Positions 1-64,000 of a DNA stretch of 64,000 nucleotides are shown piece by piece. The notes below the pieces were generated by a model that was not told where the DNA came from, did no database searches, and saw only the letters and a list, made by a program, of their open reading frames with translations. The stretch covers positions 42,576 to 106,575 of the forward strand of contig CAYNVO010000003.1 of NCBI GenBank assembly GCA_964400675.1, written 5' to 3'. How positions within the stretch are numbered: position 1 is the stretch's first letter; every line of letters starts with the position of its first letter. Made by a program: the position numbers and the translations under genes. This DNA comes from an uncultured Dehalococcoidales bacterium. Lineage in GTDB: Bacteria; Chloroflexota; Dehalococcoidia; GIF9; UBA5629.

Positions 1-2019
1 GAAATTTAGCCCCGGTGCTCCCATGGCTGTCCAGCCGAAGTTTGAGTCTGTGACCCAGTTATAAATGTCGCTTCCAGCGCTGTCGCTGGCAGCATAGATT
101 ATTAGGGCATCCCGGAATCGGTAATCGGCGATTATATGCATCTGTCCAGGCGCCGGGATAGAAGTGGTTCGCTGGAACGAAACGCCGCCATCCAGTGAGT
201 ATGCCACCATGCCTTCAGCGGCATCGCCGACTACAACAGCGCCTGTTGGTGTAGCGGTGATGCTATGTCCGGTGTTTAAAGTTGTGGCTGCGCTTGGTGA
301 CCATTGCCATGTCTGGACGTTGCTGACCCCGTGGCGGACGTAATTGTTATCCAGGACATAAATGTGAGACACATCATTAATTCCGGTGACGACAAAATCG
401 GCTACATTAGCCCCCGGCAGAATGCTATCCCAGGTCTGACCTCCATCCAGAGATTGCCTTAAATCACTTGTTAATCGCGAGGCGAAGTATATAGTCGGGT
501 CATTACCGAAGTTGCTGGTGCGCATTATCAGGTCGTTACTTGTTGACAGTAGACACAGTACCCGTTCCCATATCTGTCCTGTAGGCGATCCTGTTGTCTG
601 CCAGATGCTGTCGAAGTTGTTTATCCCGCCGCGGTTATTGATAGATGCCAGGTATATGACATCTGAAGTCGGAGTAATTGCCACATCGGAGAGAAAACTT
701 ATCTCGGTGTCTATCAGGCTGAGCTGATTCCATGTTCTGCCGTTATCAGGGCTTAGAGATAATGCCGATTCATCCAGTGGAGTGCCGGTCAAATAAGCGC
801 CGGGCCAGCTTGCCGGATTATTGAGTGGGGCAGAACTGGTGGCGCAGTATGCCCGGCTGCCGTCAGGGCTCCAGATTACCTGGGCATTGGCAAAACCTGA
901 GTTACCGCCTCCAGTCGGCGCCTTTTGAGCTTGATACCAGCAGGTTCCCGGGCAGCTAGCAGTAGCGTCAGTGAACCATGTTACCCCTGCGGCTGTAGTG
1001 GCATTGCCGCGAACTTCGCCAGCCAGCAGCTTGCCAGAAGCATAGTTACCGTAATAGGCAATGCTGGAAATTCTCAAAGGTGCCGGAGTCGGCATCAGTA
1101 GATAGCCGACGGTGTTGTCGAAGCGGTAGATACCGGCATTTGCTGTCGGTGCATCCAGGCTGACATACATGCGGCGCAGGCTCGGAGCCTGTCCTGAGAA
1201 GTCGGCGGGCAGTTCTAGGTCAGCAGTTATGACTTGAGCTACGTTGGGAGAGGTGCCAGCACCTGCGGTGGTAACCTCCACCGGACCCCAGGCGCCCCAG
1301 TTGGTGGTGTTAGCTGCTATGTCGTGAGTACCAAGATTGATGTAGGTGCCGGCGACATGGGTTGAGACAGTCACCAGGCTGGAATCGGCTCGATAATTTG
1401 GGGAAAATTTCGCCGCCAGTGTATCGCCGCTGAATCCCTGAGATGCCCAACTGCCGATGCCAACCGCCTTGAAAACATAGATGTCTCCGCCACCAGCTCC
1501 GGTTCGTGTGCCGATGGCTATGTCATAGCTGCCATAATTCGGCGAGATGGCAATGGCACTTATACTACTGGCTGCGGGGCAGTTGGTGTTCTGCCAGTTA
1601 GCGCCGCCATTGGTTGATATGAATACCCCGCCGGGCAAGCCCCCATTGCTGGTGACCACCGCTACGAAGTTCGGGTTATCCGGCGCCATTGCCACGTTCC
1701 ATGCGGGCAGGGTGGCGCCAACATTTGCCAGATGGCTGGACAGGTCATCCCAGGTAACGCCTGAATTCAATGACCTGTAGATTTTGCTGTTAGAAATATC
1801 TATCGCATAGAAGGTTCTGCCATCAACGCCGACTGCGATGTCGTTTATCTCAGATGGACTGACGATAACGTTACCTGTGCTGCTTGGAGTGCCTACAACG
1901 CTCCATTTCATCGTCCCGGCGTTAGCTAAAGGTGGTTTGGCTGGTATTATGAGGCAGATGATTATAGCTAATGCCAGACCAAGTCCGAGCCTCAGGATAT
2001 TAAAAGTGGGATTTTTCAT
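1..2019 (-). CDS. BNR/Asp-box repeat beta-propeller protein, secreted or membrane-anchored. Partial: N-terminus at 2019, C-terminus beyond the window start.
   Basis: Own minus-strand translation from ATG (revcomp of 2017-2019) gives MKNPTFNILRLGLGLALAIIICLIIPAKPPLANA (signal/anchor), then repeated S-x-D-x-G-x-T-W Asp-box motifs (SLNSGVTWD, STNGGANWQ, SPDNGRTWN, SLDGGQTWD). The frame stays open to position 1. Absent from the ORF track because no stop lies inside the window. An AGGA RBS sits upstream. Confidence 0.6.
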   Translation of the reverse strand, partial: MKNPTFNILRLGLGLALAIIICLIIPAKPPLANAGTMKWSVVGTPSSTGNVIVSPSEINDIAVGVDGRTFYAIDISNSKIYRSLNSGVTWDDLSSHLANVGATLPAWNVAMAPDNPNFVAVVTSNGGLPGGVFISTNGGANWQNTNCPAASSISAIAISPNYGSYDIAIGTRTGAGGGDIYVFKAVGIGSWASQGFSGDTLAAKFSPNYRADSSLVTVSTHVAGTYINLGTHDIAANTTNWGAWGPVEVTTAGAGTSPNVAQVITADLELPADFSGQAPSLRRMYVSLDAPTANAGIYRFDNTVGYLLMPTPAPLRISSIAYYGNYASGKLLAGEVRGNATTAAGVTWFTDATASCPGTCWYQAQKAPTGGGNSGFANAQVIWSPDGSRAYCATSSAPLNNPASWPGAYLTGTPLDESALSLSPDNGRTWNQLSLIDTEISFLSDVAITPTSDVIYLASINNRGGINNFDSIWQTTGSPTGQIWERVLCLLSTSNDLIMRTSNFGNDPTIYFASRLTSDLRQSLDGGQTWDSILPGANVADFVVTGINDVSHIYVLDNNYVRHGVSNVQTWQWSPSAATTLNTGHSITATPTGAVVVGDAAEGMVAYSLDGGVSFQRTTSIPAPGQMHIIADYRFRDALIIYAASDSAGSDIYNWVTDSNFGWTAMGAPGLNF

Positions 2020-2150
2020 CGACTTTTTCCTGTTATTAGCAGATATTAGCCTCCTGTCGTTCTGGGGGAGCTAAACGACCGAAGAATAACACAGTTTTGC
2101 TATTACTCTAAATTTCCTCTTCGAGTGAGTAGGGGTCTATTTGCGGTTTC

Positions 2151-4322
2151 TCATGACATGGTTTCGTGGGGTAGCTTGTCGGGGGGAACAATCTCTGTGT
2201 CTGTCACCTCAATTAGCGGCATGCCATCAGTATAGTGAGGTGCAGGTGGTGTGAATTCCTGACCGGGCGCATAGGTGCTTTCTTCAGTTATCGTGTTAAT
2301 CAGGCTGTATACTATTTCTACGCTGCCTTCGTGAGGTTCTTTGTGCTTGCGTGGCAGCCAGCAGTTGAGTATTTCCCACTCCTGGTATATATATCGTCTC
2401 CAGGTGATAGCCAGACCGGTCATACCTTCGGTTGCCTTTTTGCCACTGGCTGGTGGAGTTATAGTCCTGGTTTCTAGCTGTTTCCACTGACTGGATACTA
2501 TTCTCAATGGCTTTTTCGCGGTAAAGTTACATGTTGTGGGTGCCTCTTCACTTGCGGCTTCTGCCTCCTCTACTTCCTCTGCAGTTGGTGGTGTTGGTGC
2601 TTTTAGCTGTCTATCCTCTTTAACGGTTTTAGCTTGAGGCAACGCTGTACCTGATGGTGTGGACTTTATCTCTTCTTCATACATCTGTAGAAGCTCACCG
2701 AACTTTTCCATGAGCTGCTCTCTGGTTGTCGCCGGTCCCAGTTTTGGCTTGTCTCCGCCTATCATAACCACTGTGGTTTGAGGTGGTGGTATGGGTTGGG
2801 GAGGTGGAGGGGGCATGTATGGATAGTAAGGTGGAGGTGGCGGTGCTGGTTTTGGTTGCAGGCTGCGCAGCAAGAGGTATAAGCCGTAGCCGCCCAGTAT
2901 AAGCAGGATAATTGTTGCCGGTATCATGACGAACGGCATAGTGTAGTCGGGTTCCCAGTCTATAGTTATTGTCTTGGGGGCATCCATGGGCGTAGAGCCG
3001 CTGGATTTAACGGCGTTTAACTTGCCGCCGAAGACGCCGATAATTCCAGACATACGAACCTGCGCATCTGTCATGCTCCATTCGGCTGTGCTGCCAGACT
3101 TGTACCAATCACTGCCCTCTGCTTCACCGTAAGGTGATGTCAGGGTCAGTCTGTAATAGGTGTCATAGTAAGCAGTACAGGTTCCGGCTGCATTAACGGT
3201 CAGGCTTAGCTCTCTACCGGGAACTGTCTCGCCCGTAGGTAGTTTCCAGTAAGCGAAGCGGTACTGCGTGCCCTGGGCGTCGGGGTCATTAACCTGGTCA
3301 GGGGCAAGATTTTTCAAGACATAGCCTTCCTTATACCAGCCTGCGCCTGATATTTGACCAATTTTAGAAGGCTCCGTTTTGAGCTCGATAGAATACTCGG
3401 TGTAATAGGGAAATATGGCATCATATGAATACTCGGTAACTGTTATTTTATCTACCTCAGCTTTGAACCTGATACCGGAATCGGTCGGATGCTGCACAGT
3501 AGGGTCGACGCTTATAGTTCTTACCGCACCTAAATCGAGGCTGATTTTTGTGGACTCACCGCCTCGCAGCGTGACCGTGGGGGTTGCTCCTACGTATACT
3601 TTCGTCTGGCCGACTTTAAGTCCGTTGCCGATGGTAACTGTAGCCTCATAGCCTCCCTTTTCCACTATGATACTAAAGCTCTGTTGCCCCGTTATAGCTG
3701 GGGTTGAGCTATCTTTGGCTTCAACTACAAAACTATAGCTGCCGGCACTGCCTTTGGCTGGAATACCTGAGATGTAGCCTACGCTTGCATTTAGCATTAG
3801 TCCTGTAGGTAATGTACCGCTCATTATTGACCAGGTGTATGGTGATGTTCCGCCGCTGACACCTATCGTAGCGTTATAGCTCTCACCCTCCTTTGCCTGT
3901 GCCAGAGTTGTTGTAATGAATGTGAGTGGAGGTTGGATAATGGTGAGAACAAATGCTCGCGTGTCAGTGGCTAATGTTCCATCGGTAACCCGGGCGGTAA
4001 AATTGAAGGTGCCGGCTATTGCTGGTGTACCTGAAACAGTACCTGTGGCATCGAGACCTAACCCTGTCGGTAAACCTCCAGTTATAATAGTCCATGCGTA
4101 AGGTGGAGTACCTCCCACAGCTTGCAGCGACGTATAGTAAGCGCCTCCCATCTGACCTTGTGGTAGAAGTGGTGAGGTGGTGATAACAGGTTGTGCTAGA
4201 ACAGGGCTCGCAATCAGGGATGCGAAACCTAGAAGTACAAGCATGCAAACCAGGGTCAGGCAAATCCCTCGACCGATGGCTAATTTCATGGTAGGGCGTT
4301 CATTCCGGCGGATGGATTTCAT
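2151..4322 (-). CDS. Type-I membrane surface protein. Signal peptide, tandem putative Ig-like domains, one TM helix, proline-rich cytoplasmic tail of about 230 aa.
   Basis: 723 aa. N-terminal hydrophobic signal (LTLVCMLVLLGFASLIASPVLAQP). Repeated 'GGTPPYxWxxxxGxLPxGLxLxxxG' Ig-like units. TM segment PFVMIPATIILLILGGYGLYLLL. PKPAPPPPPYYPYMPPPPPQPIPPP tract. Confidence 0.6.
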   Translation of the reverse strand: MKSIRRNERPTMKLAIGRGICLTLVCMLVLLGFASLIASPVLAQPVITTSPLLPQGQMGGAYYTSLQAVGGTPPYAWTIITGGLPTGLGLDATGTVSGTPAIAGTFNFTARVTDGTLATDTRAFVLTIIQPPLTFITTTLAQAKEGESYNATIGVSGGTSPYTWSIMSGTLPTGLMLNASVGYISGIPAKGSAGSYSFVVEAKDSSTPAITGQQSFSIIVEKGGYEATVTIGNGLKVGQTKVYVGATPTVTLRGGESTKISLDLGAVRTISVDPTVQHPTDSGIRFKAEVDKITVTEYSYDAIFPYYTEYSIELKTEPSKIGQISGAGWYKEGYVLKNLAPDQVNDPDAQGTQYRFAYWKLPTGETVPGRELSLTVNAAGTCTAYYDTYYRLTLTSPYGEAEGSDWYKSGSTAEWSMTDAQVRMSGIIGVFGGKLNAVKSSGSTPMDAPKTITIDWEPDYTMPFVMIPATIILLILGGYGLYLLLRSLQPKPAPPPPPYYPYMPPPPPQPIPPPQTTVVMIGGDKPKLGPATTREQLMEKFGELLQMYEEEIKSTPSGTALPQAKTVKEDRQLKAPTPPTAEEVEEAEAASEEAPTTCNFTAKKPLRIVSSQWKQLETRTITPPASGKKATEGMTGLAITWRRYIYQEWEILNCWLPRKHKEPHEGSVEIVYSLINTITEESTYAPGQEFTPPAPHYTDGMPLIEVTDTEIVPPDKLPHETMS

Positions 4323-4376
4323 CTGTTACATCTATTATAGTCGCCAAATCACCTTTTGTCGACATCAAACGAGAGC

Positions 4377-4964
4377 TTATTCGCTATTCGGAGTGCCCTG
4401 CTTCTGAACCTCTGGAATCACTCTCCTGCGATAGGTATAACGTTTCTGTGTCCACACGCCACTGAAAAAGCTCCGGTTTAGCAGATATCGGTTATCGGCT
4501 ACATTTAAGAGGTCCTTGGATGCCCCGCCTTCAAAGTAGGCCACCTCGACATGCTTACCCATGTTCTTTACAGCTTGAAGGGCATAGGCAAAATCAGAAT
4601 CACCGCTGACGAGGACTGCCACATCATAGAAGTCGTTCCAGGCAAAATATAGCAGGTCTGTAGCCAGCATAATATCTATGCCTTTCTCAACAGGGACACC
4701 CTGTGCCACCTTGGTGCCCCCCAATCTGATCTCCAGATATGGCGTCTTGCGCAGGTTATCGAGGAACTCCTGTTGGTCTCGATAGCTGTCGGGCCTTTGA
4801 GCCGGGTCCTGTAAGACATTGTAGTAATATGTTCGGAACAAGCGCCTGGAGCCACATAGCTTGCTGGCGAACTCAGCAAAGTTGAGGTTGTGGCGTCCGA
4901 AGTTACTGCGTAGACCGTGATATAGATTGCTTCCGTCTATGAATATTGCGACTCTATCATCCAT
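4377..4964 (-). CDS. NYN/LabA-like (PIN-like) domain protein, putative RNase.
   Basis: VAIFIDGSNLYHGL, KGIDIMLATD and VLVSGDSDF motifs, characteristic of the PF01936 NYN family. Confidence 0.75.
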   Translation of the reverse strand: MDDRVAIFIDGSNLYHGLRSNFGRHNLNFAEFASKLCGSRRLFRTYYYNVLQDPAQRPDSYRDQQEFLDNLRKTPYLEIRLGGTKVAQGVPVEKGIDIMLATDLLYFAWNDFYDVAVLVSGDSDFAYALQAVKNMGKHVEVAYFEGGASKDLLNVADNRYLLNRSFFSGVWTQKRYTYRRRVIPEVQKQGTPNSE

Positions 4965-5170
4965 GACATTCCCCCTCTAGGCCTGTTAGTAGCCTTTGAT
5001 GGTTGACATTATACCATCGTCTATGGCAGACGTATATATTAACATTCAGCTGATTGTATAGGCTCTTCATTTATCCGCACGGCGATTAGCGTGCTGCTTA
5101 TGATTGACAGGTATCTGTACGCCGTGCTATTCTGCCTTCTCGTAACAGGCAGGAAGGAGCGTCTACGTTT

Positions 5171-5782
5171 ATGAAGTCGAAGCGAGTAGGTAAAAGGACA
5201 CCGGAACAGGAATTGAGGTTGGACCTCAATGTACCAAACGTTGTGACTGCGGTGCGTGTGGTGATGGCGTGTGTTATTTTCTGGCTCTTGTGGCAGGGAG
5301 AGTTCCTGGCGGCAGGTATTTTAATTCTTATTGCTGCGGCTACCGACGGACTGGACGGCTTGCTGGCTCGCAGACTCGGGCAGTCAAGCCTGGGTGGGTC
5401 TATTTTCGACATGGTGGCTGACGAGATACTATTTATGCCCAGCCTGATTCTAGCCATAGTAGTGGGGTTGTTCGCAAGGACAGACCACCTGATGCCTTTC
5501 AATCCCTATCCATACGCGGTACTGGCTCTTGCCGGAGGAGTTGCGGTGTTTGCAGGCATAGGCACATTTCTATGGAAACGTCGGAGTCGCAACATAGAGT
5601 TTCCTACTCCCACAGGTGTGGCTAAGGTCAACTTCTGGTTCTGGCTGGCGCCGCTGGTGGTAGCCGTTTTTGGAATTGGCCCTGACTGGTTGCTTGCCAC
5701 GCTGATGTATATGGCGATTGTCTCCACCATTCTAACATTCTATTCCTATCTCAAGAAGGGCGGCTACGTTTTCACTGACTGA
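5171..5782 (+). CDS. CDP-alcohol phosphatidyltransferase family protein.
   Basis: DGLDGLLARRLGQSSLGGSIFDMVAD matches the D-G-x2-A-R-x8-G-x3-D-x3-D signature. Multiple TM segments. Confidence 0.7.
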   Translation: MKSKRVGKRTPEQELRLDLNVPNVVTAVRVVMACVIFWLLWQGEFLAAGILILIAAATDGLDGLLARRLGQSSLGGSIFDMVADEILFMPSLILAIVVGLFARTDHLMPFNPYPYAVLALAGGVAVFAGIGTFLWKRRSRNIEFPTPTGVAKVNFWFWLAPLVVAVFGIGPDWLLATLMYMAIVSTILTFYSYLKKGGYVFTD

Positions 5783-5844
5783 CTTTGTATCCGGTCTCGC
5801 TCGACAGATTCATGCCTGACGTGGTGTAAGATACGGAGAGTAAG

Positions 5845-6210
5845 GTGATATACGAGCATTTCCGGCAGCCTGTAATTCCCAGAGCTGCATTTTTTCTCCG
5901 CGTTGGCTGGCATGTTTTTATCGCTCTGGGTATTGTCATCGTTTCGCTGGGGATTGGCATTGTCGGCTACCATGAGTTAGAAGGCTTATCCTGGATTGAT
6001 TCTACGGTTAATGCCGCCATGATTCTCGGTGGCATGGGGCCCCTGAATCAGCTACAAACCGATGCCGGCAAGCTGTTTGCCTCATTCTATGCGCTGTTTT
6101 CCGGAATAATCTTTCTTGTTGCCATTGCCATCCTGCTTGCCCCGGTCGTGCACCGGTTCCTCCATAGATTTCATTTCGATTTCGACTCTGAGAGTTCAAC
6201 CGGGGACTGA
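5845..6210 (+). CDS. Small two-TM membrane protein, possibly pore-loop channel-like.
   Basis: Two hydrophobic helices flank 'YHELEGLSWIDSTVNAAMILGGMGP', which resembles a channel pore-loop. No confident family call. Confidence 0.35.
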   Translation: MIYEHFRQPVIPRAAFFLRVGWHVFIALGIVIVSLGIGIVGYHELEGLSWIDSTVNAAMILGGMGPLNQLQTDAGKLFASFYALFSGIIFLVAIAILLAPVVHRFLHRFHFDFDSESSTGD

Positions 6211-6229
6211 TTCACTCCGGAATTGCACT
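6207..6229. repeat. 23-bp direct repeat, copy 1 (CTGATTCACTCCGGAATTGCACT).
   Basis: 20 of 23 identical to 7301..7323. Both copies lie immediately 3' of a stop codon and bracket the adh gene. Confidence 0.6.
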
Positions 6230-6263
6230 TCACAATTTGATGATGTATAGGAGGTAAAGGAAT

Positions 6264-7295
6264 ATGCGTACAGTTATATTAGCCGATGGCAAACTGGTTA
6301 TAAAAGACGTACCTAAACCTTCCCCCGGGCACGAAGAAGTCCTAGTCAAGATTACCACTGCAGGTGTTTGCCACTCGGATTTACATCTGGTTAAGGGAGA
6401 TTGGCCTGCCTTTGTCCGACCATTCCCAATTCCGATGGGTCATGAAGGCATAGGAATAGTCGAGGAGCTGGGTCCTGGAGCGGAGAAATATATACAGAAA
6501 GGCGATAGGGTTATATTGGGTCTCGGTGGCTCAGGCGGAGGATACTGGTGTGGCGCTTGTGAATATTGCCTTAGTGGCAGACCCAGGCTCTGCAAGCAGG
6601 CTAAGGGCATTATCGGTGCCTATGCCGATTACATTTCGGTCTGGGCGAAGTCATTAGTAAAGCTGCCTGAGGAAATAAGCGACAGGGAGGTTCCACTGGC
6701 ATGCGGAGGATTAACAGCCTATAGCGCCGTCAAAAAGCTTATCAAATTCGATGTTGTACCAGGCAAGCCGGTAGCCATTATTGGCGCGGCGGGTGGGCTT
6801 GGGCACTATGGAGTGCAGGTAGCCAGGGCGTTCGGGTATAAAGTAGTCGGAGTTGATGTGGGCAAAGAAAAAATAGAGTTTGTGAAGAATCTGGGTGCTG
6901 ATTATGCCGTGGATGTAAGCGAAGCAGTCGAATTCGTCAAGGAGAAGTTTGGTGGCGTGTACGCCAGCATCGTATTTTCACCCAAAATAGCCGGCTTTGA
7001 GCTTGGATTAAAGTTGTTGAAACGTGGAGGAGTATTCGTGGGCGTAGGAATGCCCGCGGTGAGCGAAGGAACAATATCGATGACTCCGGTGGAGCTGTTA
7101 GCCAGGGACCTGCTCATAATGGCGTCGGCGGTGGGTACAGTGGAGGAAATGAGAGAATTGGTTCAACTGGCAGCCGATGGAAAAGTCAAAACTCACGTAA
7201 GTAGAGTTGCCGGCTTATCGGAAATCAGCCAGGTACTTGAGGAGCTGGAGGAAGGAAAGTACGCCGGCAGAGCCATTATTGATATGACGAAATAG
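6264..7295 (+). CDS. Zinc-dependent alcohol dehydrogenase (MDR family).
   Basis: GVCHSDLHLVKGDW, GHEGIGIV, structural-Zn motif CGACEYCLSGRPRLC, Rossmann motif AIIGAAGGLG. Confidence 0.85.
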   Translation: MRTVILADGKLVIKDVPKPSPGHEEVLVKITTAGVCHSDLHLVKGDWPAFVRPFPIPMGHEGIGIVEELGPGAEKYIQKGDRVILGLGGSGGGYWCGACEYCLSGRPRLCKQAKGIIGAYADYISVWAKSLVKLPEEISDREVPLACGGLTAYSAVKKLIKFDVVPGKPVAIIGAAGGLGHYGVQVARAFGYKVVGVDVGKEKIEFVKNLGADYAVDVSEAVEFVKEKFGGVYASIVFSPKIAGFELGLKLLKRGGVFVGVGMPAVSEGTISMTPVELLARDLLIMASAVGTVEEMRELVQLAADGKVKTHVSRVAGLSEISQVLEELEEGKYAGRAIIDMTK

Positions 7296-7300
7296 AGGAG

Positions 7301-7323
7301 CTGATTCAGCCCGGAACTGCACT
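7301..7323. repeat. 23-bp direct repeat, copy 2 (CTGATTCAGCCCGGAACTGCACT).
   Basis: See copy 1. Lies between the convergent adh and SIR2-like genes. Confidence 0.6.
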
Positions 7324-7328
7324 AAACG

Positions 7329-8399
7329 TCATGTAGTGTGATTATTCAAGTAACACTGAAAGCCATCCAAATGGATGTCAATTTCCTGCTTCAGCATTGG
7401 AAATAGTCGTTTACATTTCATTATGATGGCTCTTCGCTTGATGTCTTCATTTTTTTTACGGCCGTAACAGTCAACAACCTGCAATTTGGTGTGCATCCCC
7501 AGTGAACGGGAAAATAAATTCACCACCTTGCGATCATATTCTGGAAACGAATAACCGATTACTGTGACTATGTTCGCTGTTTTCAATTCCTTCTCTGCTG
7601 AAGACCAAAGAGGCTGAATCATCTTGGGGTATGGTTCATACGGAATAATTATGAAAGGTTGGACAGATTCGCCACAATTTTCAGAACACCTCTTATTATC
7701 GAAAAAATTCTTGAACATGAAAGGATAATACAGATGTAGATGATTACAGGAAGGACAAATCCCCCAATCGATAGACCCGTTAAGTTTGATAAGTTTTATG
7801 GGGTTGTTTTGTGCATAGAATTTTTTACGCTTATCGTCAATCCAATCAAATTTAAGCAAATAATCAAAGTAGACATTTGCATCAAAGTCTTCGTGTAAAA
7901 GAACGTCGAAATTGAAAGAAAGTATTGCAACTTGGCCTGGGTGATTGCTCTTCAAAACTCTGTCTATGAATCTCTTGTATAGAAGGTTTTCATGGCCAAT
8001 GCTGGACTCTGCTAAGTGCTCAAAAATTAACCTTCTAACGAGTTCTACCCCCTTGATATCTCCATTTTGTTGTAACATCATCAGGATTTCATCAACGTAA
8101 CGCCTTTTGTTCCGTAGCCTTTTATTCAGTATGCCACGTGTATCGAAAACCATATCGCCTCTCTCATCCCATTCTTTAAGAAGAAATTCGTATTCTGGAT
8201 AAATTGATGCAGCTAATTTAAGGAATTCACGATAATTGGAGAATCTTTCATTCTCCTCTTGAAGATCTGGACTCCCATTGTCATTATATGGAAGAAGTCG
8301 CCCACAATCCAACGGATAGTTCCAGACTAAGTCCCTTCCTAGTGGGGTATTGGCAGATGCTGCAGATGCTCCGGCCCCAAAAACATATACATGTTTCAT
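7329..8399 (-). CDS. SIR2-like (sirtuin / SIR2_2 DHS-like NAD-binding) domain protein.
   Basis: N-terminal VYVFGAGASAASANTPLGRDL resembles the sirtuin GAGIS..G.P.FR loop. SFNFDVLLHE resembles the (T)TNxDxLxE motif. IKLIKLNGSIDW resembles the SIR2_2 'KLHGSxxW' motif but has Asn where the catalytic His is expected. Cx2C...Cx2C Zn-ribbon (CPSC...CSENC). VIGYSF near the C-terminus. Confidence 0.55.
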   Translation of the reverse strand: MKHVYVFGAGASAASANTPLGRDLVWNYPLDCGRLLPYNDNGSPDLQEENERFSNYREFLKLAASIYPEYEFLLKEWDERGDMVFDTRGILNKRLRNKRRYVDEILMMLQQNGDIKGVELVRRLIFEHLAESSIGHENLLYKRFIDRVLKSNHPGQVAILSFNFDVLLHEDFDANVYFDYLLKFDWIDDKRKKFYAQNNPIKLIKLNGSIDWGICPSCNHLHLYYPFMFKNFFDNKRCSENCGESVQPFIIIPYEPYPKMIQPLWSSAEKELKTANIVTVIGYSFPEYDRKVVNLFSRSLGMHTKLQVVDCYGRKKNEDIKRRAIIMKCKRLFPMLKQEIDIHLDGFQCYLNNHTT

Positions 8400-8630
8400 T
8401 TTACTTCATGCCACCTCCCCCTTTTTAATGCTTGCCAATTAACCCAAGCGAGGTTATTTTTTCTTAGCATTTCCACACTTTTAGGTAATACTTCGTTGTT
8501 GAAGACAAGCCTACTATTCACAGCAATGATTTTATACTCCTATTAGCCTTAAGGCAATTTGCGACACAAGCTGCATCTGCACAATCAAGCCAAAAAGTAA
8601 ACTCGGGTTTTACTGGTATTTCGTCCGTTT

Positions 8631-9947
8631 TCAATGATAGCTGGCCAACTTAGAATCCAATGTTCTTTTTATACGTGTCTCTACAAATTCTTTCGTAAGC
8701 ATTTCATCGTAGCGAAAGTAGACCATGGTAACAGCGTTTTCAGAGCAAAGGCTTGCTTTCAATTTGTCACGTTCCTGTGTTTGTTGAAAACCATCCTCGC
8801 CACCAAAAAATGGGATAGGGTCATAATGTTGGCGTCCCTGATATTCAATTGCCAACCGGAGTTCAGGTACAAAGATGTCTAGTCGTTGTCTACCTAACCA
8901 TTCTGGACTTGCTTGATGGACAATTTCATTCTTGGGAAAAATGTCCTTCACCATATTCAGCAGTTCCCTTTCAGATACCCAGCCCTCGCCAATGTGCGGA
9001 ATGCCCAGTAGGTCACGTATTTCATTTTCGGCTTCATGCTCGTCGATATTTTTCTCGATGGCTATTCGTTTAATGTAAGGGCCATAGTGAACCTTCACAT
9101 TACTACCATACATCGGGTGGCAATAGAAAAGTTCAGAGGGAATATCACGGCAAAGATGGCAAATACCGCTTCGGAACTTAGATTTCTGATATGAAGCTAT
9201 AAACTTGTGAGCCCAACCGCTTTCTGCATAAGGATTTTTCTCCTCAACTGCTTTCAAATAGTGCTTCTCCAAGGCTGTTCTGAAACATTCGCAGAAATAA
9301 GACTTGCCACAAACCTTACATATGAACCTGATAATCCGGTCATCTATATATGCCGCCAGGTAATCAGGGTGACATTGACACGACGGAACAAGGTCATCGC
9401 CGATAGAAGTAAGAACTTCAACAGGAAGTCCTATATGTCCCCAATACCCCATGCGAATTATGTAACGGGAAACCGTTTTTAGATGCTTGCTCTTAACCTC
9501 GAGTGGTTTCGGGCAAATCAAATTAACGGGCTTCTCTAAGTGAATTACAGGAGAATCGTTATGCCTAACTATAATCGTGAACTCAAACCATCCCAATTCA
9601 ACCACCGATTGCCTGGGTAAATCCTTTAGGAACCAGGGAAGATGAATTATTGAAGGTTGAGGTGGATACCTGTATCTCGATGGCAGATGTGAATCCGGCG
9701 ACCCTATTAGCATATATTCGCGACTTAGAGACAAGCCTTTGGCAAACCGCGAAGGGCCAGGGTTGAAGCCTATTTTGAAACGAAGTATCTCTCCAGAAGC
9801 GACAAAATTCCTAAGTTGCTTGTCAAATTGCTCAACAACAAGTTGAATAATGAGTTCGGGTAAACTCCGCATTGGTGAACTTAGAATCTTGTCCTTCAAC
9901 CCACATCGAAACAGGTCAAAATCTATGTCCAGCCGGAGAGTAAACAC
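8631..9947 (-). CDS. Cys-rich (zinc-finger-like) protein with a C-terminal DUF559/Vsr-like endonuclease domain. N-terminal ~170 aa are unassigned.
   Basis: C-terminal RLDIFVPELRLAIEYQGRQH...QTQERDKLKASLCSENAVTMVYFRYDE fits the DUF559 pattern 'D..P..L.IE.DG.QH....RD..L...G..V.R'. Central Cys clusters CQCHPD, CKVCGKSYFCEC, CHLC. 231-bp gap to the SIR2-like gene on the same strand. Confidence 0.45.
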   Translation of the reverse strand: MFTLRLDIDFDLFRCGLKDKILSSPMRSLPELIIQLVVEQFDKQLRNFVASGEILRFKIGFNPGPSRFAKGLSLSREYMLIGSPDSHLPSRYRYPPQPSIIHLPWFLKDLPRQSVVELGWFEFTIIVRHNDSPVIHLEKPVNLICPKPLEVKSKHLKTVSRYIIRMGYWGHIGLPVEVLTSIGDDLVPSCQCHPDYLAAYIDDRIIRFICKVCGKSYFCECFRTALEKHYLKAVEEKNPYAESGWAHKFIASYQKSKFRSGICHLCRDIPSELFYCHPMYGSNVKVHYGPYIKRIAIEKNIDEHEAENEIRDLLGIPHIGEGWVSERELLNMVKDIFPKNEIVHQASPEWLGRQRLDIFVPELRLAIEYQGRQHYDPIPFFGGEDGFQQTQERDKLKASLCSENAVTMVYFRYDEMLTKEFVETRIKRTLDSKLASYH

Positions 9948-10109
9948 TTGCTTATTCGCCCAATCTTTTAGAAACTTTAGGCTAATCGGTTGGCACTGTC
10001 AAACGTACTTTTTCTCAGAACCAAAGAGCCTTATTTGCTATCACTACACTTTTTTCAAATACGCAGGTAACGATTCATCGTTTTGTTACCCTTCGCCCGG
10101 GGCAATGTC

Positions 10110-10652
10110 CTAAATCTGTCCTTTTACCTGGACCGGCAGGCAGGCGACCATGAGATAAACTTCGGTGGCGTGGCTGGCGAGTAGCTGGTTGGCTTTGCCC
10201 AGCAGGTCGCGGTAGATGCGGCCGAGCTTAGTTTCAGGTACCAGTCCCATGCCGACCTCGTTGGAAACGATGACGAAGCTGGCATCGAGCCTGTCCATGA
10301 CGGCGATAAGCTGGTTTATTTCAGAAAGCACCCTTTTTTCAGCTTCCGGGTAGTCAGGCTCGTCATGTAGCAGGTTGGAGATGAGCAGGGTGAGGCAGTC
10401 TATGATTACCAACCCGGCATCGCCGATTCCTTTCTCTATTCCTCTGCCGATGCCTGTTGATAGCTCCAGAGTGTGCCAGTTTTGGGGACGGTCTTTTTTG
10501 TGTTCGGCAATGCGAGCCTGCATTTCTTCATCGAGCGCCTCGCCGGTGGCGACGAAGAGGACTTTGTTGCTGAGCTCTTTAGCCAGTTGCTGGGCATAAT
10601 GGCTTTTGCCGCTGCGGGCGCCGCCGAGTAGAAGGATGATTTGTTTAGCCAT
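10110..10652 (-). CDS. cobU: Adenosylcobinamide kinase / adenosylcobinamide-phosphate guanylyltransferase.
   Basis: P-loop GGARSGKS and the VSNEVGMG...NQ CobU family motifs. 180 aa. Confidence 0.85.
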   Translation of the reverse strand: MAKQIILLLGGARSGKSHYAQQLAKELSNKVLFVATGEALDEEMQARIAEHKKDRPQNWHTLELSTGIGRGIEKGIGDAGLVIIDCLTLLISNLLHDEPDYPEAEKRVLSEINQLIAVMDRLDASFVIVSNEVGMGLVPETKLGRIYRDLLGKANQLLASHATEVYLMVACLPVQVKGQI

Positions 10653-10682
10653 TGTTGTGCTCCGAAATAGCGTTCATTTGTT

Positions 10683-11489
10683 TTACTGTGGTTGAGATTC
10701 TTCGCTGCGCTCAGAATGACAGGACGGGAAGATCTCAGAATGACAGGGCAAGAAGTGCTCAGAGTGATGGAGATTTGGATTCTTCGGTCGCTTTGCTCTC
10801 TCAGAATGACAGGAGGGGTTGCCAAGGCTGTACTCCTGTATATCTAATGTCCAGTGGTTGTCCCTGGATATGGGAACAGATTTACCTATTTTTACGGGCT
10901 TCTTGAACGCCGGTCCGTCATATACAAAAGTGTGGAACTCTCCGGCTTCGCCGCAGACGTCGATTTTTGATTTCGCCGCCAGCGCTTTAAGCTCGGAAGC
11001 CAGTTTGCCATCCACCTGCCTGCCCAGCCATTCCTTGCCGAAGAACTCGGTTTTTACGCTGACAACAATGGCTTTGAATCCAGCATCGATGAAGTCGGTC
11101 AGAAGACGGGCGCTGGCCATCCCCCACAGGGGCAGTATTGCCTTCACTCCTGATTCGCCACAGACCCGGTCTATCCAGTCCTTGTGTTCCTGCAGATATA
11201 TATCGCCGGTTATCAAGCCAGTTATGCCTTTGAGCTTAAGCTCGGCTAATGCTTCTTTGAACCCGGCTTCGTAGGTCTCCCAGGTGACTTTTTGCTGAAG
11301 TATGGGCAGAGCCATAGCCTGTGCCTGTAGAGCTATGAGTTTGCGGTCCAAGCCGTGAGACATAGCTCTGGTTGAGTCCGTGTTTATAAAGTTGAGCAGA
11401 TGGCTGACCTTTAAGCCCTGGGAAATCGCTTTCCAGCAGGCAAAGCAACTGTCCTTGCCACCGCTCCATGAAGCTGCATATTCAGTCAT
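10683..11489 (-). CDS. PP-loop ATPase of the MJ0570/Dph6 (ATP_bind_4, diphthine-ammonia-ligase-like) family. C-terminal ~40 aa are read through the repeat array.
   Basis: SWSGGKDS PP-loop at the N-terminus. CGEAGEFHTFVYDGP matches the Dph6-family 'GEgGEyHT.V.DgP' block. The C-terminal tail (CHSE repeats) is translated from the tandem repeat, so the real stop may differ. Confidence 0.6.
   Translation of the reverse strand: MTEYAASWSGGKDSCFACWKAISQGLKVSHLLNFINTDSTRAMSHGLDRKLIALQAQAMALPILQQKVTWETYEAGFKEALAELKLKGITGLITGDIYLQEHKDWIDRVCGESGVKAILPLWGMASARLLTDFIDAGFKAIVVSVKTEFFGKEWLGRQVDGKLASELKALAAKSKIDVCGEAGEFHTFVYDGPAFKKPVKIGKSVPISRDNHWTLDIQEYSLGNPSCHSERAKRPKNPNLHHSEHFLPCHSEIFPSCHSERSEESQPQ
10693..10816. 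repeat. Degenerate tandem array of about four copies of the CCTGTCATTCTGAG-containing unit (minus-strand reading), related to the element at 50.1 kb.
   Basis: Minus strand reads CCTGTCATTCTGAGAGAGCAAAGCGACCGAAGAATCCAAATCTC / CCATCACTCTGAGCACTTCTTG / CCCTGTCATTCTGAGATCTTCCCGT / CCTGTCATTCTGAGCGCAGCGAAGAATCTCA. It overlaps the 3' end of ORF 10683..11489. Confidence 0.6.
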
Positions 11490-12217
11490 TGAAACCTCCC
11501 AATCAAGATGAGTAGTAGAAGCACCAGAACCTCGGCTATCTCGTTGATGGCTCCGTAGTTATCGCCGGTAAGCCCGCCCAGACGGGAACGGAAGTAGCTG
11601 GCTATGCCGAATGCAACAAGCCACAGGGCTGCCATGAGCACCAGACCCCACAGCTTCAGCAGGGCTACGGCGACAATCAAAGCTATGACGGTGGCTATGG
11701 TCAGTCTCTGCCAGGTGGCACCCCGTTTGAAGGCAAGTCCCATGCCGGAGTGTTTGGCATAGGGGAAGGTGAAGATGATGGAGACCATCACCCAGCGGCT
11801 CAAAGTGGGCATGAGCAGCAGGGCTGGCAATATCGGCGCTGCGGAGAGGGAGACATATTTGAGCAGCAGCAGGAGAATGGCGCCGACGATGCCGAAGGCG
11901 CCGACTTTGCTGTCCGACATTATGTCCATCCGTTCCTTTTTGGACTTGCCGGCGATAACGCCGTCGCAGGTGTCGATGAAGCCATCGAGATGGTGGGCGC
12001 CGGTCAGTATGACCAGAGTTATGATGAGCAGTGCGTTTACCACGGAAGAGGGCAGGATAAAACTCAAGCCATAGTAAAGGCCAAGCAGGACGACGCCGAG
12101 AATCAAGCCGACCAGCGGGAAATAGGTCAGTGATTGGCCCGAGGTCTTAGCTGTGGCCTTGTGCCGTAGTGGTGTGGGGAATATGGTCAAGAATTGGATT
12201 GCTTCCCAGAAACCCAA
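11486..12217 (-). CDS. cobS: Adenosylcobinamide-GDP ribazoletransferase (cobalamin synthase), membrane protein.
   Basis: Polytopic membrane protein of 243 aa with CobS-like N-terminus (MGFWEAIQFLTIFP) and HLDGFIDTCDG. Confidence 0.85.
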   Translation of the reverse strand: MGFWEAIQFLTIFPTPLRHKATAKTSGQSLTYFPLVGLILGVVLLGLYYGLSFILPSSVVNALLIITLVILTGAHHLDGFIDTCDGVIAGKSKKERMDIMSDSKVGAFGIVGAILLLLLKYVSLSAAPILPALLLMPTLSRWVMVSIIFTFPYAKHSGMGLAFKRGATWQRLTIATVIALIVAVALLKLWGLVLMAALWLVAFGIASYFRSRLGGLTGDNYGAINEIAEVLVLLLLILIGRFQ

Positions 12218-12228
12218 ATTTATTCTCC

Positions 12229-13302
12229 TTATTGTGGTTCGAGCGGTCTGGCTTCGGAGACGCCGGCCTGAGCAAATGTAGCCATCTGGCTCAGAGTTCT
12301 GACGGAGGCTTCAGCCAGTGAGATGCCCAGGACAGCGCCGGTGCCTTCGCCAAGTCGCATATTAAGATTTAGCAATGGTTTCAGTCCCAGAAACTGTAGC
12401 AGCAGCTCATGTCCTGCCTCTGCCGAGAGATGGGCGGAGATGAGGTAATCTCTGGCTTGTGGTGATAAGCCGATGGCGATGAGGGCGGCAGTCCCGGAGA
12501 TGAAGCCGTCGATGACCACAGGGATTCTGTAGGCAGCGCCGGCAAGCATAACTCCAACCAGCCCGCCGATTTCGAAGCCGCCGACCTTGGACAAGATGTC
12601 TATCGGGTCCTTGGGATTAGGCTTGTTAATCGATAGGGCTCTTTCTATGACCTTGATTTTATGGGCGAGCTGTTTATCGCCGATGCCGGTGCCCCGGCCG
12701 GTGATTTTCCTGGGCTGTTTGCCGCTGATGGCGGCGAAGATGGCGCTGCTGGCGGTGGTATTGCCGATGCCCATATCTCCAGCGCCGATGATATCGACTC
12801 TCTTAGCCATCTCGGCTTCGACCGTCTGGATGCCGGCTTCTATGGCGTCAATGGCTTGCTGGCGTGTCATCGCCGGTCCCTGTGTTATGTTCTGGGTGCC
12901 GAAGTCTATCATTTTACATAATAACCCGGGCAGCGGTTGGAAGCCGCCTTTGACTCCCATATCTACTATTATAACCCGGGCGCCTATCTGTTCGGCCATG
13001 ACATTTATGGCGGCACCGCCTTTGAGGAAGTTGAGGACCATCTGGCGGGTTACTTCCTGAGGATAGAGGCTGACCGTTTCGGCAGCGACGCCGTGGTCAG
13101 CAGCCATGATGATTATGGACTTATGTTCCAATTTAGGTGTGGCTTCGCCCTTGATTCCGGCAATTTGAATCGACAGCTCTTCCAACCTGCCCAGGCTGCC
13201 GTGCGGCTTGGTCAGACTGTTCTGGCGGCTCTGCGCAGCTGCCATCGCTGAGCTATCCAGCGGCTTGATTTCTTTAAGTATTGTGTCTAAGGAAGTGGTC
13301 AT
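12229..13302 (-). CDS. cobT: Nicotinate-nucleotide--dimethylbenzimidazole phosphoribosyltransferase.
   Basis: 357 aa. CobT-like blocks (GAGDMGIGNTT, IDGFISGTAAL, HLSAEAGH). Confidence 0.85.
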   Translation of the reverse strand: MTTSLDTILKEIKPLDSSAMAAAQSRQNSLTKPHGSLGRLEELSIQIAGIKGEATPKLEHKSIIIMAADHGVAAETVSLYPQEVTRQMVLNFLKGGAAINVMAEQIGARVIIVDMGVKGGFQPLPGLLCKMIDFGTQNITQGPAMTRQQAIDAIEAGIQTVEAEMAKRVDIIGAGDMGIGNTTASSAIFAAISGKQPRKITGRGTGIGDKQLAHKIKVIERALSINKPNPKDPIDILSKVGGFEIGGLVGVMLAGAAYRIPVVIDGFISGTAALIAIGLSPQARDYLISAHLSAEAGHELLLQFLGLKPLLNLNMRLGEGTGAVLGISLAEASVRTLSQMATFAQAGVSEARPLEPQ

Positions 13303-13321
13303 TGTTTAAGCTCCTTGCCTG

Positions 13322-13846
13322 TTAATATTCGATGCCGCGCCTGGCATCTGTACCCTCGGTGAGGGGATGTTTAATCATGAGCATTTCGGTGACTAAATCA
13401 GCCCGCTGTATTATCTCCGGTGGCGCCTTCCGACCGGTCAGAACCAGTTCAACTGAGGCAGGCTTTGAATCAAGTATGTCCAGCACCTGCTTGACGGTTA
13501 TCAAGCCCTGGCTGATGGCGATAAAAATCTCGTCGAGTATGACCATGTCATACTTCCCGCTGAGTATCTCTTGCTCGGCGTAGGCTAATGTTTGATGAGC
13601 CTCCTGGCTTGATTGCTCCTTGGATTTTTTAAAGCTATCGCCGACGCTTATCTGGACTATCTCGAAGGGGTTGTACTGCTTTACGAAGAAATGCTCGCCG
13701 CAGGGTAGCCCTTTTAAGAACTGGATGAAGGTCACCTTCATACCCTGTCCCGCGGCTCTCATCGCCAGACCTAGAGCGGCAGTGGTCTTGCCTTTACCGT
13801 CGCCGGTGTAAACATGGACAAGACCTTTGGAGTTTTTTTCAACCAT
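13322..13846 (-). CDS. cobO: Cob(I)yrinic acid a,c-diamide / corrinoid adenosyltransferase (BtuR/CobO/CobP family).
   Basis: VHVYTGDGKGKTTAALGLAMRA and DEI..AI motifs, typical of PF02572. 174 aa. Confidence 0.8.
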   Translation of the reverse strand: MVEKNSKGLVHVYTGDGKGKTTAALGLAMRAAGQGMKVTFIQFLKGLPCGEHFFVKQYNPFEIVQISVGDSFKKSKEQSSQEAHQTLAYAEQEILSGKYDMVILDEIFIAISQGLITVKQVLDILDSKPASVELVLTGRKAPPEIIQRADLVTEMLMIKHPLTEGTDARRGIEY

Positions 13847-15356
13847 GATTCCTCCCCAGAGCGATTTTATAGACCTGTGACATATCGAGGTTGCTCCTGA
13901 TTATATCGGCTAGTTTATCATATATTTCCTGTTTGTTTATCGATACTGTTGGGGCTTCGGGCAATCTCCTGAGCTGTCGCAGCCTGCTCAGAAGTCGGCG
14001 TGTGAATTCGCCATTGTGAAATAAGCCGTGGATGTAGGTGCCAAATATAAGTCCGTTGCTGCCGACAATGCCATCGAAGTAATCGACTTTACCCTGTGGC
14101 GTTTCGAAGACCTGGAGTATCGGCTGGCAGCGCTGGCTTCTGGTCTGCCCCATATGAATCTCGTAGCCAGTGACCTCCATGCCTTTAAGCCCTTTCAGCA
14201 AGCCTTTGTCGGCATAAACACGGGCTTTAACCTGTGTGGTCGTTTTGTCATTGTGAAAGATGGTTGTGCTATTGAGCAAGCCAAGCCCATTGATGCTGTC
14301 GTGCCTGGATTCGACTTTATCAGGGTCATGTATGCTTTTACCCAGCATCTGGTAGCCGCCGCAAATACCTATTACCGGGATGCCTGACTGTGCCAGGTGG
14401 ACAATAGCCTGTGCCAGCCCTTGTTGTTGCAATTTAATTAAATCGGCGATGGTGCTTTTGGTTCCGGGCAGAATGAGCAGGTCTGGACTGCCCAACTCAG
14501 GTACAGTGCTCACATAGCGGACGGCACAGCCCTGCTCTTCAAGCGGGTCGAAATCGTCGTAGTTGGAGATATGGGGCAGGCGTATAACAGCCACATCGAC
14601 AGTGCCGTTAGCCGAGTCTGTTTGTCTTTCGTCGAGATAGACCGAGTCCTCTTGAGCGATACCCATGTCGCGAAAATAGGGAATGACTCCCAGAACAGGT
14701 TTGCCGGTGCGTTTCTCCAGGATATCCAGCCCTGGCTTCAGCAGTTGGAGGTCACCGCGAAATTTGTTGATGATGAAGCCTTTGATAAGGTCGCGCTCTT
14801 GGCTGGTCAGCAGTTCCAGCGTGCCGATGATTGAAGCGAAAACGCCGCCGCGGTCAATATCGCCTACCAGCAGAACGGGAGCATTTACCATTCCGGCTAT
14901 TCTCATATTGACTATTTCTCTGTCTTTGAGGTTTATTTCTGCCGGGCTGCCAGCTCCTTCAATAACCACGATATCATAGGTAGACAGTAGATGACCTAGA
15001 GAGTTCTTGATTATCTTCAGCAGGTTGGGGGTATAGCTGTAATATTGACTGGCCTCCATGTTTTTAGCCACTTTCCCTAAAACGATTACCTGTGAGCGGT
15101 TATCGGCTTCGGGTTTAAGCAGCACAGGATTCATATGGACGGAAGGCTCGATGCCGGCTGCCTCAGCCTGTACTGCCTGAGCACGTCCGATTTCACCGCC
15201 TTCCCTGGTAACGAAGGAATTTAAAGCCATGTTCTGTGCTTTGAACGGGGCGACTTTGAGGCCGTCTTGCCGGAAAATTCGGCATAATCCGGCTGTGATT
15301 ACGCTCTTACCTGCAGATGAAGCTGTGCCCTGTATCATCAGGGTTTTAGCCGGCAT
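13839..15356 (-). CDS. cobQ: Cobyric acid synthase.
   Basis: 505 aa. N-terminal MIQGTASSAGKS (CobQ/CbiP ATP-binding domain). C-terminal GATase1-like domain with GICGGYQMLG. Confidence 0.9.
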   Translation of the reverse strand: MPAKTLMIQGTASSAGKSVITAGLCRIFRQDGLKVAPFKAQNMALNSFVTREGGEIGRAQAVQAEAAGIEPSVHMNPVLLKPEADNRSQVIVLGKVAKNMEASQYYSYTPNLLKIIKNSLGHLLSTYDIVVIEGAGSPAEINLKDREIVNMRIAGMVNAPVLLVGDIDRGGVFASIIGTLELLTSQERDLIKGFIINKFRGDLQLLKPGLDILEKRTGKPVLGVIPYFRDMGIAQEDSVYLDERQTDSANGTVDVAVIRLPHISNYDDFDPLEEQGCAVRYVSTVPELGSPDLLILPGTKSTIADLIKLQQQGLAQAIVHLAQSGIPVIGICGGYQMLGKSIHDPDKVESRHDSINGLGLLNSTTIFHNDKTTTQVKARVYADKGLLKGLKGMEVTGYEIHMGQTRSQRCQPILQVFETPQGKVDYFDGIVGSNGLIFGTYIHGLFHNGEFTRRLLSRLRQLRRLPEAPTVSINKQEIYDKLADIIRSNLDMSQVYKIALGRNHG

Positions 15357-16443
15357 GGCTTATGACTCCAATTTCTTTTACAGCCTCGATTAGCTTCTGG
15401 CATTCGGGCAGGGTGCGTGGTGCCAGGCGTATGTACTGGGGCAAACCGAAAGAGGTACAGTCACGAACTAATATGCCTTTCTTTAATATGGCTTGCCTGA
15501 AGGCTGTGGCATTGCCGACTCTGACCAGGAAGAAATTGGTCTGCGATGGTAGCGGCGATAGTCCAATGCCCTCCAGTTCTTTTATCAGGAAATCTTTGGC
15601 TGCACGGATGTTGTTATGACACTCCTCAAGATAATTATCAGCATTTAAGGCAAAGACGCCGGCTTCCTGTGCCGGGGCATTGACGTTCCATGGCGGGCGG
15701 ACACGTTTCAGAACGGAAATGATTGGCTCGGCGGCTATAGCGTAGCCGAGGCGCAGTCCGGCCAGGGCATAGTCCTTGGTCATTGAACGGAGGATAATTA
15801 AATTATTATGGTCTATTAAATCCAGAGATGTCCAGGCGTTCTGGGTGAAGGCGATGTAGGCTTCATCGAGTATGACCAGGCTGTCCTGCGTACTTGACAT
15901 AATCTGTATAAATTTTCCTTTGGACATGTATTGCCCGGTAGGGTTATTGGGGTTACACAGAAAAACGGCTTTAGGTCGGTGCTTCTGGAGTAAGTTTGCA
16001 AATTCCTTTATATCCGGCTGGAAATTCGGCTCCTTGAGGACTGGCTGTTTCAATACGCAGGCATTGGCGAGGTGGCAGGCAGTTTCGTATTCACCATAGG
16101 TCGGTTGCGGAATAAGGACTAAGTCATCGGAGTCCAGGTAGGCAGTAGTTACAAGCCTGATTAGCTCGGTGGAACCGCTGCCTATGATTAGCCTGTCTTG
16201 AGATATATTTAGCTTTTGAGCCAGCAACTGCTTTAATTCACCGGCTTCGGTGTCAGGATAGCATGCTATCGATGTATCGGCTAAAGCTTCTTTTATGCCG
16301 GGTGGTGGCCCGAATGGATTACAGCTAACGCTGAAGTCGAGCACGGTCTCTGATGAGATACCAAGCCTGGCTAACTCTTCATGGTCTATGCCGCCGTGAA
16401 CGCAGGGTGAGATCTTATTTATAGCTGGTCTAGGTAACAACAA
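15346..16443 (-). CDS. cobD: L-threonine-O-3-phosphate decarboxylase (class I/II aminotransferase fold).
   Basis: 365 aa PLP-aminotransferase-like protein (SMTKDYALAGLRLGY lysine region) inside the cobalamin operon. Assignment to CobD over HisC rests on context. Confidence 0.7.
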   Translation of the reverse strand: MLLPRPAINKISPCVHGGIDHEELARLGISSETVLDFSVSCNPFGPPPGIKEALADTSIACYPDTEAGELKQLLAQKLNISQDRLIIGSGSTELIRLVTTAYLDSDDLVLIPQPTYGEYETACHLANACVLKQPVLKEPNFQPDIKEFANLLQKHRPKAVFLCNPNNPTGQYMSKGKFIQIMSSTQDSLVILDEAYIAFTQNAWTSLDLIDHNNLIILRSMTKDYALAGLRLGYAIAAEPIISVLKRVRPPWNVNAPAQEAGVFALNADNYLEECHNNIRAAKDFLIKELEGIGLSPLPSQTNFFLVRVGNATAFRQAILKKGILVRDCTSFGLPQYIRLAPRTLPECQKLIEAVKEIGVISHAG

Positions 16444-17359
16444 AATATATCACCTCGGCAAAGATAGATATCAGGCACCAGATAATGGCTGTTACAAAAA
16501 TGATTTGTCGAGAAGCGTTAATCGTGTCAAGTGATAGCGGGTACTGGTTATCACCAAGTCGGTAATTGTCGATTTTTTCCAGTTGTATTCCCAGGGCACC
16601 GGCGATGGCGCTCATCGTCCAGCCGGCGTTGGGACTTTCTGTTTTTTTGTGGTCGCGAATCATGATGTGCCAGGCTTGCGAGGCATTTTTTCGGCATATA
16701 AGAGAAGCCACCACTATTATCAGGGAGGCAATCCGTGCCGGGATGAAATTAACGATATCGTCCAGTCTAGCGGCAAACTTGCCCAGATATTCCCATTGCC
16801 CATGGTACCCCACCATAGAATCGAAGGTGTTTATTACACGGTAACCTATGGCTCCGGGCACGCCGAAGAGGAAAAAGTAAAATAGAGGGGCTACAAAACT
16901 ATCGCATATATTTTCGGCTGCTGATTCTACTGTGGCTGATATAACCTGCTTCTTGTCGAGTTTGGTAGTGTCACGGCTGACCAGAGATTGCAAGCGCAGG
17001 CGTGCCTGGTCCAAATTATTTTTAGCTATAAGCTTTTTAACTGTGTCAATGGCTTGCCTGAGTCCGCGTAAGGAAAAACTGAATTTCAGCAAGAACCCGG
17101 CGATAATGACGTAAACTATGAGATTAAACTCACTCAGGAGGGATAGCAGAAAGTAAATGGCGGTGACAGTCAGCCCAAGCGTTATTAAAACCATGCCGAT
17201 GCCGTAGGTAAGCTGCCGGGCCCTGTCTTTTTTTGGAGCCAGCTTTGTCTCCAGAGAAATTAGTTTGCCCATCCAGGCTATGGGATGCCAGGTGTTTGAT
17301 GGCTCACCAAGGATAAGGTCAAGGGCAAGAGCTATGAGCAGGATTATTACTATTTCCAT
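16430..17359 (-). CDS. cbiB: Adenosylcobinamide-phosphate synthase (CbiB/CobD membrane protein).
   Basis: 309 aa polytopic protein. N-terminal LDLILGEPSNTWHPIAWMGKLI is the CbiB signature. Confidence 0.85.
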   Translation of the reverse strand: MEIVIILLIALALDLILGEPSNTWHPIAWMGKLISLETKLAPKKDRARQLTYGIGMVLITLGLTVTAIYFLLSLLSEFNLIVYVIIAGFLLKFSFSLRGLRQAIDTVKKLIAKNNLDQARLRLQSLVSRDTTKLDKKQVISATVESAAENICDSFVAPLFYFFLFGVPGAIGYRVINTFDSMVGYHGQWEYLGKFAARLDDIVNFIPARIASLIIVVASLICRKNASQAWHIMIRDHKKTESPNAGWTMSAIAGALGIQLEKIDNYRLGDNQYPLSLDTINASRQIIFVTAIIWCLISIFAEVIYFVVT

Positions 17360-17373
17360 GATTTTTCAAGCAC

Positions 17374-18162
17374 TTATTTATCTTTGTCAGACACGATAAG
17401 GGTGGCGGGCAAATCATTAATCGGGTGGGGATAGACGTAGACTTCGGCTCCGTAAACCTCCTTGATAGTTTTTGCATTTATCACCGATTCAGGAGTTCCG
17501 TGGCAGTAAACTCTTCCATCACTAAGCATTATCAGGCGGTCGCAATACTGAGATGCCAGGTTCAGGTCATGAAGCGTCACCACAACAATTAGCCCTTGCT
17601 CTCGACATAACTGGCGGGCTAAATCCAGGGTTTCTATCTGATAATTAATATCTAAATTGGCGGTGGGTTCATCCATAAGTATTATTTTTGGTTCCTGAGC
17701 TAAGGCGCGGGCAATGGTCAGGCGTTGTCTTTCGCCTCCTGACAGCTCGCCCACCCTGCGTTCAGCATAAGCAAGCGTTTGGGTCGCTTTCATGGTCTTT
17801 TGTACTATAGCCAGGTCATGTTCTCCTTCATAGCGCAGTAGCCCTAGATGCGGAGTGCGCCCCATAAGCACCACCTCTAGGGCAGTGAATAGTTCAGGTA
17901 AGGTTGGATTTTGAGGGACAACAGCCACCAGTTGAGCTAAATCCCGGTGACTCATGTCGGCTATGTTCTTGCCATCGAGGAAGATGTGTCCTGAGCTCGG
18001 CTTAATCAGTTGGGTTATTCCTTTGATTACCGTTGATTTGCCGGAACCGTTAGGACCTATGATGCCCAGCATTTCTCCAGGCTTAGCTTCAAGGCTGATG
18101 TTATGGAGCACTGTTTGCTTGTTATAGCCCAGGCTGACGTTATCCAAGCGCAGTTTGAACAT
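17374..18162 (-). CDS. btuD: ABC transporter ATP-binding protein (iron-siderophore/cobalamin FepC/BtuD type).
   Basis: Walker A GPNGSGKST, LSGGERQR signature, Walker B ILMDEP. Operon context with btuC/btuF-like genes. Confidence 0.8.
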   Translation of the reverse strand: MFKLRLDNVSLGYNKQTVLHNISLEAKPGEMLGIIGPNGSGKSTVIKGITQLIKPSSGHIFLDGKNIADMSHRDLAQLVAVVPQNPTLPELFTALEVVLMGRTPHLGLLRYEGEHDLAIVQKTMKATQTLAYAERRVGELSGGERQRLTIARALAQEPKIILMDEPTANLDINYQIETLDLARQLCREQGLIVVVTLHDLNLASQYCDRLIMLSDGRVYCHGTPESVINAKTIKEVYGAEVYVYPHPINDLPATLIVSDKDK

Positions 18163-19242
18163 TTAGAATATTGCCCTCTTTTTTTGTCGCAGCAGATAAA
18201 GAAAGAAAGGAGCACCTATAAAGGCGGTTATTACGCCTACTGGTATCTCTGTAGGCGCCAGCATGGTTCGGGCGGCGGTATCAGCTAGAATTAAAAAAAT
18301 AGCTCCGGCGAAGGTGGCTAAAGGCAGGAGGAAACGGTGGTCTGGACCCCAGATAAGCCGAACAGCATGTGGGACGATGATGCCGACAAAGCCGATGATG
18401 CCACAGAAACAGACCGCAGCGGCGGTTATCAAGGTTGCAGCCCCGAGCAAAGTCAGCTTGACCTGTTCCACGTTGATGCCCAGCTGTTGGGCTTGTTCTT
18501 CGTCGAGCTGCATTACGTTTAAAGGTCGGGCATGAAGCCAGATGACTATTGTGCCGATGAGTATATAAGGTGCCACCATGCCTACCTGCCACCAACTGGT
18601 CAGGGAGAATGTGCCCAGCAGCCAGGAGATTATGCCGTGCAATTTGTCTCCCGATGCAATCATCAGGTAAGAAGTGATTGCAGCCAGGAAAGCGCCCAGG
18701 GCTACACCGGCTAGGATAAGGGTTGTCATAGGCAGGGTTTTACCGACTCTGGCTATGTAATAAACTACAGCTACGGCTGTAATAGCACCAGTGAATGCCA
18801 GTAATGGAATGCTGGCAGCTTGCCAGGCTATGGGTAGCATGAAACCGATGACGGCTCCTAATGCTGCACCCTGGGCGACGCCAATGAGGTATGGGTCAGC
18901 CAGTGGATTGCGGAAAAGTCCCTGGTATGTGGTACCGGCCACGGCTAATGCGGCACCGACTAGTCCGGCTAGAAGCAACCGGGGCAGGCGTATGTCAAAA
19001 ATGATTGTTTCTATATTGCTTGGCCAGGTTGCCTGGATATGGACGAACGGTAGTTTGTCTAATAGAACGTCGCATACCTTATCGAAGGGAATGTCAGTGC
19101 TGCCTACGGCTAAAGTCGCTATAAGTACTATTCCTAGAAGTATGACCAGTCCGACTATGGCATAAATTCGGCTACGCCAGTGGATTGGGTAAATGGCTGC
19201 AGTTTCTGATATGCTCGAATTCTTAAACAATTCTAATGCCAT
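18163..19242 (-). CDS. btuC: ABC transporter permease, FecCD family.
   Basis: 359 aa, about 9-10 TM helices, FecCD-type sequence. Follows the ATPase. Confidence 0.8.
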   Translation of the reverse strand: MALELFKNSSISETAAIYPIHWRSRIYAIVGLVILLGIVLIATLAVGSTDIPFDKVCDVLLDKLPFVHIQATWPSNIETIIFDIRLPRLLLAGLVGAALAVAGTTYQGLFRNPLADPYLIGVAQGAALGAVIGFMLPIAWQAASIPLLAFTGAITAVAVVYYIARVGKTLPMTTLILAGVALGAFLAAITSYLMIASGDKLHGIISWLLGTFSLTSWWQVGMVAPYILIGTIVIWLHARPLNVMQLDEEQAQQLGINVEQVKLTLLGAATLITAAAVCFCGIIGFVGIIVPHAVRLIWGPDHRFLLPLATFAGAIFLILADTAARTMLAPTEIPVGVITAFIGAPFFLYLLRQKKRAIF

Positions 19243-19296
19243 TCTTGTTCAGCCTTTACACCTCTAGCACTGATGTACATGCTTGTTTCTTTTCGG

Positions 19297-20262
19297 CTAT
19301 TTGAAGAGTTCAGGGTGAATGAAGCAGGCCATTTGTTCCAGGGCTTCTACTATTCTGGGACCTGGGCGGTGTATCAGGTCGCCATCGATTTTATATATCC
19401 TGTCATTTAGCAGCGCCTGTGTATTTTTCAACCTGGTCTCAGTCTGTACATATTGCCAGGGCAGGTCTTCTCCAGTCCCCATGCCAACGGAGGCTACTAT
19501 TACCTGTGGGTCTCTGTAAATGACCGTCTCCAGGTCGATTGTCTTGTCGCCAGAGATATCAGAGGCGATGTTTTGTCCACCGGCACTGCGGATTACATCA
19601 TCAGCCAAAGTTCCTGTGCCGGCGGTCATCAGTGGGTCATGCCAGGTGACATAAAATACTCTCGGTTTTTGTTTTGAGGATAAGGTTTCTGTTTTGTCAG
19701 TTATAACTTCAATCCTTGACCTTAAGCTGCTGACCATCTCCGTAGCCTGTTTATTTTGTCCGGTGATTTTACCTACCAATGTTATGCTGTCCAGCACTTC
19801 AAGCAGGGAAGTTGGTGTTAGAGCCACAACTGTCAGTCCAAGTTCTTCCAGGGCAGGTATGACTGTTTTGCTGTGAATATTGGTTGCCAGCACCAGGTCC
19901 GGCTCAAGTGAGACAACCTTTTCTATGTCGACAGTGCTGAACCCCCCCACTTTAAGTTTAGTTGTAGCCGCCTGAGGATAATTACAATACTCAGTAACTC
20001 CGACCACTTTATCGCCCAGGCCGAGAGCGAACAAGATTTCGGTATTGCTCGGTGATAGAGAGATTATTCGTTGGGGTGTTTTTTCGATTGCTACGCTTCT
20101 GCCAAGGCCGTCAACTATATTGCCCGGCGTAGATTGTGCAGCACAACTGGGGCAAAGAAGAAATGCTAGTGCTAACAGGATAAGGAAGTATTTTGGGCTA
20201 TGTTGGCTCATTATTTTTCTCCTTTGCGTCAATCGCAAATTAAAATCCCCATGCTCCAACAA
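19297..20262 (-). CDS. btuF: ABC transporter periplasmic/extracytoplasmic corrinoid-binding protein (class III SBP).
   Basis: Lipoprotein-like N-terminus (LLCPSCAA). RIISLSPSNTEILFALGLGDKVVGV is typical of BtuF/FhuD-type binding proteins. First gene downstream of the riboswitch. Confidence 0.75.
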   Translation of the reverse strand: MLEHGDFNLRLTQRRKIMSQHSPKYFLILLALAFLLCPSCAAQSTPGNIVDGLGRSVAIEKTPQRIISLSPSNTEILFALGLGDKVVGVTEYCNYPQAATTKLKVGGFSTVDIEKVVSLEPDLVLATNIHSKTVIPALEELGLTVVALTPTSLLEVLDSITLVGKITGQNKQATEMVSSLRSRIEVITDKTETLSSKQKPRVFYVTWHDPLMTAGTGTLADDVIRSAGGQNIASDISGDKTIDLETVIYRDPQVIVASVGMGTGEDLPWQYVQTETRLKNTQALLNDRIYKIDGDLIHRPGPRIVEALEQMACFIHPELFK

Positions 20263-20294
20263 GCAAGGGGATTAATTCTAAATAATAAATCCCA

Positions 20295-20430
20295 CCCCCT
20301 TACTCCGCGGAGGTAGCCATACCTAGTAGGGTCGATGTTCTGACTATTACAGCAGGCGGGACTGTGCCGGGATTTCACCGGCTTGCATTCCAATTAAGCC
20401 CAAGATTGCCCCTGGGCACCCTACCGCAGC
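20295..20430 (-). promoter_or_regulatory. Cobalamin (B12) riboswitch aptamer in the leader of the btuF-cobU operon.
   Basis: Minus-strand sequence ...GGTAGGGTGCCCAGGGGCAATCTTGGGCTTAATTGGAATGCAAGCCGGTGAAATCCCGGCACAGTCCCGCCTGCTGTAATAG...CCCTACTAGG contains the B12-box-like core GCCGGTGAAATCCCGGC-CAGTCCCGCC-CTGTAA and a closing P1 (GGTAGGG...CCCTACT). ORF 20347..20598(-) inside it is judged spurious. Confidence 0.7.
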
Positions 20431-20627
20431 TATTAAGTTTGTTAACAGAATACCTGGAAATCGGTATAAAGTCAATAGAGCCAATATATCGAATGAGCCG
20501 GGCATACTACAAATCACCTTTCCTGATTGCCGGCTAGTTGCTTTCTGCTGATTTAGAATAAATCTTGATTGATGTATTACTGGCAACCTACTTGACAAAG
20601 ATCCGTCGTTCCTTTATTTTATGAGTA

Positions 20628-22307
20628 TTGAGGTACGAAGAGATGGGTGGGCGGAGGACAAAGCCCCAACTTGCCTCTGGAGATAAGGCTCTAGACTTAA
20701 GTCTGCAAGACTTGGTTAATAGTCTGGAAGACGAACTTTTTATCGTAGACAATGAATATCATATAAAGTTCGTTAACTTAGCTATCATGCAGAGGTTGGG
20801 TGGACATGCCGCTTCTCCAGTTGGCAGACTGTGTTACGATGTCTTTGAGGCTAGAGGAAGTCCTTGCAGCTCACACTTGTGGTTATGCCCTATAAACAAA
20901 GTATTACACAGCGGTAAATCAGTTGTAATCGTTCATCCCAGATATCCTATAAGCTCGGACATTGTCTCAAACGAACACATTAGAATCGTTATGTACCCAC
21001 TAAGAGATAGCCGCGGCAACATAAGCGCTGTCGCTGAGTTAAGACGAGACGTCACTGTAGAAAAAGAGATGGAGCATCAGGTTCTGAGACGTCATCATTA
21101 TCTTCAAGCTTTAAGTCGTATTTCAAGCGCTACGAGCGGGTTGCGGAATTTGAATAGTATCTTAAATGTATGTCTAGACATTGCCTTGGAGTCTGTCGAT
21201 GGTGAAATAGGGGGTATTCTGCTTTTTGATGAACAAAAACAAAGGCTACATTATCGTGTTTCTCGTGGTTTATCCGCCAAATATGTTGAGAAAATGCAGA
21301 TGGCTCCGGGAGAAGGGATAGCGGGCAGAGTGGTGAAAACTGGGGAGCCTATCCTGGTGGAGGACATCTCAAAAGACGCACGTGTTGTTCATAAGGATTT
21401 GATCAGTACTGAGGGACTTAAGGGATTTGCCAGCGTTCCATTGAAAGCGAAGGAAAAAGTTGTAGGTGTGATTAACATGGCGAGTCATATGCCAGGCCGA
21501 TTCAGGGAGGATGACATCTATCTTTTAAACTCAATGGGTTGTCAGATAGGAATTGCAATTGAGCAGGCGAGACTCTATGACCGTCTGGCAAGTGCAGCGA
21601 GGAGGTACCAGGCTCTTCTTCGGCATGCTTTGACTGCTCAAGAGGATGAAAGAAAGAGAATTGCTCGCGAGCTCCATGATGAGACCAGCCAGGCTATTAC
21701 CAGCTTGACTCTCAGTCTGCAAGCAATTATGGGGATGGCTGAAATGAAGGGCATTGTAGATAAAGACATCATAGAAAGGCTTAGATCAACACATGCCTAT
21801 ACAGTTCATGCTGGCAATGAAATAGTTAAGCTTATGAAGGAACTCCGCCCCACATTATTGGATGAGCTTGGAATGCCTGCAGCTATTCATCGCTATGCCA
21901 AAGATACCCTTCAAACTCAAGGTGTTGGTGTAACTGCTGAATTTTTGGGTACAGACGGGCGTTTTCCCCCGGAGACCGAAGTAACGCTTTTCCGTGTTGC
22001 TCAGGGACTTATAGGGAACATCTTGAAGCATTCAGGTGCGAAAAATGCTGTAATTAAGCTAGAGTGTGATAACGCCAAATGTGTATTAAAAATCGAAGAT
22101 GACGGCAAAGGTTTTAATGTTAGCAAGCTTACACGTGTAGATCATAGCGGTCGGGGTGCGGGTCTATTCACCATGAAGGAGAGAGTGAGGTTGGCAGGAG
22201 GTAATTGTAAGATTGAATCCCGGCCGGGACAAGGAACCAAAGTTACGGTGAATATCCCGCTCCCTGCGAGTGAGGTAGATGAAAAAGATAAAAGTCTTGA
22301 TAGTTGA
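20628..22307 (+). CDS. Sensor histidine kinase with PAS and GAF sensor domains and a HisKA_3 + HATPase_c core. Cytoplasmic, no TM.
   Basis: GAF-like block (EGIAGRVVKTGEPILVEDI). HisKA_3 H-box ERKRIARELHDETSQAITSL. HATPase G-boxes (DDGKGF, GRGAGLFTM). Confidence 0.8.
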   Translation: MRYEEMGGRRTKPQLASGDKALDLSLQDLVNSLEDELFIVDNEYHIKFVNLAIMQRLGGHAASPVGRLCYDVFEARGSPCSSHLWLCPINKVLHSGKSVVIVHPRYPISSDIVSNEHIRIVMYPLRDSRGNISAVAELRRDVTVEKEMEHQVLRRHHYLQALSRISSATSGLRNLNSILNVCLDIALESVDGEIGGILLFDEQKQRLHYRVSRGLSAKYVEKMQMAPGEGIAGRVVKTGEPILVEDISKDARVVHKDLISTEGLKGFASVPLKAKEKVVGVINMASHMPGRFREDDIYLLNSMGCQIGIAIEQARLYDRLASAARRYQALLRHALTAQEDERKRIARELHDETSQAITSLTLSLQAIMGMAEMKGIVDKDIIERLRSTHAYTVHAGNEIVKLMKELRPTLLDELGMPAAIHRYAKDTLQTQGVGVTAEFLGTDGRFPPETEVTLFRVAQGLIGNILKHSGAKNAVIKLECDNAKCVLKIEDDGKGFNVSKLTRVDHSGRGAGLFTMKERVRLAGGNCKIESRPGQGTKVTVNIPLPASEVDEKDKSLDS

Positions 22308-22932
22308 TGATCACACTCTCGTGAGAGACGGAATCCGGGCTTTACTAGGTTTAGTTGCCGATATAGAAGTGGTTGGTGAGGCAACGAATGGCAGGGACGC
22401 ACTGGAAAAAGTCGAACAGCTTGCCCCAGATGTGGTACTGATGGATCTGTCAATGCCTATTATGGGTGGGCTTGAAACAACACGGAGAATACGCAAGAAA
22501 CACCCGGCGACGAAAGTGTTGGCACTAACCCAATATGATGATAGCGACTATGTAGTCCCTGTTATCGAAGCAGGAGCTCGTGGTTTTGTTACTAAGATGG
22601 CGGCGTTTTCAGAACTTGCCTCAGCTATTCAAGCCGTGTATAGCGGAGATTCTTATCTGTCGCCTTCGGCAGCAAAGGCGCTTGTTCAAGAATACCAGCA
22701 AAAAACCACTGTAGAGGGGGAAAAAGACCCTTATAATCAGTTGACAGACAGAGAGAGAGAAGTGCTTAAGCTTGTTGTCGAAGGGTACACTGCTCGCGAA
22801 ATAGCAGATATACTGGTCATCAGTCCTAAAACAGTGGAGTGGTATAAAAGTAACTTAATGAATAAGATTAACATCCATAACAAAACTGACCTCATTAAGT
22901 TTGCCATACGCAAAGGAATTATAGCCGCGTGA
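22279..22932 (+). CDS. Response regulator, NarL/FixJ family (REC + LuxR-type HTH).
   Basis: KVLIVDDHTLVRDGIRALL...VVLMDLSMP receiver domain. C-terminal LTDREREVLKLVVEGYTAREIADILVISPKTVEWYKSNLMNKI LuxR HTH. Confidence 0.85.
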   Translation: MKKIKVLIVDDHTLVRDGIRALLGLVADIEVVGEATNGRDALEKVEQLAPDVVLMDLSMPIMGGLETTRRIRKKHPATKVLALTQYDDSDYVVPVIEAGARGFVTKMAAFSELASAIQAVYSGDSYLSPSAAKALVQEYQQKTTVEGEKDPYNQLTDREREVLKLVVEGYTAREIADILVISPKTVEWYKSNLMNKINIHNKTDLIKFAIRKGIIAA

Positions 22933-23124
22933 TGACCCGGGCGAAGTTCCTCCGCTAATCTTAAGCCGCTTCTGCCCCAGATTCTTCCCAACAAAAATCA
23001 AGTGTTATTCCAGTAATAATTCTGGGGATCGAGCCATGTTTTCTTAGAGGTTTTCCTATTGTCGCTTAATTTATAACCATGTACTATTCTCGTAGATTTA
23101 GTAGTTTCTGTTCAGAAAGAGCCT

Positions 23125-25248
23125 ATGTATCCATCTACAGCAAAAGGCGCCAATAAATATCAGCCCGATAAAATGACAAAATTCTCTTTTGATCATAGCC
23201 TAGTTCCACCATGCCAAGCTGCATGTCCGTTACATATGGAAATACGTGAATATGTTGATTTAGTTGCCCAGGGAAGGATTATGGAAGCTCTGCAAGTGAT
23301 AAGGGATGGTAATCCGTTCCCCTCTATTTGTGCTTATGTTTGTACTCACCCATGTGAGGATGCTTGCAGGCGTAGCCAGGTGGACAAGCCTGTTGCCATT
23401 CGTGCGCTGAAGAGGTTTGCAGTTGAATTTGGTGGTGATAGAAGAATCCGTGCTGAGGCAGAAACTATGCATAGTGAGAGGGTAGCTATAGTAGGTTCTG
23501 GCCCAGCAGGGATGGCCTGTGCCTACTATTTACGAAAATTGGGTTATCCTGTAACTATCTTCGAAGCTCATTCTGGTGTAGGTGGCATGCTTCGGGTAGG
23601 TATTCCACAGTATAGGCTTCCCCGTGAAGTACTGAATACAGAAGTGCAAAGGTTGATGCAGATGGGCGTTGAAATAAGGACAAATACGCGTGTAGTCTCA
23701 TTAGACCTGCTATCTGACATGGGTTACAAAGCCATCTTTATAACTATTGGTGCTCACCAAAGCCTTAGGATGGGCATAGAGGGTGAGGATGGCCCCGGTG
23801 TAATAGATGGTGCCACTTTTCTCCGCGAGGTGAATCTTGGTCTCAAACCATCTTTAGGTAAGAAAGTTGCTGTAGTGGGAGGTGGTAATGTAGCAGTTGA
23901 TGCTGCGCGTACAGCTCTCCGCTTAGGCGCACACAAAGTAAGTATTCTCTACCGTCGCAGCCGGGCAGAAATGCCAGCAGACCCGATAGAAATAGAGCAA
24001 GCCTTGGAAGAAGGGATTGACATTCGCTTCTTGGTGGTGCCGGTTAAATTAAAAAGGCGTAATGGGCAGTTAAGTATAAGTTGTATAAAGATGGAGCTTG
24101 GCGAACCTGATGCTACCGGTAGACGGCAGCCTATACCTATTAAAGGCAGCGAATTCAATAGGCAGGTAGACATACTGATTACAGCTATTGGACAGTCACC
24201 TCAGGCTCCAAGTGATTTCCGTCTGCGTATCGGCAGAGGGAGCACTATTCATGTTGACCCAGTCACTCTTACTACAAATAGGGTGGGAGTTTTTGCTGGT
24301 GGTGATGCTGTCACTGGACCGGCGACCGTAACCGAAGCTTTGGCATCTGGTAGGCTGGCAGCTTTTCGTATTGATGATTATCTTCAGCATAGATATCCGC
24401 AAGTTGACAAGGAAATGCGGTCACATTTGCAAGGTGATCTGTTGCCTGAGACTGTAGAGATGATCAGAAAAATAGGTCGGCTTGAACCTCCGATTCTGCC
24501 GCCTGAAGCAAGAATAGAAGATTTCAAGGCGGTGGAGTCGGTTTATGATTGGTCAACTGCTGTTAATGAAGCAAGAAGGTGTCTTCGGTGTGGTATGGGG
24601 GCTGAAATTGTGTCACAAGATAAATGTGCCACTTGCCTGAATTGTATAAGAGTCTGCCCATATCATGTTCCACGCCTCGATGTTAACGGTGCAGTTCAGA
24701 TACCAGTTGAGCAATGCCTGGCTTGTGGTATATGTGTTGCGGAATGTCCGGCGAAAGCGATAGTTCTGCGGAAGCCATATGACCAGAGACAGGTAACCGA
24801 CGAACTACATTATATACTTAAGTCCGCAGAGAAATCGAAATTCAAGCCGTTCATCGTCGGTTTTTGCTGCCAGTATGGACTTTTTGGTACTGGCACTCTG
24901 GCAAACCTGTGGCGGGAAGCTAAAGCTGGCATCTGGATAGTGCCTGTCTTGTGTGTGGCAAAAGTGGAGGCCGAACATATGTTGCATGCCTTTGAGATGG
25001 GCGCAGAAGGAGTTTTCATTGCTGGATGTGGTGAACAATGCGCTAGGGAGAATACGGCGTTGTGGATTAGTCAACGTGTTGGTAAGGTTAGAAAGACGTT
25101 AGCTCAGATCGGTCTTGAGCCTGAGCGAATACGAGATTTTATGTTGAGCTCTGCTAATGAAGATATTGCTCAGGACCTGGATAAGTTCGTTGAACAAATA
25201 ACCGGGTTATATTTTACCTCGACAATAGTGCAGGAGGTGAAAAGTTGA
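23125..25248 (+). CDS. Fusion flavoprotein: GltD/NfnB-like NAD(P)H-FAD oxidoreductase + 2x[4Fe-4S] ferredoxin + MvhD-like domain. Putative electron-input subunit of a methylene-THF reductase complex.
   Basis: N-terminus with GltD-type Fe-S cysteines (CQAACPLHMEI...PFPSICAYVCTHPCEDAC). FAD/NAD GxGxxG (VAIVGSGPAGMACAY, VAVVGGGNVAVD). CATCLNCIRVCP and CLACGICVAECP ferredoxin motifs. C-terminal FIVGFCCQYG...FIAGCGEQC resembles MvhD. Confidence 0.7.
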   Translation: MYPSTAKGANKYQPDKMTKFSFDHSLVPPCQAACPLHMEIREYVDLVAQGRIMEALQVIRDGNPFPSICAYVCTHPCEDACRRSQVDKPVAIRALKRFAVEFGGDRRIRAEAETMHSERVAIVGSGPAGMACAYYLRKLGYPVTIFEAHSGVGGMLRVGIPQYRLPREVLNTEVQRLMQMGVEIRTNTRVVSLDLLSDMGYKAIFITIGAHQSLRMGIEGEDGPGVIDGATFLREVNLGLKPSLGKKVAVVGGGNVAVDAARTALRLGAHKVSILYRRSRAEMPADPIEIEQALEEGIDIRFLVVPVKLKRRNGQLSISCIKMELGEPDATGRRQPIPIKGSEFNRQVDILITAIGQSPQAPSDFRLRIGRGSTIHVDPVTLTTNRVGVFAGGDAVTGPATVTEALASGRLAAFRIDDYLQHRYPQVDKEMRSHLQGDLLPETVEMIRKIGRLEPPILPPEARIEDFKAVESVYDWSTAVNEARRCLRCGMGAEIVSQDKCATCLNCIRVCPYHVPRLDVNGAVQIPVEQCLACGICVAECPAKAIVLRKPYDQRQVTDELHYILKSAEKSKFKPFIVGFCCQYGLFGTGTLANLWREAKAGIWIVPVLCVAKVEAEHMLHAFEMGAEGVFIAGCGEQCARENTALWISQRVGKVRKTLAQIGLEPERIRDFMLSSANEDIAQDLDKFVEQITGLYFTSTIVQEVKS

Positions 25249-25928
25249 TAGTTGCGGAACAGAAGCCTCTTGAAGCAATCAGGCAAATGATTGCTCCATA
25301 CCATAGGGTGTTGATTCTTGGCTGTGGTACATGTATGACAGTCTGTGATGCTGGCGGTGAACGTGAAGTATCCTTTCTCCATTGTTCATTACGATTGATA
25401 CAGGCAAAAAGCGGAGAAGAGCCACATATCTTTTCTGAGTATATTTTGAAAAGGCAGTGTGACCCTGAATTTATAGACCTTCTTGTTGATAAAGTCAGTG
25501 ATGTGGATGCCATTCTTTCCTTGGGTTGTGGTATAGGTGTGCAAGCCATAGCTGAATGTTTCCCAGATATGCCCGTATTGCCTGGTGTTAATACCTCTTT
25601 TATGGGTATGGCTAAGGAGTGGGGGGTCTGGGATGAGCGGTGCGTTGCGTGTGGAGATTGCAGGCTGGAGGATACTGCTGGCATTTGCCCTATTACCAGG
25701 TGCACCAAGGGAATATTAAATGGGCCTTGTGCCGGCACCAAAAATGGTAAATGTGAAGCAAGTAAAGACATGGAGTGCGCGTGGATTCTCATCTATCAGC
25801 GACTGGAAAGGCTGCAGCAACTTGAGAAAATGCGCCGATATTACCCGCCGAGAAATTTCCGCGCCGTCCCAAGGCCAAAGAGGCTTGTAAAAAAAGTTAG
25901 TGTTGGTGCAGGAGAAAGCGATGGCTAA
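25245..25928 (+). CDS. metV: MetV-type methylene-THF reductase-associated Cys-rich (MTHFR_C-like zinc-ribbon) subunit.
   Basis: 227 aa with many CxxC-type cysteines (LGCGTCMTVCD, CVACGDCRLEDTAGICPITRCTKGILNGPCAG). Immediately upstream of metF and overlapping it. Confidence 0.65.
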   Translation: MIVAEQKPLEAIRQMIAPYHRVLILGCGTCMTVCDAGGEREVSFLHCSLRLIQAKSGEEPHIFSEYILKRQCDPEFIDLLVDKVSDVDAILSLGCGIGVQAIAECFPDMPVLPGVNTSFMGMAKEWGVWDERCVACGDCRLEDTAGICPITRCTKGILNGPCAGTKNGKCEASKDMECAWILIYQRLERLQQLEKMRRYYPPRNFRAVPRPKRLVKKVSVGAGESDG

Positions 25929-26823
25929 TTCATTGTTTGAGGAGAAGCTCTATTCTGATACGTTCTTAGTGACGACGGAAGTTGGCCCACCAAAAGGGGC
26001 AGATGTGTCAGAATTGATTCACCACATAGACCTGCTAAAAGATAAAGTTGATGCCATCAATGTCACTGACCATCAGAGTTCGGTTATGCGTTTTCCGTCG
26101 TTGGGTGGCTGTCTGTTGGTAAAAGAATTGGGTGGGGAACCCATTCTTCAAGTAACCTGTCGTGATAGAAATCGCCTTGCTCTCCAAGCTGATCTTCTTT
26201 TTGCATATTCCAGGGATGTCCGTAATGTCCTTTGTCTTACGGGTGATTCTATTGATGTAGGTGACCATAGAGAAGCCAAGCCTGTCTTTGACCTAGATTC
26301 AATACAGTTATTGAAAGCGATAAGAACTATGGAGTCTGGAACGGATATGGCAGGCAATGAACTTAAGAAAGCTCCGAAATTTTGTGTTGGTGCCTCAGTT
26401 CATCCTGAAGCAGATTTCATCGAACCTCAACTTATTAAATTTGACAAGAAGGTTGCTGCGGGAGCGCAATTCTTTCAGACTCAGGGCATCTTCGACCTGG
26501 CAAGTATTCGGCGGTTCATGCAATACGCCTCACAGTTTAATGTGAAAATCCTGGCTGGAATTATAGTTTTGGCTTCCGCCAGAATGGCTCGATACATGAA
26601 TGAAAATGTACCTGGAATAATTGTCTGCCAGGCTATTATAGACGAACTTGCTGCTGTGGAGAAAGGCAAGGGACTTCAAAAGGGAATAGAGATTGCTGCT
26701 CGCCTGATAAAGGCAATGAGGGAGGAAAAACTGTGCCACGGGGTACATGTTATGGCTGTAGGTAATGAAGGTATTGTGCCTGAAATCCTGGAGGCAGCCG
26801 AATTGGCCGGTGTCAGTCGCTGA
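25921..26823 (+). CDS. metF: 5,10-methylenetetrahydrofolate reductase.
   Basis: MetF family blocks (TTEVGPPKG, VTDHQSS, LTGDSIDVGDH). Start set at ATG 25921 (MANSLF). ORF-track start 25900 also possible. Confidence 0.85.
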   Translation: MANSLFEEKLYSDTFLVTTEVGPPKGADVSELIHHIDLLKDKVDAINVTDHQSSVMRFPSLGGCLLVKELGGEPILQVTCRDRNRLALQADLLFAYSRDVRNVLCLTGDSIDVGDHREAKPVFDLDSIQLLKAIRTMESGTDMAGNELKKAPKFCVGASVHPEADFIEPQLIKFDKKVAAGAQFFQTQGIFDLASIRRFMQYASQFNVKILAGIIVLASARMARYMNENVPGIIVCQAIIDELAAVEKGKGLQKGIEIAARLIKAMREEKLCHGVHVMAVGNEGIVPEILEAAELAGVSR

Positions 26824-26893
26824 GATGACACTTTAATAAAATGGATGCAGGATTTAATCAATGAATTAATGCTACTTATGGAGGTAAAGGAAG

Positions 26894-27682
26894 ATGGGGA
26901 ACAGCGCAAAAATACTGGTTATAGATGACGAACTCGATTTCGTGGAAGCCTTCCGGATGGTATTTGAAGCTAAATCTTATCAAGTGGTAACAGCATCAAA
27001 TAGAGCAGAAGCTCAGGATGTGATGGGTGCAAATCCTGACATTATTGTGTTGGGCACTCTTGCTCCCGCCGGGCAAGCATTTGCAATGCACAACTGGTTG
27101 AAGCAGCATCCAAAATACAAGGACATACCGCTAGTGGTAATTGATGCCAGCCATGAAGAGCGTCATATCAAAGGATGGAGAAGGTTTGAGGGCATACAAA
27201 TTGAATGCGAAGCTTATATGACCAAGCCGATAGAGCCGGCTTCGATAGTGCCGCGAGTTCAAAACCTGCTTGAAGAGGCAACCAGACCCAGAAAGATTAA
27301 GGTGCTCATAGTAGATGACCATACAATGGTCAGACATGGGATACGTGCTCTTCTCACAGTGCAGAAGGACATGGAAGTGATAGGTGAGGCTGTGAATGGG
27401 CAGGATGCGCTTGAACAGGTGCAACGACTTTCTCCGAATGTTGCGCTGATGGATATAGTCATGCCTGTCATGAGTGGGCTAGAGGCAACAAGGCGAATAA
27501 GCAGCGAATATCCGCTAACAAGAGTTTTGATCCTGACCCAATATGATGAGGAAGAGAACATGCTTGTTGCCAAGCAGGCAGGGGCGCACGGTTTTATACC
27601 TAAAAGGGCAGCAAGCTCCGAACTTGTAGATGGCATAAGGGCTGTAAATGAGGGGAAATATTCTCCATGGTCGTTATCCTAA
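26894..27682 (+). CDS. Tandem receiver-domain (REC-REC) response-regulator-like protein without an output domain.
   Basis: Two CheY-like domains (KILVIDDELDFVEAF... and KVLIVDDHTMVRHGIRALL...ALMDIVMP). The second is a close paralog of the NarL-type RR at 22279, but the ORF stops before any HTH. Confidence 0.7.
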   Translation: MGNSAKILVIDDELDFVEAFRMVFEAKSYQVVTASNRAEAQDVMGANPDIIVLGTLAPAGQAFAMHNWLKQHPKYKDIPLVVIDASHEERHIKGWRRFEGIQIECEAYMTKPIEPASIVPRVQNLLEEATRPRKIKVLIVDDHTMVRHGIRALLTVQKDMEVIGEAVNGQDALEQVQRLSPNVALMDIVMPVMSGLEATRRISSEYPLTRVLILTQYDEEENMLVAKQAGAHGFIPKRAASSELVDGIRAVNEGKYSPWSLS

Positions 27683-27691
27683 CAGTGTTAG

Positions 27692-27985
27692 ATGCGAGAG
27701 GACAATCAGGAGGGTGGAATGCGACAAATATGTGAGACCTGTGCGTTCGCTAAAGATTTTACCGTGGGACCTGGCATATCAGGTTCGGATGAGGGTGTGG
27801 AGTGCACTAATTTAGAGTTTGCCAAATATCTTGACAGGCTACAAAAAAGCAATTCCTACCAGAAAGAGTTCAGTGAACGCGGCTTCATCAAAGTATTTAG
27901 AGTAGAAGCTGTCGCCTCTGATGAGAGCGAAGCATGTCAATTCTGGAGAGCTAAAAAGTTGAAGCATAAGAAAAGTGCAAAGTAA
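27692..27985 (+). CDS. Hypothetical small Cys-containing protein.
   Basis: 97-aa ORF directly after the REC-REC gene. CETC and C...C residues. No family recognised. Confidence 0.3.
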   Translation: MREDNQEGGMRQICETCAFAKDFTVGPGISGSDEGVECTNLEFAKYLDRLQKSNSYQKEFSERGFIKVFRVEAVASDESEACQFWRAKKLKHKKSAK

Positions 27986-28019
27986 CTAAAGGCTCTATTC
28001 AAAGACAGTATTTTGCCTC

Positions 28020-28049
28020 TTGCTTTCGTGTATTTGTGCATGATATAAT
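28020..28049 (+). promoter_or_regulatory. Sigma70-like promoter candidate (TTGCTT-N18-TGaTATAAT, extended -10).
   Basis: Read directly from sequence. Lies about 390 nt upstream of folD, at the head of a long non-coding leader. Confidence 0.35.
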
Positions 28050-28444
28050 CTAGCTTCGGCAAGGCAAGCAAAGCTCGGAGATTTACTTGCAAGCGACCCT
28101 AGTCTATTATTCTCTAGACCATGGGCTTACTATTGCGGCTGTTGCTAGCGCTTCAGCTTCTAAATCAACAATTGAAGAATTTCGGTATAAACTGAGTCAT
28201 CAACAGATAGTTAGCCAGCTTAAGCAGTTTTGGACTCAGGACATTTGCTGCCTTTCGAATATGTCGTTTTACTCTCGGTTACTGTTATGATTGAGAAAGC
28301 TGTGGCGTTTTCAATACAATCAAATCTAAATCAGGGGCAAAGTAAATAAGTTGGGGGTGATAAATATAGGTAATACATATTGAATCCAGCCCAGGAATTT
28401 GAGCGAAAATAATCAGCCTTCAAAAGAAGGAGGAAAAACGAGAA

Positions 28445-29335
28445 ATGACTGCAAAGATTATCAGTGGTACTGAAGTAGCTGCCGAGATTCGCGAGGAATT
28501 GAAGGGCAGAGTGAAAAAGCTAAAAGACAAGGGAGTGATCCCGGCATTAGCTGTGGTGCTGGTGGGAGAAGACCCGGCCTCGATCTCCTATGTTACCGCT
28601 AAGGCTAAGGGCTCTGAGGAAATAGGAATGCACGAGGAGACAATTCGCCTACCAGCAGATACTCCAGAAGCAGAAGTCCTGAAAAAAGTCGATGAACTTA
28701 ATAAAGACCCTAAATTTCATGGTGTATTGGTACAGTTGCCTTTGCCCAAGCACATTGACACCGAAAAGGTGATTAACTTTATCTCTCCAGAGAAAGATGT
28801 AGATGGCTTCCATCCTGTTAATGTGGGTAAGGCGCTCAGAGGTGAACCCTGTCCTTTGCCCTGCACTCCTCATGGAGTTCAGGAGTTGTTGGTCAGGAGC
28901 GGCAATGACCCAAGCGGCAAGCATGTCGTTATCTGCGGCCGGAGCAATATTGTAGGCAAGCCGCTGGCGGCTATCCTGATGCAGAAGAAGAAAGGGGCTA
29001 ATGCCACAATCACCATCTGCCATACCGGGACCAAGGATATAGGCTATTTTTCCAGGCAGGCTGATATTGTCGTGGCTGCTATGGGTGCTCCTAAGGCGAT
29101 AACCGCCGATATGGTCAGAGATGGCGCCGTGGTTATCGACGTTGGCGTTAACCGCGTAGAAGATAAGACAAAAGAGAAGGGTTTCCGCCTGGTTGGTGAT
29201 GTCGACTTCGATGCCATCAAGGAAAAGGCATCGGCGATAACTCCGGTTCCCGGTGGAGTCGGTCCGATGACTGTAACCATGTTGCTGATGAATACGGTGG
29301 AAGCAGCCGAGATTAAAGCAGGTATAACCGGCTAG
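28445..29335 (+). CDS. folD: Bifunctional methylene-THF dehydrogenase / methenyl-THF cyclohydrolase.
   Basis: 296 aa. FolD blocks (VVLVGEDPASISYV, LVQLPLPKHID, VVICGRSNIVGKP, PVPGGVGPMT). Confidence 0.9.
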   Translation: MTAKIISGTEVAAEIREELKGRVKKLKDKGVIPALAVVLVGEDPASISYVTAKAKGSEEIGMHEETIRLPADTPEAEVLKKVDELNKDPKFHGVLVQLPLPKHIDTEKVINFISPEKDVDGFHPVNVGKALRGEPCPLPCTPHGVQELLVRSGNDPSGKHVVICGRSNIVGKPLAAILMQKKKGANATITICHTGTKDIGYFSRQADIVVAAMGAPKAITADMVRDGAVVIDVGVNRVEDKTKEKGFRLVGDVDFDAIKEKASAITPVPGGVGPMTVTMLLMNTVEAAEIKAGITG

Positions 29336-29420
29336 AAGGATAATACTCATAAACTGTTAACTTCTTTGGCTATTCAGCACAGGCTTAAAATAAACTAAAT
29401 AAGAAGGAGGATACTACTAT

Positions 29421-31181
29421 ATGGCTTATGATGCAGTAAAGATGAAGGACTGGCAGATTTCAGAGGCAGCTGAGAAGAACATGCCAACCCCCGATGAGTG
29501 GCGGGAGAGACTCGGATTGCAGAAAGATGAGATTATTCCCTACGGGAGGCTGTGCAGGCTCGACTTCCTGAAAATAATCGAGCGTCTCAAGGAGAAGCAG
29601 GATGGCAAGTATATTGAGGTAACCGCCATCACACCCACTCCATTAGGTGAAGGGAAAAGTACTACCTCGATGGGTCTCATTGAAGGTCTGGGTAAACGGG
29701 GCAAGAACGTAGGTGGTTGTCTCCGCCAACCATCAGGCGGTCCCACCATGAACATCAAAGGGACTGCTGCCGGCGGTGGCAATGCGCTCCTCATTCCCAT
29801 GACCGAGTTCTCAATGGGTCTTACCGGAGATATCAACGACATCATGAATGCCCACAATCTAGCTATGGTGGCGCTTACTGCCAGAATGCAGCACGAACGT
29901 AATTACGACGATGCTGAGCTTGCCAAGCGCAATCTGCGTAGACTGGATGTAGACCCGACTCGTGTGGAAATGGGCTGGATTTTGGACTTCTGCGCCCAGA
30001 GCCTGAGGAATATCATCATAGGTATTGGTGGTCGCATGGATGGCTTCCTGATGCAGTCGAAGTTTGGCATCGCCGTCAGCTCAGAGCTGATGGCCATGCT
30101 TTCTATTGTAAGAGACCTGGCAGACCTGCGTGAGAGAATGGGCAAGATCACAGTCGCCTTTGACAAAAAGGGCAACCCTGTAACCACCGGAGACCTGGAA
30201 GTCGGTGGTGCCATGACTGCATGGATGCGCAACACCATCAATCCCACGCTGATGTGCACTGCTGAGTACCAGCCGTGCATGGTGCATGCCGGACCATTCG
30301 CTAATATTGCTGTGGGTCAGTCGTCTATCATTGCCGACCGCATTGGCCTGAAGATGTTCGATTACCACGTAACCGAGAGTGGTTTCGCTGCGGATATAGG
30401 CTTCGAGAAATTCTGGAATGTGAAATGCCGCTTAAGCGGTCTTATACCGCATGTATCAGTGCTCACCACCACCATCAGGGCACTCAAGATGCATGGCGGA
30501 GGGCCGAAAGTAGTAGCTGGTCTACCTTTGCCCGATGCTTATACAAAGGAAGACCTTAAGACTCTGGAAAAGGGCCTGTCCAACATGATACATCACATTA
30601 ATACCATCAGAACTGCTGGCATTAATCCTGTGGTTTGTATTAATGCCTTCCATACTGACACCAAGGATGAGATTGCAATGGTGCGCAAGGCGGCAGAAGA
30701 AGCTGGAGCACGTTGTGCTGTGTCCACTCACTGGGCAGATGGCGGCGATGGCGCTCTGGAGCTCGCCGATACGGTTATGGATGCCTGCAACCAGAAGAAT
30801 GACTTTAAGTTCCTTTATCCCCTGGAAACCAAGTTGCGTGAGCGGGTGGAAAAGATTGCCAAGGTGGTCTATGGAGCTGACGGTGTGTCATGGACACCTG
30901 ATGCCGAAGCTAAGGCAAAAATGCTTGAGAATGACCCACAATATGCAGACTTTATGACCATGATGGTCAAGACACACCTGAGCCTGACGCATGACCCGGC
31001 TATTAAGGGCACTCCCAAAGGTTGGACATTACCTGTCCGTGACGTCTTGATCTATTCGGGGGCAAAATTCCTCTGCCCTTGTGCCGGAACCATCAGCCTA
31101 ATGCCGGGCACCAGTTCCGACCCTGCCTTTAGAAGGGTGGACGTGGATGTTAAGACCGGCAAGGTAATGGGTCTATTCTAA
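29421..31181 (+). CDS. fhs: Formate--tetrahydrofolate ligase.
   Basis: 586 aa. [17 protein letters not shown]-loop region and overall Fhs collinearity. Confidence 0.9.
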
Positions 31182-31202
31182 AGAAAGTCAGGGAGACACT
31201 CT

Positions 31203-31238
31203 AAGGCTGGGTGGTGCTTTGCACCGCCCAGCCTTTTT
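31203..31238 (+). terminator. Rho-independent terminator after fhs.
   Basis: AAGGCTGGGTGGTGC-TTT-GCACCGCCCAGCCTT, a 13-15 bp stem with one G-U pair, followed by TTTTT. Confidence 0.6.
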
Positions 31239-31263
31239 AGTTAAAATCAATTCCGAGGTTGAA

Positions 31264-32712
31264 TTGGCCCCAAAAGAAATACTTCGAGAATTCGAGCCTA
31301 TCTTCTATCCTGAAGCTATCGCTGTCGTCGGCGTTTCACAGAACGTATTTAAGGTCGGCTCTCTGTGGTTGAAGGCAATTATAGACGCTGGCTTCAGCGG
31401 CCCTGTTTATCCGGTTCATCCAAGAGGCGGCGAATTTCTGGGACTGAAGGTTTATACCAGCATCAAGGAAATTCCGGGGATTGTAGACTATGTCATTGTT
31501 TCCATACCCAGAGAAGCTGTCCCCGAGTTGCTGGAAGATTGCGCTAATAAGGTAAAAGCTGTTCATTTTTTCACCGCTGGCTTCAGCGAAACAGGTGATG
31601 CTTCGGGCTATGAACTCGAGGAAGACTTGTTAAAAAAAGCACAAAGGGGAGGGTTCCGTATAATCGGGCCAAACTGCATTGGCGTTTATTCTCCGGATGG
31701 TAATGTGCCCTATGGACCCGGCGGCAGAATAGGCAAAGTTGGCTCAGTAAGCTTCATCTCTCAAAGCGGCGGCATCGGTGAAAAGCTGGTTGAGCTTGGC
31801 GCTGCCAGGGGCATCAACTACAGCAAAGGAATCAGCTTTGGCAACGGCATTGACCTTGATAGCGTCGATTTCATGGAATATATGGCTGCTGACCCGAAAG
31901 TTTCTATTATAGGCGCTTATCTCGAGGGGACAAGAAACGGTCGTCGCCTGTTCACGACCATGAAAGAGTCGGCTAGGTTAAAGCCTTTAGTCGTGTGGAA
32001 AGCCGGAAGGACTGATGTCGGCGCTACAGCAGCCATGTCTCATACCGGCTCTTTAGCCAGTCCTGCATCAACTTGGTCGGCAGCGCTGAGGCAGTGTGGT
32101 GCTGTTGAAGTTAAAAGCGTCGAGGAGTTAGCCGATACCCTTTTAATATTTCAGCAGCTCGGACAGTGGAGAGGTAGTGGCAGTGGCAACGGCATAGCCG
32201 TAGTCGGTGGATTAGCAGACGGTGGTGGTGGCATTTCCGTTTCATCCAGCGATGCTTGTGCCGAGCTTGGACTTCATATTCCACCTCTATCTGCGGAGAC
32301 AAGGCATAAGTTGACCTGTATCCTGGGTCAGGTAGGCAGTATCCTGCTTAACCCTGTGGACGTAAGCCAGAGCGGCAGCAATCCGTCTATTATACGGGAG
32401 GCACTTGGGGTTGTCCTCGCCGACCCAGCCATAGATCTGGTTATAATTCAAGAAGACGCCGGGATACTTTTAAAGTATTTTCCCCTAGAGTGGGTGCAAG
32501 ACATAAACACTGTTTTTGTCGATTTCAGAGCCAACCAGGAAAAGCCGATTGTTGTTGTCTCACCACCCGGGGCTTCTGATTCGCAGCGCCTTGAAATAGA
32601 ACGAAGATTGACGCAGGCATCGATACCTGTTTTCCCCACCATGGAACGAGCAGCTAAAGCTATAGCGAACCTCAGCAGCTATTATCGGATGCAGGAAGCG
32701 TCAAAGAGCTAA
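31264..32712 (+). CDS. Acetyl-CoA synthetase (ADP-forming)-type CoA-binding / ligase-CoA domain protein (alpha-subunit-like).
   Basis: PEAIAVVGVS...KVGSLWLKAI CoA-binding (succinyl-CoA-synthetase-like) fold followed by a ligase_CoA domain. The ORF-track start 31219 (TTG) lies inside the terminator stem, so the start is placed at the in-frame TTG 31264, which is preceded by GAGG. Confidence 0.55.
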   Translation: MAPKEILREFEPIFYPEAIAVVGVSQNVFKVGSLWLKAIIDAGFSGPVYPVHPRGGEFLGLKVYTSIKEIPGIVDYVIVSIPREAVPELLEDCANKVKAVHFFTAGFSETGDASGYELEEDLLKKAQRGGFRIIGPNCIGVYSPDGNVPYGPGGRIGKVGSVSFISQSGGIGEKLVELGAARGINYSKGISFGNGIDLDSVDFMEYMAADPKVSIIGAYLEGTRNGRRLFTTMKESARLKPLVVWKAGRTDVGATAAMSHTGSLASPASTWSAALRQCGAVEVKSVEELADTLLIFQQLGQWRGSGSGNGIAVVGGLADGGGGISVSSSDACAELGLHIPPLSAETRHKLTCILGQVGSILLNPVDVSQSGSNPSIIREALGVVLADPAIDLVIIQEDAGILLKYFPLEWVQDINTVFVDFRANQEKPIVVVSPPGASDSQRLEIERRLTQASIPVFPTMERAAKAIANLSSYYRMQEASKS

Positions 32713-32716
32713 TAGT

Positions 32717-32941
32717 ATGGAAGTAATAGGCAAGATTTTGCTTATAGCCGGCGGCATCATAGTAATCCTGGGGCTGATGCTGGTTTTCAGTCAGCACATA
32801 CCCTTCTTTGGCAAACTGCCCGGCGATATATTCATAAAGAGAGACGGTTTTTCCTTCTATTTTCCCATTGTCACCCTGCTTATCTTGAGCCTCCTGATAA
32901 CCATAATAGTTAATGTGGTCTTGTATTTCCTGAATAAATAA
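32717..32941 (+). CDS. DUF2905-like small membrane protein.
   Basis: 74 aa, two TM helices flanking PFFGKLPGDIFIKRDGFSFYFP. Confidence 0.55.
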   Translation: MEVIGKILLIAGGIIVILGLMLVFSQHIPFFGKLPGDIFIKRDGFSFYFPIVTLLILSLLITIIVNVVLYFLNK

Positions 32942-32954
32942 GAAGTCTTTTCTG

Positions 32955-33983
32955 ATGAAGACAAGCGATTTTGATTACCATTTGCCCCCTGAATTTATTG
33001 CTCAGACACCTGTAGAACCACGAGACAAATCTCGTCTTATGGTGCTTCATCGGTCTGATGTCTCCATAGAACACCGCTATTTTTACGAGATCGTTAGCTA
33101 TCTTCAGAGTGGGGATACTCTGGTTCTTAACAACAGCCGTGTTATTCCGGCTAGGCTCATGGGACGGAAAAGCGATAGCAGCGTAAATGTCGAAATTCTG
33201 CTATTGCGTCGCTTGGACAACAACGTCTGGGAAACGCTGGTCCGCCCGGGTAGGAAAATCACCACTGGCACACAAATAACAATATCAAGCGATACTGGTG
33301 CCGCTGATGAGGCAATAAACGCTGAGGTGCTGGAACAGGCTGACGATGGCATCAGGCTCATTCGTTTCTCAGACGACAGCTTGCTTGAGGGATTAGGTCG
33401 GGTCCCGTTGCCGCCTTACATACATACTCCGCTGGCTGATGCAGACCGGTATCAAACGGTCTATGCTGAAATAAACGGAAGTGTGGCAGCACCCACCGCC
33501 GGACTGCATTTTGCGCCGAGATTACTAAGTGAGCTGCAGCAAAAAGGCGTTCAACTGGCTTTTATAACTCTCCATATCGGGCTTGATACCTTCCGCCCGA
33601 TCAGAGTTGATGACCCTAGCCAGCACAAGATTCATAGAGAGTATGGAGAATTAAGCTCAGAAGTGGCTGCTTTGCTCAATCAGACCAAAAGACAAGGTAA
33701 AAAAGTGATAGCTGTGGGCACCAGCACGGTGAGGATGCTCGAAGCAGCAGCTTTATCCGGTACAGTGCAGCCTTTTTCCGGCTGGGTTGACCTATTTATC
33801 CTGCCTGGGCACCGATTTTGTGTCACAGATGCCATGATCACCAACTTTCATTTACCCAGGTCGACTCTGCTGATGCTCGTTTCAGCCTTTGCCGGTAAAG
33901 ATTTCATCTGGCAGGCGTACGAACAAGCTACGAGTTTTGGCTACCGCTTTTATAGCTTCGGCGACGCTATGTTAATTCTTTGA
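32955..33983 (+). CDS. queA: S-adenosylmethionine:tRNA ribosyltransferase-isomerase.
   Basis: MKTSDFDYHLPPEFIAQTPVEPRDKSRLMV N-terminus and overall QueA collinearity. 342 aa. Confidence 0.9.
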   Translation: MKTSDFDYHLPPEFIAQTPVEPRDKSRLMVLHRSDVSIEHRYFYEIVSYLQSGDTLVLNNSRVIPARLMGRKSDSSVNVEILLLRRLDNNVWETLVRPGRKITTGTQITISSDTGAADEAINAEVLEQADDGIRLIRFSDDSLLEGLGRVPLPPYIHTPLADADRYQTVYAEINGSVAAPTAGLHFAPRLLSELQQKGVQLAFITLHIGLDTFRPIRVDDPSQHKIHREYGELSSEVAALLNQTKRQGKKVIAVGTSTVRMLEAAALSGTVQPFSGWVDLFILPGHRFCVTDAMITNFHLPRSTLLMLVSAFAGKDFIWQAYEQATSFGYRFYSFGDAMLIL

Positions 33984-34152
33984 AGCGGTTCTTCCATAAC
34001 TCTGTCATGCATAGTGCTTTGGTAGTGGAAAAAATAGATTAATAAATATTAAAAACGTTGCAGCTTTGCCAATTAGCCAGCATATCTATATAATTTACTC
34101 CAGGTGTAAAAGCGATAGGAAAAAAGACGTTTGGAGGTATAATCGGTTAAAG

Positions 34153-35928
34153 ATGTGCGGCATTATCGGCTATTGTGGCAGACAGACAGCAGCTCCACTT
34201 GTTTTTGAATGCTTAAAGCGTGTGGAATACCGTGGCTATGATTCGGCAGGCATGGCTACTATATCAAACGGACAATTATTTGTTACCAAAGATATCGGCA
34301 AGCTTGAGGAGATTGAAAGCAAGCATACATTGAGCTCGTTACCCGGTAATATAGCTATCGGACATACCCGCTGGGCTACTCATGGAGGTGTTACTACAGC
34401 CAATGCTCACCCGCAGTGTGATTCTACTGGAACGATAGCTGTTGTTCATAACGGAATAATTGAGAATTATCAAGAACTCCGTCAACGTCTCACCAGCAAC
34501 GGGCATCACTTTGCTTCAGAAACCGATACCGAAGTCATTCCTCACCTTATTGAAGATGAAATGAAAAAGGGGTGTTCTCTGGAAACGGCGGTTTTAGCTG
34601 TAGCACCGAAGCTTGAAGGCTCCTATTCTTTTTTGGTTATATCGTCCCGTGATTCAGGCAAAATTGTTGGCACCAGAAAAGATAATCCTCTGGCTATTGG
34701 AGTAGGCGAAGATGGCTATTTTGTTGCCAGTGATGCCTTGGCTTTCTCCGGGTTGGCTAACCAACTGGTGTCTCTGGCTGATACTGAGGTAACAGTACTA
34801 ACATCAAAAGGGATTGAGGTTTTTGATGCTGCTGGAAATAAGCTGACAAAAGAAGCGCGACACATCGACTTGCAATGGTGCGATAGTGATAAACAAGGCT
34901 ACCAGTTCTTCATGCTCAAAGAGATTATGGAGCAACCGCAGACTATTGAGGCGGCTACAAATCAGAATAAAGAGTCATTCACCAAGATTGCCATGGATAT
35001 ACTTAGAGCGGGTCAAGTGATAGTCACCGCCTGCGGCACTTCCAGATACGCTGCTCTGGTTGGCAGATACCTCTTCTCCAAAGTCGGCAGAAAATTTTGC
35101 GATGTGGTTATGGCATCCGAATTTCATTATTTTGCTGATTCTGTAGACAGGAATACCGTGGTTTTAGCCGTCTCCCAGAGTGGTGAGACGGCAGATGTCA
35201 TCGAAGGTGTAAAAAGGGCCAGAGAGGCTGGCGCCCAAATCGTTTCTATCGTCAACAGGCCATATTCTCAGCTAGCTGAGATGAGCCATCATGTTATCTA
35301 TCTTAATTGTGGTCCTGAGCTATGTGTCGCAGCTACCAAGTCTTTCATCAGCCAGCTAGTTGTCTTCTATCTTTTGTCGTTTTCCATGGTCAACTCTTTT
35401 GATAAAGCCGTTACCGACCTCAAAAACATCAGCACTAAAGTGGCTAAGACTATTGAATGGAACAATGACAAAATTAGCGCGCTGAGCCAGGAATTAAAGA
35501 CCACGAATGATTTCTACTATATAGCCAGAGGGATTAACTTCGCCATCGCTTCTGAAGGCGCTCTGAAGCTTAAAGAAATCTCCTATATTCATGCAGAGGG
35601 TATGCCGGCAGGCGAACTCAAGCACGGCACCCTAGCCCTTATTGAACAAAGGACCCCTGTAGCTGTAATCTGCCCCGATGACTATACTTACCGTGAGACA
35701 TTAAGCAATGCCACGGAGGCTAAGTCAAGAGGCGCTTATATTATTGCCATCTCTGATAGAAAAAATGAGATTTATGATTTCTGGGTCAAGATCCCCAAAG
35801 TCGACGAGCTCTTATATCCCATAATCGCTGTAGTCCCGCTTCAGCTCTTGGCATACCATCTGGCGGTTAGCCGTGGATATGACCCGGATAGACCCAGGAA
35901 TTTGGCAAAATCAGTAACGGTTAAGTAG
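34153..35928 (+). CDS. glmS: Glutamine--fructose-6-phosphate aminotransferase (isomerizing).
   Basis: Starts MCGIIGY (Cys2 class-II amidotransferase) at ATG 34153. Two SIS domains. The ORF-track start 34066 is an upstream in-frame extension. Confidence 0.9.
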   Translation: MCGIIGYCGRQTAAPLVFECLKRVEYRGYDSAGMATISNGQLFVTKDIGKLEEIESKHTLSSLPGNIAIGHTRWATHGGVTTANAHPQCDSTGTIAVVHNGIIENYQELRQRLTSNGHHFASETDTEVIPHLIEDEMKKGCSLETAVLAVAPKLEGSYSFLVISSRDSGKIVGTRKDNPLAIGVGEDGYFVASDALAFSGLANQLVSLADTEVTVLTSKGIEVFDAAGNKLTKEARHIDLQWCDSDKQGYQFFMLKEIMEQPQTIEAATNQNKESFTKIAMDILRAGQVIVTACGTSRYAALVGRYLFSKVGRKFCDVVMASEFHYFADSVDRNTVVLAVSQSGETADVIEGVKRAREAGAQIVSIVNRPYSQLAEMSHHVIYLNCGPELCVAATKSFISQLVVFYLLSFSMVNSFDKAVTDLKNISTKVAKTIEWNNDKISALSQELKTTNDFYYIARGINFAIASEGALKLKEISYIHAEGMPAGELKHGTLALIEQRTPVAVICPDDYTYRETLSNATEAKSRGAYIIAISDRKNEIYDFWVKIPKVDELLYPIIAVVPLQLLAYHLAVSRGYDPDRPRNLAKSVTVK

Positions 35929-35935
35929 AAAACTA

Positions 35936-36679
35936 GTGATTCTGTCTGATAAGTCAACCAAACCAACAATTATCGCCGCCATCCCTTGCCTCGACGAGGA
36001 GCAGTTCATCAGTGATATAGTAACTAGAACCCGTAGATATGTGGATAAAGTAATTGTTATAGATGATGGGTCAACTGATGATACCTCTGAAGTAGCTAAA
36101 GCTGCTGGTGCTGAGGTCATAAGGCATGGAACGAGGCAGGGTGTTGGGGTGGCTACCAGGGCGGCGTTCGAAGCGGCAAAAACATGTCGGGCTGATGTGC
36201 TGGTAACTCTGGACGGCGATGGTCAGCACAATCCCGATGAGATTCCCCAGGTTCTGGCTCCTATCCTGAGTGGCGAAGCTGACCTGGTCATTGGCTCCCG
36301 CTTTCTCCAACCCACTCAAAAAACTCTATCAGCTCAACAAACTGAAAGAACCAATATCCGTCGTTATCGCAAATTTGGCATTGATGTAATCACGTGGTTA
36401 TACAACCTTGGCTCAAAGATAAAGGTATCTGATTCACAGAGCTGCTTCCGTGCCCATAGTCGAAGGCTGCTCGATGCCATAAACATGACAGAAAGCGGCT
36501 TTAGTTTCAGCGTTGAAGTCTTAATTAAAGCCAGAAGAAGGGGCTTAGTTATCACTGAAGCACCTATCTCCTGCCTCTATCACTCCCAGGGCTCCAGCCT
36601 TAATCCTGTAGCTCATGGTCTTGGGGTTGCCTTCGCTGTGATAAAGCTCCGACTTTTCAGTCACCAGCATAACAAGTAG
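35936..36679 (+). CDS. Family 2 glycosyltransferase (polyprenol-phosphate / Dpm1-like).
   Basis: IIAAIPCLDEE...VIVIDDGSTDDT and DGDGQH motifs. Confidence 0.8.
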   Translation: MILSDKSTKPTIIAAIPCLDEEQFISDIVTRTRRYVDKVIVIDDGSTDDTSEVAKAAGAEVIRHGTRQGVGVATRAAFEAAKTCRADVLVTLDGDGQHNPDEIPQVLAPILSGEADLVIGSRFLQPTQKTLSAQQTERTNIRRYRKFGIDVITWLYNLGSKIKVSDSQSCFRAHSRRLLDAINMTESGFSFSVEVLIKARRRGLVITEAPISCLYHSQGSSLNPVAHGLGVAFAVIKLRLFSHQHNK

Positions 36680-36732
36680 GTGAAAGCTAAGAAACTCAAC
36701 AAACTCAATAACACGGATAAAATGAGGTTAAA

Positions 36733-37956
36733 GTGAGTTTGAAGAACAAGAACGTATTCATCACTGGTATAAGCGGCTTTGTCGGTTCAAACATGGCAAA
36801 GCATCTTCTCAATGAAGGGGCCAATGTTTTTGGGCTGGTTAGAAGACGGGCTGATGGCACTATCCCGCAAAACATTAGATATCTGGGAATTGAGAACGAG
36901 GTAGCCCTTGTGGAGGGCGATATGCGGGATATTTCCAGTATTGCTTCCGCATTAGACATCAGCAAACCTGACATTGTCTTTCATCTCGCCGCTCAGTCTT
37001 TCATTCCCAGGTCGTTTTCATGCCCCGGAGAGACGATGGAAGTAAACTGTCTGGGGACAGCCAATCTCCTTGAGGCGATTAGAAATAAAAGCTTGGATGC
37101 AGTAACAGTTTTCGCAGGAAGCAGCGAAGAGTATGGCCTTGTATTCCTTTCGGATTCTCAGTATCAGCAAATCAAGAAAAAACACGGCACGATTTTCCCG
37201 GAGCCGATCAGTATCCCTGAATTGCCTATCACTGAGACCAATCCTCTCCGCCCCATGTCTCCCTATGCTGTCAGCAAGGTCTACGCCGACTATCTAACCA
37301 GAAACTATCATACTTGTTATGGATTGAAAACAATAGTCTCTAGGGGCTTCAATCAGGAAGGGGCCGGCCGAGGCAGTATGTTTGTAACTTCGTCGATTAC
37401 TCGGCAGGCGATGCAATACAAGCGTGGTGAAATCGATAAGCTAGTCATAGGCAATGTTAATGCCTTCAGGGATTGGTCTCATGTCAATGATATTCTGAAG
37501 GGGTACTGCCTGCTGGCTGAGAAAGGCAGATATGGAGACGTTTACAACCAGGGCTCGCAGAGGACCAACTCGGTGCTTAGCTATCTCTTGCTTAGTTTGG
37601 AATGTGCTGGATATGCGGTGAATAGGATTGAAACGCTTGGTGGCAAGAAAGTGGTAGATAATCCCAACGAATTGGATAGCTCAAAGATGTTCGGGCTTGG
37701 CTTTGAAAAGACCAGGGTGGATAAGCTGATGCTAGAAGGTAAATTGGAATTCCAGCTTTCGGATACAGGAATTATTGTCATTACCGATAAGGATAAAATA
37801 GCTGTAGAATTTGATGAAGAAAGGTTCAGGCCAGCTGAAGTACCGATTTTATTAACCAGGACTGCAAAAATGGAGGAGCTTGGCTTTAAAACGCAGCGCA
37901 GCCTTAAAGATATAATTAATGACCAATTGAATTATTTCCTGGATCCAGCTCGCTAG
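36733..37956 (+). CDS. NAD-dependent sugar-nucleotide epimerase/dehydratase (GDP-mannose 4,6-dehydratase-like) with a C-terminal extension.
   Basis: VFITGISGFVGSNMAKHL Rossmann motif, SxxYAxSK region (SPYAVSKVYAD). 407 aa. Confidence 0.65.
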   Translation: MSLKNKNVFITGISGFVGSNMAKHLLNEGANVFGLVRRRADGTIPQNIRYLGIENEVALVEGDMRDISSIASALDISKPDIVFHLAAQSFIPRSFSCPGETMEVNCLGTANLLEAIRNKSLDAVTVFAGSSEEYGLVFLSDSQYQQIKKKHGTIFPEPISIPELPITETNPLRPMSPYAVSKVYADYLTRNYHTCYGLKTIVSRGFNQEGAGRGSMFVTSSITRQAMQYKRGEIDKLVIGNVNAFRDWSHVNDILKGYCLLAEKGRYGDVYNQGSQRTNSVLSYLLLSLECAGYAVNRIETLGGKKVVDNPNELDSSKMFGLGFEKTRVDKLMLEGKLEFQLSDTGIIVITDKDKIAVEFDEERFRPAEVPILLTRTAKMEELGFKTQRSLKDIINDQLNYFLDPAR

Positions 37957-38059
37957 CAAGGCAAACTGATTGTTCGCATGAACTATCAGAGTCGCCTCGT
38001 TATGCCGCGGCGTTGAAACACGATTGGTACTCAGTGAGGCGTTAGTGTAGTATAGGATT

Positions 38060-39184
38060 GTGCAGATGAAGATTGCTGTAATTGTGGGTACACGCCCCGA
38101 GATAATTAAGATGGCTCCGATAGTAAGAGAGCTTGAGAACAATAGAGTAAACTACTTCATCCTTCATACCGGTCAACATTATTCGTATAACCTGGATAGG
38201 GTCTTTTTTGAACAGCTAAGATTACAAGATGCTAAATATAACTTAGAGGTCGGCTCCGGCTCTCATGCAGAACAAACAGGAAAAATACTTATAGGCGTGG
38301 AAAAAACTCTTGAAATTGAAAAGCCTGATATTGTTCTAGTTGAGGGTGACACTAACTCTGTGTTTGCTGGTGCACTGGCAGCAGTTAAGCTCCATATATC
38401 AGTTGGGCATGTCGAGGCTGGGCTGCGAAGTTATGACAGGCAGATGCCCGAGGAAATCAATCGTATTCTGACTGACCATTGCTCCGATTACCTGTTCGCT
38501 CCAACGGAGAAGGCAAAGGCAATCCTCCTCGGCGAGGGCATCCACAACGACAAGATATTTGTAACTGGCAATACCATAGTTGACGCTGTCTACCAAAACC
38601 TAGAAATAGCTAAAAGAAGTTCAAAGTTAGGAAGTTCTAAGTTCGAGGTTAAATACACAACTTCAAACGTAGAACATAGAACCTTGAACCTTGAACCCGG
38701 AAGCTACTTCTTGGTAACCCTTCATCGGCAAGAGAATGTTGATAACCTGGCGAGATTGGCCTCAATCTTGGAGGGGTTAGATAGGGTGGCTTCTGAGTTT
38801 CGTATGCCTGTAATCTATCCCATCCATCCCCGCTCTCAGAAAATGATGGCCAAATTTGGCCATAAACCCCGAAATATTAAGCTAATTGAACCCACCGACT
38901 TCCTGAGTTTTCTCCAGCTTGAGAGCAGTGCCAGGCTTATACTGACCGACTCTGGAGGAGTTCAGGAGGAAGCTTGCATACTCAAAGTCCCCTGTGTTAC
39001 TTTGAGAGACAATACTGAGAGGCCGGAAACCATTGAGGTCGGCGCTAATATACTAGCTGGTGCATCTTCAGATAAAATACTTGATTGTGTCAAGAGTATG
39101 ATTAGCCAAAAAAACAAATGGGCAAATCCATTTGGTGATGGCAAAGCAGGAGAAAGAATAGTAGAAATTATAACAGGAGATTAA
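38060..39184 (+). CDS. wecB: UDP-N-acetylglucosamine 2-epimerase (non-hydrolysing).
   Basis: MKIAVIVGTRPEIIKMAPIV, HVEAGLRSYD, DSGGVQEEA blocks. Contains an in-frame heptamer-repeat tract (38633..38697) in a linker region. Confidence 0.85.
   Translation: MQMKIAVIVGTRPEIIKMAPIVRELENNRVNYFILHTGQHYSYNLDRVFFEQLRLQDAKYNLEVGSGSHAEQTGKILIGVEKTLEIEKPDIVLVEGDTNSVFAGALAAVKLHISVGHVEAGLRSYDRQMPEEINRILTDHCSDYLFAPTEKAKAILLGEGIHNDKIFVTGNTIVDAVYQNLEIAKRSSKLGSSKFEVKYTTSNVEHRTLNLEPGSYFLVTLHRQENVDNLARLASILEGLDRVASEFRMPVIYPIHPRSQKMMAKFGHKPRNIKLIEPTDFLSFLQLESSARLILTDSGGVQEEACILKVPCVTLRDNTERPETIEVGANILAGASSDKILDCVKSMISQKNKWANPFGDGKAGERIVEIITGD
38633..38697. repeat. Inverted pair of GAACCTA-family heptamer arrays (MITE-like) lying in-frame inside wecB.
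   Basis: GTTCTAAGTTCGAGGTT ...25 nt... GTAGAACATAGAACCTTGAACCTTGAACC. Encodes SSKFEVKYTTSNVEHRTLNLEP in a variable WecB linker. Confidence 0.55.
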
Positions 39185-39186
39185 CT

Positions 39187-40110
39187 ATGGCTAAGATATT
39201 AGTTACTGGCGGCAAGGGATTTATTGGCTCAAACCTCGTTCCTGAATTAAACGAACGGGGACACGAAGTCTGGGTATGCGACTTGGGTCATTCAGAGTCC
39301 CCAAACTACACCCGCTGCGATGTTACCGAATACCGCCAGCTTGAGAGAATATTTGAACACCACGACTTTGATTTTGTCTATCATCTGGCGGCAGAATATG
39401 GCCGCTGGAACGGCGAGGACTATTATGAGAACCTGTGGCTGACCAATGTGATAGGTACTAAGAATATGCTTCGGATTCAGGAGCAGAAGAAGTTCCGCAT
39501 GATATTCTTTTCCAGTGCCGAGGTCTATGGAGACTATGACGGTGTAATGAGTGAAGACGTGATGGACAAAATACCCATAAAGCAAATGAACGACTACGCT
39601 ATAACTAAATGGGCAGGAGAGCTACAATGCTTGAACTCTCAAGCCATGTTCGGCACGGAGACTGTCAGGGTTAGACCGGTCAATGCTTACGGTCCGCACG
39701 AGCATTATAGTTCTTACCGCGGTGTAATCCCGGCTTTCATTTACAAGGCTCTGCATGATGAGCCATATACAGTTTATCAGGGGCACAAGCGCATCTTCGA
39801 TTATGTAGAAGATACCTGTCGCACCTTCGCCAACATTGTAGATAACTTCATACCCGGCGAAGTTTATAACATCGGAGGCAAAGAGGAGTGGGAACACGAT
39901 ATCAAATATGTTTCCGACCTGATATTAAAAAATCTGGGCAAAACTGATGCCAAAGTCAACTATAAGGAAGCAGAACCGTTTACCACACGCTTCAAGCACA
40001 TGGACTTCTCCAAATCCAGGAGAGACCTTAAGCACGCCCCCAAGGTTCCGCTGGAGGACGGAATCCCCAAAACTATTGAATGGATGCGCAAAGCCTACGG
40101 ATTTAAGTAG
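39187..40110 (+). CDS. NAD-dependent epimerase/dehydratase.
   Basis: ILVTGGKGFIGSNLV Rossmann motif and YAITK (YxxxK). Confidence 0.75.
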   Translation: MAKILVTGGKGFIGSNLVPELNERGHEVWVCDLGHSESPNYTRCDVTEYRQLERIFEHHDFDFVYHLAAEYGRWNGEDYYENLWLTNVIGTKNMLRIQEQKKFRMIFFSSAEVYGDYDGVMSEDVMDKIPIKQMNDYAITKWAGELQCLNSQAMFGTETVRVRPVNAYGPHEHYSSYRGVIPAFIYKALHDEPYTVYQGHKRIFDYVEDTCRTFANIVDNFIPGEVYNIGGKEEWEHDIKYVSDLILKNLGKTDAKVNYKEAEPFTTRFKHMDFSKSRRDLKHAPKVPLEDGIPKTIEWMRKAYGFK

Positions 40111-40119
40111 CCCAAGCCA

Positions 40120-40140
40120 AACCTTGATATAACCTAGAAC
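40120..40140. repeat. Heptamer-repeat tract (AACCTTGATATAACCTAGAAC).
   Basis: GAACCTA-family units immediately upstream of the GT4 gene start. Confidence 0.4.
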
Positions 40141-40144
40141 TCTT

Positions 40145-41344
40145 ATGAAAATCCTTATCGTCCAGGAGAGCGATTGGCTCAAGAGAGGGCCGCACCAACA
40201 ACATCAGCTAGCAGACCGCCTTTCGCTTAGAGGTCACCAGGTTCGGATTATCGATTACGAGATTTTGTGGCGAGACCAAGACAAAAGGGAGCTTTATTGC
40301 AAACGACAGCTATTCGAAAATGTATTCAAGGTTAATCAAGGGGCGAAGGTCACCGTAATTCGTCCCGGCATAATCAAGATACCTCTCCTTGACTATGTTT
40401 CCATTGTTTTTACTCATCAAAGAGAAATAAACAGGCAAATCGAAGAGTTCAAGCCTGATGTCATTATTGGGTTTAGTATCCTGAATAGTTATCTGGCAGC
40501 AAAGGCAGCCAGGAGTAATGACATTCCCTTCATTTATTACTGGATAGACGTGCTGCACCGCTTGATACCATTTAAGCCTCTACAGTTCATTGGTGAGATA
40601 TTGGAGCACAAAACGCTAATGCAAGCGGACAGGACGCTGACAATCAATGACAAGCTTAAAGACTATGTTATCACTGCCGGTGCCGCAGCTAACAAAACTA
40701 GTGTAATCAGGGCCGGCATAGACGTGGAGCAGTTTAAGCCATCAGCTAGTATTAGCAATTTAAGGAAACAATATGGACTTAAGGAAACTGACATTGTATT
40801 GTTCTTCATGGGCTGGCTCTATCATTTCTCCGGTTTGAAAGAAGTGGCTCAGGAGTTAGCCAAAGAAACTAACAAGAACCTGAAATTGCTAATAGTCGGC
40901 GAAGGCGATGCCTTTGAAGACCTTAAGCGAATACGAAACAAATACAACTTGCAAGATAGGCTCATCTTAGCTGGACAGAAGCCGTATACAGATATGCCAG
41001 CCTTCATCTCTGCTGCCGATATATGCCTGTTACCGGCATATCCTTGGGAGAAAACAATGCATGACATAGTGCCTATTAAGTTGTATGAGTACATGGCTAT
41101 GAAGAAACCGGTGATAGCAACAAGACTGCCCGGAGTTATGAAAGAATTTGGTAAAAACAACGGCGTAGTCTATGTGAGTAAACCTGAGGATGCCATTGAT
41201 AAAGCCAAAAGCCTTGTCAAAGATGGTAAAATAGGAGAGCTTGGCGATAAAGCCAGGAAATTTGTCCAAAAATACAGCTGGGATAGTATAACCGACGGAT
41301 TTGAGAAAATTCTAGAAGAAGTTGTGATGAGTTCTAGGTTCTAA
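40145..41344 (+). CDS. Family 4 (GT-B) glycosyltransferase.
   Basis: 399 aa, GT-B architecture. The C-terminus runs into the heptamer array (...MSSRF*). Confidence 0.7.
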   Translation: MKILIVQESDWLKRGPHQQHQLADRLSLRGHQVRIIDYEILWRDQDKRELYCKRQLFENVFKVNQGAKVTVIRPGIIKIPLLDYVSIVFTHQREINRQIEEFKPDVIIGFSILNSYLAAKAARSNDIPFIYYWIDVLHRLIPFKPLQFIGEILEHKTLMQADRTLTINDKLKDYVITAGAAANKTSVIRAGIDVEQFKPSASISNLRKQYGLKETDIVLFFMGWLYHFSGLKEVAQELAKETNKNLKLLIVGEGDAFEDLKRIRNKYNLQDRLILAGQKPYTDMPAFISAADICLLPAYPWEKTMHDIVPIKLYEYMAMKKPVIATRLPGVMKEFGKNNGVVYVSKPEDAIDKAKSLVKDGKIGELGDKARKFVQKYSWDSITDGFEKILEEVVMSSRF

Positions 41345-41385
41345 GCCAAGGGGTTCTAGGTTAAGAAGTTCTAAGTTCTAGGTAG
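41329..41385. repeat. Heptamer array, GTTCTAG orientation (GTTCTAGGTTCTAAG...GGTTCTAGGTT...GTTCTAAGTTCTAGGTAG).
   Basis: Inverted relative to the array at 41763..41782. The two together bracket the four-helix-bundle gene. Confidence 0.6.
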
Positions 41386-41396
41386 AATATTGAGTA

Positions 41397-41765
41397 ATGA
41401 AAATCGAAAGATTTGAGGACATCGAAGCTTGGAAAGAGGCTCGAAATTTGGTTAGCATGATTTACGATATTTCAAATGAAGAGCTATTTTCAAAAGATTT
41501 CAGCCTGAGGAATCAAGTCCGGGGGGCTTCGGTCTCCGTAATGTCCAACATTGCCGAGGGATTTGATAGGGGGACAAATAGAGAATTCATACAATTCCTC
41601 ATAGTAGCCAGAGCTTCCGCTTCTGAAGTAAAAAGCCAGTTATATGTAGCCTTGGACCGCAACTACATTCATCAAAATAAGTTTGATAAAGTATACCAGC
41701 AAGCAACGAAAGCCATAAGTCTTATTGACGTGTTCATCCGTTACTTGAAAAAACCCAGAACGTAG
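41397..41765 (+). CDS. Four-helix-bundle protein of the 23S-rRNA-intervening-sequence protein family (TIGR02436/PF05635-like).
   Basis: IEAWKEARNLVSMIY...VMSNIAEGFDRGTNREFIQFL..ARASASEVKSQL matches the family core. 122 aa. Confidence 0.75.
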   Translation: MKIERFEDIEAWKEARNLVSMIYDISNEELFSKDFSLRNQVRGASVSVMSNIAEGFDRGTNREFIQFLIVARASASEVKSQLYVALDRNYIHQNKFDKVYQQATKAISLIDVFIRYLKKPRT

Positions 41766-41782
41766 AACCTAGAACCTAGAAC
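41763..41782. repeat. Heptamer array, CTAGAAC orientation (TAGAACCTAGAACCTAGAAC).
   Basis: Perfect 7-bp tandem units. Overlaps the stop of the four-helix-bundle gene and precedes the RBS of the next gene. Confidence 0.6.
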
Positions 41783-41796
41783 GAAGAAGGAGCAAA

Positions 41797-42795
41797 ATGA
41801 GTCAACATATGAGCGAATATAAGGGTAAGAATATCCTCATCACCGGCGGGGCTGGCTGCATTGGCAGCAATCTGACTAAAGCTCTAATAGAAGCCGAAGC
41901 AGGCAAAATAATCGTCCTTGACGACCTTTCAGCGGCTGAAAAATGGAACGTCCCCGTTGACCCAAAGGTGATATTTATCGAGGGCAGCGTATTGGATGAA
42001 GAAGCAGTAAAGAGAGCGTTCTCTGCAAAGCTTGATTTCGTCTTCCATCTGGCAGCTCACTTCGCCAATCAGAATTCAGTTGATAATCCTGAGACCGACC
42101 TCGAGGTCAACGGTCTCGGCACACTCAAGGTTCTGGAATACTCTCACCTTGCCAAGGTAAGCAAGTTTGTCTTTGCATCTTCAGGCTGCTCAGTTTACGG
42201 CAGCCAGGCGCCTCTCCCCCTGAAAGAGGATTACGTATCGCTGCATCTCGACACTCCCTATCAAATCACCAAGCTTCTCGGCGAGCTTTACTGCAATTTC
42301 TTCCACAATTATTATGGGCTGCCTGTAGCTATAGCCCGATACTTCAATGTTTATGGTCCCGGTGAAATCCCCGGTGCTTACCGTAACGTCATTCCCAATT
42401 TCATGTGGTGGGCATTACACAAAATGCCCCTACCTGTGACTGGCACAGGAGCGGAAACCAGAGATTTCACCTATGTTGAAGACATAGTTGACGGCACGTT
42501 ACGACTTGGGGCAATATCTCAGGCTGTGGGTGATGCCTTTAACCTCGCGTCAGAAACAGAAACCAAGGTAATTGATATAGCTAATATGGTTAATGAGATA
42601 ACGGGAAATCCGTCAGGTGTTACCTTTAAACCTCGCCGCGACTGGGACCAGATTACGCGCCGGAAAGCCTCTATAGAAAAAGCCAGGAAAGTTCTCGGTT
42701 ATGAGCCAGGAACAAAAATAAAAGACGGAGTCAAGAAAGTGTATGAGTGGGTTGTAGCCAATCGTGATAAAATTGAGGAATGTGCCAGATTTTAA
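41797..42795 (+). CDS. NAD-dependent epimerase/dehydratase (UDP-sugar 4-epimerase / decarboxylase-like).
   Basis: ILITGGAGCIGSNL and YQITK. The C-terminus ...KIKDGVKKVYEWVVANRDKIEECARF has a paralogous remnant at 49922..49996. Confidence 0.75.
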   Translation: MSQHMSEYKGKNILITGGAGCIGSNLTKALIEAEAGKIIVLDDLSAAEKWNVPVDPKVIFIEGSVLDEEAVKRAFSAKLDFVFHLAAHFANQNSVDNPETDLEVNGLGTLKVLEYSHLAKVSKFVFASSGCSVYGSQAPLPLKEDYVSLHLDTPYQITKLLGELYCNFFHNYYGLPVAIARYFNVYGPGEIPGAYRNVIPNFMWWALHKMPLPVTGTGAETRDFTYVEDIVDGTLRLGAISQAVGDAFNLASETETKVIDIANMVNEITGNPSGVTFKPRRDWDQITRRKASIEKARKVLGYEPGTKIKDGVKKVYEWVVANRDKIEECARF

Positions 42796-42885
42796 TCTCT
42801 CGAAGTATGCAGGGCAGACAAACGCAGGGTTGCCGCAAATTAATTTTACATAAAATAACGATGCCTATATTTTCTTCAATCCGGC

Positions 42886-43308
42886 TTAATATCCTGTTCT
42901 AACAATCAAGAAACAGCCAACAACCACGAAGGCAATCCCTATCCAATGCAATATAGTTATACTTTCTTTCAAATAAATCAAGGCAAATATCGCTGTTAAT
43001 ACATAGGCCAAGCTCATCAGGGGGTAAATAAAGCTGACATTTAGAGTTGACATTGCACCAAGCCACAGGACTAATGCGATTCCGTAGCATAATATCCCGG
43101 CAATGATACGGGGGTTGGTGAATATTCTGGAGAGTGTATCAAGGTTGAAGAGCTGCCCCATACTTTTGATTTCTCCGACTTGATTCACACCACTTTTCAT
43201 CAGGATTTGTCCCATTGCCGCACCGAATATGCAGAGCAACACCAATAGTAGAGCAAACAACATAGCACTCCTTTTCTTGAACCTTGGTAGCCCAAATTTT
43301 CTTTTCAA
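42886..43308 (-). CDS. EamA/SMR-like four-TM membrane protein (ArnE/ArnF-like polyprenyl-sugar flippase subunit candidate).
   Basis: 140 aa, four predicted TM helices. Lies in the glycan cluster. Confidence 0.55.
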   Translation of the reverse strand: MKRKFGLPRFKKRSAMLFALLLVLLCIFGAAMGQILMKSGVNQVGEIKSMGQLFNLDTLSRIFTNPRIIAGILCYGIALVLWLGAMSTLNVSFIYPLMSLAYVLTAIFALIYLKESITILHWIGIAFVVVGCFLIVRTGY

Positions 43309-43393
43309 TTTTTACCCAGCAGTGTAGATTTTCTTACCGTTAAATCAGAGCTTGATATTAGGCATGCCAGCTCCTTAATGTCAATAATATAGG

Positions 43394-44293
43394 TTATGCC
43401 TTTTTAGCTAACAATTTGATCTCATATTGCATATTAAAAAGCTTGGCAAAAAAATACATTACCCCTATTAACATTTTCGTGCCCCAGTTCCATCTCAGGT
43501 TCTGCAAGGGTATTTCACTCTTTCCAAGGTAAATGACCTCAAATCCTGTCTCACGAAGCATTTGCGTTAGTGTCTGTTTGGAAAAATGAGTGATATGATA
43601 GATTGGATGTACTAACTTAATAGGTTTTTTCAACTTCCCGCCTGTGATTTTGTACAAAATGTCAGCCAGTCTAGGAATAAGGCTATTCTCGTCTACTGTC
43701 AAAATAAACAATAATCCATTGTCTTTCAGTATCCGTAGGCACTCTTCCAAGATTTGCCTGGGATTTGGGACATGTTCAATGGTATCCCACATTGTAACAA
43801 CATCAAAGTATGCTGATGGGAAATTAATGTCTTGCAATTCTTTTGTGTCCACTTTAATTCCAAATTTCTCCTTGGCATAGTTTGATGCATATTCCGAAAT
43901 ATCCACTCCGTATGGCTCCCAACCTTTGTTTTTTGCCATATCCAGAAAAACGCCTGTGGCACAACCGACATCCAATATTCTCCCCGCTTCCTTAGAGGAC
44001 ATTATAAGAGCTAATCCCTGTTGGAAGTTGGCTAATCTGGGCTCTTCTTTATACTTGGCATAGTCCTCGTGGCACTTTGAAAAAAATTTGACTTGGAACT
44101 CTTCGAAGTACTCGGCAGAATATAATTCTACAAGATTAATGTATAGCGGCTCAGTAAACACAAGGTGGCAATTGCGGCATTTTAATATATTGTATTCTCT
44201 CAGTTCATAAAGCCGAGAAATATCTTGTGAGTCACACAGTTGGCATTTAACATCGTTAAATTTATCAGGCTCTTTATAAGTATCCTCTGACAA
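43394..44293 (-). CDS. Class I SAM-dependent methyltransferase with an N-terminal Cx2C-Cx2C zinc ribbon.
   Basis: KCQLCDS...CRNCH ribbon. Motif I LDVGCATGVFLD. Confidence 0.75.
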   Translation of the reverse strand: MSEDTYKEPDKFNDVKCQLCDSQDISRLYELREYNILKCRNCHLVFTEPLYINLVELYSAEYFEEFQVKFFSKCHEDYAKYKEEPRLANFQQGLALIMSSKEAGRILDVGCATGVFLDMAKNKGWEPYGVDISEYASNYAKEKFGIKVDTKELQDINFPSAYFDVVTMWDTIEHVPNPRQILEECLRILKDNGLLFILTVDENSLIPRLADILYKITGGKLKKPIKLVHPIYHITHFSKQTLTQMLRETGFEVIYLGKSEIPLQNLRWNWGTKMLIGVMYFFAKLFNMQYEIKLLAKKA

Positions 44294-44336
44294 GATGATT
44301 ACCTGCCTAATAATTCATTAGTTCGAGCTTTTGATG

Positions 44337-45287
44337 CTATTTGTTGCAGTGCATACGGAACCAGTTGATAGTATTTTTCAATCCATCCTCAAGGTTGACT
44401 GAAGGCTGCCACCCTAGAATTTCCTTGGCTTTAGTATTATCACAAAAATGGTGCCATGCTTCTCCAGGCCGATAATCTAATGCCCCTACTCGCGGTTTTA
44501 GTGAGCTCTCCATTAAACGCAAAACCATTTCCACAACATCTATAATCTTGTACTCTAATCCATTGCCAATGTTTATTATTTCACCAATAGCACGTGGCGT
44601 AACTGAAGCTTTTATGTAAGCCTCAACGATATCATCAACATAATTGAATTCTCTTGTCTGCTCCCCCTTGGTCATTTCAAATTCCTCATCCATGATAGTC
44701 TTTTTAATGAGCGATGGAATCAGCAAGCTGCCTTCCTGCCCAGGTCCATAAGTCAGAAATGGCCTCAAAGTAATAATAGGTGCTCCATGCGTTTTGTGTA
44801 ACATCTGGCAAAAAGCAGTGGCAGATACCTTAGAAGCAGAGTATGGAGAAGAAGGATTAGGAATTTGATCTTCGCGGAACGGAGCAGGATTGTCACCATA
44901 ATCTTCAGAAGCCCCGGTATTTATAAAGCAATCGTAATTAATCCAATTTAAAGCTCGTAAAAGGTTAAGTGTTCCTCTTAAATTTACCTCTACCATCTCG
45001 TCAATTAGTTCTGGGGAGCGGGTGGTAGCAACGTATGCAGCGAGGTGAAATATTTTCTGCGGTTTGATAACAGCAATAACTGTTCTTATAGTTGTAAAAT
45101 CTCTTATATCACTATGATGAATGATAATCTCATTGCTTATATCTCCAAGCCTCCAAAGATTGGAACCAGCTCTGGCTAAACCATGCACCTCAGCACCTTC
45201 TCTCACCAGTCTTCTAGCCAAATGGGAACCTATAAAACCAGAGACGCCGGTAACCAGCACCTTGGTATTCCTCAATGTTTCAGTCAT
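44337..45287 (-). CDS. NAD-dependent epimerase/dehydratase.
   Basis: [18 protein letters not shown] and YSASK. Confidence 0.75.
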
Positions 45288-45634
45288 TTAACCTTGCCCT
45301 GGGCTTTAAAAAATTCTTGATACCAAGCGATGGTTTCCGTCAGTCCCTCTTCGACTGTATATTTGGGTCTCCAGCCCAGAACATCCCGGGCTTTCTGAGC
45401 TGAAAGATATTGGTGTTTTATCGCTCCTTTGGGTGTATTGAGTATCTCGGGTTGCAAGTCTGTTCTTTTCATCAGTTCAAGTATCGTTTGAACGATCTGA
45501 AGGACGCTCATCTGGGTCTCGTTACTGAAATTGAATGCCTCCCCGCAGATACTTGCATCATCCATTTTTTCCGCCAACAAAAGATATGCATCTACAGCAT
45601 TTAAAATAATAAGGCATTGACTTTTCACTTGCAA
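45284..45634 (-). pseudogene. C-terminal fragment of a CDP-/NDP-hexose 4,6-dehydratase-type epimerase. The N-terminal ~230 aa are absent.
   Basis: The 116-aa ORF aligns only to the C-terminal third of SDR epimerase/dehydratases (GEAFNFS...[17 protein letters not shown]). A TTG/alternative start is used, an in-frame TAA lies just upstream, and there is no room for an N-terminus before the next gene. Confidence 0.5.
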
Positions 45635-45657
45635 ATTTGATGCGCGCGTTCTTATAT

Positions 45658-46365
45658 TTAAAAGCCCCTTATTTTATATTTTAATATATTCCCCAAGAAT
45701 TCGAAAAAAGTCACCGGACTAACACTTGATTTGCCTTCCTTTCTACGTTCAAAAGCAACAGGTATCTCACCCACTTTTAATCCCAAACGGTTCGATTTAA
45801 TCATTATTTCAGCATCAAGAAACCAATCTTTGCAAGTGAGTTGCAATCCCTCATAGGCTTCGCGACTCATAATTTTGGGAGACCGGTTTACATCTCTGCT
45901 TTGCACAGGGAAGAAAACGGGGAGAATTAAATTGTACACTCTGGATTGAATCCTTCTTAATATGGAGACTTCGTTGCTGCCCCGCTTGGCCTTGCACAGA
46001 TCCAGTTTTTCTTCCACCAATTTTTTGAATATTCTTACTACGTCTTCTGCCTTTATCTGTCCGTCTCCAGGTGAAAAACCTAAATATTCACCTCTAGCTT
46101 TCTTAAGACCGCATATTATCCCCCACCCGTAGCCTTCATTTACGGGCACATTTACCACCGTTATTTCTTTATTGGAGCTCGCCAACCTTTGTAAAATCTC
46201 CGGTGTCCCATCAGTGGACCCGTTATTGACAAGTACTAGTTCTAACAAAACTCCGTTGGCTTTAAACCCACGCATTAGGTCCAATGCGACATGTTCAACA
46301 ACCCTCTCCTCATTGTAAAGAGGCACTATCAGAGACAAGAGCAAACCACTCCTCTCTTTTACCAC
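45658..46365 (-). CDS. Family 2 glycosyltransferase (Dpm1/GtrB-like).
   Basis: [11 protein letters not shown]...[10 protein letters not shown]. Confidence 0.75.
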
Positions 46366-46439
46366 TGAGCAATTTACCTCAAACCATAATTACATTAGCA
46401 AACTGGCAGCCCAGTCTGGTCGCAAATAAAAGCACCCTC

Positions 46440-47081
46440 TCATTTCTGACAAACATAAAGAATTCTGGCAAAAAATGGAATTGGCGACCTTATAATTTTG
46501 AATTTATATCCGATACTCGCCAAAAGAATTTGCCAGTCATAAGGCTTGCGGAAATGACTTTTTTCACGGTTTAGAAACATGTCGACCCAATAACTTGTAT
46601 GTAATGGTTCAGCAGTCGGGTCAATTTCGGCAATGAGCAATGTGCCGCCTTTCTCCAAGCTCGAAAAAATGTTTTCTAAGGTGAGCTGCTGTTCCGCCGG
46701 TTTAAGGTGATGCAGAAAATCCACCATCACAGCGCCGCTACAGGGTAGCAAATCGCATTCTATGGCATTCTTCAATGTGAAGCCGATATTTCCCCGTTTA
46801 CCCACCGTTTTCGAGGCGATTCCAATTCTTCTTTGGTCAAGGTCAATGCCGATGACCTTTCTTGCAGGAAAGCGCAAGGCCAGGTAATTTGACAATAGAC
46901 CGTAACCGCAGCCGATGTCAAATATTACACCGCGCTGAGGCAAAAAGTCTGAATATTCGTCGAAGTTCAGGAATTTTGTTCTGACCTTAACATAAAGCTT
47001 GACACATATCCCCTGCCCAGCATACAAGTCGGCAAGCTTACTATACAAATTATTTGGCATTTCGTTTCTCCGCCAGCGCAA
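46440..47081 (-). CDS. Class I SAM-dependent methyltransferase.
   Basis: Motif I VIFDIGCGYGLLSNYLA...VIGIDLD. Confidence 0.7.
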   Translation of the reverse strand: MRWRRNEMPNNLYSKLADLYAGQGICVKLYVKVRTKFLNFDEYSDFLPQRGVIFDIGCGYGLLSNYLALRFPARKVIGIDLDQRRIGIASKTVGKRGNIGFTLKNAIECDLLPCSGAVMVDFLHHLKPAEQQLTLENIFSSLEKGGTLLIAEIDPTAEPLHTSYWVDMFLNREKSHFRKPYDWQILLASIGYKFKIIRSPIPFFARILYVCQK

Positions 47082-47952
47082 TCAATGAGGCTCCAAAAGG
47101 CAAGGAGAAGTACCTTATCAGCCAGGTCTCAAGTCTGGTTAGCTGCAGGAATGTTTCGTTAATTACGGGGATTGTTTTAACCTCGATAGCTTCATCTATG
47201 GTACGGTTAATATTTCTCTTATCAAAGAGTCTGTTGCTCATTCTAATGGCAGCCAACACCGGGAAAAGTGATGACACGTAATATGATATTTTCTTGATCG
47301 AGAACCCGCTGCGCTGAAGTTTAGTAGCCAGTTCCGATTTATCATATCTACGTACGTGGTTTGCTATTCTATCATGGTGACTCCAGAGAAATCTATGAGC
47401 AGGAACGGTCAGAATCAAATATCCTGCAGGCTTTAAGGCTCGATTAATTTCTCTAAGCGCCGCTTCATCATCGCTGATATGCTCCAGCACATCGAACACC
47501 CCTATAATGTCCCAGTTATTAAGGAAGGGCAAAGAGAGTATGTCTGCTTGGTACAAATCAACAGATGAAGACCTTTGCCGGCAAAATCTCAGCCCCTCCA
47601 TTAGAATATCCATGCCCGCTATATTGATGCCGCTGCTTTTCAAATGCACCAGGACACTCCCATTGCCACAACCGATTTCAAGCATTACGGAGCTGGCTAA
47701 ATCAGGTACATTTCTTCTTAGAACATCAAGGATCAATTCTCGTCTTCCGACCTGCCAGAAGTGTTTCTGCTCCATTTTGAAAAGGAATTCAAATATTTCA
47801 GGGTCAAAACTATCGACCTTTCTCCCTTTCTCTACAAATGAAGGAATGCCGTCAACTACAGGGTAATGGATATGGCAGGCACGGCAAAAATATTTATCGC
47901 TGCTCTTCTCTAGTGCGCTGCGACATTTAGGGCAATACAACACCTGCTGCAT
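47050..47952 (-). CDS. Class I SAM-dependent methyltransferase with an N-terminal Trm112-like zinc ribbon.
   Basis: CPKCRS...CRACH ribbon. Motif I LEIGCGNGSVLVHL. Confidence 0.7.
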   Translation of the reverse strand: MQQVLYCPKCRSALEKSSDKYFCRACHIHYPVVDGIPSFVEKGRKVDSFDPEIFEFLFKMEQKHFWQVGRRELILDVLRRNVPDLASSVMLEIGCGNGSVLVHLKSSGINIAGMDILMEGLRFCRQRSSSVDLYQADILSLPFLNNWDIIGVFDVLEHISDDEAALREINRALKPAGYLILTVPAHRFLWSHHDRIANHVRRYDKSELATKLQRSGFSIKKISYYVSSLFPVLAAIRMSNRLFDKRNINRTIDEAIEVKTIPVINETFLQLTRLETWLIRYFSLPFGASLIALAEKRNAK

Positions 47953-48383
47953 AGGAATTACTCGCCGGCAATTATCTGTCTTCCGAAGGAATACTCGTAA
48001 ACCTTGTAAAATTGATAGTTTTTCTCAGAGTCAAGGGCTATTGTCCTCACTAGCGCGCCAGACATGACATGGGACACTAATTCTGTATAGCTCCAAGTAT
48101 ACCCCATGTTAAGATCTTTACACAATCGTATTTCATACCGCCAACAGCCTTCAAGCCGCTAGAACAAAGGCTCCTCTTACGTTATTGTAGTAACAGCTTA
48201 TTGACCTCTTATGATATAATTTTGCCCATATTAGGTTGCTGAAATTTACATCGCTAATACCTGTGGCATCGGGAATCAAATGACGGTCTTACATGAGTAC
48301 TTTTGGGGGTAGCATCTCAGTCTATCGTTGGCCAGACAATCAAGCGGTCTTACTTGTCATGAGGAGCCAAGAAGGCCAAATCA

Positions 48384-49922
48384 ATGAAACTACTTGATAG
48401 AATCAAATCAAACAAATCCCTAATCCTTATCCTTTGTCTTATATTTGTCTTGGCTCTGGGTGTTAGGGTGGGCATACTATGTAATACCTACGATGTACAC
48501 CCCGCTAATATTGTACTTGGAATGACCCAAGCAAAAATATTAGTCGAGGGGCTGGAATCCCTTACTGAAGCGAATGAGTTTCAAGGTGCTCTTTCCTCCT
48601 TAGGTATGACTATTGGTTCGTTTTGGGGACATTCTATGCAAAACGCTGTGATGCTAGCCGGGACTTATTGGGTTTTCGGAGAATACGACCCTATTTGTGT
48701 ACGGGTAATTTGGTTAATCATTGATTCCTTCGGTTGCCTCCTGATGTTCTTAATTGGGAAGGAATTGTTCAGCAGGAGAATTGGATTAATCGCAGCCTTT
48801 TTATATGCTATATGGTTACCTATTGCATATTTATCCACCTGGATGTTCTACTATAATTTGATGCCATTTATAACATTGCTTTCTCTGTACTTCTTTATAA
48901 AGGCAGTACGAACGGGGGCGATAAAGTTTTATGTCCTATCAGCTCTCTCTATTGGAATTGGTTGTTACTATTCACCAATTATTATGTTTTTGCCATTGAT
49001 GTTCGGTCTGGCTTTGTTCATATACAACCTTGGGAAATCAAATTTCCGAAAACAGGTTGCTAATGTAGCTAAAATGACTGCTGTTATGGTGGCAGTAGTC
49101 TTTCTAATTATATCCCCAACCTGGGGTATAATTCATTATATAAGGCCTGAGCTTAAGGATTTTACTATGAGAGGAGGCATCCTTTGGGGCGGTATGTGGG
49201 AAGGCTTTGGGGAGTTTGGGGAAAACCCGGTTGGAGCTGTGTTCAATGATTATGTAACTTATGACCAGGTAACAAAAGAGTGGGGCTACGATTCTGTAAC
49301 TTATAACCAAGAAAAAGGAGAGTGGGAATACGAGGTGGAAATGTGGGGCCCTGAATACGATGAGATATTTAAGCCACGGGTGTTAGACGCCATAAGAGAA
49401 CATCCGGCGTGGTGGCTGAGCCTCCTGGCCAGGAGAGTTCCCCACAGCATAGTCTATACCAGCCAGCTTGGAATACAATATTACCCTCGAGACGCGGAGG
49501 GTAATCGTATAGAGAGGAAATGTCAATATCCGACTATTGGCCCCATTATTGCAATGATAAAGGGTGGTACATTTTGGGAATTTGTTAAAAGTTGTCCTTA
49601 CGCTGCTTTTTATACGGGACTTATGTATCTGTTTGCCGTTGTGCCTGTTTTGCTTAGCGTCGTTGGTATCTGGGTTATGAGAAAGAACTGGAGACCATTG
49701 ATTTTGGTAGCGGCGGCTTCAATATACTTTGCTGCCGTTCACATAGTTATGTTTGTTTCCTCATATAAAAGCATGGTGGCGGGAAATTTGGCCTATATTA
49801 TTTTCAGTGCCATTGCCCTGGATTATATCTATAGAAGAATACGGGGTGCCGACATCAGAACTGACGAATTAGCTACGCCATCAACAGGAAAGCCATCGGC
49901 TATAGTCCGAAGACAAAAATAA
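48384..49922 (+). CDS. Polytopic GT-C fold glycosyltransferase (GT39/GT83 PMT_2-like).
   Basis: 512 aa with more than 10 TM helices and a PMT_2-like N-terminal region. The 3' end (...RRQK*) runs into sequence homologous to the epimerase C-terminus, so this looks like a recombination junction. Confidence 0.5.
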   Translation: MKLLDRIKSNKSLILILCLIFVLALGVRVGILCNTYDVHPANIVLGMTQAKILVEGLESLTEANEFQGALSSLGMTIGSFWGHSMQNAVMLAGTYWVFGEYDPICVRVIWLIIDSFGCLLMFLIGKELFSRRIGLIAAFLYAIWLPIAYLSTWMFYYNLMPFITLLSLYFFIKAVRTGAIKFYVLSALSIGIGCYYSPIIMFLPLMFGLALFIYNLGKSNFRKQVANVAKMTAVMVAVVFLIISPTWGIIHYIRPELKDFTMRGGILWGGMWEGFGEFGENPVGAVFNDYVTYDQVTKEWGYDSVTYNQEKGEWEYEVEMWGPEYDEIFKPRVLDAIREHPAWWLSLLARRVPHSIVYTSQLGIQYYPRDAEGNRIERKCQYPTIGPIIAMIKGGTFWEFVKSCPYAAFYTGLMYLFAVVPVLLSVVGIWVMRKNWRPLILVAAASIYFAAVHIVMFVSSYKSMVAGNLAYIIFSAIALDYIYRRIRGADIRTDELATPSTGKPSAIVRRQK

Positions 49923-49996
49923 AAGACGGCATCACGGAGGTTCACCGGTGGGTAAAGTCAAACTGGGACAAGATAGAAGAGTGCGCCAGATTTTAG
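49922..49996 (+). pseudogene. 25-codon C-terminal remnant of an epimerase paralogous to 41797..42795.
   Basis: Encodes KDGITEVHRWVKSNWDKIEECARF*, compared with KIKDGVKKVYEWVVANRDKIEECARF* at the end of 41797..42795. Identical 17-mer ACAAAAATAAAAGACGG at both loci (42705..42730 and 49913..49929). Confidence 0.55.
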
Positions 49997-50060
49997 GCTA
50001 AGGGAAAAACAATTGTGATTTTGTCATACGTGCGAGGAGCCATTCAGCAGAAGGACGACG

Positions 50061-50133
50061 TGGCAATCTCACAGTCGAGGGCGCATCAGTGAGATTGCTT
50101 CGCTCCGCTCGCAATGACAGTTTGAGCTACGGA
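50061..50133. repeat. Small repeat element with a 10-bp perfect inverted repeat (GCAATCTCAC-16 nt-GTGAGATTGC) and a CTGTCATTGCGAGCGGAGCGAAGCAATCTC core on the minus strand. Flanked by GGACGAC direct repeats.
   Basis: Same core as the 10.7-kb array. GGACGAC at 50053-50059 and 50131-50137 could be a target-site duplication. Confidence 0.5.
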
Positions 50134-50153
50134 CGACATCTAAAGGAGAACAG

Positions 50154-51233
50154 ATGACAGATAAGCTTAAAGTTGCCATAGTGGGTTGTGGTGCTGTAGC
50201 CGAAAAGCGCCATATTCCCGGTTTCGCCAGATTGAAAGACAGGGTTGCTGTGCGGGCTGTATGTGATAAAAATGAAGAATTGGCAAGACAAGTCGCTTTG
50301 AGACATCGAATTCCCAGAGTTTTTGTTAGCCAGACAGAGATGCTCAAGGCTGAAAAAGTCGACATAGTTGACGTCTGCACTCCACCTCAGATACACGCTC
50401 CCATAGCAGTTGAAGCGCTTGAAGCCGGTTGCCATGTGCTGATGGAAAAGCCCATGGCACTTAATACTGCTGACTGTGACAAAATGATAGAGGCAGCAAC
50501 AAAGAACAACCGCAAACTTTGCGTTGTTCATAACGTGCTTTTTCATCCCCCGCTTATCAAAGCCAGGGAGCTGGTCAAAGCGGGAGCCATAGGCAACTTC
50601 ATAGGTATGAGAATCCTATTATCAGACCCCAAAGACGAAATGATAATGCGCCAGGACTACTGGATACACAAGCTGCCCGGTGGATTGATTGGTGAAACCG
50701 GCCCTCACCCTGTTTACGTCTCCCTGGCTTTTCTGGATAAGGTTAATAACGTAGAAGTATTTGCCAAAAATTACCTGGAGCATCCCTGGGCACCTTTTGA
50801 TGAGTTCAGGCTCGAACTTGATGCTGATAATGGCATGAGCTCAGTGGCTATCTCATATTCCGGTGAACGATATGCTGCGGAGGTAGAGATATTCGGCTCA
50901 GAAGGTGCTCTTTATATAGACCTCCAGAGCATGCTGCTGGTGAAACACGGCACTAAGAAAACGCTCAGTTCTGCTAAGTTAGTCTCAACATCTTTCAGTA
51001 CGGTAACGCAAATTATCGGCGGTCTCATAGCCAACGGGTTCAAGACAACCACTGGCCAGTTCAGAGTGGGACATGAAAAAATAGTGGAGCTATTTGTCGA
51101 TAGCATTATTAAAGATACCACTCCGCCTGTTACAGGTGAAGAAGGGCGGGAAGTTATAAGGGTAATGGAGATGATAGTTGACAGGCTTTATGGCAAATAC
51201 GGTCGCCCTCAACCATCTGAACCTAGAACCTAG
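50154..51233 (+). CDS. Gfo/Idh/MocA family NAD(P)-dependent sugar oxidoreductase.
   Basis: VAIVGCGAVAEKRHIPGF Rossmann N-terminus, EKP motif (LMEKPMA). The C-terminus ends inside the heptamer array. Confidence 0.8.
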   Translation: MTDKLKVAIVGCGAVAEKRHIPGFARLKDRVAVRAVCDKNEELARQVALRHRIPRVFVSQTEMLKAEKVDIVDVCTPPQIHAPIAVEALEAGCHVLMEKPMALNTADCDKMIEAATKNNRKLCVVHNVLFHPPLIKARELVKAGAIGNFIGMRILLSDPKDEMIMRQDYWIHKLPGGLIGETGPHPVYVSLAFLDKVNNVEVFAKNYLEHPWAPFDEFRLELDADNGMSSVAISYSGERYAAEVEIFGSEGALYIDLQSMLLVKHGTKKTLSSAKLVSTSFSTVTQIIGGLIANGFKTTTGQFRVGHEKIVELFVDSIIKDTTPPVTGEEGREVIRVMEMIVDRLYGKYGRPQPSEPRT

Positions 51234-51258
51234 AACTTAGAACCTAGAACTTTGAAAC
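51219..51258. repeat. Heptamer array GAACCTAGAACCTAGAACTTAGAACCTAGAACTTTGAAAC.
   Basis: About 5.5 tandem 7-bp units spanning the stop of the oxidoreductase and the start region of the methyltransferase. Confidence 0.6.
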
Positions 51259-51260
51259 AG

Positions 51261-52037
51261 ATGCTACAAAAAGAAAAGGGACCGGTCCAGCAGTTCTGGG
51301 ACGCAACTCCCTGTGGGACTGGCGATATCAAAATTGAGCCTGAGACACTTGAATACTTTGAGGCTATATCGGAAAGACGTAACAAACTGGAACCCTTTAT
51401 CGCTGACTATGCCCAGTTTAATAGATGGGCAGGTAAAAGAGTACTTGAGATGGGATGTGGTGCAGGGAGTGACCTGCTACGCTTTGCTAAAGCAGGTGCC
51501 CGTATCACGGGCGTAGATTTATCACCACGCTCGGCTTCACTGGCAAAGACCAGACTGAGCATTTATGATTGTCAGGGTAATGTGCTAGTAGCCGATGTCG
51601 AACAATTGCCTTTTAAAACAGATTCATTCGACCTGGTTTATTCCTGGGGAGTCTTGCATCACACGCCAGATACCGAACAAGCCATTAGAGAGGTGTACCG
51701 GGTGGCCAAGCCAGGCAGTGAGATTTGCATTATGCTCTACCACAGGCACTCGCTGGTCGCTCTGCAAATGTATCTCATGTACGGACTTTTTGCTTTTAAG
51801 CCTTTGAGAGGCTTGAAAGACATACTTGCCAATCACCATGAAAGCCCTGGCACAAAAGCCTATACTGTAACCGAGGCTCAGCAGATGTTCTCGGTATTTA
51901 AAGACGTGAAAATCAAGGTCTGTCTCACTCCTTACGACCTACGTTATAAAAGAAACAAATACTTCCCCCGATGGGTTGGTAAACTTATCCCACAGCGCCT
52001 CGGATGGTTCATGGTCATCCGAGGGCAAAAGTCTTGA
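51261..52037 (+). CDS. Class I SAM-dependent methyltransferase.
   Basis: Motif I VLEMGCGAGSDLLRFA...VDLSP. Start set at ATG 51261. The ORF-track TTG 51252 lies within the heptamer array. Confidence 0.7.
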   Translation: MLQKEKGPVQQFWDATPCGTGDIKIEPETLEYFEAISERRNKLEPFIADYAQFNRWAGKRVLEMGCGAGSDLLRFAKAGARITGVDLSPRSASLAKTRLSIYDCQGNVLVADVEQLPFKTDSFDLVYSWGVLHHTPDTEQAIREVYRVAKPGSEICIMLYHRHSLVALQMYLMYGLFAFKPLRGLKDILANHHESPGTKAYTVTEAQQMFSVFKDVKIKVCLTPYDLRYKRNKYFPRWVGKLIPQRLGWFMVIRGQKS

Positions 52038-52053
52038 TGGAGGTTTGGCTAAG

Positions 52054-53916
52054 ATGTCTGGAATATGCGGCGCAATAGGAATCGAGAACGAGGGACTATT
52101 AAAGAGGATGGCGTTGCTCATGGCGCACAGGGGAGATATAGTCGAAGTCTCCGTCAATAATGGTGCAACGATTGCGGTAATCCGCCGCACCGATGAGCCT
52201 GGACTGTATAACAAGGGAGCAACGTCTATTGCCCTTGACCACGATATTTATGCCATAGGCAACCGGCTGATTGAAGACAATTCAGAAATTTACCAGCACC
52301 TCGTAACTACTAATTCATCTAGCGACACTGTAAAGGTCTTGCGGGGAAGCTTCGCTCTCGCCATAGTGAACACAGGCAGCAGACACACAAGGCTAACTTT
52401 AGCCCGTGACATATACGGCACCAGGTCGATGTATTACTTGCAGACCGGGCAGGCGCTCTTTTTTGCCTCAGAGATGAAATGTTTCCTGGCTCTTGAGGAA
52501 TTTAAGCTAGAAGTCAACCCCGAAGCACTGGGCTACTACCTGAGTTGCGGCTTTATCTCTGATAATCAGACTTTGCTCAAACAAGCTTACAAGGTCTTGC
52601 CGGGAGAGATGGTGGAGTTTGAAAACGGAAAGACTAATTACCTGAAGTATTGGAGCCCAATGCCTTGTGAGCAGGCACCTTTAGATATAAACCACTGGAT
52701 TCAAGCCACCTGGGCTAATCTTAAAAACGCCACCACAACCCAATTGCCTAGGAAAGAAGGTAAGGTAGGAGTAGCACTGAGCGGGGGACTAGACTCATCT
52801 TTGATTGCAGCTACTCTAAAACATGTCAGCCGAGACCCCAAATTAATAAGCTTCTCCTTAGACTATGGTGATGGTGGTAGTTCTGAGCTGGACATGGCTG
52901 TAAAGATATCTAAATATCTGGATATAGATTGTCGCATCGTCACACTAAACACAGAGAAAATCATAAGAGACCTGGAGCAACTGCAATGGCTCTATGATGA
53001 ACCTCTGGTGAAGTTCACCTTCATACCAACCTATTACCTTATGAACGCAGCCAGGGAGGAGGTGAAAACATTATTCACCGGTGATGGTGGAGATGAGCTG
53101 TTTATAGGCTATAGAAATGACTACTGGGAAGACCCCATGATAATCAAGTTTTTCTCGAAGCTGGGGGCAATCAGGAAGCCTGCCTTGAAAGCGGGTAGGG
53201 GGCTGGCTATGCCCCTGGCCAACCGGACCGGCTCAAAAACTCTATCGTTAGCAGCAGAATTTTTCACCAGAGAGCATGCCAGTCATCCTGAATGGCAATA
53301 CAGAATCGCCTCTCGAGTTTTTCATCCTTATTTCCCAGAGGAAGATTTGGCGAGACTGCTCAATGATGCCAGTTCGCGGGGGTTAACTGACAGCACAGTC
53401 AAAACCATAAATATGGCGAATGCCAGCAGCAGTATCGAGAAAATATCACATGTCATGGTTAGCGGTGAACTCCCCAATGACCTGCTCAGGTTGGACAAAT
53501 CTGCGGCGGCTACCGGGCTGAAAATAAGGTCTCCGCTGCTTGACCCAGAGATGACTAATTTTGCCCTGAGTATTCCGATATCACTGAGGCACCGGCATGG
53601 AACAACCAAATATTTGCTCAGGCAGTTAATTAAGAGCTACGACTTGCTGCCGCCGGAGGTAGCTGCTGGTAAGCAGAAAGCCGGGTTAACGGCACCGATA
53701 CATCAGTGGCTAACTGAGAGTTCATCCCGGGACTACTTTGATACCTTGCTGCAGTCCAGCGCCAGCCTCCTCAACCTGGATATGGCTTATATGCATAGGT
53801 TCTATCCCCCAAGAACATATACCCAAACCTTGAAAGCCTGGGCGTTGATAGGCATACTATTGTGGCTGAAAACTCTCACTACCAAATCCGGAAGGTCTTT
53901 TCATGACATCACCTAA
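52054..53916 (+). CDS. Asparagine synthase (glutamine-hydrolysing)-like amidotransferase (WbpS/AsnB-like).
   Basis: N-terminal MSGICGA GATase-II-like region and SGGLDSSLIAA PP-loop. Start set at ATG 52054. Confidence 0.75.
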   Translation: MSGICGAIGIENEGLLKRMALLMAHRGDIVEVSVNNGATIAVIRRTDEPGLYNKGATSIALDHDIYAIGNRLIEDNSEIYQHLVTTNSSSDTVKVLRGSFALAIVNTGSRHTRLTLARDIYGTRSMYYLQTGQALFFASEMKCFLALEEFKLEVNPEALGYYLSCGFISDNQTLLKQAYKVLPGEMVEFENGKTNYLKYWSPMPCEQAPLDINHWIQATWANLKNATTTQLPRKEGKVGVALSGGLDSSLIAATLKHVSRDPKLISFSLDYGDGGSSELDMAVKISKYLDIDCRIVTLNTEKIIRDLEQLQWLYDEPLVKFTFIPTYYLMNAAREEVKTLFTGDGGDELFIGYRNDYWEDPMIIKFFSKLGAIRKPALKAGRGLAMPLANRTGSKTLSLAAEFFTREHASHPEWQYRIASRVFHPYFPEEDLARLLNDASSRGLTDSTVKTINMANASSSIEKISHVMVSGELPNDLLRLDKSAAATGLKIRSPLLDPEMTNFALSIPISLRHRHGTTKYLLRQLIKSYDLLPPEVAAGKQKAGLTAPIHQWLTESSSRDYFDTLLQSSASLLNLDMAYMHRFYPPRTYTQTLKAWALIGILLWLKTLTTKSGRSFHDIT

Positions 53917-56389
53917 CGATTGGCAAATCAAAAAATGCCTGGTGCTGTCCGGCAGCCTGCTGCTGGCTACATTGGGGCTCATCGGGCTTGGGGCTCTGGG
54001 GCTTGATATACCGGTACTGAGGCAGATAGTGGCTTTTATCTTCCTCAGCCTCATCCCTGGCCTTCTTCTCCTCAGAATCCTCAGGATTCACAATGTGCAT
54101 ATAATAGAAAGCCTGCTCTATTCGGTGGGATTGAGCCTGGCATTTGTCATGGCAGTGGGCGTGGTGGCTAACTTTGCCCTGCCACCACTGGGAGTCTCCA
54201 AACCTATTGCTCTGGTGCCATTAGCAGTCACCTTCACCATCTTTCTCATAATCCTATTCTTCGCGGCTTACTGGCGAGACAAAGATTTCCGTCCGCTCAG
54301 CCGGAGTGATAGCCCGGCTTCGGAATCCACCTGGCAAAGTTTCCGTACTAATCCCACTCCCTACCTGCTGGCTACCCTGCTGCCTCTACTGGCTGTCCTG
54401 GGAGCTAACCTGGTCAATGCCTATTGCAACAATGCCCTGCTCCTTGTTCTCATATTTGTCATCGCCGTAATCATTGGTTTAGCTGCCTTCAACAAGTTCA
54501 TTCATCCCCGAGTTTACCCCTTCATGATATTCATGATGGCACTGGCGCTCCTGTATCAGACCACCTTTATATCCAGCAACCTGGTAGGCAGCGATATCCA
54601 CCTGGAGTATTATGCGGGCAGACTTGTGGTAGAAAATGGCTACTGGGATGCTACCTTCCCTACCAGTATAAATTCTTGCTTGAGCATTGTCATGCTGGCA
54701 CCCATATATTCGTTATTACTGAATGTGGACATTGTCTGGCTGTTTAAAGTAGTTTATCCCGTTTTGTTTGCCCTGATGCCCATGGCGCTCTTCCGCGTAT
54801 TCAGCCTGCAAATCAAATCGCAGTACGCCTTCCTAGCTGTAGTATTTTTCATCACCTTGCCCATGTTCACCATGGACATGGCTCAATTAGTCAGGCAGCA
54901 AGTGTCAGAGCTCTTCTTCATCCTGGTGGTACTTCTGATGGTAGACCGCAAGTTAACGTTGGTACAGAGAACCATTTTGGTACTTATCTTTGGTTTTGGT
55001 GTAGTCGTGTCTTATTATGGGTTGGGTACTGCCTATCCTATCGGTTATCTGGCTTTCGGCGCACTGGTGCTTATCTTCATTAAAAGCCGCCCCGGTCGAA
55101 CTCTATGGCAGTGGCTGACAGGAAAAGCTAATCCCATACCCGCTGATTTAACCTCAGCCGGAGCATTTAATAAAAAGGCCCTGGCTGTTATTGTTGGCGT
55201 GAGTCTGATTTTCATGTTCTGCTACTACGGAGTCGTTGCTTCAGGAACAGCTCATAGTGGCATCAGTGTTGCCTCAGGCATTGCTCAAGGCACTGTTTAC
55301 CAAATATTCACACCACCACCAACAACCGAAACACCACCAACAACCGAAACACCACCAACAACCGAAACACCACCAACAACCGGAACATCACCAACAACCG
55401 GAACATCACCAACAACCGGAACATCACCAACAACCGGAACACCATCCATCATCGAGAAGATTATAGCTAGATTCCCGATGTTGAACCCCCTGTATAAAGA
55501 GCCCTTGACTCAGACAGCCCTTGGGCTTGATTTTGCCCTGGCATCACCGGGAGGAAAAGTTTGGCGCATTTTCCAATACCTGGTTGAGCTCTGCCTTATT
55601 GTCGGCTGCTTCAGGCTCGTTTTCCGCCCTTCTTCGCTGGGGACTAAATTAAAAGCCGAATATATTTCGTTGACTATAGTAAGCGCCTTTATACTATTGG
55701 GTATCTTCGTCCTGCCCTCAATGTCCTATGGACTAGGTACCAGCCGCATCTGGCAAATCACCCTGCTCCTCATGTCACCCTTATTCATATTCGGCGGCGA
55801 AGCCATTGCTTCCGGAATAGCTAAGGTGGTTGGAGTATTCCGAAAGGGCTTTGCATCATTTAGGTCAGGATATGATAGTCGGGCGATTCTATGCTTTCCA
55901 GTGCTCCTAATACTCATACCATACTTTATATTCAACAGCGGAGTTGTCTTCGAGCTTAGCAAAAGCCAGACCACAGATTTTATTGATATCCCCTATTCCA
56001 TTGCTCTGTCAAGTTATCGAGTAGAGCTAAGTACTGTCTTCACTAAGCAAGATGTTACTGCCGCTGATTGGCTCGACACCGTAGCCAAGGAAAACCAACC
56101 TATCTACGTCGACCACCACAGTGATAAGCTACTCGGTTGCCAACTTGGTTGGCACTTTGAAGCACGGAATGCAATGTGGGGGTTTCTCTATATGCCCAAA
56201 GAGATGTCTTCACCAAGCTACATCTATCTTGGTACCTGGAATACCCAAAAGAGACTGCTGGTCTTTGGTACAGTTTATGCAGGCAGAAAGAGCGTTAGCT
56301 TCGACAATTTGCCTGAGGTTGTTTCATATATGGAGCAGAGTGATAGAATCTATAGCAATAATGGAGCTGAAATATTGCTACACAGGTAA
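53903..56389 (+). CDS. Large polytopic membrane protein with an extracytoplasmic Thr/Pro-rich repeat. Possible glycan polymerase, ligase or oligosaccharyltransferase-like protein.
   Basis: 828 aa. About 14 TM helices in the first 460 aa, then PPTTET x3 / SPTTGT x4, then more TM helices and a C-terminal soluble domain. Confidence 0.45.
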   Translation: MTSPNDWQIKKCLVLSGSLLLATLGLIGLGALGLDIPVLRQIVAFIFLSLIPGLLLLRILRIHNVHIIESLLYSVGLSLAFVMAVGVVANFALPPLGVSKPIALVPLAVTFTIFLIILFFAAYWRDKDFRPLSRSDSPASESTWQSFRTNPTPYLLATLLPLLAVLGANLVNAYCNNALLLVLIFVIAVIIGLAAFNKFIHPRVYPFMIFMMALALLYQTTFISSNLVGSDIHLEYYAGRLVVENGYWDATFPTSINSCLSIVMLAPIYSLLLNVDIVWLFKVVYPVLFALMPMALFRVFSLQIKSQYAFLAVVFFITLPMFTMDMAQLVRQQVSELFFILVVLLMVDRKLTLVQRTILVLIFGFGVVVSYYGLGTAYPIGYLAFGALVLIFIKSRPGRTLWQWLTGKANPIPADLTSAGAFNKKALAVIVGVSLIFMFCYYGVVASGTAHSGISVASGIAQGTVYQIFTPPPTTETPPTTETPPTTETPPTTGTSPTTGTSPTTGTSPTTGTPSIIEKIIARFPMLNPLYKEPLTQTALGLDFALASPGGKVWRIFQYLVELCLIVGCFRLVFRPSSLGTKLKAEYISLTIVSAFILLGIFVLPSMSYGLGTSRIWQITLLLMSPLFIFGGEAIASGIAKVVGVFRKGFASFRSGYDSRAILCFPVLLILIPYFIFNSGVVFELSKSQTTDFIDIPYSIALSSYRVELSTVFTKQDVTAADWLDTVAKENQPIYVDHHSDKLLGCQLGWHFEARNAMWGFLYMPKEMSSPSYIYLGTWNTQKRLLVFGTVYAGRKSVSFDNLPEVVSYMEQSDRIYSNNGAEILLHR
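55312..55443 (+). repeat. Perfect 18-bp tandem repeat, about 7 units (ACCACCAACAACCGAAAC x3, then ATCACCAACAACCGGAAC x4).
   Basis: Read directly. Encodes (PPTTET)3(SPTTGT)4 inside the membrane protein. Confidence 0.85.
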
Positions 56390-56432
56390 AATCAAAATCG
56401 CAATAGGTTCTAACATAAGGAGAAAATAGCGG

Positions 56433-57629
56433 ATGAGAATTTTGCAGGTGTGTCCCATTTTTCCTCCACAGCCCGGAAAGTTTGCCAGTGGTGTAACCCA
56501 GGTGGTATATCACATTAGCCAACAACTTGTTAGCCGGGGACACGAAGTTGATATATATGCTGCTAATGCTTTAGACCTGAGAAGGAAGGTTGAAAGCGAC
56601 CTATTGGTAATTGACGGCATAAAGGTGCACTATTTCCCCTATATAATGCATTACTACACCTTCTTTCTAACCCCATCCCTCATCCCCATGGTGAGAAAAA
56701 ACCTTAGAACATTTGATGTAGTCCATATACACGATTTCAGAACTATACAAGCAGTTATAGTTGGTCACTATGCCAAGAAGCTGAATGTTCCATACTTAAT
56801 GCAGCCTCATGGTTCAATACCGCATTACGGGGCAAGAGAGGGATTTAAGAAACTTTACGATGTATTTCAAGGATACAGTCTTCTGAAAGATGCGTCCAAG
56901 GTCATTGCCTTAACTCCAATGGAAGTCGAGCAATGTCAGAAAATGGGTTTAAGTGTAGACAGAATCACCATTGTGCCAAATGGGGTAACGCCTGCATTAC
57001 TTGATAGAATACCAGTCAGAGGCGCCTTCAGGCAAAAAAAGGGCATTGGTGCCGAGGAGAAATTGATCATGTACCTAGGCAGAATTCACAGAAGGAAGGG
57101 GCTAGACTTGCTCATAAGAGTTTTTGCCTCTCTGCCAAACTCGCCAAGGTCACGACTCGTTATAATAGGCATGGATGATGGCTATCTTTCCTCTATAACG
57201 GATTTGGTTGCTAATCTAGGAGTCGCTGACCGAGTTATAATATCTACAGAGTCGCCTTCTGAAGAAGATAAACTGGAGGCATATGTAGATTCCGATGTAC
57301 ATGTTCTGCCCGCGCCATATGAACCTTTCGGGCTAACTGTAATTGAGTCATGGGCCTGCGGTACACCGGTTGTAACCATCAACACCTGCGGCATTGCTGA
57401 TTGGGTGAACAGCTATGGGGGATACTCTGTTCTCTATGACGAAAGCGAGCTGAGACGAGCCCTCCTCACTTTAATAACTGACGAGGACTTAAGAAAAAGG
57501 CTGGGACAAGGTGGCCAAAAATTGGTTGCCGAGCGTTTTACCTGGGATAAAATAGCAGTGCAAATAGAAAATCTGTACCAAGAAGTTGCAGGCAAGGCAG
57601 TTATTACTAACAAGAACTTAAAGGGATAG
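56433..57629 (+). CDS. Family 4 (GT-B) glycosyltransferase.
   Basis: 398 aa. EPFGLTVIESWACGTPVV catalytic block. Confidence 0.8.
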   Translation: MRILQVCPIFPPQPGKFASGVTQVVYHISQQLVSRGHEVDIYAANALDLRRKVESDLLVIDGIKVHYFPYIMHYYTFFLTPSLIPMVRKNLRTFDVVHIHDFRTIQAVIVGHYAKKLNVPYLMQPHGSIPHYGAREGFKKLYDVFQGYSLLKDASKVIALTPMEVEQCQKMGLSVDRITIVPNGVTPALLDRIPVRGAFRQKKGIGAEEKLIMYLGRIHRRKGLDLLIRVFASLPNSPRSRLVIIGMDDGYLSSITDLVANLGVADRVIISTESPSEEDKLEAYVDSDVHVLPAPYEPFGLTVIESWACGTPVVTINTCGIADWVNSYGGYSVLYDESELRRALLTLITDEDLRKRLGQGGQKLVAERFTWDKIAVQIENLYQEVAGKAVITNKNLKG

Positions 57630-57635
57630 CTTGTC

Positions 57636-58508
57636 ATGGACTCGCCATGGAATCCGTCAGTTCAGTACCAAAAGATTGTTGAAGCAAACGTTAAAACGTA
57701 TGCCGAGATTGCTGAAGAATACGACAGGATAGAAACCTGTGTGGTCTCCCGCCGATGCCAGACCATGTTAGAAGAGGATATAGATGAAATTCTACAGATG
57801 CTCCGTTGCTCAGGTGCTCGTAAAGATATCTATGCACTAGATGCCTGTGGTGGGTCGGGAAATGTAGCGCTCAAATTACTGGATAGGGGTGTCAATGTGG
57901 TGCTGTGTGATATTTCTCCCGAACTCATTAAAATATTCGATTACAAATGTAAACAAAGGGGATTCTCAACCGAGATCATACGTCAAGAAATCGGCTCATT
58001 TCTATCCTCTACAGAAAGAAAGTTTGATCTGATAGTCTTCTCCTCTGCGCTTCACCATATAGAAAACTATACCGATGTGCTGTTGCTATCTCAAAGCCGA
58101 TTGAATAAAGACGGGATGATTTACACCGTGTTTGATGGAATAAAACGGGGATTCTTAACATACTGGATGATGATGGCAGATTACGTGGTCTTCGAAGTCC
58201 TCAACCGCCCCGGTAAACTCATCCCTGACATCATTAAAAAACTCAAAAGGATAAAAGCCGGGCAGTTGAGCAAGTCGGATTCAAAAGAAAGATTCGAGTT
58301 AACTCACGATAATATGGGTGTTCTGGCCGAATACCACGCAGGTAGTGGGATAGATGATCTCGCTCTGGTGAATGCAATGTCACAGCATGGGCTTAAAATT
58401 ATCTGGCATAAACGGTATCCTGATGCTCGCTATGCATTCTTTCGCCTTATCCTAAGGCTTCTCAGACGCCCAACAAGTTTTAGATTGCTTCTAGGGTACC
58501 GTGGGTAA
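57636..58508 (+). CDS. Class I SAM-dependent methyltransferase.
   Basis: Motif I LDACGGSGNVALKLL...VVLCDISPE. Confidence 0.7.
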   Translation: MDSPWNPSVQYQKIVEANVKTYAEIAEEYDRIETCVVSRRCQTMLEEDIDEILQMLRCSGARKDIYALDACGGSGNVALKLLDRGVNVVLCDISPELIKIFDYKCKQRGFSTEIIRQEIGSFLSSTERKFDLIVFSSALHHIENYTDVLLLSQSRLNKDGMIYTVFDGIKRGFLTYWMMMADYVVFEVLNRPGKLIPDIIKKLKRIKAGQLSKSDSKERFELTHDNMGVLAEYHAGSGIDDLALVNAMSQHGLKIIWHKRYPDARYAFFRLILRLLRRPTSFRLLLGYRG

Positions 58509-58641
58509 AGAAGGCCTACTTTGGATTATAATGTAACAGTGACATTTAGCATAATGAAAGGGTTCTTGATTGTTCCGCCAAATGCTGGTTAGTACTTACA
58601 AACACACAATATACTAGCTGAAGGTACACGGAGTCCAACAA

Positions 58642-60138
58642 GTGAAAAGGATATTACTAGTTTTTCCGGATATTTCACATGATCCCTGGCATACGGGTTA
58701 TTTTCATCATGGATTAGCGTCCATCTCAGCCTATCTCAAAAGCAGAATCAACGACATCGATATAACTCTACTTCACATTCATAGTAAGAAATTTAGTCAA
58801 GTTCAGTTTCTGGAAAAAATAGAAGAGCTTTCTCCAAGCATTGTTGCTTTCACGGCGACAGCTCATAGTTTTCCTCTAATACAACAATATGCCAGCTTGC
58901 TGAAAGATTTAAATAAAAAGGAACTCCTGATTGTATGTGGCGGCGTTCATGTAACACTTGATCCAGAAGAAGCTTTAGTATCTTCAGACATTGACGTTGC
59001 CATTTGTGGAGATGGTGAATACCCGATGGAAGCATTGGTAAACGAATGGATTGAAAACAGAAGAATTCCAAAAGAGAGTGGTATATGGTACCAAAAGAAC
59101 GGCAAGATAATCAATAACGGTTGCTCGATAGTAGGAGATTTGGACTCGATTCCCGAGCCTGACTGGGCACTATTTGATTACATGAATTTAAGTGCTCCCA
59201 GGCAAGGGGTAGGAAGCATTATGCTTTCTAGGGGATGCCCCTATAAATGCAGTTATTGCTGTAACCACAAGTTAACTTACGTGTATGAGGCAACAGGAAC
59301 AAACTACGTCCGGTTTAAAAGTGTTAAACGCTCGATATCAGAAATCAAAAACTTTTGTCAAAAGTTTCCTGCAATATCTACATTAAATTTTGATGATGAT
59401 ATATTACCTTTAAATTCAAAGTGGTTTTTAAAATTTGCTGAAGAATACAAGAGGCAGGTAAATAAACCATTTTGGTGCAATGTCAGGCCCAACTTGGTGA
59501 ACGAAAAAATTGTAGGGGCACTAGTCGGTTCCGGATGTATACGTGTGGGTATTGGTGTCGAGAGTGGAAATGAAAAAATACGAAATGAATTATTGAAAAG
59601 GAATATATCCGACACAACTATTACTAACGCAGTATCCTTGTTAAAAAACTACAACGCCAGTGTATACGGTTTTAACATGGTTGGTCTCCCTAAAGAAACT
59701 TGCACTGAGTTGATGGATACTATACGCATGAATGCAAATTTGGGCGTCGATGAGATACAATGCACCATTCTTTATCCCTATAAACATACCGCCATCTATG
59801 ATTTATGTGTTAAAGGTGGGTTACTTGTTCATCCAAAGTGGTTGATCGAACTCAGGAGAGAAACTATCCTGAAATTTGATTATGCTCAGAAAAATCGGAT
59901 ATATTTCACTGAGCTAACCATCAATTTAGTCGCAAAGCTTTATGCCAGGATGCCAAAACATCTAAAGGAATTGTTCCTGAGAACACTTTACTCATATCCC
60001 TCAGCAGTTCTATTTCTTCCGATTTTAAATATACTGTTGAAAGGACTCCTGGCTTCAAAAGAAGTAGGCTCTGGTATTCGAAAAATATATAGATTGTTTA
60101 TGCCACTGCCATCCGCGAATAAAAGTCTTTCACCATGA
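58642..60138 (+). CDS. B12-binding-domain radical SAM protein (class B radical SAM, probable methyltransferase).
   Basis: N-terminal B12-binding-like Rossmann domain (LIVCGGVHVT). CxxxCxxC radical SAM motif in SRGCPYKCSYCCN. GTG start. Confidence 0.8.
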   Translation: MKRILLVFPDISHDPWHTGYFHHGLASISAYLKSRINDIDITLLHIHSKKFSQVQFLEKIEELSPSIVAFTATAHSFPLIQQYASLLKDLNKKELLIVCGGVHVTLDPEEALVSSDIDVAICGDGEYPMEALVNEWIENRRIPKESGIWYQKNGKIINNGCSIVGDLDSIPEPDWALFDYMNLSAPRQGVGSIMLSRGCPYKCSYCCNHKLTYVYEATGTNYVRFKSVKRSISEIKNFCQKFPAISTLNFDDDILPLNSKWFLKFAEEYKRQVNKPFWCNVRPNLVNEKIVGALVGSGCIRVGIGVESGNEKIRNELLKRNISDTTITNAVSLLKNYNASVYGFNMVGLPKETCTELMDTIRMNANLGVDEIQCTILYPYKHTAIYDLCVKGGLLVHPKWLIELRRETILKFDYAQKNRIYFTELTINLVAKLYARMPKHLKELFLRTLYSYPSAVLFLPILNILLKGLLASKEVGSGIRKIYRLFMPLPSANKSLSP

Positions 60139-60244
60139 TATAAAAACTGGTAGGTGGGAAGAGGTCTGTGAATTGGCAGTGGAAAGGTGACCCCAATTTT
60201 AGTACCGCCTAGAATGAGAGACTTCTTGTGGAGCTAACCGGCTG

Positions 60245-61189
60245 TTATCTTCCATGTGTTGCACTGAGCCACAGGTGGCGCGCGCGCGCGGCTATCTTTG
60301 GACACAGCGCCAGCAATGTCCGGTAAGTCAACAGAGGCAGCGGCCCGTGGTGTATGCTTAATTGGACATAGTTGCCGAGAGACCAGCAGGCAAGCTTAAT
60401 CTTCTCGTGCAATCTGAGTCTATCACTCTGCAAAATGAGTCTTAGCAACATAATCTCTAACACCTCGCAGAGGAACCATACGTGTAGTCGGCTTATGCCC
60501 AGCTCACGTGCGATAGCCTGCGAGTTGCGGGAACGTTGTCTCACTCTCCTGACCATAAGCTTTTCTGGAACAGTAACAAACTCTCCTTTTAAGGAAAGTT
60601 CTGCCAAAAGCAAGTAATCAGCCGCGAGTGCTTTTCTGGACGGCAGTACCTCGTGCAGAGCGCTCTGCTTGTAAACCCCGTAAATCAAACTGTATGGGCC
60701 TATTGTTCGTGAGTATGCCGAACCTACGCGCATGAATCTAGCACAAGGGCTTAAGCCAATTGTTGATAACCCGGGGAAAGTGCAAATCGGCTCTCCCGTT
60801 TCGGAATCCACGCCTTCGCCCAAAACTCCAGTGAGGACGATTGCCTCGGATGCGTCGAACGCTCGGATACAGGACCGCAGATAGCGCGGCTCCCAGTAAT
60901 CGTCATCAGCAGCCCACATGAAATACTCACCGGATGATAATTCGAAGACCTGATTCCAATTCCATCCTATTCCCATATTTAGCTGATTCCGATAATACCG
61001 AACTCGTTCATCTCGCCGTGCATACTCCAGGCAGATTTCCTGCGTCCTGTCGGTTGACGCATTGTCCGAAATAATCAGCTCGAAGTTCTCATAGTCCTGC
61101 GCCAGCAGTGAATCCAGCGCCTGCCGGATGTGCGGCTCACCGTTGTATACCGGCATGCCGATGCTGACAAAGGGCTTGCTACTCGCCAT
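60245..61189 (-). CDS. Family 2 glycosyltransferase.
   Basis: VSIGMPVYNGEPHIRQALDSLLAQ...ISDNASTD. Confidence 0.8.
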   Translation of the reverse strand: MASSKPFVSIGMPVYNGEPHIRQALDSLLAQDYENFELIISDNASTDRTQEICLEYARRDERVRYYRNQLNMGIGWNWNQVFELSSGEYFMWAADDDYWEPRYLRSCIRAFDASEAIVLTGVLGEGVDSETGEPICTFPGLSTIGLSPCARFMRVGSAYSRTIGPYSLIYGVYKQSALHEVLPSRKALAADYLLLAELSLKGEFVTVPEKLMVRRVRQRSRNSQAIARELGISRLHVWFLCEVLEIMLLRLILQSDRLRLHEKIKLACWSLGNYVQLSIHHGPLPLLTYRTLLALCPKIAARARHLWLSATHGR

Positions 61190-61537
61190 ATTGCTTCAAT
61201 CCTCCTTCATCTGCAAAAATTTGCATAGAGGTTATATCACATTGAGCAAAACAGTATTGTCGGTGTCCGCCTCTAATTACTCATTATCCGTATTGCCCGG
61301 ACCAAGACTCATACCAGCCAGACATATATGCAGGGCGCCAGTGTAGCTTGAGGTAACAATAGCATCTGACACGCTCAGGTTATATTGGAATAATTCCTCG
61401 AACCGGGTAATGTATTCACAGCAGCGTCCACCCGGGCATTTGCCGCTGCATCCAGGGCATGCTGTGCTTCCAGTTCGGTTATGGATGGCTTGGTATAGTG
61501 AATTCTAGGCATGGTCCTTTTTGCCTTAGATGTACTC

Positions 61538-62293
61538 TTATCGCACCCGTTTGAGGTAGCCGTCAGGTGCAGCGGTGATGAGCAGCTTGTACTCGATATT
61601 TTTGTCAATTTGGAACTCGGCATGGGTTTTTAAAAACTCCCGGACCGCTGTCTTGGGATTGTTGCCTTTCCCCCAAGGACGGTCGTTAGTTGTTCCTTCA
61701 GGTAAATCTTCTATTCCAGTGTCACCAACCATACAATAACCACCAACGTTTACCAAGGGCGCATACGCCCTTAATTCAGCCAAAACATGCTCATGAGTAT
61801 GATTACTATCCAAACAAACCATCACTCTTTCTTTATTCTTTGCGAACCCACGAACTTTTTTAATAATTTTGTCATCTATGCTTGATCCTTCAAACATTGT
61901 TATTTTCTTGCTCAAAGGATGAGCAAGAATGGCCTCTTTGTTGTGAGAACGGATATCAATATCAATACCTATAACCTCACCATTTTCTATGGCTCCGCAT
62001 ACTTCCAAAATCGCCAGCATGGAGGCACTAAATATCAATGATCCTCCCCATGCTATTCCTGTTTCTATTATAAGATTCGGCTTAGATTCCCAGATGATCT
62101 CCTGCAACGCCTGCAGATCCTGTGGTGCTTGAAGGACCGGCACGCCAAGCCAGAAAAAGTTATAGGCATATTTTGCTTTAACAAGTTGCTCAATAAAAAC
62201 GTGGTATGCTTCTTGAAGAGGCTTATTGTTTTGATATGATGCGGCTCTCTCAAGCGCTTCTTTACGAAATTGCTCTAATGGATTTTCCTTCAT
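61538..62293 (-). CDS. CmcI/cephalosporin-hydroxylase-family SAM-dependent O-methyltransferase (sugar O-methyltransferase-like).
   Basis: IIETGIAWGGSLIF and the DS..H motif, typical of the PF04989 family. Confidence 0.65.
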   Translation of the reverse strand: MKENPLEQFRKEALERAASYQNNKPLQEAYHVFIEQLVKAKYAYNFFWLGVPVLQAPQDLQALQEIIWESKPNLIIETGIAWGGSLIFSASMLAILEVCGAIENGEVIGIDIDIRSHNKEAILAHPLSKKITMFEGSSIDDKIIKKVRGFAKNKERVMVCLDSNHTHEHVLAELRAYAPLVNVGGYCMVGDTGIEDLPEGTTNDRPWGKGNNPKTAVREFLKTHAEFQIDKNIEYKLLITAAPDGYLKRVR

Positions 62294-63678
62294 CTTTCTC
62301 CCATTTTATTACCTGGCTCACATTCTCTCATTAATTTACTCCAAAAAGAGAGATATTTGTCATCAGGGAAAAAAGAGTTATATTGATGTACCGTACTTTT
62401 CGTTTTTGACCGCCAGTTGGCAGATTCAGCCAACTTTTTTATTTTTTCTATTGCGCTTTTCTTCTCTTTATCGTTTTTTGCATTGCAGTAAGAAACAAAA
62501 GCTCCCCCATAATCGCCAAGTGATTCCAAAAATACATCTTTGGGCGATATATCTTTGATCTGTTTATTAATTTCCCATTTTCTGACAGTTTTTGGAAAAT
62601 TCAAAACTTCATTAAAGATTTTGTCCCATTCATTTACCATCTTTTCTAAAGAAAATGTATGAATTGCATATTCCTTGGCATTCTGTGATAACAAATTTCT
62701 TAACTCACGATTGTGATACAAATCTTGCAATGCTCTCACATACTCATTTTTATCCTTCGCAACAATACCCGTTATTCCATTTTCAACCATGTAACTTTCC
62801 ATCGGATTTGCCAATACAACCGGAACAACTCCAACCGCCATGGTTTCTTGTAGCACCTGATCACAGGTACCGTAATGATGTGGGGCAAGGGGATAACCAA
62901 AAATATCAAACGATGACAAATACTCCCATTTTTCTATCTCTGGCACAAATCCGGTAAAATTGAACTTCCCCCCGATACCACGGCGTTCCGCCTCCTGCTC
63001 TAGTTGTTTTCCATTTGGTCCGCCAACAATAATAAAATTTACACCGGGTATATCAACCCGATTACAGATATCTAAGAAATCAGGGTGCATTTTAGTGTAA
63101 TCAACATTACCGACGTATCCAATATTAAATCCGGAGTGTTCTTTGAGTTTGATTGATTTAACACGATCCAAGCCTCCAGTAGACCAGACATCACGCAAAT
63201 ATTTTTTACGTTCATCGGAAAGATTCCATACATCTTTAACTTTGTAACTTAGGGGTGTGGTAAAAACAAACATATCAGGATATCTAAGGATTTTATCTGT
63301 AAAACTATTTGGCGGAGGAGAGCCCAATATGTGACTCCAGAGGATCACTCGGCTTGCAGACAGACGTTCACGTACCAAAAAATCACAGAGTAGCGGATGA
63401 TTCCACCAATGAATAAGCACTACGTCGGAATCGGCTATTAAGTCAAGTATTTTATGTTTTTTCTTTGACATATTGTCAAACAGCGAAAAGCCGGCATTTT
63501 TAGCGACTTCAATGGCGTTTTGATTTGCATAATCAAGGCAAATAGCTCTGTGTGTGAAAGAGCGGCTGTCCTTGACTTTTGAAAGATAATTCAAAACCAC
63601 CGTACCGACGCCAGCGCCAAAGTGTGGAGTAATATGAAGAATGCACTTAGTAGTCATATTATCAAGCTCCTTAATCAA
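62290..63678 (-). CDS. GT-B glycosyltransferase (GT1/GT4-like) with a C-terminal extension.
   Basis: N-terminal ILHITPHFGAGVGTVV and central GT-B blocks. 462 aa. Confidence 0.6.
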   Translation of the reverse strand: MIKELDNMTTKCILHITPHFGAGVGTVVLNYLSKVKDSRSFTHRAICLDYANQNAIEVAKNAGFSLFDNMSKKKHKILDLIADSDVVLIHWWNHPLLCDFLVRERLSASRVILWSHILGSPPPNSFTDKILRYPDMFVFTTPLSYKVKDVWNLSDERKKYLRDVWSTGGLDRVKSIKLKEHSGFNIGYVGNVDYTKMHPDFLDICNRVDIPGVNFIIVGGPNGKQLEQEAERRGIGGKFNFTGFVPEIEKWEYLSSFDIFGYPLAPHHYGTCDQVLQETMAVGVVPVVLANPMESYMVENGITGIVAKDKNEYVRALQDLYHNRELRNLLSQNAKEYAIHTFSLEKMVNEWDKIFNEVLNFPKTVRKWEINKQIKDISPKDVFLESLGDYGGAFVSYCNAKNDKEKKSAIEKIKKLAESANWRSKTKSTVHQYNSFFPDDKYLSFWSKLMRECEPGNKMGER

Positions 63679-63985
63679 GAACCAGCATTTTACCCTTGAA
63701 GGATATATCGCGCAAATATTTTTGCATCTGTTCCTTATTAAAAACGGATGTCAGCAAAACTACAGAATCTGACATTGCTTGTTTTAAGTGTTCTGGTGAA
63801 ACTATAACTTTGCCATTTACTGACATTCCTTGCTTGTCCGGATTCTTATCTATAAGTGCCAAGATAGTACAATCTAACAAATCTGTAAATGTTGACAATA
63901 TAAAAAACTCTATTCCAATTCCCCAGACAAACAGGTTGGTTTTTGAATTCTTTAATTCATTCACCGTGCGCTTGTGTTTCAACAT
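63671..63985 (-). CDS. Hypothetical protein. May be the C-terminal part of a longer ORF that starts beyond the window end.
   Basis: 104-aa ORF. LFVWGIGIEF...ALIDKNP...VNGKVIVS is reminiscent of an NeuD/PglD-type N-terminal domain, but this is weak. Confidence 0.3.
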   Translation of the reverse strand: MLKHKRTVNELKNSKTNLFVWGIGIEFFILSTFTDLLDCTILALIDKNPDKQGMSVNGKVIVSPEHLKQAMSDSVVLLTSVFNKEQMQKYLRDISFKGKMLVLD

Positions 63986-64000
63986 GTATTCATTCTCATT

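Follow-up and report, generated by a model that had tools for sequence, protein, structure and literature searches.

We wanted to establish whether two adjacent genes in a 64-kb stretch of DNA from an uncultured Dehalococcoidales bacterium (64,000 nucleotides; hereafter the window), which an earlier note had interpreted as a SIR2-plus-nuclease defence module, form a functional pair. Both genes are on the minus strand and are separated by an intergenic gap of 231 bp: ORF1 (7329-8399) starts with ATG and encodes a 356-aa protein with a SIR2 fold, and ORF2 (8631-9947) starts with GTG and encodes a 438-aa protein. They lie between a Zn-ADH gene (adh, 6264-7295), which is convergent to ORF1, and the cobalamin gene cobU (10110-10652), as the earlier note had described. 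The AT-richness of the two genes relative to the cobalamin genes was also borne out. The GC content is 38.7% in ORF1 and 43.0% in ORF2 compared with 54.7% in cobU, 50.4% in adh, and a mean of 46.3% over the window (i.e. 39 and 43% versus ~55% for the cob genes); a scan of the window revealed equally low 1-kb windows at 40-46 kb and 58-64 kb, located in glycosylation clusters. Both ORF1 and ORF2 are missing at this site in close relatives with flanks that are 88-94% identical, and gene lists for the relative L124 show a DEAD-box helicase gene and an RRM gene in place of the variable segment (6214..10116) comprising adh, ORF1, and ORF2. We conclude that the ORF1/ORF2 segment is an AT-rich insertion not present in close relatives and not, as the earlier note had allowed for, a pair of core genes of normal composition at this locus. 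An Rfam scan of positions 7000-11000 returned no RNA families.

Comparison with related sequences revealed that each gene resides on a discrete segment of its own. The mobile ORF2 unit (8587..10086, minus strand) consists of 139 bp of upstream sequence, the coding sequence, and 44 bp of downstream sequence; it is 94.3% identical at the nucleotide level to L032 over exactly this interval, with nothing matching beyond it, and it shares 90-92% identity with L115-L118, whose left boundary coincides with its own; these close copies occupy four contexts. The ORF1 unit (7328..8593, minus strand) consists of 194 bp of upstream sequence and the coding sequence to one base past the stop, and it is 88.8% identical to L114 over exactly this interval, in an unrelated context without ORF2. 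Each unit contains a promoter-like sequence, identified by consensus match only: TTGCCT-17-TAAAAT (9/12; 8529..8557, minus strand) in the ORF1 unit, in a region conserved with L114, and TTGACA-17-TAAAGT (10/12; 9974..10002, minus strand) in the ORF2 unit, where it precedes the GTG codon by 27 bp. Just past the ORF2 stop, a terminator-like hairpin, GTAAAACCCGAGTTTAC, followed by a T-run can be read from the sequence (8590..8613, minus strand); it is AT-rich, falls under the GC rule of the scanner, and is conserved in L032. A 41-aa small ORF upstream of ORF1 was taken as non-coding because its reading frame is not conserved with L114. With respect to gene neighbourhoods, no ORF2 homolog was found beside ORF1-family genes at any of 17 informative loci, no ORF1 homolog beside ORF2-family genes at any of 21 informative full-length loci, and no co-occurrence of the two families at any of the 126 loci fetched outside the present genome; the informative counts (17 and 21) are modest because many loci are short metagenomic contigs. 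ORF1 was solitary at 17/17 informative loci, which span many phyla of bacteria and archaea, and 21 ORF1 loci revealed no conserved neighbour family, the downstream genes being mostly housekeeping genes. Overall, these results show that ORF1 and ORF2 are distinct units, each of which has boundaries of its own and occurs alone elsewhere, and their adjacency is probably accidental. The proposed two-gene module thus fails on a point that the earlier note had itself named, i.e. that homologs of the two genes never co-occur.

We also inspected the ends of the units. The left junction core, GGTAACAAAACGATG (10076..10090, minus strand), ends in an 11-bp sequence, ACAAAACGATG, which is also present in the empty site of the relative L125 (GGGTAACAAAACGATGTTTTGC) and, in other contexts, where the ORF2 unit ends on the left. 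No second copy of the 15-nt core was found, repeats on the two sides of each unit, whether direct or inverted, did not exceed chance, and the right ends of the units (L115, L116, L032, the window, and L114) had no end motif in common and lacked terminal inverted repeats. Movement of the units could not be attributed to a recombinase, to target duplications, or to repeats at their ends. An integron-cassette (attC) reading was rejected on inspection, as the breakpoints lack the conserved GTTRRRY core and there is no integrase nearby. The sequence at 7301-7323, previously described as a copy of a 23-bp direct repeat, occurs once in the window at up to 3 mismatches, belongs to no repeat family, and overlaps a terminator-like hairpin (7298..7312, minus strand) in the gap where ORF1 and adh converge.

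Elsewhere, ORF2 homologs stand at the left margin of small islets of variable content, with a constant left boundary and a varying next gene downstream. This slot 3' of ORF2 is filled by ORF1 in the present genome, and in others by Tiamat TmtA, HEPN_Cthe2314, GmrSD-HNH, Mrr-STAND, a NarE-type ADP-ribosyltransferase, a ParE toxin-antitoxin pair, serine or tyrosine recombinases, or housekeeping genes, or it is empty. At one chromosomal site in related genomes, the occupant is TmtA in L032 and HEPN in L116. ORF2 and HEPN_Cthe2314 travel as a 2.4-kb unit found in two contexts, and in one lineage, ORF2 stably follows gatA at a distance of 17 bp over divergences of 59-77%. We note that TmtA (Tiamat), the GmrSD-like HNH enzyme, and Mrr-STAND (PDC-S73) match PADLOC families of named or candidate defence systems and are not known to require a nuclease partner. 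Support for a defence context is only indirect and comes from the slot occupants in other genomes.

The AF2 model of ORF1 (pLDDT 90) displays a sirtuin fold with a Rossmann core and a small domain, and the top 50 Foldseek matches in the PDB were all SIR2 or sirtuin proteins (E down to 1e-9). On the strength of the model, we are confident that ORF1 is a SIR2-fold protein. The sirtuin/SIR2_2 identity previously assigned to it therefore holds for the fold but not for the Pfam profiles at threshold: ORF1 scored 12.2 bits against SIR2 (PF02146), below the gathering cutoff of 24, and did not reach the SIR2_2 (PF13289) threshold. Within the family, weak SIR2 and SIR2_2 matches were obtained for 16/31 and 13/31 members, respectively (best E 3.5e-5); NCBIfam gave a weak CobB match far under the family cutoff, and PADLOC gave weak matches to Aga_SIR2 (E 3e-7) and to other SIR2 models (E no better than 2e-4). 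The sequence hallmarks listed in the earlier note are present and conserved in homologs, namely the GAGAS glycine loop (residues 8-12; 8364-8378), the NxD motif (N163-x-D165; 7905-7913), the K205-L-N207-G-S block, and a zinc ribbon with C215, C218, C238, and C242 (7674-7757, all minus strand), except that the second Cys pair of the ribbon is Cx3C and not Cx2C. G8-A-G-A-S12, N163, and D165 are invariant in 107/107 homologs, and N163 and D165 align to the residues of the same number in PsSIR2. The catalytic general-base His (xLHGS motif) is absent from ORF1, which has Asn-207 (7779-7781, minus strand) at the position that aligns with the His of PfSir2A and PsSIR2; across the family, this residue is Asn in 89/107 members (83%), His in 17, and Arg in 1. 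Because Asn replaces the general-base His, ORF1 would be expected to consume NAD+ (as an NADase or ADP-ribosyltransferase) and not to be a deacylase. The protein also has a large helical insert (residues ~28-150), and the family is patchily distributed across bacterial and archaeal phyla.

ORF2 comprises an orphan N-terminal domain (residues 1-190; 9378-9947), a Cys/His-rich module (residues 192-280; 9108-9374) with a Cys cluster at 192-276, and a Vsr/EDxHD-like nuclease domain (residues ~320-438; 8634-8990, all minus strand). The Cys clusters and the Vsr-like PD-(D/E)xK fold (a fold match of the C-terminal part) claimed for ORF2 were upheld, but its assignment to DUF559 was not: DUF559 (PF04480) and Vsr HMMs did not match ORF2 at E up to 1 or any of 33 family members at E up to 0.1. 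The motif D357...E368-Y-Q370...H374...R393-D394 is conserved across homologs, with E326, D357, H374, and D394 invariant in the family and Gln-370 nearly so. The spacing of these putative catalytic residues resembles that in I-Bth0305I and Vsr; their mapping onto the EDxHD motif is by fold match and motif spacing, as neither a PDB profile search nor BLASTP against a Vsr sequence gave a residue alignment. The family, with at least 554 metagenomic matches, has no Pfam or PADLOC model; the only Pfam signal was a weak one to DUF2726 (15/33 members), and Pfam, NCBIfam, and PADLOC scans of ORF1 and ORF2 gave only sub-threshold matches. A tblastn search of phages and plasmids with ORF2 returned only relatives of its C-terminal half, annotated "hypothetical protein", and we found no published description of the family in the literature. 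The dN/dS of ORF2 relative to L032 is 0.12. ORF1 and ORF2 each represent an uncharacterised family, that of ORF2 being a family of predicted nucleases.

How, then, is the segment best explained? It is well established that SIR2 domains serve as NADase effectors in defence systems of several genes, SIR2-HerA among them, and ORF1 and ORF2 are adjacent, co-oriented, and both AT-rich. These points favour a reading in which the nuclease and the SIR2 NADase make up one anti-phage system, with one as the sensor and the other as the effector. We nevertheless consider a two-gene system highly unlikely, given that the homologs never co-occur, each gene is found alone elsewhere with its own upstream region at ~90% nucleotide identity, a ~95%-identical ORF2 (L032) is followed by a different gene, and the genes have separate promoter-like sites with a hairpin and T-run between them. 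A looser coupling of ORF2 with its downstream gene is a possibility because ORF2 and HEPN_Cthe2314 move together as one unit of 2.4 kb in different contexts; here ORF2 would be a common upstream sensor, regulator, or second effector serving interchangeable downstream effectors (SIR2, HEPN, NarE, and others), much as in defence families that swap their effectors, and effector-type genes do recur on the same strand downstream of ORF2 homologs. However, several of the "partners" match named or candidate defence families in PADLOC (TmtA, GmrSD-like HNH, and PDC-S73), some slots are empty or filled by housekeeping genes, a toxin-antitoxin pair, or recombinases, and ORF1-family genes are always without ORF2, which makes such a modular system rather unlikely. 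The least probable reading is that both are core housekeeping genes, ORF1 specifying a CobB-like deacylase and ORF2 a Vsr-type mismatch-repair nuclease. The weak CobB (NCBIfam) and SIR2 matches, the zinc ribbon resembling that of canonical sirtuins, the Vsr fold, and the stable place after gatA in one lineage point in this direction, but both genes are missing from relatives with flanks of 88-94% identity, are patchy over bacterial and archaeal phyla, and have close copies in unrelated contexts; further, some copies are pseudogenes, 83% of the ORF1 family has Asn for the general-base His, and scores are far under family cutoffs.

The explanation that we favour, and consider probable, is that ORF1 and ORF2 do not form a functional pair but are single-gene cassettes, each mobile in its own right, that lie stacked at a variable site downstream of cobU. 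On this view, ORF2 would be a mobile nuclease "anchor" gene, and the adjoining cargo slot would hold ORF1, a SIR2-like candidate defence gene that stands alone, has a promoter-like region of its own, and possibly acts as a single-gene accessory or defence factor. ORF2 may be an active DNA endonuclease: a defence nuclease that works as a single gene and resides in defence islets, or else a selfish nuclease of the homing type that cuts DNA and thereby promotes the turnover of neighbouring cargo. Taking this further, the ORF2 family could be a free-standing chromosomal EDxHD/Vsr-type nuclease that both marks and, by cutting nearby, drives a one-gene defence slot just downstream, with ORF1 (a stand-alone, His-less, zinc-ribbon SIR2) as a new single-gene NAD-targeting defence factor in that slot; we regard this extended proposal as doubtful but conceivable. 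If it is true, ORF2 would represent a minimal carrier of defence cassettes that is led by a nuclease, unlike islands based on integrases, transposases, or integrons. The analysis removes a tempting false positive, as a SIR2 gene adjoining a nuclease gene resembles a new defence system, and it offers the ORF2 family as a possible marker for mining new single-gene defence candidates and as a lead that may point to an exchange of defence genes driven by a nuclease. The ORF1 clade of widespread stand-alone sirtuins with Asn for the general-base His bears on the chemistry of minimal SIR2 proteins.

Among known systems, the best structural matches to ORF1 are the SIR2 subunits of SIR2-HerA (Paenibacillus PsSIR2, PDB 8w9l/8wld; E. 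coli, 8sub; Foldseek E 1e-9, TM ~0.5), from which ORF1 differs in having no HerA or other conserved partner, an identity of only 12-16%, a four-Cys zinc ribbon as in canonical sirtuins, and Asn where PsSIR2 has His-212. Known SIR2 defence systems (Thoeris, SIR2-HerA, SPARSA, DSR1/2, and Avs5) have an obligatory partner or a fused sensor (ThsB-TIR, HerA, short pAgo/APAZ, a large C-terminal sensor, or a STAND NTPase), which ORF1 lacks: the 21 loci have no neighbour family in common, and the protein has only 356 aa. With canonical sirtuins (CobB, Sir2Af2, PfSir2A, and SIRT3/5), ORF1 shares the Rossmann core, the GAGxS loop, the NxD motif, the [K/E]L[H/N]GS-x4-CxxC zinc ribbon, and the GYS/GTS strand; unlike them, its family mostly has Asn for the general-base His (89/107), a large helical insert, and sub-cutoff Pfam and NCBIfam scores, and it is mobile, patchy, and AT-rich. 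ORF2, in turn, is unlike the EDxHD/Vsr-like homing endonucleases I-Bth0305I and phage Hef (PMC3239194) in that it is free-standing outside any intron or intein, has an orphan domain and a Cys-rich zinc module in place of a NUMOD/HTH N terminus, and is encoded in the chromosome, where a variable slot for defence genes lies on its downstream side; any homing by ORF2 would be putative. The ORF2 islets differ from the E. coli defence hotspots (PMC10121019) in that att-like repeats were not found, the fixed edge is a nuclease gene and not an integrase, tRNA, or prophage, and the islets are tiny, with one or two genes, but, like these hotspots with cargo turnover, the ORF2 site varies in its defence genes and carries low-GC cargo.

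In agreement with the earlier note, two co-oriented ORFs lie on the minus strand between a zinc alcohol dehydrogenase gene (adh; 6264-7295) and cobU (10110-10652), the last gene of the cobalamin operon: the SIR2-like ORF1 (7329-8399; 356 aa, ATG start), which is convergent with adh, and the Zn-finger/nuclease ORF2 (8631-9947; 438 aa, GTG start), 231 bp apart. As also claimed, the segment is AT-rich compared with the cobalamin genes (GC content of 38.7% for ORF1 and 43.0% for ORF2 versus ∼55%, with a GC3 of 64-71%, for the cob genes; window mean, 46.3%); the dip is genuine yet not unique within the window, as clusters of glycosylation genes elsewhere (40-46 kb and 58-64 kb) are just as AT-rich. 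The other low-GC stretches (40000-46400, 48000-50000, and 58000-64000) carry genes for glycosyltransferases, sugar epimerases/dehydratases, methyltransferases, and a B12-radical SAM enzyme and are probably variable surface-polysaccharide loci. A 23-bp direct repeat had been proposed at ∼7300-7322, but this sequence occurs once in the window, even with 3 mismatches allowed, belongs to none of the window's repeat families, and overlaps a terminator-like hairpin between the convergent ORF1 and adh.

The boundaries of the ORF1 and ORF2 units were settled decisively by near-identical DNA copies in loci fetched from other genomes and metagenomes (L-numbers). In L114, ORF1 (82% identical) is placed between fumarate-reductase-like and tRNA-synthetase genes, and the nucleotide identity with the window (88.8%) extends only over 7328-8593 (i.e. 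ORF1 and 194 bp upstream). L032, in which ORF2 is 95% identical, matches the window (94.3% nucleotide identity) only over 8587-10086 (i.e. ORF2 with 139 bp upstream and 44 bp downstream). The two units meet at a TGGCTT microhomology; promoter-like sites are located at 10002-9974 in the ORF2 unit and 8557-8529 in the ORF1 unit, and a hairpin and T-run lie just after ORF2.

The earlier note had regarded ORF1 and ORF2 as one defence-like module, and the distribution of their homologs contradicts this. A profile scan for the ORF1 family, with one genome per species, yielded 31 loci, from Syntrophales, Anaerolineales, Methanocellales (archaea), Nitrospirota, Planctomycetia, Omnitrophota, Elusimicrobia, and others, and an ORF2 profile scan of metagenomes yielded 80. 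When every fetched locus was searched with both proteins by tblastn, none outside this genome contained the two together: of 17 ORF1 loci extending 1.7 kb or more upstream, none contained an ORF2 homolog, and of 21 full-length ORF2 loci extending 1.3 kb or more downstream, none contained an ORF1 homolog. No recurrent neighbor of the ORF1 homologs was found; the genes beside them mostly have housekeeping roles (BioD-like, DAHP synthase, TruB, PGI, and a DNA-alkylation repair gene), and one encodes a XhoI restriction enzyme. We conclude that the proposed SIR2-nuclease system is not a real unit and that ORF1 and ORF2 are very probably not an obligate system.

Copies of ORF2 with at least 89% nucleotide identity occur in four contexts with a constant left boundary and differing downstream genes: the SIR2 gene in the window, a HEPN_Cthe2314 protein in L115 and L116/L117, and a protein matching Tiamat TmtA (PADLOC, E = 2e-91) in L032. 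ORF2 and HEPN_Cthe2314 form a 2.4-kb two-gene unit with 89.8% nucleotide identity in unrelated contexts (L115 5870-8251 and L116 4056-6438); this pairing, unlike that of ORF2 with SIR2, recurs and might be a real module. Further, L032 and L116 share the same chromosomal site and flanks (CutA1-NadA, 83% identical), and their ORF2 copies are 91% identical at the nucleotide level, but the cargo is the TmtA homolog in the former (11626-14079) and the HEPN gene in the latter (5635-6396), which is a clean example of defence-gene replacement. ORF2 is also paired with HEPN_Cthe2314 at L126 5001-6835. Downstream of more distant full-length ORF2 homologs, the slot holds a gene for a GmrSD_N-HNH enzyme (L033), a NarE-type ADP-ribosyltransferase (L035), a DUF5677 protein (L036), an Mrr-nSTAND3 protein matching PADLOC PDC-S73 (L060), or a ParE toxin-antitoxin pair (L128). 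The homologs in L044 and L053/L054 and a partial homolog in L082 precede large serine recombinases, a partial homolog in L059 precedes a tyrosine integrase, those in L046 and L066 precede housekeeping genes, and that in L127 is followed by nothing. In one lineage (L034, L035, L037, L039, L127, and L128), the ORF2 homolog begins 17 bp past the gatA stop codon across 59-77% protein divergence, and the downstream slot is empty or holds either a NarE-like gene or a ParE toxin-antitoxin pair.

Comparison with relatives of the window showed a hotspot of variable gene content downstream of cobU. L121 and L124 (CobU 91-92% identical) keep synteny on both sides of the variable segment but, at the place of window 6214-10116, have genes for a DEAD-box helicase and an RRM protein. 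The closest relative, L125 (94% nucleotide identity), departs from the window at position 10076; there, a gene encoding a signal-peptide protein replaces adh, ORF1, and ORF2. Because all three carry other genes here, adh is part of the variable segment and not a fixed flank. The empty site in L125 (6545-6575) reads GGGTAACAAAACGATG followed by TTTTGC, and the ORF2 unit starts with ACAAAACGATGAAT in the window and L032, with close variants in L116 and L115. An 11-bp sequence, ACAAAACGATG (within window 10076-10090), is found both in the L125 empty target site and, in unrelated contexts, at the left end of the ORF2 unit. A second copy of this junction core was not found, at any right end or elsewhere, nor were flanking direct or inverted repeats or a shared right-end motif of the units; repeats or end motifs do not explain the movement of either unit. 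On the other side of cobU, a ∼157-bp stretch (10664-10820) missing from L121 and L124 contains three exact copies of CTCAGAATGACAGG and lengthens the C terminus of a diphthamide-synthase-like ORF (10683-11489); a 41-bp piece is found again in L032 (5606-5646, 88% identity), and the stretch resembles a MITE- or REP-like dispersed repeat.

The SIR2 assignment of ORF1 was borne out by its fold, while the Pfam SIR2 profile scored below threshold (12 bits; cutoff, 24); PADLOC Aga_SIR2 matched with E = 3e-7 and NCBIfam CobB weakly. A homolog search gave 175 relatives, almost all metagenomic and without Pfam domains, of which 31 were used as input for an AlphaFold model. The model is confident (pLDDT 90, pTM 0.89), and its top PDB matches are all SIR2 proteins (the SIR2 subunit of SIR2-HerA and canonical sirtuins; E down to 1e-9, TM ∼0.5). 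All 107 full-length homologs share residues GAGAS 8-12, H128, N163, D165, K205, G208-S209, D211-W212, and GYS 282-284, and the four zinc-ribbon cysteines are nearly invariant. The putative catalytic residues of PsSIR2, the SIR2 subunit of Paenibacillus SIR2-HerA, are N163, D165, and H212 (PMC11472057). Because the KL-N-GS block of the ORF1 family aligns with SLHGN of the canonical sirtuin PfSir2A and KLHGS of PsSIR2, Asn207 (7779-7781) occupies the general-base His position, which is Asn in 89, His in 17, and Arg in 1 of the 107 homologs. By fold and NAD-binding motifs, ORF1 thus belongs to the SIR2 superfamily, within a distinct clade, and it lacks one classical defining feature, the general-base His. 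H128 (8016-8018) is invariant (107/107) and position 207 mostly Asn, and H128 might be a stand-in catalytic residue. Rather than acting as a deacylase, ORF1 may be an NAD+-consuming glycohydrolase or ADP-ribosyltransferase. Some family copies look degraded, with a stop 19 codons early in L114 (4798-5811) and split reading frames in L007, L016, and L020, which fits rapid turnover of an accessory gene.

ORF2 has no significant match in Pfam, NCBIfam, or PADLOC. The DUF559 assignment of the earlier note was not upheld, as neither the DUF559 nor the Vsr profile matched (only DUF2726 did, weakly) and comparisons with Vsr at the sequence level gave no match, but its Vsr-like C-terminal nuclease was recovered at the level of fold: in the AlphaFold model (pLDDT 86.6; residues 66-101 disordered), the C-terminal domain has four structure matches, including eukaryotic RAP domains (Vsr-like). 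Residues ∼294-433 also match PHROG families whose annotation is homing or intron-encoded endonuclease. The best PHROG match is phrog_27771 (unknown function; E = 3e-35), over residues 212-426, comprising the Cys module and nuclease. A homolog search gave 327 matches, and the metagenome scan confirmed at least 554 related stretches. E326, D357, H374, and D394 are invariant and Q370 nearly so; the D-to-H spacing of 17 equals that of D196-H213 in the EDxHD homing endonuclease I-Bth0305I (PMC3239194), and, in this putative mapping by fold and spacing, the residues would fit the E-D-x-H-D signature. The dN/dS of 0.12 relative to L032 indicates purifying selection, and ORF2 is a candidate active EDxHD/Vsr-type DNA nuclease.

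Such a nuclease could serve in defence, or it could be a homing-type selfish gene that promotes exchange of neighboring cargo. The C-terminal half of ORF2, comprising the Cys module and the nuclease, is shared with “hypothetical proteins” encoded on Arcobacter, Acinetobacter, Vibrio, and Rhizobium plasmids; it is also present in large phages of Staphylococcus and Bacillus, in one case under the annotation of group I intron protein. Because the EDxHD family has free-standing members, e.g. phage Hef (PMC3239194), and Vsr-like domains serve as effectors in defence systems, e.g. type III-B CoCoNuTs, the fold alone cannot choose between these roles. We consider a nuclease-led cargo-slot model unlikely.

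Overall, we conclude that the locus is a small islet of two independent cassettes. ORF2 behaves like a conserved gene at the edge of small islets whose one or two genes vary, with defence and toxin genes enriched among them. In this genome, the slot is occupied by ORF1, which everywhere else is a solitary gene and which may encode an NAD-consuming enzyme that works alone in an accessory or defence role. The most notable feature is a fixed-edge nuclease beside a cycling defence slot, the more so should the nuclease lead the exchange of cargo. Compared with known systems, the locus is a defence-type islet or hotspot of a known kind that holds two uncharacterised families.

Follow-up and report, generated by a model that had tools for sequence, protein, structure and literature searches.

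A stand-alone SIR2-like gene in a low-GC insert

The 64,000-nucleotide stretch of DNA that we analyzed (hereafter, the window) contains a low-GC insert of 2.8 kb (7329..10109, no strand assigned) that comprises a SIR2-like gene and an unrelated gene encoding a protein of 438 aa. The GC content of these genes is 0.387 and 0.43, respectively, against 0.50-0.56 in the flanks, which are formed by the 3' end of a cobT-cobS-(diphthamide-synthase-like)-cobU operon (GC 0.51-0.56) on one side and, on the other, by a Zn-ADH gene in convergent orientation (GC 0.50). The SIR2-like gene (7329..8399, minus strand) encodes a stand-alone protein of 356 aa. It is preceded by a 231-bp spacer that holds a promoter-like site, and a terminator-like hairpin is located directly after it. 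A 2-codon mini-ORF between the SD-like sequence GGAGG and the start codon was also considered; this feature was dropped because it is kept among close relatives only.

The 438-aa gene (8631..9947, minus strand) encodes an N-terminal domain, a Cys-rich region and a C-terminal Vsr/DUF559-like PD-(D/E)xK endonuclease fold. We evaluated this upstream gene as a possible functional partner and rejected it, given that it is missing beside all of the genomic relatives of the SIR2-like gene (31/31) and that an 82%-identical SIR2 protein (P0007) is encoded in another context, without the 438-aa gene. The 438-aa protein has relatives of its own, which are encoded without a SIR2 gene, next to gatCA, ParE or HEPN genes.

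Conserved motifs and fold of the SIR2-like protein

The SIR2-like protein consists of a Rossmann core, a helical insertion of ~120 aa, a Zn ribbon and C-terminal helices. The alignment of 37 sequences of the family revealed that G8-A-G-A-S12, S161-x-N163-x-D165, K205, G208-S209, D211-W212 and G282-Y-S-F-P286 are invariant, and that four Cys, at positions 215, 218, 238 and 242, are conserved. The first of these motifs, GAGAS (aa 8-12; 8364..8378, minus strand), corresponds to the NAD pyrophosphate-binding glycine motif, and it is invariant both in members with Asn and in members with His at position 207. SFNFD (aa 161-165; 7905..7919, minus strand) is the counterpart of the sirtuin TQNID motif and was aligned with TTNYD of PsSIR2 in the family profile alignment; the invariant Asn163 and Asp165 are the predicted catalytic and nicotinamide-binding residues. 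The block IKLIKLNGSIDW (aa 201-212; 7764..7799, minus strand) was recognized in the alignments as the HG-motif block in an NG form, and the codon AAC within it (7779..7781, minus strand) specifies Asn207, which the profile alignment matches to the catalytic His of sirtuins. Downstream, the Zn ribbon (C215-x2-C218 ... C238-x3-C242; 7674..7757, minus strand) includes Cys residues that are at least 83% conserved and that align with the Zn cysteines of PfSir2A. Finally, GYSFP (aa 282-286; 7542..7556, minus strand), in which G, Y and S are invariant, is the counterpart of the G-T-S adenine-ribose loop of sirtuins.

The sequence libraries hardly recognize this protein. The match to Pfam SIR2 (PF02146) was below threshold (E=0.18, 12.2 bits, cut-off 24), as were those to the NCBIfam CobB models (12-18 bits, cut-offs 243-320), and PF13289 (SIR2_2; gathering threshold 24.5 bits) gave no match at E <= 1. 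None of the PADLOC models matched strongly; the only matches were those to the pAgo-associated Aga_SIR2 (E=3e-7) and to SIR2, both of them weak. Some members of the family bear the JGI label 'NAD-dependent SIR2 family protein deacetylase'. The searches of the PDB by sequence, either with the single sequence or with the profile, produced only marginal matches, and the protein could be placed only by a fold search. Its AlphaFold2 model is confident (pLDDT 91, pTM 0.90), shows the Zn ribbon as a small beta-sheet, and has a Rossmann-type fold that can be superposed on solved SIR2 structures, the nearest of which are those of defence SIR2s. Defence SIR2s related to this protein function as filaments or other large assemblies.

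Asn207 aligns with the catalytic His of sirtuins

The initial annotation had noted that this SIR2-like protein carries Asn at the position of the conserved catalytic His, in an otherwise well-matching block. The profile of 37 family members ('kliklnGslDWgic-ekc') aligned with 'KVISLHGNVFEAVCCTC' of PfSir2A (3jwp/3u31), and also with 'KLWKLHGSINW' of PsSIR2 (8w9l). In this profile alignment, Asn207 coincides with the catalytic His, and the two Cys pairs coincide with the Zn cysteines of PfSir2A. Furthermore, the same alignment column is occupied by His in many members of the family, and the block reads K[LP]HGS in all the more distant relatives. The family alignment did not place any other His at the catalytic position; H220 and H222 belong to the Zn ribbon and vary among the members. 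Because the alignment reveals no other candidate and the homology of this block to the sirtuin HG motif was confirmed, the observation of Asn at the catalytic-His position of a genuine SIR2 domain stands. Thus, an HG motif with the catalytic His is absent in the window protein (Asn207-Gly208), and approximately half of the family representatives have it.

Asn and His interchange repeatedly at position 207

To describe the occupancy of this position, we compared relatives at increasing distance. Among the 120 closest matches clustered at 90% identity, 119 bear the motif, with 100 Asn, 18 His and 1 Arg. In the core family, for which 57 representatives at 50% identity were used (>=150 bits), the proportions were 51% Asn and 47% His, with one Ser, while in the next-tier relatives (99-135 bits, n=69), whose motif is KLHGSxNW, they were 0% Asn and 100% His. 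All the distant genomic relatives also have His. Members with Asn and His are interleaved on a neighbour-joining tree, and Fitch parsimony, applied to this tree only, assigned His to the root and counted 14 N/H changes overall, 12 of them within the core family. Nine pairs with a different residue at this position are 61-83% identical.

We searched for columns whose substitutions follow the N/H state and could compensate for it, and found none, the best mutual information of another column being 0.30 vs 0.68 for column 207 itself. The conserved residues are equally invariant in both groups, and GAGAS, SxNxD, K-x-x-G-S and GYS are present in both. With regard to the codons, Asn is encoded by AAC in 11 loci and by AAT in 8, and His by CAT in 10 loci and by CAC in 2; the Asn and His codons are one transversion apart, and Asn has been maintained across the synonymous AAC/AAT change. 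The repeated switching, the lack of a compensating column and this codon pattern are the signature of a constrained site at which either Asn or His is functionally acceptable, and not of decay.

Two rare variants were also noticed. Arg (KLRGS, codon CGT, which is one step from CAT) is present in P0116 (L014:7001-8071), encoded in a Deltaproteobacteria chromosome, and Ser (KLSGS) in P0249, a single cluster representative; the other motifs of both proteins are intact.

Extent and distribution of the family

Homologues of ~350 aa are represented by 175 sequences in metagenomes, and the stand-alone family is known from metagenomes and from genomes of uncultured organisms. An exhaustive profile search covered 1.84 billion representatives; the number of clusters retrieved was 80 with E <= 1e-30 and rose to 2,140 with E <= 1e-10 and to 7,523 with E <= 1e-3. 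Of the relatives that always have His, seven were scanned with PF13289 and five reached its threshold (P0316, P0325, P0346, P0360 and P0378; 24.8-38.9 bits). Given that the window protein has no match to this model but these outer relatives exceed its threshold, the core family is a divergent offshoot. The always-His relatives also retain most of the Zn cysteines (91-100% at three positions and 66% at the fourth). The presence of a sirtuin-type Zn ribbon, as the initial annotation described, agrees with the alignment of the four Cys with those of PfSir2A; however, the claim that this element is unusual for SIR2_2 proteins was overstated, as relatives at the level of PF13289 largely keep these cysteines. 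The protein is best described as a member of a new family of stand-alone SIR2 proteins with a Zn ribbon, uncharacterised so far and related to SIR2_2, which amounts to ~80 clusters at 50% identity within thousands of stand-alone Zn-ribbon SIR2_2-like relatives.

The family is distributed in patches among bacteria (Syntrophales, Anaerolineales, Nitrospirota, Desulfobacteraceae, Dehalococcoidales, Planctomycetia, Omnitrophota, Elusimicrobia and Chitinophagaceae), and it is also found in archaea (Methanocellales). Carriage by phages or plasmids was considered; there was no match in sequenced phages, and only two distant matches in plasmids.

Genomic neighbourhoods of the homologues

All-against-all clustering of the neighbours in 31 loci did not reveal a conserved operon partner of the SIR2 gene. 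The neighbourhoods contain mostly housekeeping genes, which counts against a role in defence. Some loci do include genes of defence or of mobile elements: in one of them (L042), RelB/ParE, an R-M enzyme of type IIG and an HNH gene are directly upstream of the SIR2 homologue; R-M, PD-T4-6 and PDC-S02 matches were obtained among the neighbour genes of the family; and ParB and DUF2828 adjoin P0062. The setting is that of a horizontally acquired gene without a partner. From the low-GC insert, the patchy spread among phyla, the lack of a conserved neighbour and the presence of defence genes at some loci, we infer that the gene is accessory, and a single-gene accessory role, possibly anti-phage, is plausible.

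Another of these loci encodes P0270 (L036:1291-3720), a protein of 809 aa in which two HsdS (Methylase_S) domains are fused to a His-type SIR2 of the core family. Its gene is flanked by DUF3800 and RadC genes in a 4.5-kb metagenomic contig; being a single instance, this fusion could be an artefact of assembly or of a frameshift.

In two Nitrospirota MAGs (L004:324-3923 and L011:3455-7313), the SIR2 homologue shares a few bases with the ABC-transporter ATPase gene upstream of it and with the BioD-like (AAA_26) gene downstream; next come GcvH and a gene resembling that of dihydrolipoamide dehydrogenase. This arrangement recalls the association of SirTM with GcvH-L. A connection of that type with GcvH and lipoylation was considered and rejected as a feature of the family, because these two syntenic loci are the only ones in which the gene is followed by GcvH and Lpd.

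Comparison with known SIR2 systems

An HG motif with its catalytic His has long been regarded as an invariant hallmark of SIR2 enzymes. In the literature, the only report that we found of Asn at this position is that of Avs5 (PMC12931631), a 2026 study that presents an active NG variant. In that study, the SIR2 domain of PaAvs5-1 has NG (aa 153-154) in place of HG, and both forms occur in a proportion of ~1:1 among the Avs5 homologues (Mol Cell 2026, PMC12931631). The N153H version is partly active, while N153A and N153Q are dead, as are N110A, D112A and E202A; in infected cells, NAD+ decreases and ADPR increases, as NAD+ is converted into ADPR. Our family resembles Avs5 in the substitution of Asn-Gly for His-Gly, in the ~1:1 ratio of NG and HG, and in the retention of the GAGxS and (T/S)xNxD motifs. 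It differs in that the window protein does not have the STAND NTPase and the C-terminal sensor that are fused to the SIR2 domain of Avs5. Inheritance of NG from Avs5 was rejected because the root state of the family is His and the structural similarity to Avs5 is modest; hence, the NG variant arose independently here. The locus shows the independent appearance of the same substitution in an unrelated and much simpler SIR2 family.

SirTM (5a3a) has a Gln instead of the His. This residue makes contact with the 3'-OH of the ribose, and SirTM catalyses ADP-ribosylation but no deacylation (Rack et al. 2015, PMC4518038). However, that Gln is absolutely conserved and the Q137H version is dead, whereas in our family Asn and His are interchangeable. 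In addition, SirTM belongs to an operon with a macrodomain, GcvH-L and LplA2, an arrangement that is not present at the loci of the family; neither the macrodomain nor LplA is among the 25 most frequent neighbour families listed (96 neighbours).

The SIR2 proteins of SIR2-HerA (Nezha; 8w9l, 8yhx, 8j4u) share a sequence identity of only 14-17% with the window protein. PsSIR2 of this system has the His, and its aligned block, unlike that of the window protein, does not include the Zn-ribbon cysteines. HerA is absent from the 25 most frequent neighbour families listed (96 neighbours), there is no conserved neighbour in the 31 loci, and in the window the SIR2 gene is next to the Vsr-like nuclease and ADH genes. 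As for ThsA and other SIR2_2 proteins, the window protein differs from them in having neither a SLOG domain nor a PF13289 match, and in having the Zn ribbon and Asn207. TIR is likewise absent from the 25 most frequent neighbour families listed, and the SIR2 gene has no recurrent neighbour.

Canonical sirtuins (Sir2Af1 1ici, PfSir2A 3u31 and CobB) share with the window protein the Rossmann core, the GAGxS, xxNxD and G-x-S motifs, and a four-Cys Zn ribbon inserted directly after the strand of the catalytic His. The differences are the presence of Asn instead of His, a helical module that is ~2x as long, and Pfam and NCBIfam scores below threshold; moreover, the genes of canonical sirtuins are housekeeping genes, whereas the window gene is accessory.

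Proposed activity of the protein

In the deacylation reaction of sirtuins, the His provides the base for the second step, which depends on the 2'-OH, while the cleavage of nicotinamide does not require it. With a probability of roughly 60%, we propose that the gene product is a catalytically competent, stand-alone SIR2 enzyme that belongs to a divergent Zn-ribbon branch related to SIR2_2. Position 207 would need only a side chain able to form a hydrogen bond with a hydroxyl of the nicotinamide ribose, for which either Asn or His would suffice, and a general base would be unnecessary. If no such base is required, the chemistry would end at the cleavage of the glycosidic bond of NAD+, by NADase activity or ADP-ribosyl transfer, and the His-dependent second step of lysine deacylation would not be reached. 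Asn207, considered together with Avs5, SirTM and the enzymology of sirtuins, predicts an NAD+-cleaving enzyme and not a deacylase or a dead scaffold; NAD+ cleavage, as an NADase or as an ADP-ribosyltransferase, is the most likely function. Several points count against this proposal. The Zn ribbon retained here is typical of protein-deacylating sirtuins, and no sensor or regulatory domain is recognisable in the window protein, so that a free NADase would have no evident means of control. The mostly housekeeping neighbourhoods, the lack of a strong PADLOC match, and the absence of the family from sequenced phages and its near absence from plasmids also weigh against it, and the number of switches is that of a neighbour-joining tree only.

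The Zn ribbon could also be reconciled with an ordinary CobB-type housekeeping lysine deacylase in which Asn merely slows the rate, as could the weak CobB-like NCBIfam matches, the JGI deacetylase label of some members and the metabolic genes in many of the neighbourhoods. Nevertheless, those NCBIfam scores are far below their cut-offs, Pfam SIR2 is also sub-threshold, and the nearest structures are defence SIR2s. The general base that a deacylase requires is absent, and SirTM, which also lacks it, has no deacylase activity (PMC4518038). The patchy distribution and the low-GC insert do not correspond to vertical inheritance either. A deacylase of this kind is very improbable.

The initial annotation had also suggested an inactive scaffold or a sensor. 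A non-catalytic protein that binds NAD or ADP-ribose would likewise conserve the pocket motifs, which counts against the NAD+-cleaving enzyme that we favour; binding alone could account for this conservation, the window protein does not have the canonical catalytic His, and rare Arg and Ser variants occur at position 207. In spite of this, we regard it as unlikely. The ~12 N/H changes, the balance of 51% N to 47% H, the invariance of the other NAD-pocket motifs, the lack of a compensating column and the persistence of Asn across synonymous codons all argue against inactivity. Members with His and with Asn are otherwise indistinguishable, and His returns repeatedly. In addition, N163 and D165 are invariant, and, in Avs5, their counterparts are needed for NADase-dependent defence (N110A and D112A are dead) and the active NADase PaAvs5-1 has the same NG variant (PMC12931631). 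Finally, there is no partner effector gene to which a sensor could signal.

A different possibility is that the catalytic residue has been relocated. Glu127-His128 (8016..8021, minus strand) lies in a long helical insertion, in the helix 115-132 of the AlphaFold2 model, and His128 is a candidate extra active-site residue; in other SIR2 proteins, this insertion region caps the active site. His128 is present in 100% of the core representatives vs 0% of the outer relatives that always have His at position 207, where the residue is T, Y or F instead of His128. Other positions show a similar partition: W26 is W in 100% of the core vs 23% of the outer relatives, position 211 is D in 89% of the core vs N in 99% of the outer relatives, position 103 is D in 98% vs 24% (55% E), and position 98 is K in 94% vs 41%. 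Furthermore, the tolerance of Asn, Ser or Arg at position 207 is confined to the clade with His128. In this clade, the invariant His128, along with two other clade-specific residues (W26 and D211), might reach the active site and replace the lost base, leaving position 207 free to drift, and full sirtuin-type deacylation or another base-dependent reaction could persist. However, the association between His128 and the tolerance to Asn is a single clade-level event (effectively n=1). His128 is equally invariant in the members that retain His207, so it does not represent a compensating change at the tips of the tree. Avs5 also tolerates NG, and the accessible part of its description makes no mention of a relocated base (PMC12931631). 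For these reasons, we consider the relocation doubtful. The same doubt applies to a joint reading in which a rebuilt active site (His128, W26 and D211) allows position 207 to toggle between Asn and His, and rarely Ser or Arg, in an accessory system of anaerobic bacteria and archaea that consists of a single gene, has not been described before and is possibly anti-phage. If true, this would be a relocated catalytic residue in an enzyme with a sirtuin fold, and the suggestion of the initial annotation that the catalytic residue sits elsewhere would be partly vindicated.

Returning to the NAD+-cleaving enzyme without a general base, about a dozen Asn/His swaps with a fixed pocket support the rule that SIR2 proteins that only cleave NAD+ do not need a His base. 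A practical consequence is that, in annotation, the NG motif should not be scored as a sign of an inactive SIR2 protein. The family also provides a small model protein that has no partner and exists naturally in N and H versions, with which the role of position 207 can be dissected.

Features of the adjacent cobalamin operon

At 10683-13302 of the window (minus strand), the operon that flanks the insert includes, between cobS and cobU, a diphthamide-synthase-like gene (PF01902, ATP-pyrophosphatase family), an unusual member of a cobalamin lower-ligand operon; the same arrangement was observed in L038 and L039. Three copies of CTCAGAATGACAGG (0.01 expected by chance) are located at 10690-10823 of the window, between cobU and the 3' end of the ORF 10683..11489, each of them preceded by a GATTCTTCG-type segment. 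The last ~45 aa encoded by this ORF ('CHSERAKRPKN...CHSERSEES') are beyond the Pfam match (aa 5-221 of 268) and probably represent read-through of the short intergenic repeat.

What the first reader, a model, noticed from the sequence alone, without database searches (positions are those of the whole stretch)
10683..11489. A Dph6/MJ0570-family PP-loop ATPase is embedded between cobS and cobU in the cobalamin operon
The SGGKDS PP-loop and the GEAGEFHTFVYDGP block identify an ATP_bind_4 (diphthine-ammonia-ligase-like) enzyme. These catalyse ATP-dependent amidation or adenylation of carboxylates. It is translationally coupled: it overlaps the cobS stop by 4 nt. It sits inside an otherwise canonical nucleotide-loop assembly and salvage operon under a B12 riboswitch. 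That placement suggests an undescribed corrinoid-related step, for example re-amidation of a corrinoid carboxylate during salvage or remodelling. This family is not part of the textbook cobalamin pathway.
Basis: partly seen in the sequence, partly recalled or inferred. Interest (0 to 1): 0.55.

Follow-up and report, generated by a model that had tools for sequence, protein, structure and literature searches.

The report
Known B12-salvage PP-loop ATPase (DUF71-B12)
The gene is real and does sit inside a vitamin-B12 salvage operon, but this B12-linked branch of the diphthamide-synthase family was already described in 2012 (the "DUF71-B12" group), and its chemistry is still untested.

Summary
ORF 10683-11489 (minus strand) is a PF01902/DUF71 PP-loop ATP pyrophosphatase with SGGKDS and GEAGEFHT motifs. 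Its start overlaps the cobS stop (ATGA). It is the tenth gene of an 11-gene operon headed by a cobalamin riboswitch: btuFCD-cbiB-cobD-cobQ-cobO-cobT-cobS-DUF71-cobU.

It is not Dph6. The catalytic Glu188 of Dph6 is replaced by His, and it scores below the Dph6 equivalog cut-off.

The cob/btu linkage recurs. It is found in 59 of 84 usable loci, across Dehalococcoidia, Omnitrophota, a Planctomycetales MAG, Bathyarchaeia and Thermococci, in several different gene orders.

This association is not new. It is the "DUF71-B12" subgroup of de Crecy-Lagard et al. 2012 (Biol Direct 7:32). That paper reported the His-for-Glu signature, clustering with btuFCD/cbiB and anticorrelation with CbiZ. I found no later experimental test.

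Residues 224-268 are read-through into a ~170-nt repeat insertion and are predicted to be disordered.

One addition: DUF71-B12 often sits beside CobQ or a glutaminase-less AsnB-like ligase, never both in one locus. This mildly favours an amide-forming role over the CbiZ-like hydrolase role proposed in 2012.

Novelty: already known. Interest: low to moderate.

The parts
20313..20438 (-). Cobalamin riboswitch aptamer heading the operon
   Evidence: Rfam RF00174, 38.5 bits (gathering score 31.5), E=3.3e-6. It ends 51 nt upstream of the btuF start. A weak sigma-70-like site lies at 20475-20447.
19297..20262 (-). btuF-like periplasmic corrinoid-binding protein
   Evidence: PF01497 Peripla_BP_2, E=1.3e-37.
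18163..19242 (-). btuC-like ABC permease
   Evidence: PF01032 FecCD, E=4.2e-98.
17374..18162 (-). btuD-like ABC ATPase
   Evidence: PF00005 ABC_tran, E=1.4e-34.
16430..17359 (-). cbiB (adenosylcobinamide-phosphate synthase)
   Evidence: PF03186 CobD_Cbib, E=2.5e-90.
15346..16443 (-). cobD-like class I/II aminotransferase-fold enzyme (threonine-phosphate decarboxylase type)
   Evidence: PF00155, E=1.6e-62. The cobD role is inferred from its position between cbiB and cobQ.
13839..15356 (-). cobQ/cbiP (cobyric acid synthase, glutamine amidotransferase)
   Evidence: PF07685 GATase_3, E=9.3e-58, plus PF01656 CbiA domain.
13322..13846 (-). cobO/cobA corrinoid adenosyltransferase
   Evidence: PF02572, E=4.3e-61.
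12229..13302 (-). cobT (NaMN:DMB phosphoribosyltransferase)
   Evidence: PF02277, E=1.2e-136. TIGR03160 scores 448 bits, above its cut-off.
11486..12217 (-). cobS (cobalamin-5'-phosphate synthase)
   Evidence: PF02654, E=2.3e-54. TIGR00317 scores 133.5 bits against a cut-off of 110.
10821..11489 (-). DUF71-B12-type PP-loop ATP pyrophosphatase, catalytic core (residues 1-223)
   Evidence: PF01902, E=1.4e-55. The model matches PH1257 and PF0828 with TM 0.89-0.93. It has SGGKDS and GEAGEFH186T. Orthologues are 219-223 aa.
10653..10820 (-). About 170-nt repeat insertion between the DUF71 core and cobU. Its part from 10683 to 10820 is read in frame as a 45-aa tail.
   Evidence: Three copies of CTCAGAATGACAGG... 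lie at 10710, 10734 and 10800. The insertion is absent from L001, L010, L015 and L035, where the DUF71 stop overlaps the cobU start. Tail length varies among homologues. The tail has pLDDT <50. The region has no significant RNA fold (z=0.55).
10110..10652 (-). cobU (adenosylcobinamide kinase / guanylyltransferase)
   Evidence: PF02283, E=1.8e-56. NF004469 scores 192 bits against a cut-off of 161.

Best explanation
The gene encodes a member of the already described DUF71-B12 subgroup of the PF01902/COG2102 PP-loop ATP pyrophosphatases. It is co-transcribed, under a cobalamin riboswitch, with corrinoid import (btuFCD), adenosylation (cobO), side-chain amidation (cobQ), aminopropanol-arm attachment (cobD, cbiB) and nucleotide-loop assembly (cobU, cobT, cobS). 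It is not a diphthine-ammonia ligase. The mechanism I consider most likely is inferred, not shown. Like Dph6 and other PP-loop enzymes, it would bind ATP and adenylate a carboxylate, releasing PPi. The substrate would be a side-chain carboxylate of an imported, incompletely amidated or deamidated corrinoid. The acyl-AMP would then be resolved with ammonia (or an amine) to form an amide. The enzyme would thus work alongside CobQ to bring salvaged corrinoids to the fully amidated state needed by CbiB, CobU and CobS. The confidence of 0.4 given for this entry refers to this amide-forming mechanism. My confidence that it is a DUF71-B12 member acting in corrinoid salvage is about 0.85.
For: Family and fold:
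- PF01902 match at E=1.4e-55.
- The predicted structure superposes on PH1257 and PF0828-ATP with TM 0.89-0.93 and rmsd 1.7-2.4 A.

ATP-site residues listed in the 2012 paper as shared by both subfamilies are present:
- S9 G10 G11 K12 D13 correspond to PF0828 S12-D16.
- H45 corresponds to H48, T187 to T189, and G180/G183/E184/F185 are kept.

Not Dph6:
- PF0828 Glu188 is His186 here.
- TIGR03679 scores 157.6 bits, below its cut-off of 197.3.
- All 120 close homologues, and all 119 of the best 150 50%-identity representatives in which the motif could be found, carry His. None carries Glu.

B12 context:
- A riboswitch heads an 11-gene operon.
- The same gene order occurs in 15 Dehalococcoidia loci.
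- Different orders occur in Omnitrophota and a Planctomycetales MAG (cobQ/cbiB-DUF71-btuFCD), in Bathyarchaeia and in Thermococci.
- 59 of 84 usable loci have a strong cob/btu hit within 6 kb.
- Cobalamin riboswitches head 6 of 7 further operons tested.
- Published precedent: PMC3541065.

For amide formation specifically:
- The family's one proven reaction is ATP-dependent carboxylate amidation.
- Among loci with cob context or an AsnB-like hit, cobQ is present in 24. A glutaminase-less AsnB-like ligase lies immediately upstream of DUF71 in 12, and further off in 5 more. The two never occur in the same locus.
- The AsnB-like gene takes cobQ's slot in otherwise parallel operons (L086 versus L073).
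- Five loci of at least 15 kb hold DUF71 plus cobQ or the AsnB-like gene but no cbiB. A cobyric-acid-forming hydrolase would have no follow-up enzyme there.
Against: There is no biochemical or genetic evidence for any activity of this subgroup. I found none in the searchable literature, and a 2016 review still lists it as 'function unknown, B12 salvage'. In 25 of 56 cob-context loci with enough upstream sequence, DUF71 has neither cobQ nor an adjacent AsnB-like gene, so pairing with an amidating enzyme is not obligatory. The 2012 phyletic pattern (anticorrelation with bacterial CbiZ) points to a CbiZ-like role. My locus census agrees in finding no CbiZ among families matched by two or more of 256 unassigned neighbouring ORFs. 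The loci are not phylogenetically independent, and absence of cbiB from a 15-20 kb locus does not show absence from the genome. Whether deamidated or under-amidated corrinoids are a significant natural substrate is assumed, not shown.
Confidence: 0.4

Rival explanations
1. Functional replacement of bacterial CbiZ (the 2012 proposal). The enzyme would cleave the amide between the f-propionate and the aminopropanol arm of cobinamide or an unwanted cobamide (for example pseudo-B12). This would yield cobyric acid, which CbiB/CobD, CobU, CobT and CobS rebuild with the preferred lower ligand. ATP might be used to activate the amide carbonyl.
For: The paper reports strict anticorrelation of DUF71-B12 and CbiZ in bacterial genomes, and clustering with btuFCD (75/102) and cbiB (18/102). 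The window operon has cbiB and cobD, which need a source of cobyric acid, and nothing in the operon matches CbiZ. No CbiZ family appears among families matched by two or more of 256 unassigned ORFs near DUF71 genes. Organohalide-respiring Dehalococcoides depend on remodelling cobamides; this is my own background knowledge, not tested here.
Against: The proposed reaction runs opposite to every characterised PP-loop enzyme. A reviewer of the 2012 paper raised this, and the authors agreed that the hypothesis rests only on phyletic patterns. The whole ATP-binding apparatus is conserved, which a plain hydrolase would not need. Several operons hold DUF71 without cbiB within 15-20 kb (L022, L028, L049, L063, L101). 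The paper notes that many archaea carry both CbiZ and DUF71-B12.
Confidence: 0.2
2. ATP-dependent ligase that joins cobyric acid to aminopropanol or aminopropanol-phosphate. It would act as a soluble partner that activates the f-carboxylate for membrane-bound CbiB, or as an alternative to CbiB.
For: DUF71 lies directly next to cbiB or cobD in several architectures (L021, L024, L058, L069, L111). The paper reports cbiB adjacency in 18/102 genomes. PP-loop enzymes of the AsnB class can use amine nucleophiles other than ammonia; for example, the lasso-peptide and macrolactam cyclase models turned up as weak hits to the AsnB-like neighbour.
Against: CbiB works without DUF71 in cobamide producers that lack the family (established pathway knowledge; the paper's table shows DUF71 in few bacterial genomes). 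Many DUF71 operons lack cbiB and cobD nearby. The most frequent identified neighbours are cobS, cobU and the btu transporter genes, not cbiB.
Confidence: 0.12
3. A B12-regulated function that does not act on the corrin at all. Examples are amidation or adenylation of a lower-ligand precursor or another small molecule, or ATP-dependent handling or chaperoning of the imported cofactor.
For: In many loci the gene is inserted among the transporter genes (btuF-DUF71-btuC, or btuF-DUF71-cobO-btuC). In Thermococci it lies between cobT and a PgpA/CobZ-like phosphatase gene. His-type homologues also occur with no cob context (L031-L033; L013 and L020 beside an aminotransferase gene and an AsnC-type regulator gene). 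The His signature alone therefore does not prove a corrinoid substrate.
Against: No conserved partner suggests a particular non-corrin substrate. The only constant across architectures is corrinoid uptake and assembly.
Confidence: 0.18
4. A genuine diphthine-ammonia ligase (Dph6), as public annotation names it, sitting in the operon by chance.
For: NCBI and JGI name the close homologues 'diphthine--ammonia ligase'. The best NCBIfam hit is Dph6_archaeal.
Against: The score is below the equivalog cut-off (157.6 against 197.3). The catalytic Glu188 is replaced by His. The closest relatives are Dehalococcoidia bacteria; the paper states that diphthamide is absent from Bacteria. The conserved operon linkage argues against chance.
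Confidence: 0.02

Closest known systems
DUF71-B12 subgroup of DUF71/COG2102 (de Crecy-Lagard, Forouhar, Brochier-Armanet, Tong, Hunt 2012, Biol Direct 7:32; PMC3541065)
   Same: It shares the Pfam family, the retained PP-loop and ATP-contact residues, and His in place of Dph6 Glu188 (published motif ENGE[F/Y]H; here EAGEFH). It clusters physically with btuFCD, cbiB and the other salvage genes. It occurs in Chloroflexi; the paper reports 5 of 16 Chloroflexi genomes and five copies in Dehalococcoides sp. CBDB1.
   Different: Nothing essential differs. The second motif residue is Ala rather than the consensus Asn, and this position varies across the family. This copy carries a 45-aa disordered tail from a repeat insertion. 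The position between cobS and cobU, and the presence of cobQ in the operon, are not emphasised in the parts of the paper I read.
Dph6, diphthine-ammonia ligase EC 6.3.1.14 (structures PF0828 3RJZ/3RK0/3RK1 and PH1257 2D13)
   Same: It has the same fold (TM about 0.9), about 30% sequence identity, and the same PP-loop and ATP site. It is likely to share the first half-reaction, carboxylate adenylation.
   Different: Glu188 is replaced by His. According to the paper, the EF-2-contacting residues differ in the B12 subgroup. The protein scores below the equivalog cut-off. The closest relatives are bacteria, which per the paper lack diphthamide. The gene lies in a corrinoid operon.
CbiZ, adenosylcobinamide / pseudo-B12 amidohydrolase (PF01955)
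   Same: It is a possible functional analogue in salvage and remodelling, based on the published phyletic complementarity in bacteria.
   Different: There is no sequence or fold relationship: the only Pfam hit is PF01902. CbiZ is an ATP-independent hydrolase, whereas this protein keeps a complete ATP pyrophosphatase site.
CbiA/CobB and CbiP/CobQ, the canonical corrinoid side-chain amidotransferases
   Same: They carry out ATP-dependent amidation of corrin carboxylates, which is the chemistry proposed here. CobQ is encoded in the same operon and lies directly next to DUF71 in nine loci.
   Different: They belong to an unrelated fold (MinD/ParA-type P-loop plus a GATase_3 domain). By established biochemistry they activate the carboxylate by phosphorylation (ADP-forming), not adenylation, and they are glutamine-dependent. 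DUF71 has no glutaminase domain.

Membership tests
PF01902 / DUF71 / COG2102 (MJ0570-like PP-loop ATP pyrophosphatases) | Profile match above Pfam's gathering score over the full domain | tested here: met
   188.7 bits against a cut-off of 23.2, covering residues 5-221 of the protein and positions 4-218 of the 219-position profile.
PF01902 / DUF71 / COG2102 (MJ0570-like PP-loop ATP pyrophosphatases) | N-terminal PP-loop SGGKDS and C-terminal G-E-x-G-E-[FY]-x-[TS] motif | tested here: met
   SGGKDS at residues 9-14 and GEAGEFHT at 180-187. G11, K12, G180, E181, G183, E184 and H186 are invariant in a 38-sequence alignment of 34-47% identity.
PF01902 / DUF71 / COG2102 (MJ0570-like PP-loop ATP pyrophosphatases) | Fold of PH1257 / PF0828 (HUP domain plus the family-specific C-terminal domain) | tested here: met
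   The AF2 model has mean pLDDT 80.7 overall, with the core mostly above 85. Foldseek gives 2d13_A at E=6.7e-21, TMt 0.92, rmsd 1.7 A, and 3rk1_A at TMt 0.89.
Dph6 (diphthine-ammonia ligase) | Strictly conserved EGGE/DxE motif with Glu188 (PF0828 numbering) | tested here: not met
   The position aligned to E188 is His186.
Dph6 (diphthine-ammonia ligase) | Score above the curated equivalog cut-off of TIGR03679 Dph6_archaeal | tested here: not met
   157.6 bits against a cut-off of 197.3.
Dph6 (diphthine-ammonia ligase) | Host makes diphthamide (EF-2 with the target His; dph2 and dph5 present) | not testable with these tools
   Only a 64-kb window is available. The closest relatives are Dehalococcoidia bacteria, and the paper states that the modification is absent from Bacteria.
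DUF71-B12 subgroup | E-N-G-E-[F/Y]-H signature (His replaces Glu188) | tested here: met
   The window has EAGEFH. Asn is the consensus at the second position, but that position varies. His is found in every close homologue and representative where the motif was located, 239 sequences in all.
DUF71-B12 subgroup | Physical clustering with B12 transport and salvage genes | tested here: met
   The gene lies in a riboswitch-headed operon with btuFCD, cbiB, cobD, cobQ, cobO, cobT, cobS and cobU. Linkage recurs in 59 of 84 usable loci.
DUF71-B12 subgroup | Placement in the B12 clade of the family tree (cluster 2 of the 2012 paper) | not tested
   No tree was built with the paper's reference sequences. 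Indirect support: none of the best 150 50%-identity representatives carries the Dph6 Glu.
DUF71-B12 subgroup | Absence of CbiZ from the same bacterial genome | tested here: inconclusive
   The operon genes match other families, and CbiZ is not among families matched by two or more of 256 unassigned ORFs near DUF71 genes in related loci. The rest of this window and the rest of the genome were not examined.
CbiZ (PF01955) | Sequence membership | tested here: not met
   PF01902 is the only Pfam family matched at E<=0.01.

The most novel reading that the evidence does not exclude
DUF71-B12 is a corrinoid side-chain amide ligase, paired with either CobQ or a glutaminase-less AsnB-like PP-loop ligase. 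Together they would form a previously unrecognised 'amidation/repair' module of cobamide salvage. Non-producers could then use under-amidated or hydrolytically deamidated corrinoids from the environment. In the window operon, DUF71 would fill the one slot missing between cobyrinic acid and cobalamin, the CbiA-type a,c-amidation.
Probability: 0.3. Interest if true: 0.6.

Novelty: already known. Interest (0 to 1): 0.3.

Why it matters
The gene is widely mis-annotated as 'diphthine--ammonia ligase' in bacterial MAGs. Recognising it as DUF71-B12 corrects that. The family's function has been an open, testable question for more than a decade. It appears in the salvage operons of many cobamide-dependent anaerobes, so its activity bears on which corrinoids such organisms can use. 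The CobQ / AsnB-like pairing noted here narrows the experiments to a short list of substrates. It does not by itself add a new kind of system.

Tried and rejected
1. Dph6 identity was rejected, because of His186 and the sub-threshold equivalog score.
2. I looked for experimental follow-up of the 2012 prediction with seven full-text searches. None turned up. Subscription-only papers are not covered.
3. I asked whether the C-terminal 45 aa is a functional extension. It was rejected: it is an insertion of a repeat, variable among close homologues, absent from most, and predicted to be disordered.
4. I asked whether the insertion forms an RNA structure or a terminator between DUF71 and cobU. There is no significant fold (z=0.55) and no terminator-like site on that strand.
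5. I looked for domain fusions that might reveal the substrate. Fusions to small Cys-rich domains (PF04071, PF14375), a GNAT domain and a tandem duplication were found. None is decisive.
6. I looked for CbiZ inside DUF71-containing operons with two Pfam censuses. It was not found at a count of two or more. This neither proves nor disproves functional replacement.
7. I looked for a second DUF71 copy in the window and found none.
8. A genome-wide presence/absence test for cbiA, cbiZ and the ring-synthesis genes could not be done. Only +-10 kb around each hit is available, and the collection scans are capped.
Full report
**1. The observation**

The ORF at 10683-11489 on the minus strand exists and encodes 268 aa. 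It matches Pfam PF01902 (Diphthami_syn_2, formerly ATP_bind_4/DUF71) at E=1.4e-55 over residues 5-221.

The start ATG (11489-11487) and the cobS stop TGA (11488-11486) share the tetranucleotide ATGA. A GGGAGG ribosome-binding site lies just upstream (sequence).

The flanking genes are cobS (PF02654; TIGR00317 above its cut-off) and cobU (PF02283; NF004469 above its cut-off). A cobalamin riboswitch lies at 20313-20438 on the same strand.

Everything from btuF to cobU runs on the minus strand with no gap larger than 54 nt. The order is btuF, btuC, btuD, cbiB, cobD, cobQ, cobO, cobT, cobS, the PP-loop gene, cobU.

**2. A correction to the gene model**

Only residues 1-223 are the enzyme. Most of the 120 closest homologues are 219-223 aa and end in ...EYSLG. 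A minority carry tails of varying length built from CHSE(R/G/P)-type units.

In the window the tail is encoded by three copies of a 24-nt repeat, CTCAGAATGACAGG..., at 10710, 10734 and 10800. That is 3 exact and 4 near matches in the window, against 0.45 expected by chance.

A DNA alignment with four orthologous loci shows what happened. In those loci the DUF71 stop overlaps a TTG start of cobU (GAGTACAGCCTTGGCTAAACAA). The window has about 170 extra nucleotides at exactly this junction.

The tail is predicted to be disordered, with pLDDT <50 for residues 227-266. The inserted RNA has no significant fold, and I found no terminator-like site on that strand. I treat the tail as read-through into a repeat insertion, not as a functional domain.

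**3. What the protein is**

The AlphaFold model of the core is confident. It superposes on the two solved family members, PH1257 (2D13; TMt 0.92, rmsd 1.7 A) and PF0828 (3RK1 with ATP; TMt 0.89). Sequence identity to them is about 30%.

The ATP-contact residues that the 2012 paper lists as common to the whole family are all present:
- S9-D13 correspond to PF0828 S12-D16.
- H45 corresponds to H48.
- G180, G183, E184 and F185 are kept.
- T187 corresponds to T189.

The residue aligned with the Dph6 catalytic Glu188 is His186. The best NCBIfam model, Dph6_archaeal, scores 157.6 bits, below its cut-off of 197.3. The protein is therefore a family member but not a Dph6.

A search of 1.84 billion cluster representatives found 4207 relatives. 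Among the best 150, the motif could be located in 119, and every one has His and none has Glu. The same holds for all 120 close homologues.

**4. Context elsewhere**

I fetched 34 loci from species-representative genomes and 80 from metagenomes. I scanned their ORFs with the window's own cob and btu proteins.

- Fifteen Dehalococcoidia loci (60-87% identity) repeat the window's gene order.
- Omnitrophota loci and one Planctomycetales locus (46-51% identity) use a different order, with cobQ or cbiB before the gene and btuFCD after it.
- A Bathyarchaeia locus has btuFCD, an AsnB-like gene, DUF71, an archaeal-type cobT, cobS and a cobY-like gene.
- A Thermococci locus has cobT, DUF71, a PgpA/CobZ-like phosphatase gene, cobS and a possible cobY-like gene.
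- Many metagenome loci insert the gene among the transporter genes (btuF-DUF71-btuC, or btuF-DUF71-cobO-btuC).

Of 84 loci with at least 3 kb of flank on one side, 59 have a cob or btu gene at E<=1e-30 within 6 kb. Six of seven further operons tested begin with a cobalamin riboswitch.

Exceptions exist. Two Dehalococcoidia paralogues (52-55% identity) lie next to an aminotransferase gene and an AsnC-type regulator gene. More distant His-type homologues in Chryseobacterium, Myxococcota and Phycisphaerae have no cob neighbours.

**5. Prior knowledge**

This is not an undescribed association. De Crecy-Lagard et al. (Biol Direct 2012; PMC3541065) split DUF71/COG2102 into Dph6 and a 'DUF71-B12' subgroup. 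The points below are taken from the paper:
- 75 of 102 members are adjacent to B12 transporter genes and 18 of 102 to cbiB.
- EGGE/DxE188 is replaced by ENGE[F/Y]H188.
- The EF-2-contacting residues differ in the B12 subgroup.
- The subgroup is strictly anticorrelated with CbiZ in bacteria.
- DUF71 occurs in 5 of 16 Chloroflexi genomes.
- Dehalococcoides sp. CBDB1 has five copies.

The authors proposed that the proteins replace bacterial CbiZ (pseudo-B12 amidohydrolase) or provide another route for pseudo-B12 salvage. A reviewer objected that PP-loop ligases are not known to be re-used as amidohydrolases, and the authors agreed that the idea rests on phyletic patterns.

A 2016 review by the same group still lists the subgroup as 'function unknown, B12 salvage'. 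My full-text searches found no experimental follow-up. Public annotation of the close homologues remains 'diphthine--ammonia ligase'.

**6. Mechanism**

What is shown:
- The fold is that of an ATP pyrophosphatase with a complete ATP site.
- A signature residue is changed relative to Dph6.
- The gene is co-transcribed with a corrinoid salvage operon and linked to such operons across phyla.

What is inferred is the substrate and the reaction. Three models fit a salvage role.

(a) Amide formation on a corrinoid carboxylate. This keeps the family's only proven chemistry.

(b) CbiZ-like cleavage, giving cobyric acid. This explains the published anticorrelation and the need of cbiB/cobD for a cobyric acid source.

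(c) Activation of cobyric acid for attachment of the aminopropanol arm.

I added one piece of evidence. I ran a Pfam census of 142 unassigned ORFs within two genes of DUF71. The commonest families were Radical_SAM (12 ORFs) and Asn_synthase (11 ORFs).

The Asn_synthase hits are proteins of about 310-330 aa. They align only to the synthetase half of AsnB (about residues 209-505), lack a glutaminase domain, and score below every curated cut-off.

- Such a gene lies immediately upstream of DUF71, often overlapping it, in 12 loci.
- cobQ is present in 24 loci and directly adjacent to DUF71 in nine.
- No locus has both.
- In otherwise parallel operons the AsnB-like gene occupies cobQ's slot. L086 runs cobU cobT cobS cbiB cobD AsnB-like DUF71 btuF, then btuC, btuD and cobO. 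L073 runs ...cbiB cobD cobQ DUF71 btuFCD.
- Five loci of at least 15 kb have DUF71 plus one of these partners but no cbiB.

This pattern associates DUF71-B12 with amide-forming enzymes and mildly favours model (a).

Read this way, the window operon encodes every step from cobyrinic acid a,c-diamide onwards except the CobC phosphatase. DUF71 is then a candidate for the missing CbiA-type amidation, or for repair of deamidated corrinoids.

The caveats are substantial:
- 25 of 56 informative cob-context loci have neither partner adjacent.
- The loci are not phylogenetically independent.
- Absence from a locus is not absence from a genome.
- CbiZ did not appear among families matched by two or more of 256 unassigned neighbouring ORFs. 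This is what model (b) predicts.

My estimates are 0.4 for (a), 0.2 for (b), 0.12 for (c), 0.18 for another B12-linked role, and about 0.02 for a true Dph6.

**7. Verdict**

The family, the operon context and the corrinoid link are right, and the amidation idea is reasonable. The association is already in the literature under the name DUF71-B12, including for Chloroflexi, so it is not novel.

What remains open is the biochemical activity. The experiments that would settle it are straightforward and are listed under next steps. Interest is low to moderate (0.3). If the amidation/repair module were demonstrated, it would add a new step to cobamide salvage and would deserve about 0.6.

Noticed in passing
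window 10653-10820; homologues P0001, P0002, P0006, P0014, P0053, P0070: A ~170-nt insertion carries three copies of a 24-nt unit (CTCAGAATGACAGG...). It sits exactly at the DUF71/cobU junction and is translated as a CHSE(R/G/P)...SEES tail. Copy number varies among close relatives. The junction sequence looks partly duplicated on both sides (GGAGTACAGCCTTGGC / GGAGCACAACAATGGC), which suggests a small mobile or slippage-prone repeat. Only one weaker match occurs elsewhere in the window (2053-2066).
   Followed up: partly
L014:9019-9978, L040:801-1790, L042:6190-7188, L044:1568-2557, L049:9048-9989, L058:1009-1938, L060:4941-5909, L086:8990-9931, L088:2-772, L099:9045-9989, L101:5875-6807, L111:5342-6346: A glutaminase-less AsnB-like PP-loop ligase (~310-330 aa, PF00733, below all NCBIfam cut-offs) lies immediately upstream of DUF71 inside B12 salvage operons. 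In this sample it is mutually exclusive with cobQ (12 loci against 24, none with both). I did not find it described in the literature I could search.
   Followed up: partly
L027:8604-10001, L025:40-1449, L067:6583-8040, L107:7863-9245; also L015:1503-2240, L021:10640-11371 and others: Two kinds of radical SAM gene recur in these B12 operons. One is a SPASM-domain enzyme matching TIGR04163 'rSAM_cobopep CbpB' above its cut-off (494.7 bits against 375). The other is a small ~245-aa radical SAM protein resembling glycyl-radical activases, sometimes placed between btuF and btuC. The window operon has neither.
   Followed up: partly
P0187, P0229, P0260, P0125, P0159 (50%-identity representatives): Several domain fusions of His-type DUF71 proteins were seen: with the small Cys-rich domain PF04071, with Cys_rich_CWC (PF14375), with a GNAT acetyltransferase, as a tandem duplication, and within a 2455-aa multidomain protein (DUF4116 repeats, kinase-like and HAD-like regions).
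   Followed up: no
L013:6461-7159 and L020:1858-2559: Dehalococcoidia paralogues (52-55% identity, His-type motif) are not in a cob operon. They follow a class I/II aminotransferase gene and an AsnC-type regulator gene. This suggests a second function for the family within the same class of organisms, in line with the five copies reported for Dehalococcoides CBDB1.
   Followed up: no
window 10110-20438: The operon has no cobC/His_Phos_1 alpha-ribazole-phosphate phosphatase gene, whereas 17 neighbouring ORFs in related loci match that family. The operon genes I scanned include no CbiA homologue although CobQ is there.
   Followed up: no
window 7329-8399 and 8631-9947 (minus strand): Two sizeable ORFs (356 and 438 aa) directly downstream of the operon have no Pfam match at E<=1e-4.
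   Followed up: no
all homologues: The precomputed annotation lists a second Pfam accession, PF28410.1, on every close homologue. The local Pfam copy returned only PF01902 for the window protein, so I could not tell what PF28410 describes.
   Followed up: no
L018 (whole locus): The orthologous operon in this MAG is broken into many short frames (btuF x3, cobQ x4, DUF71 x3). This looks like indel errors of a long-read assembly rather than pseudogenisation.
   Followed up: no
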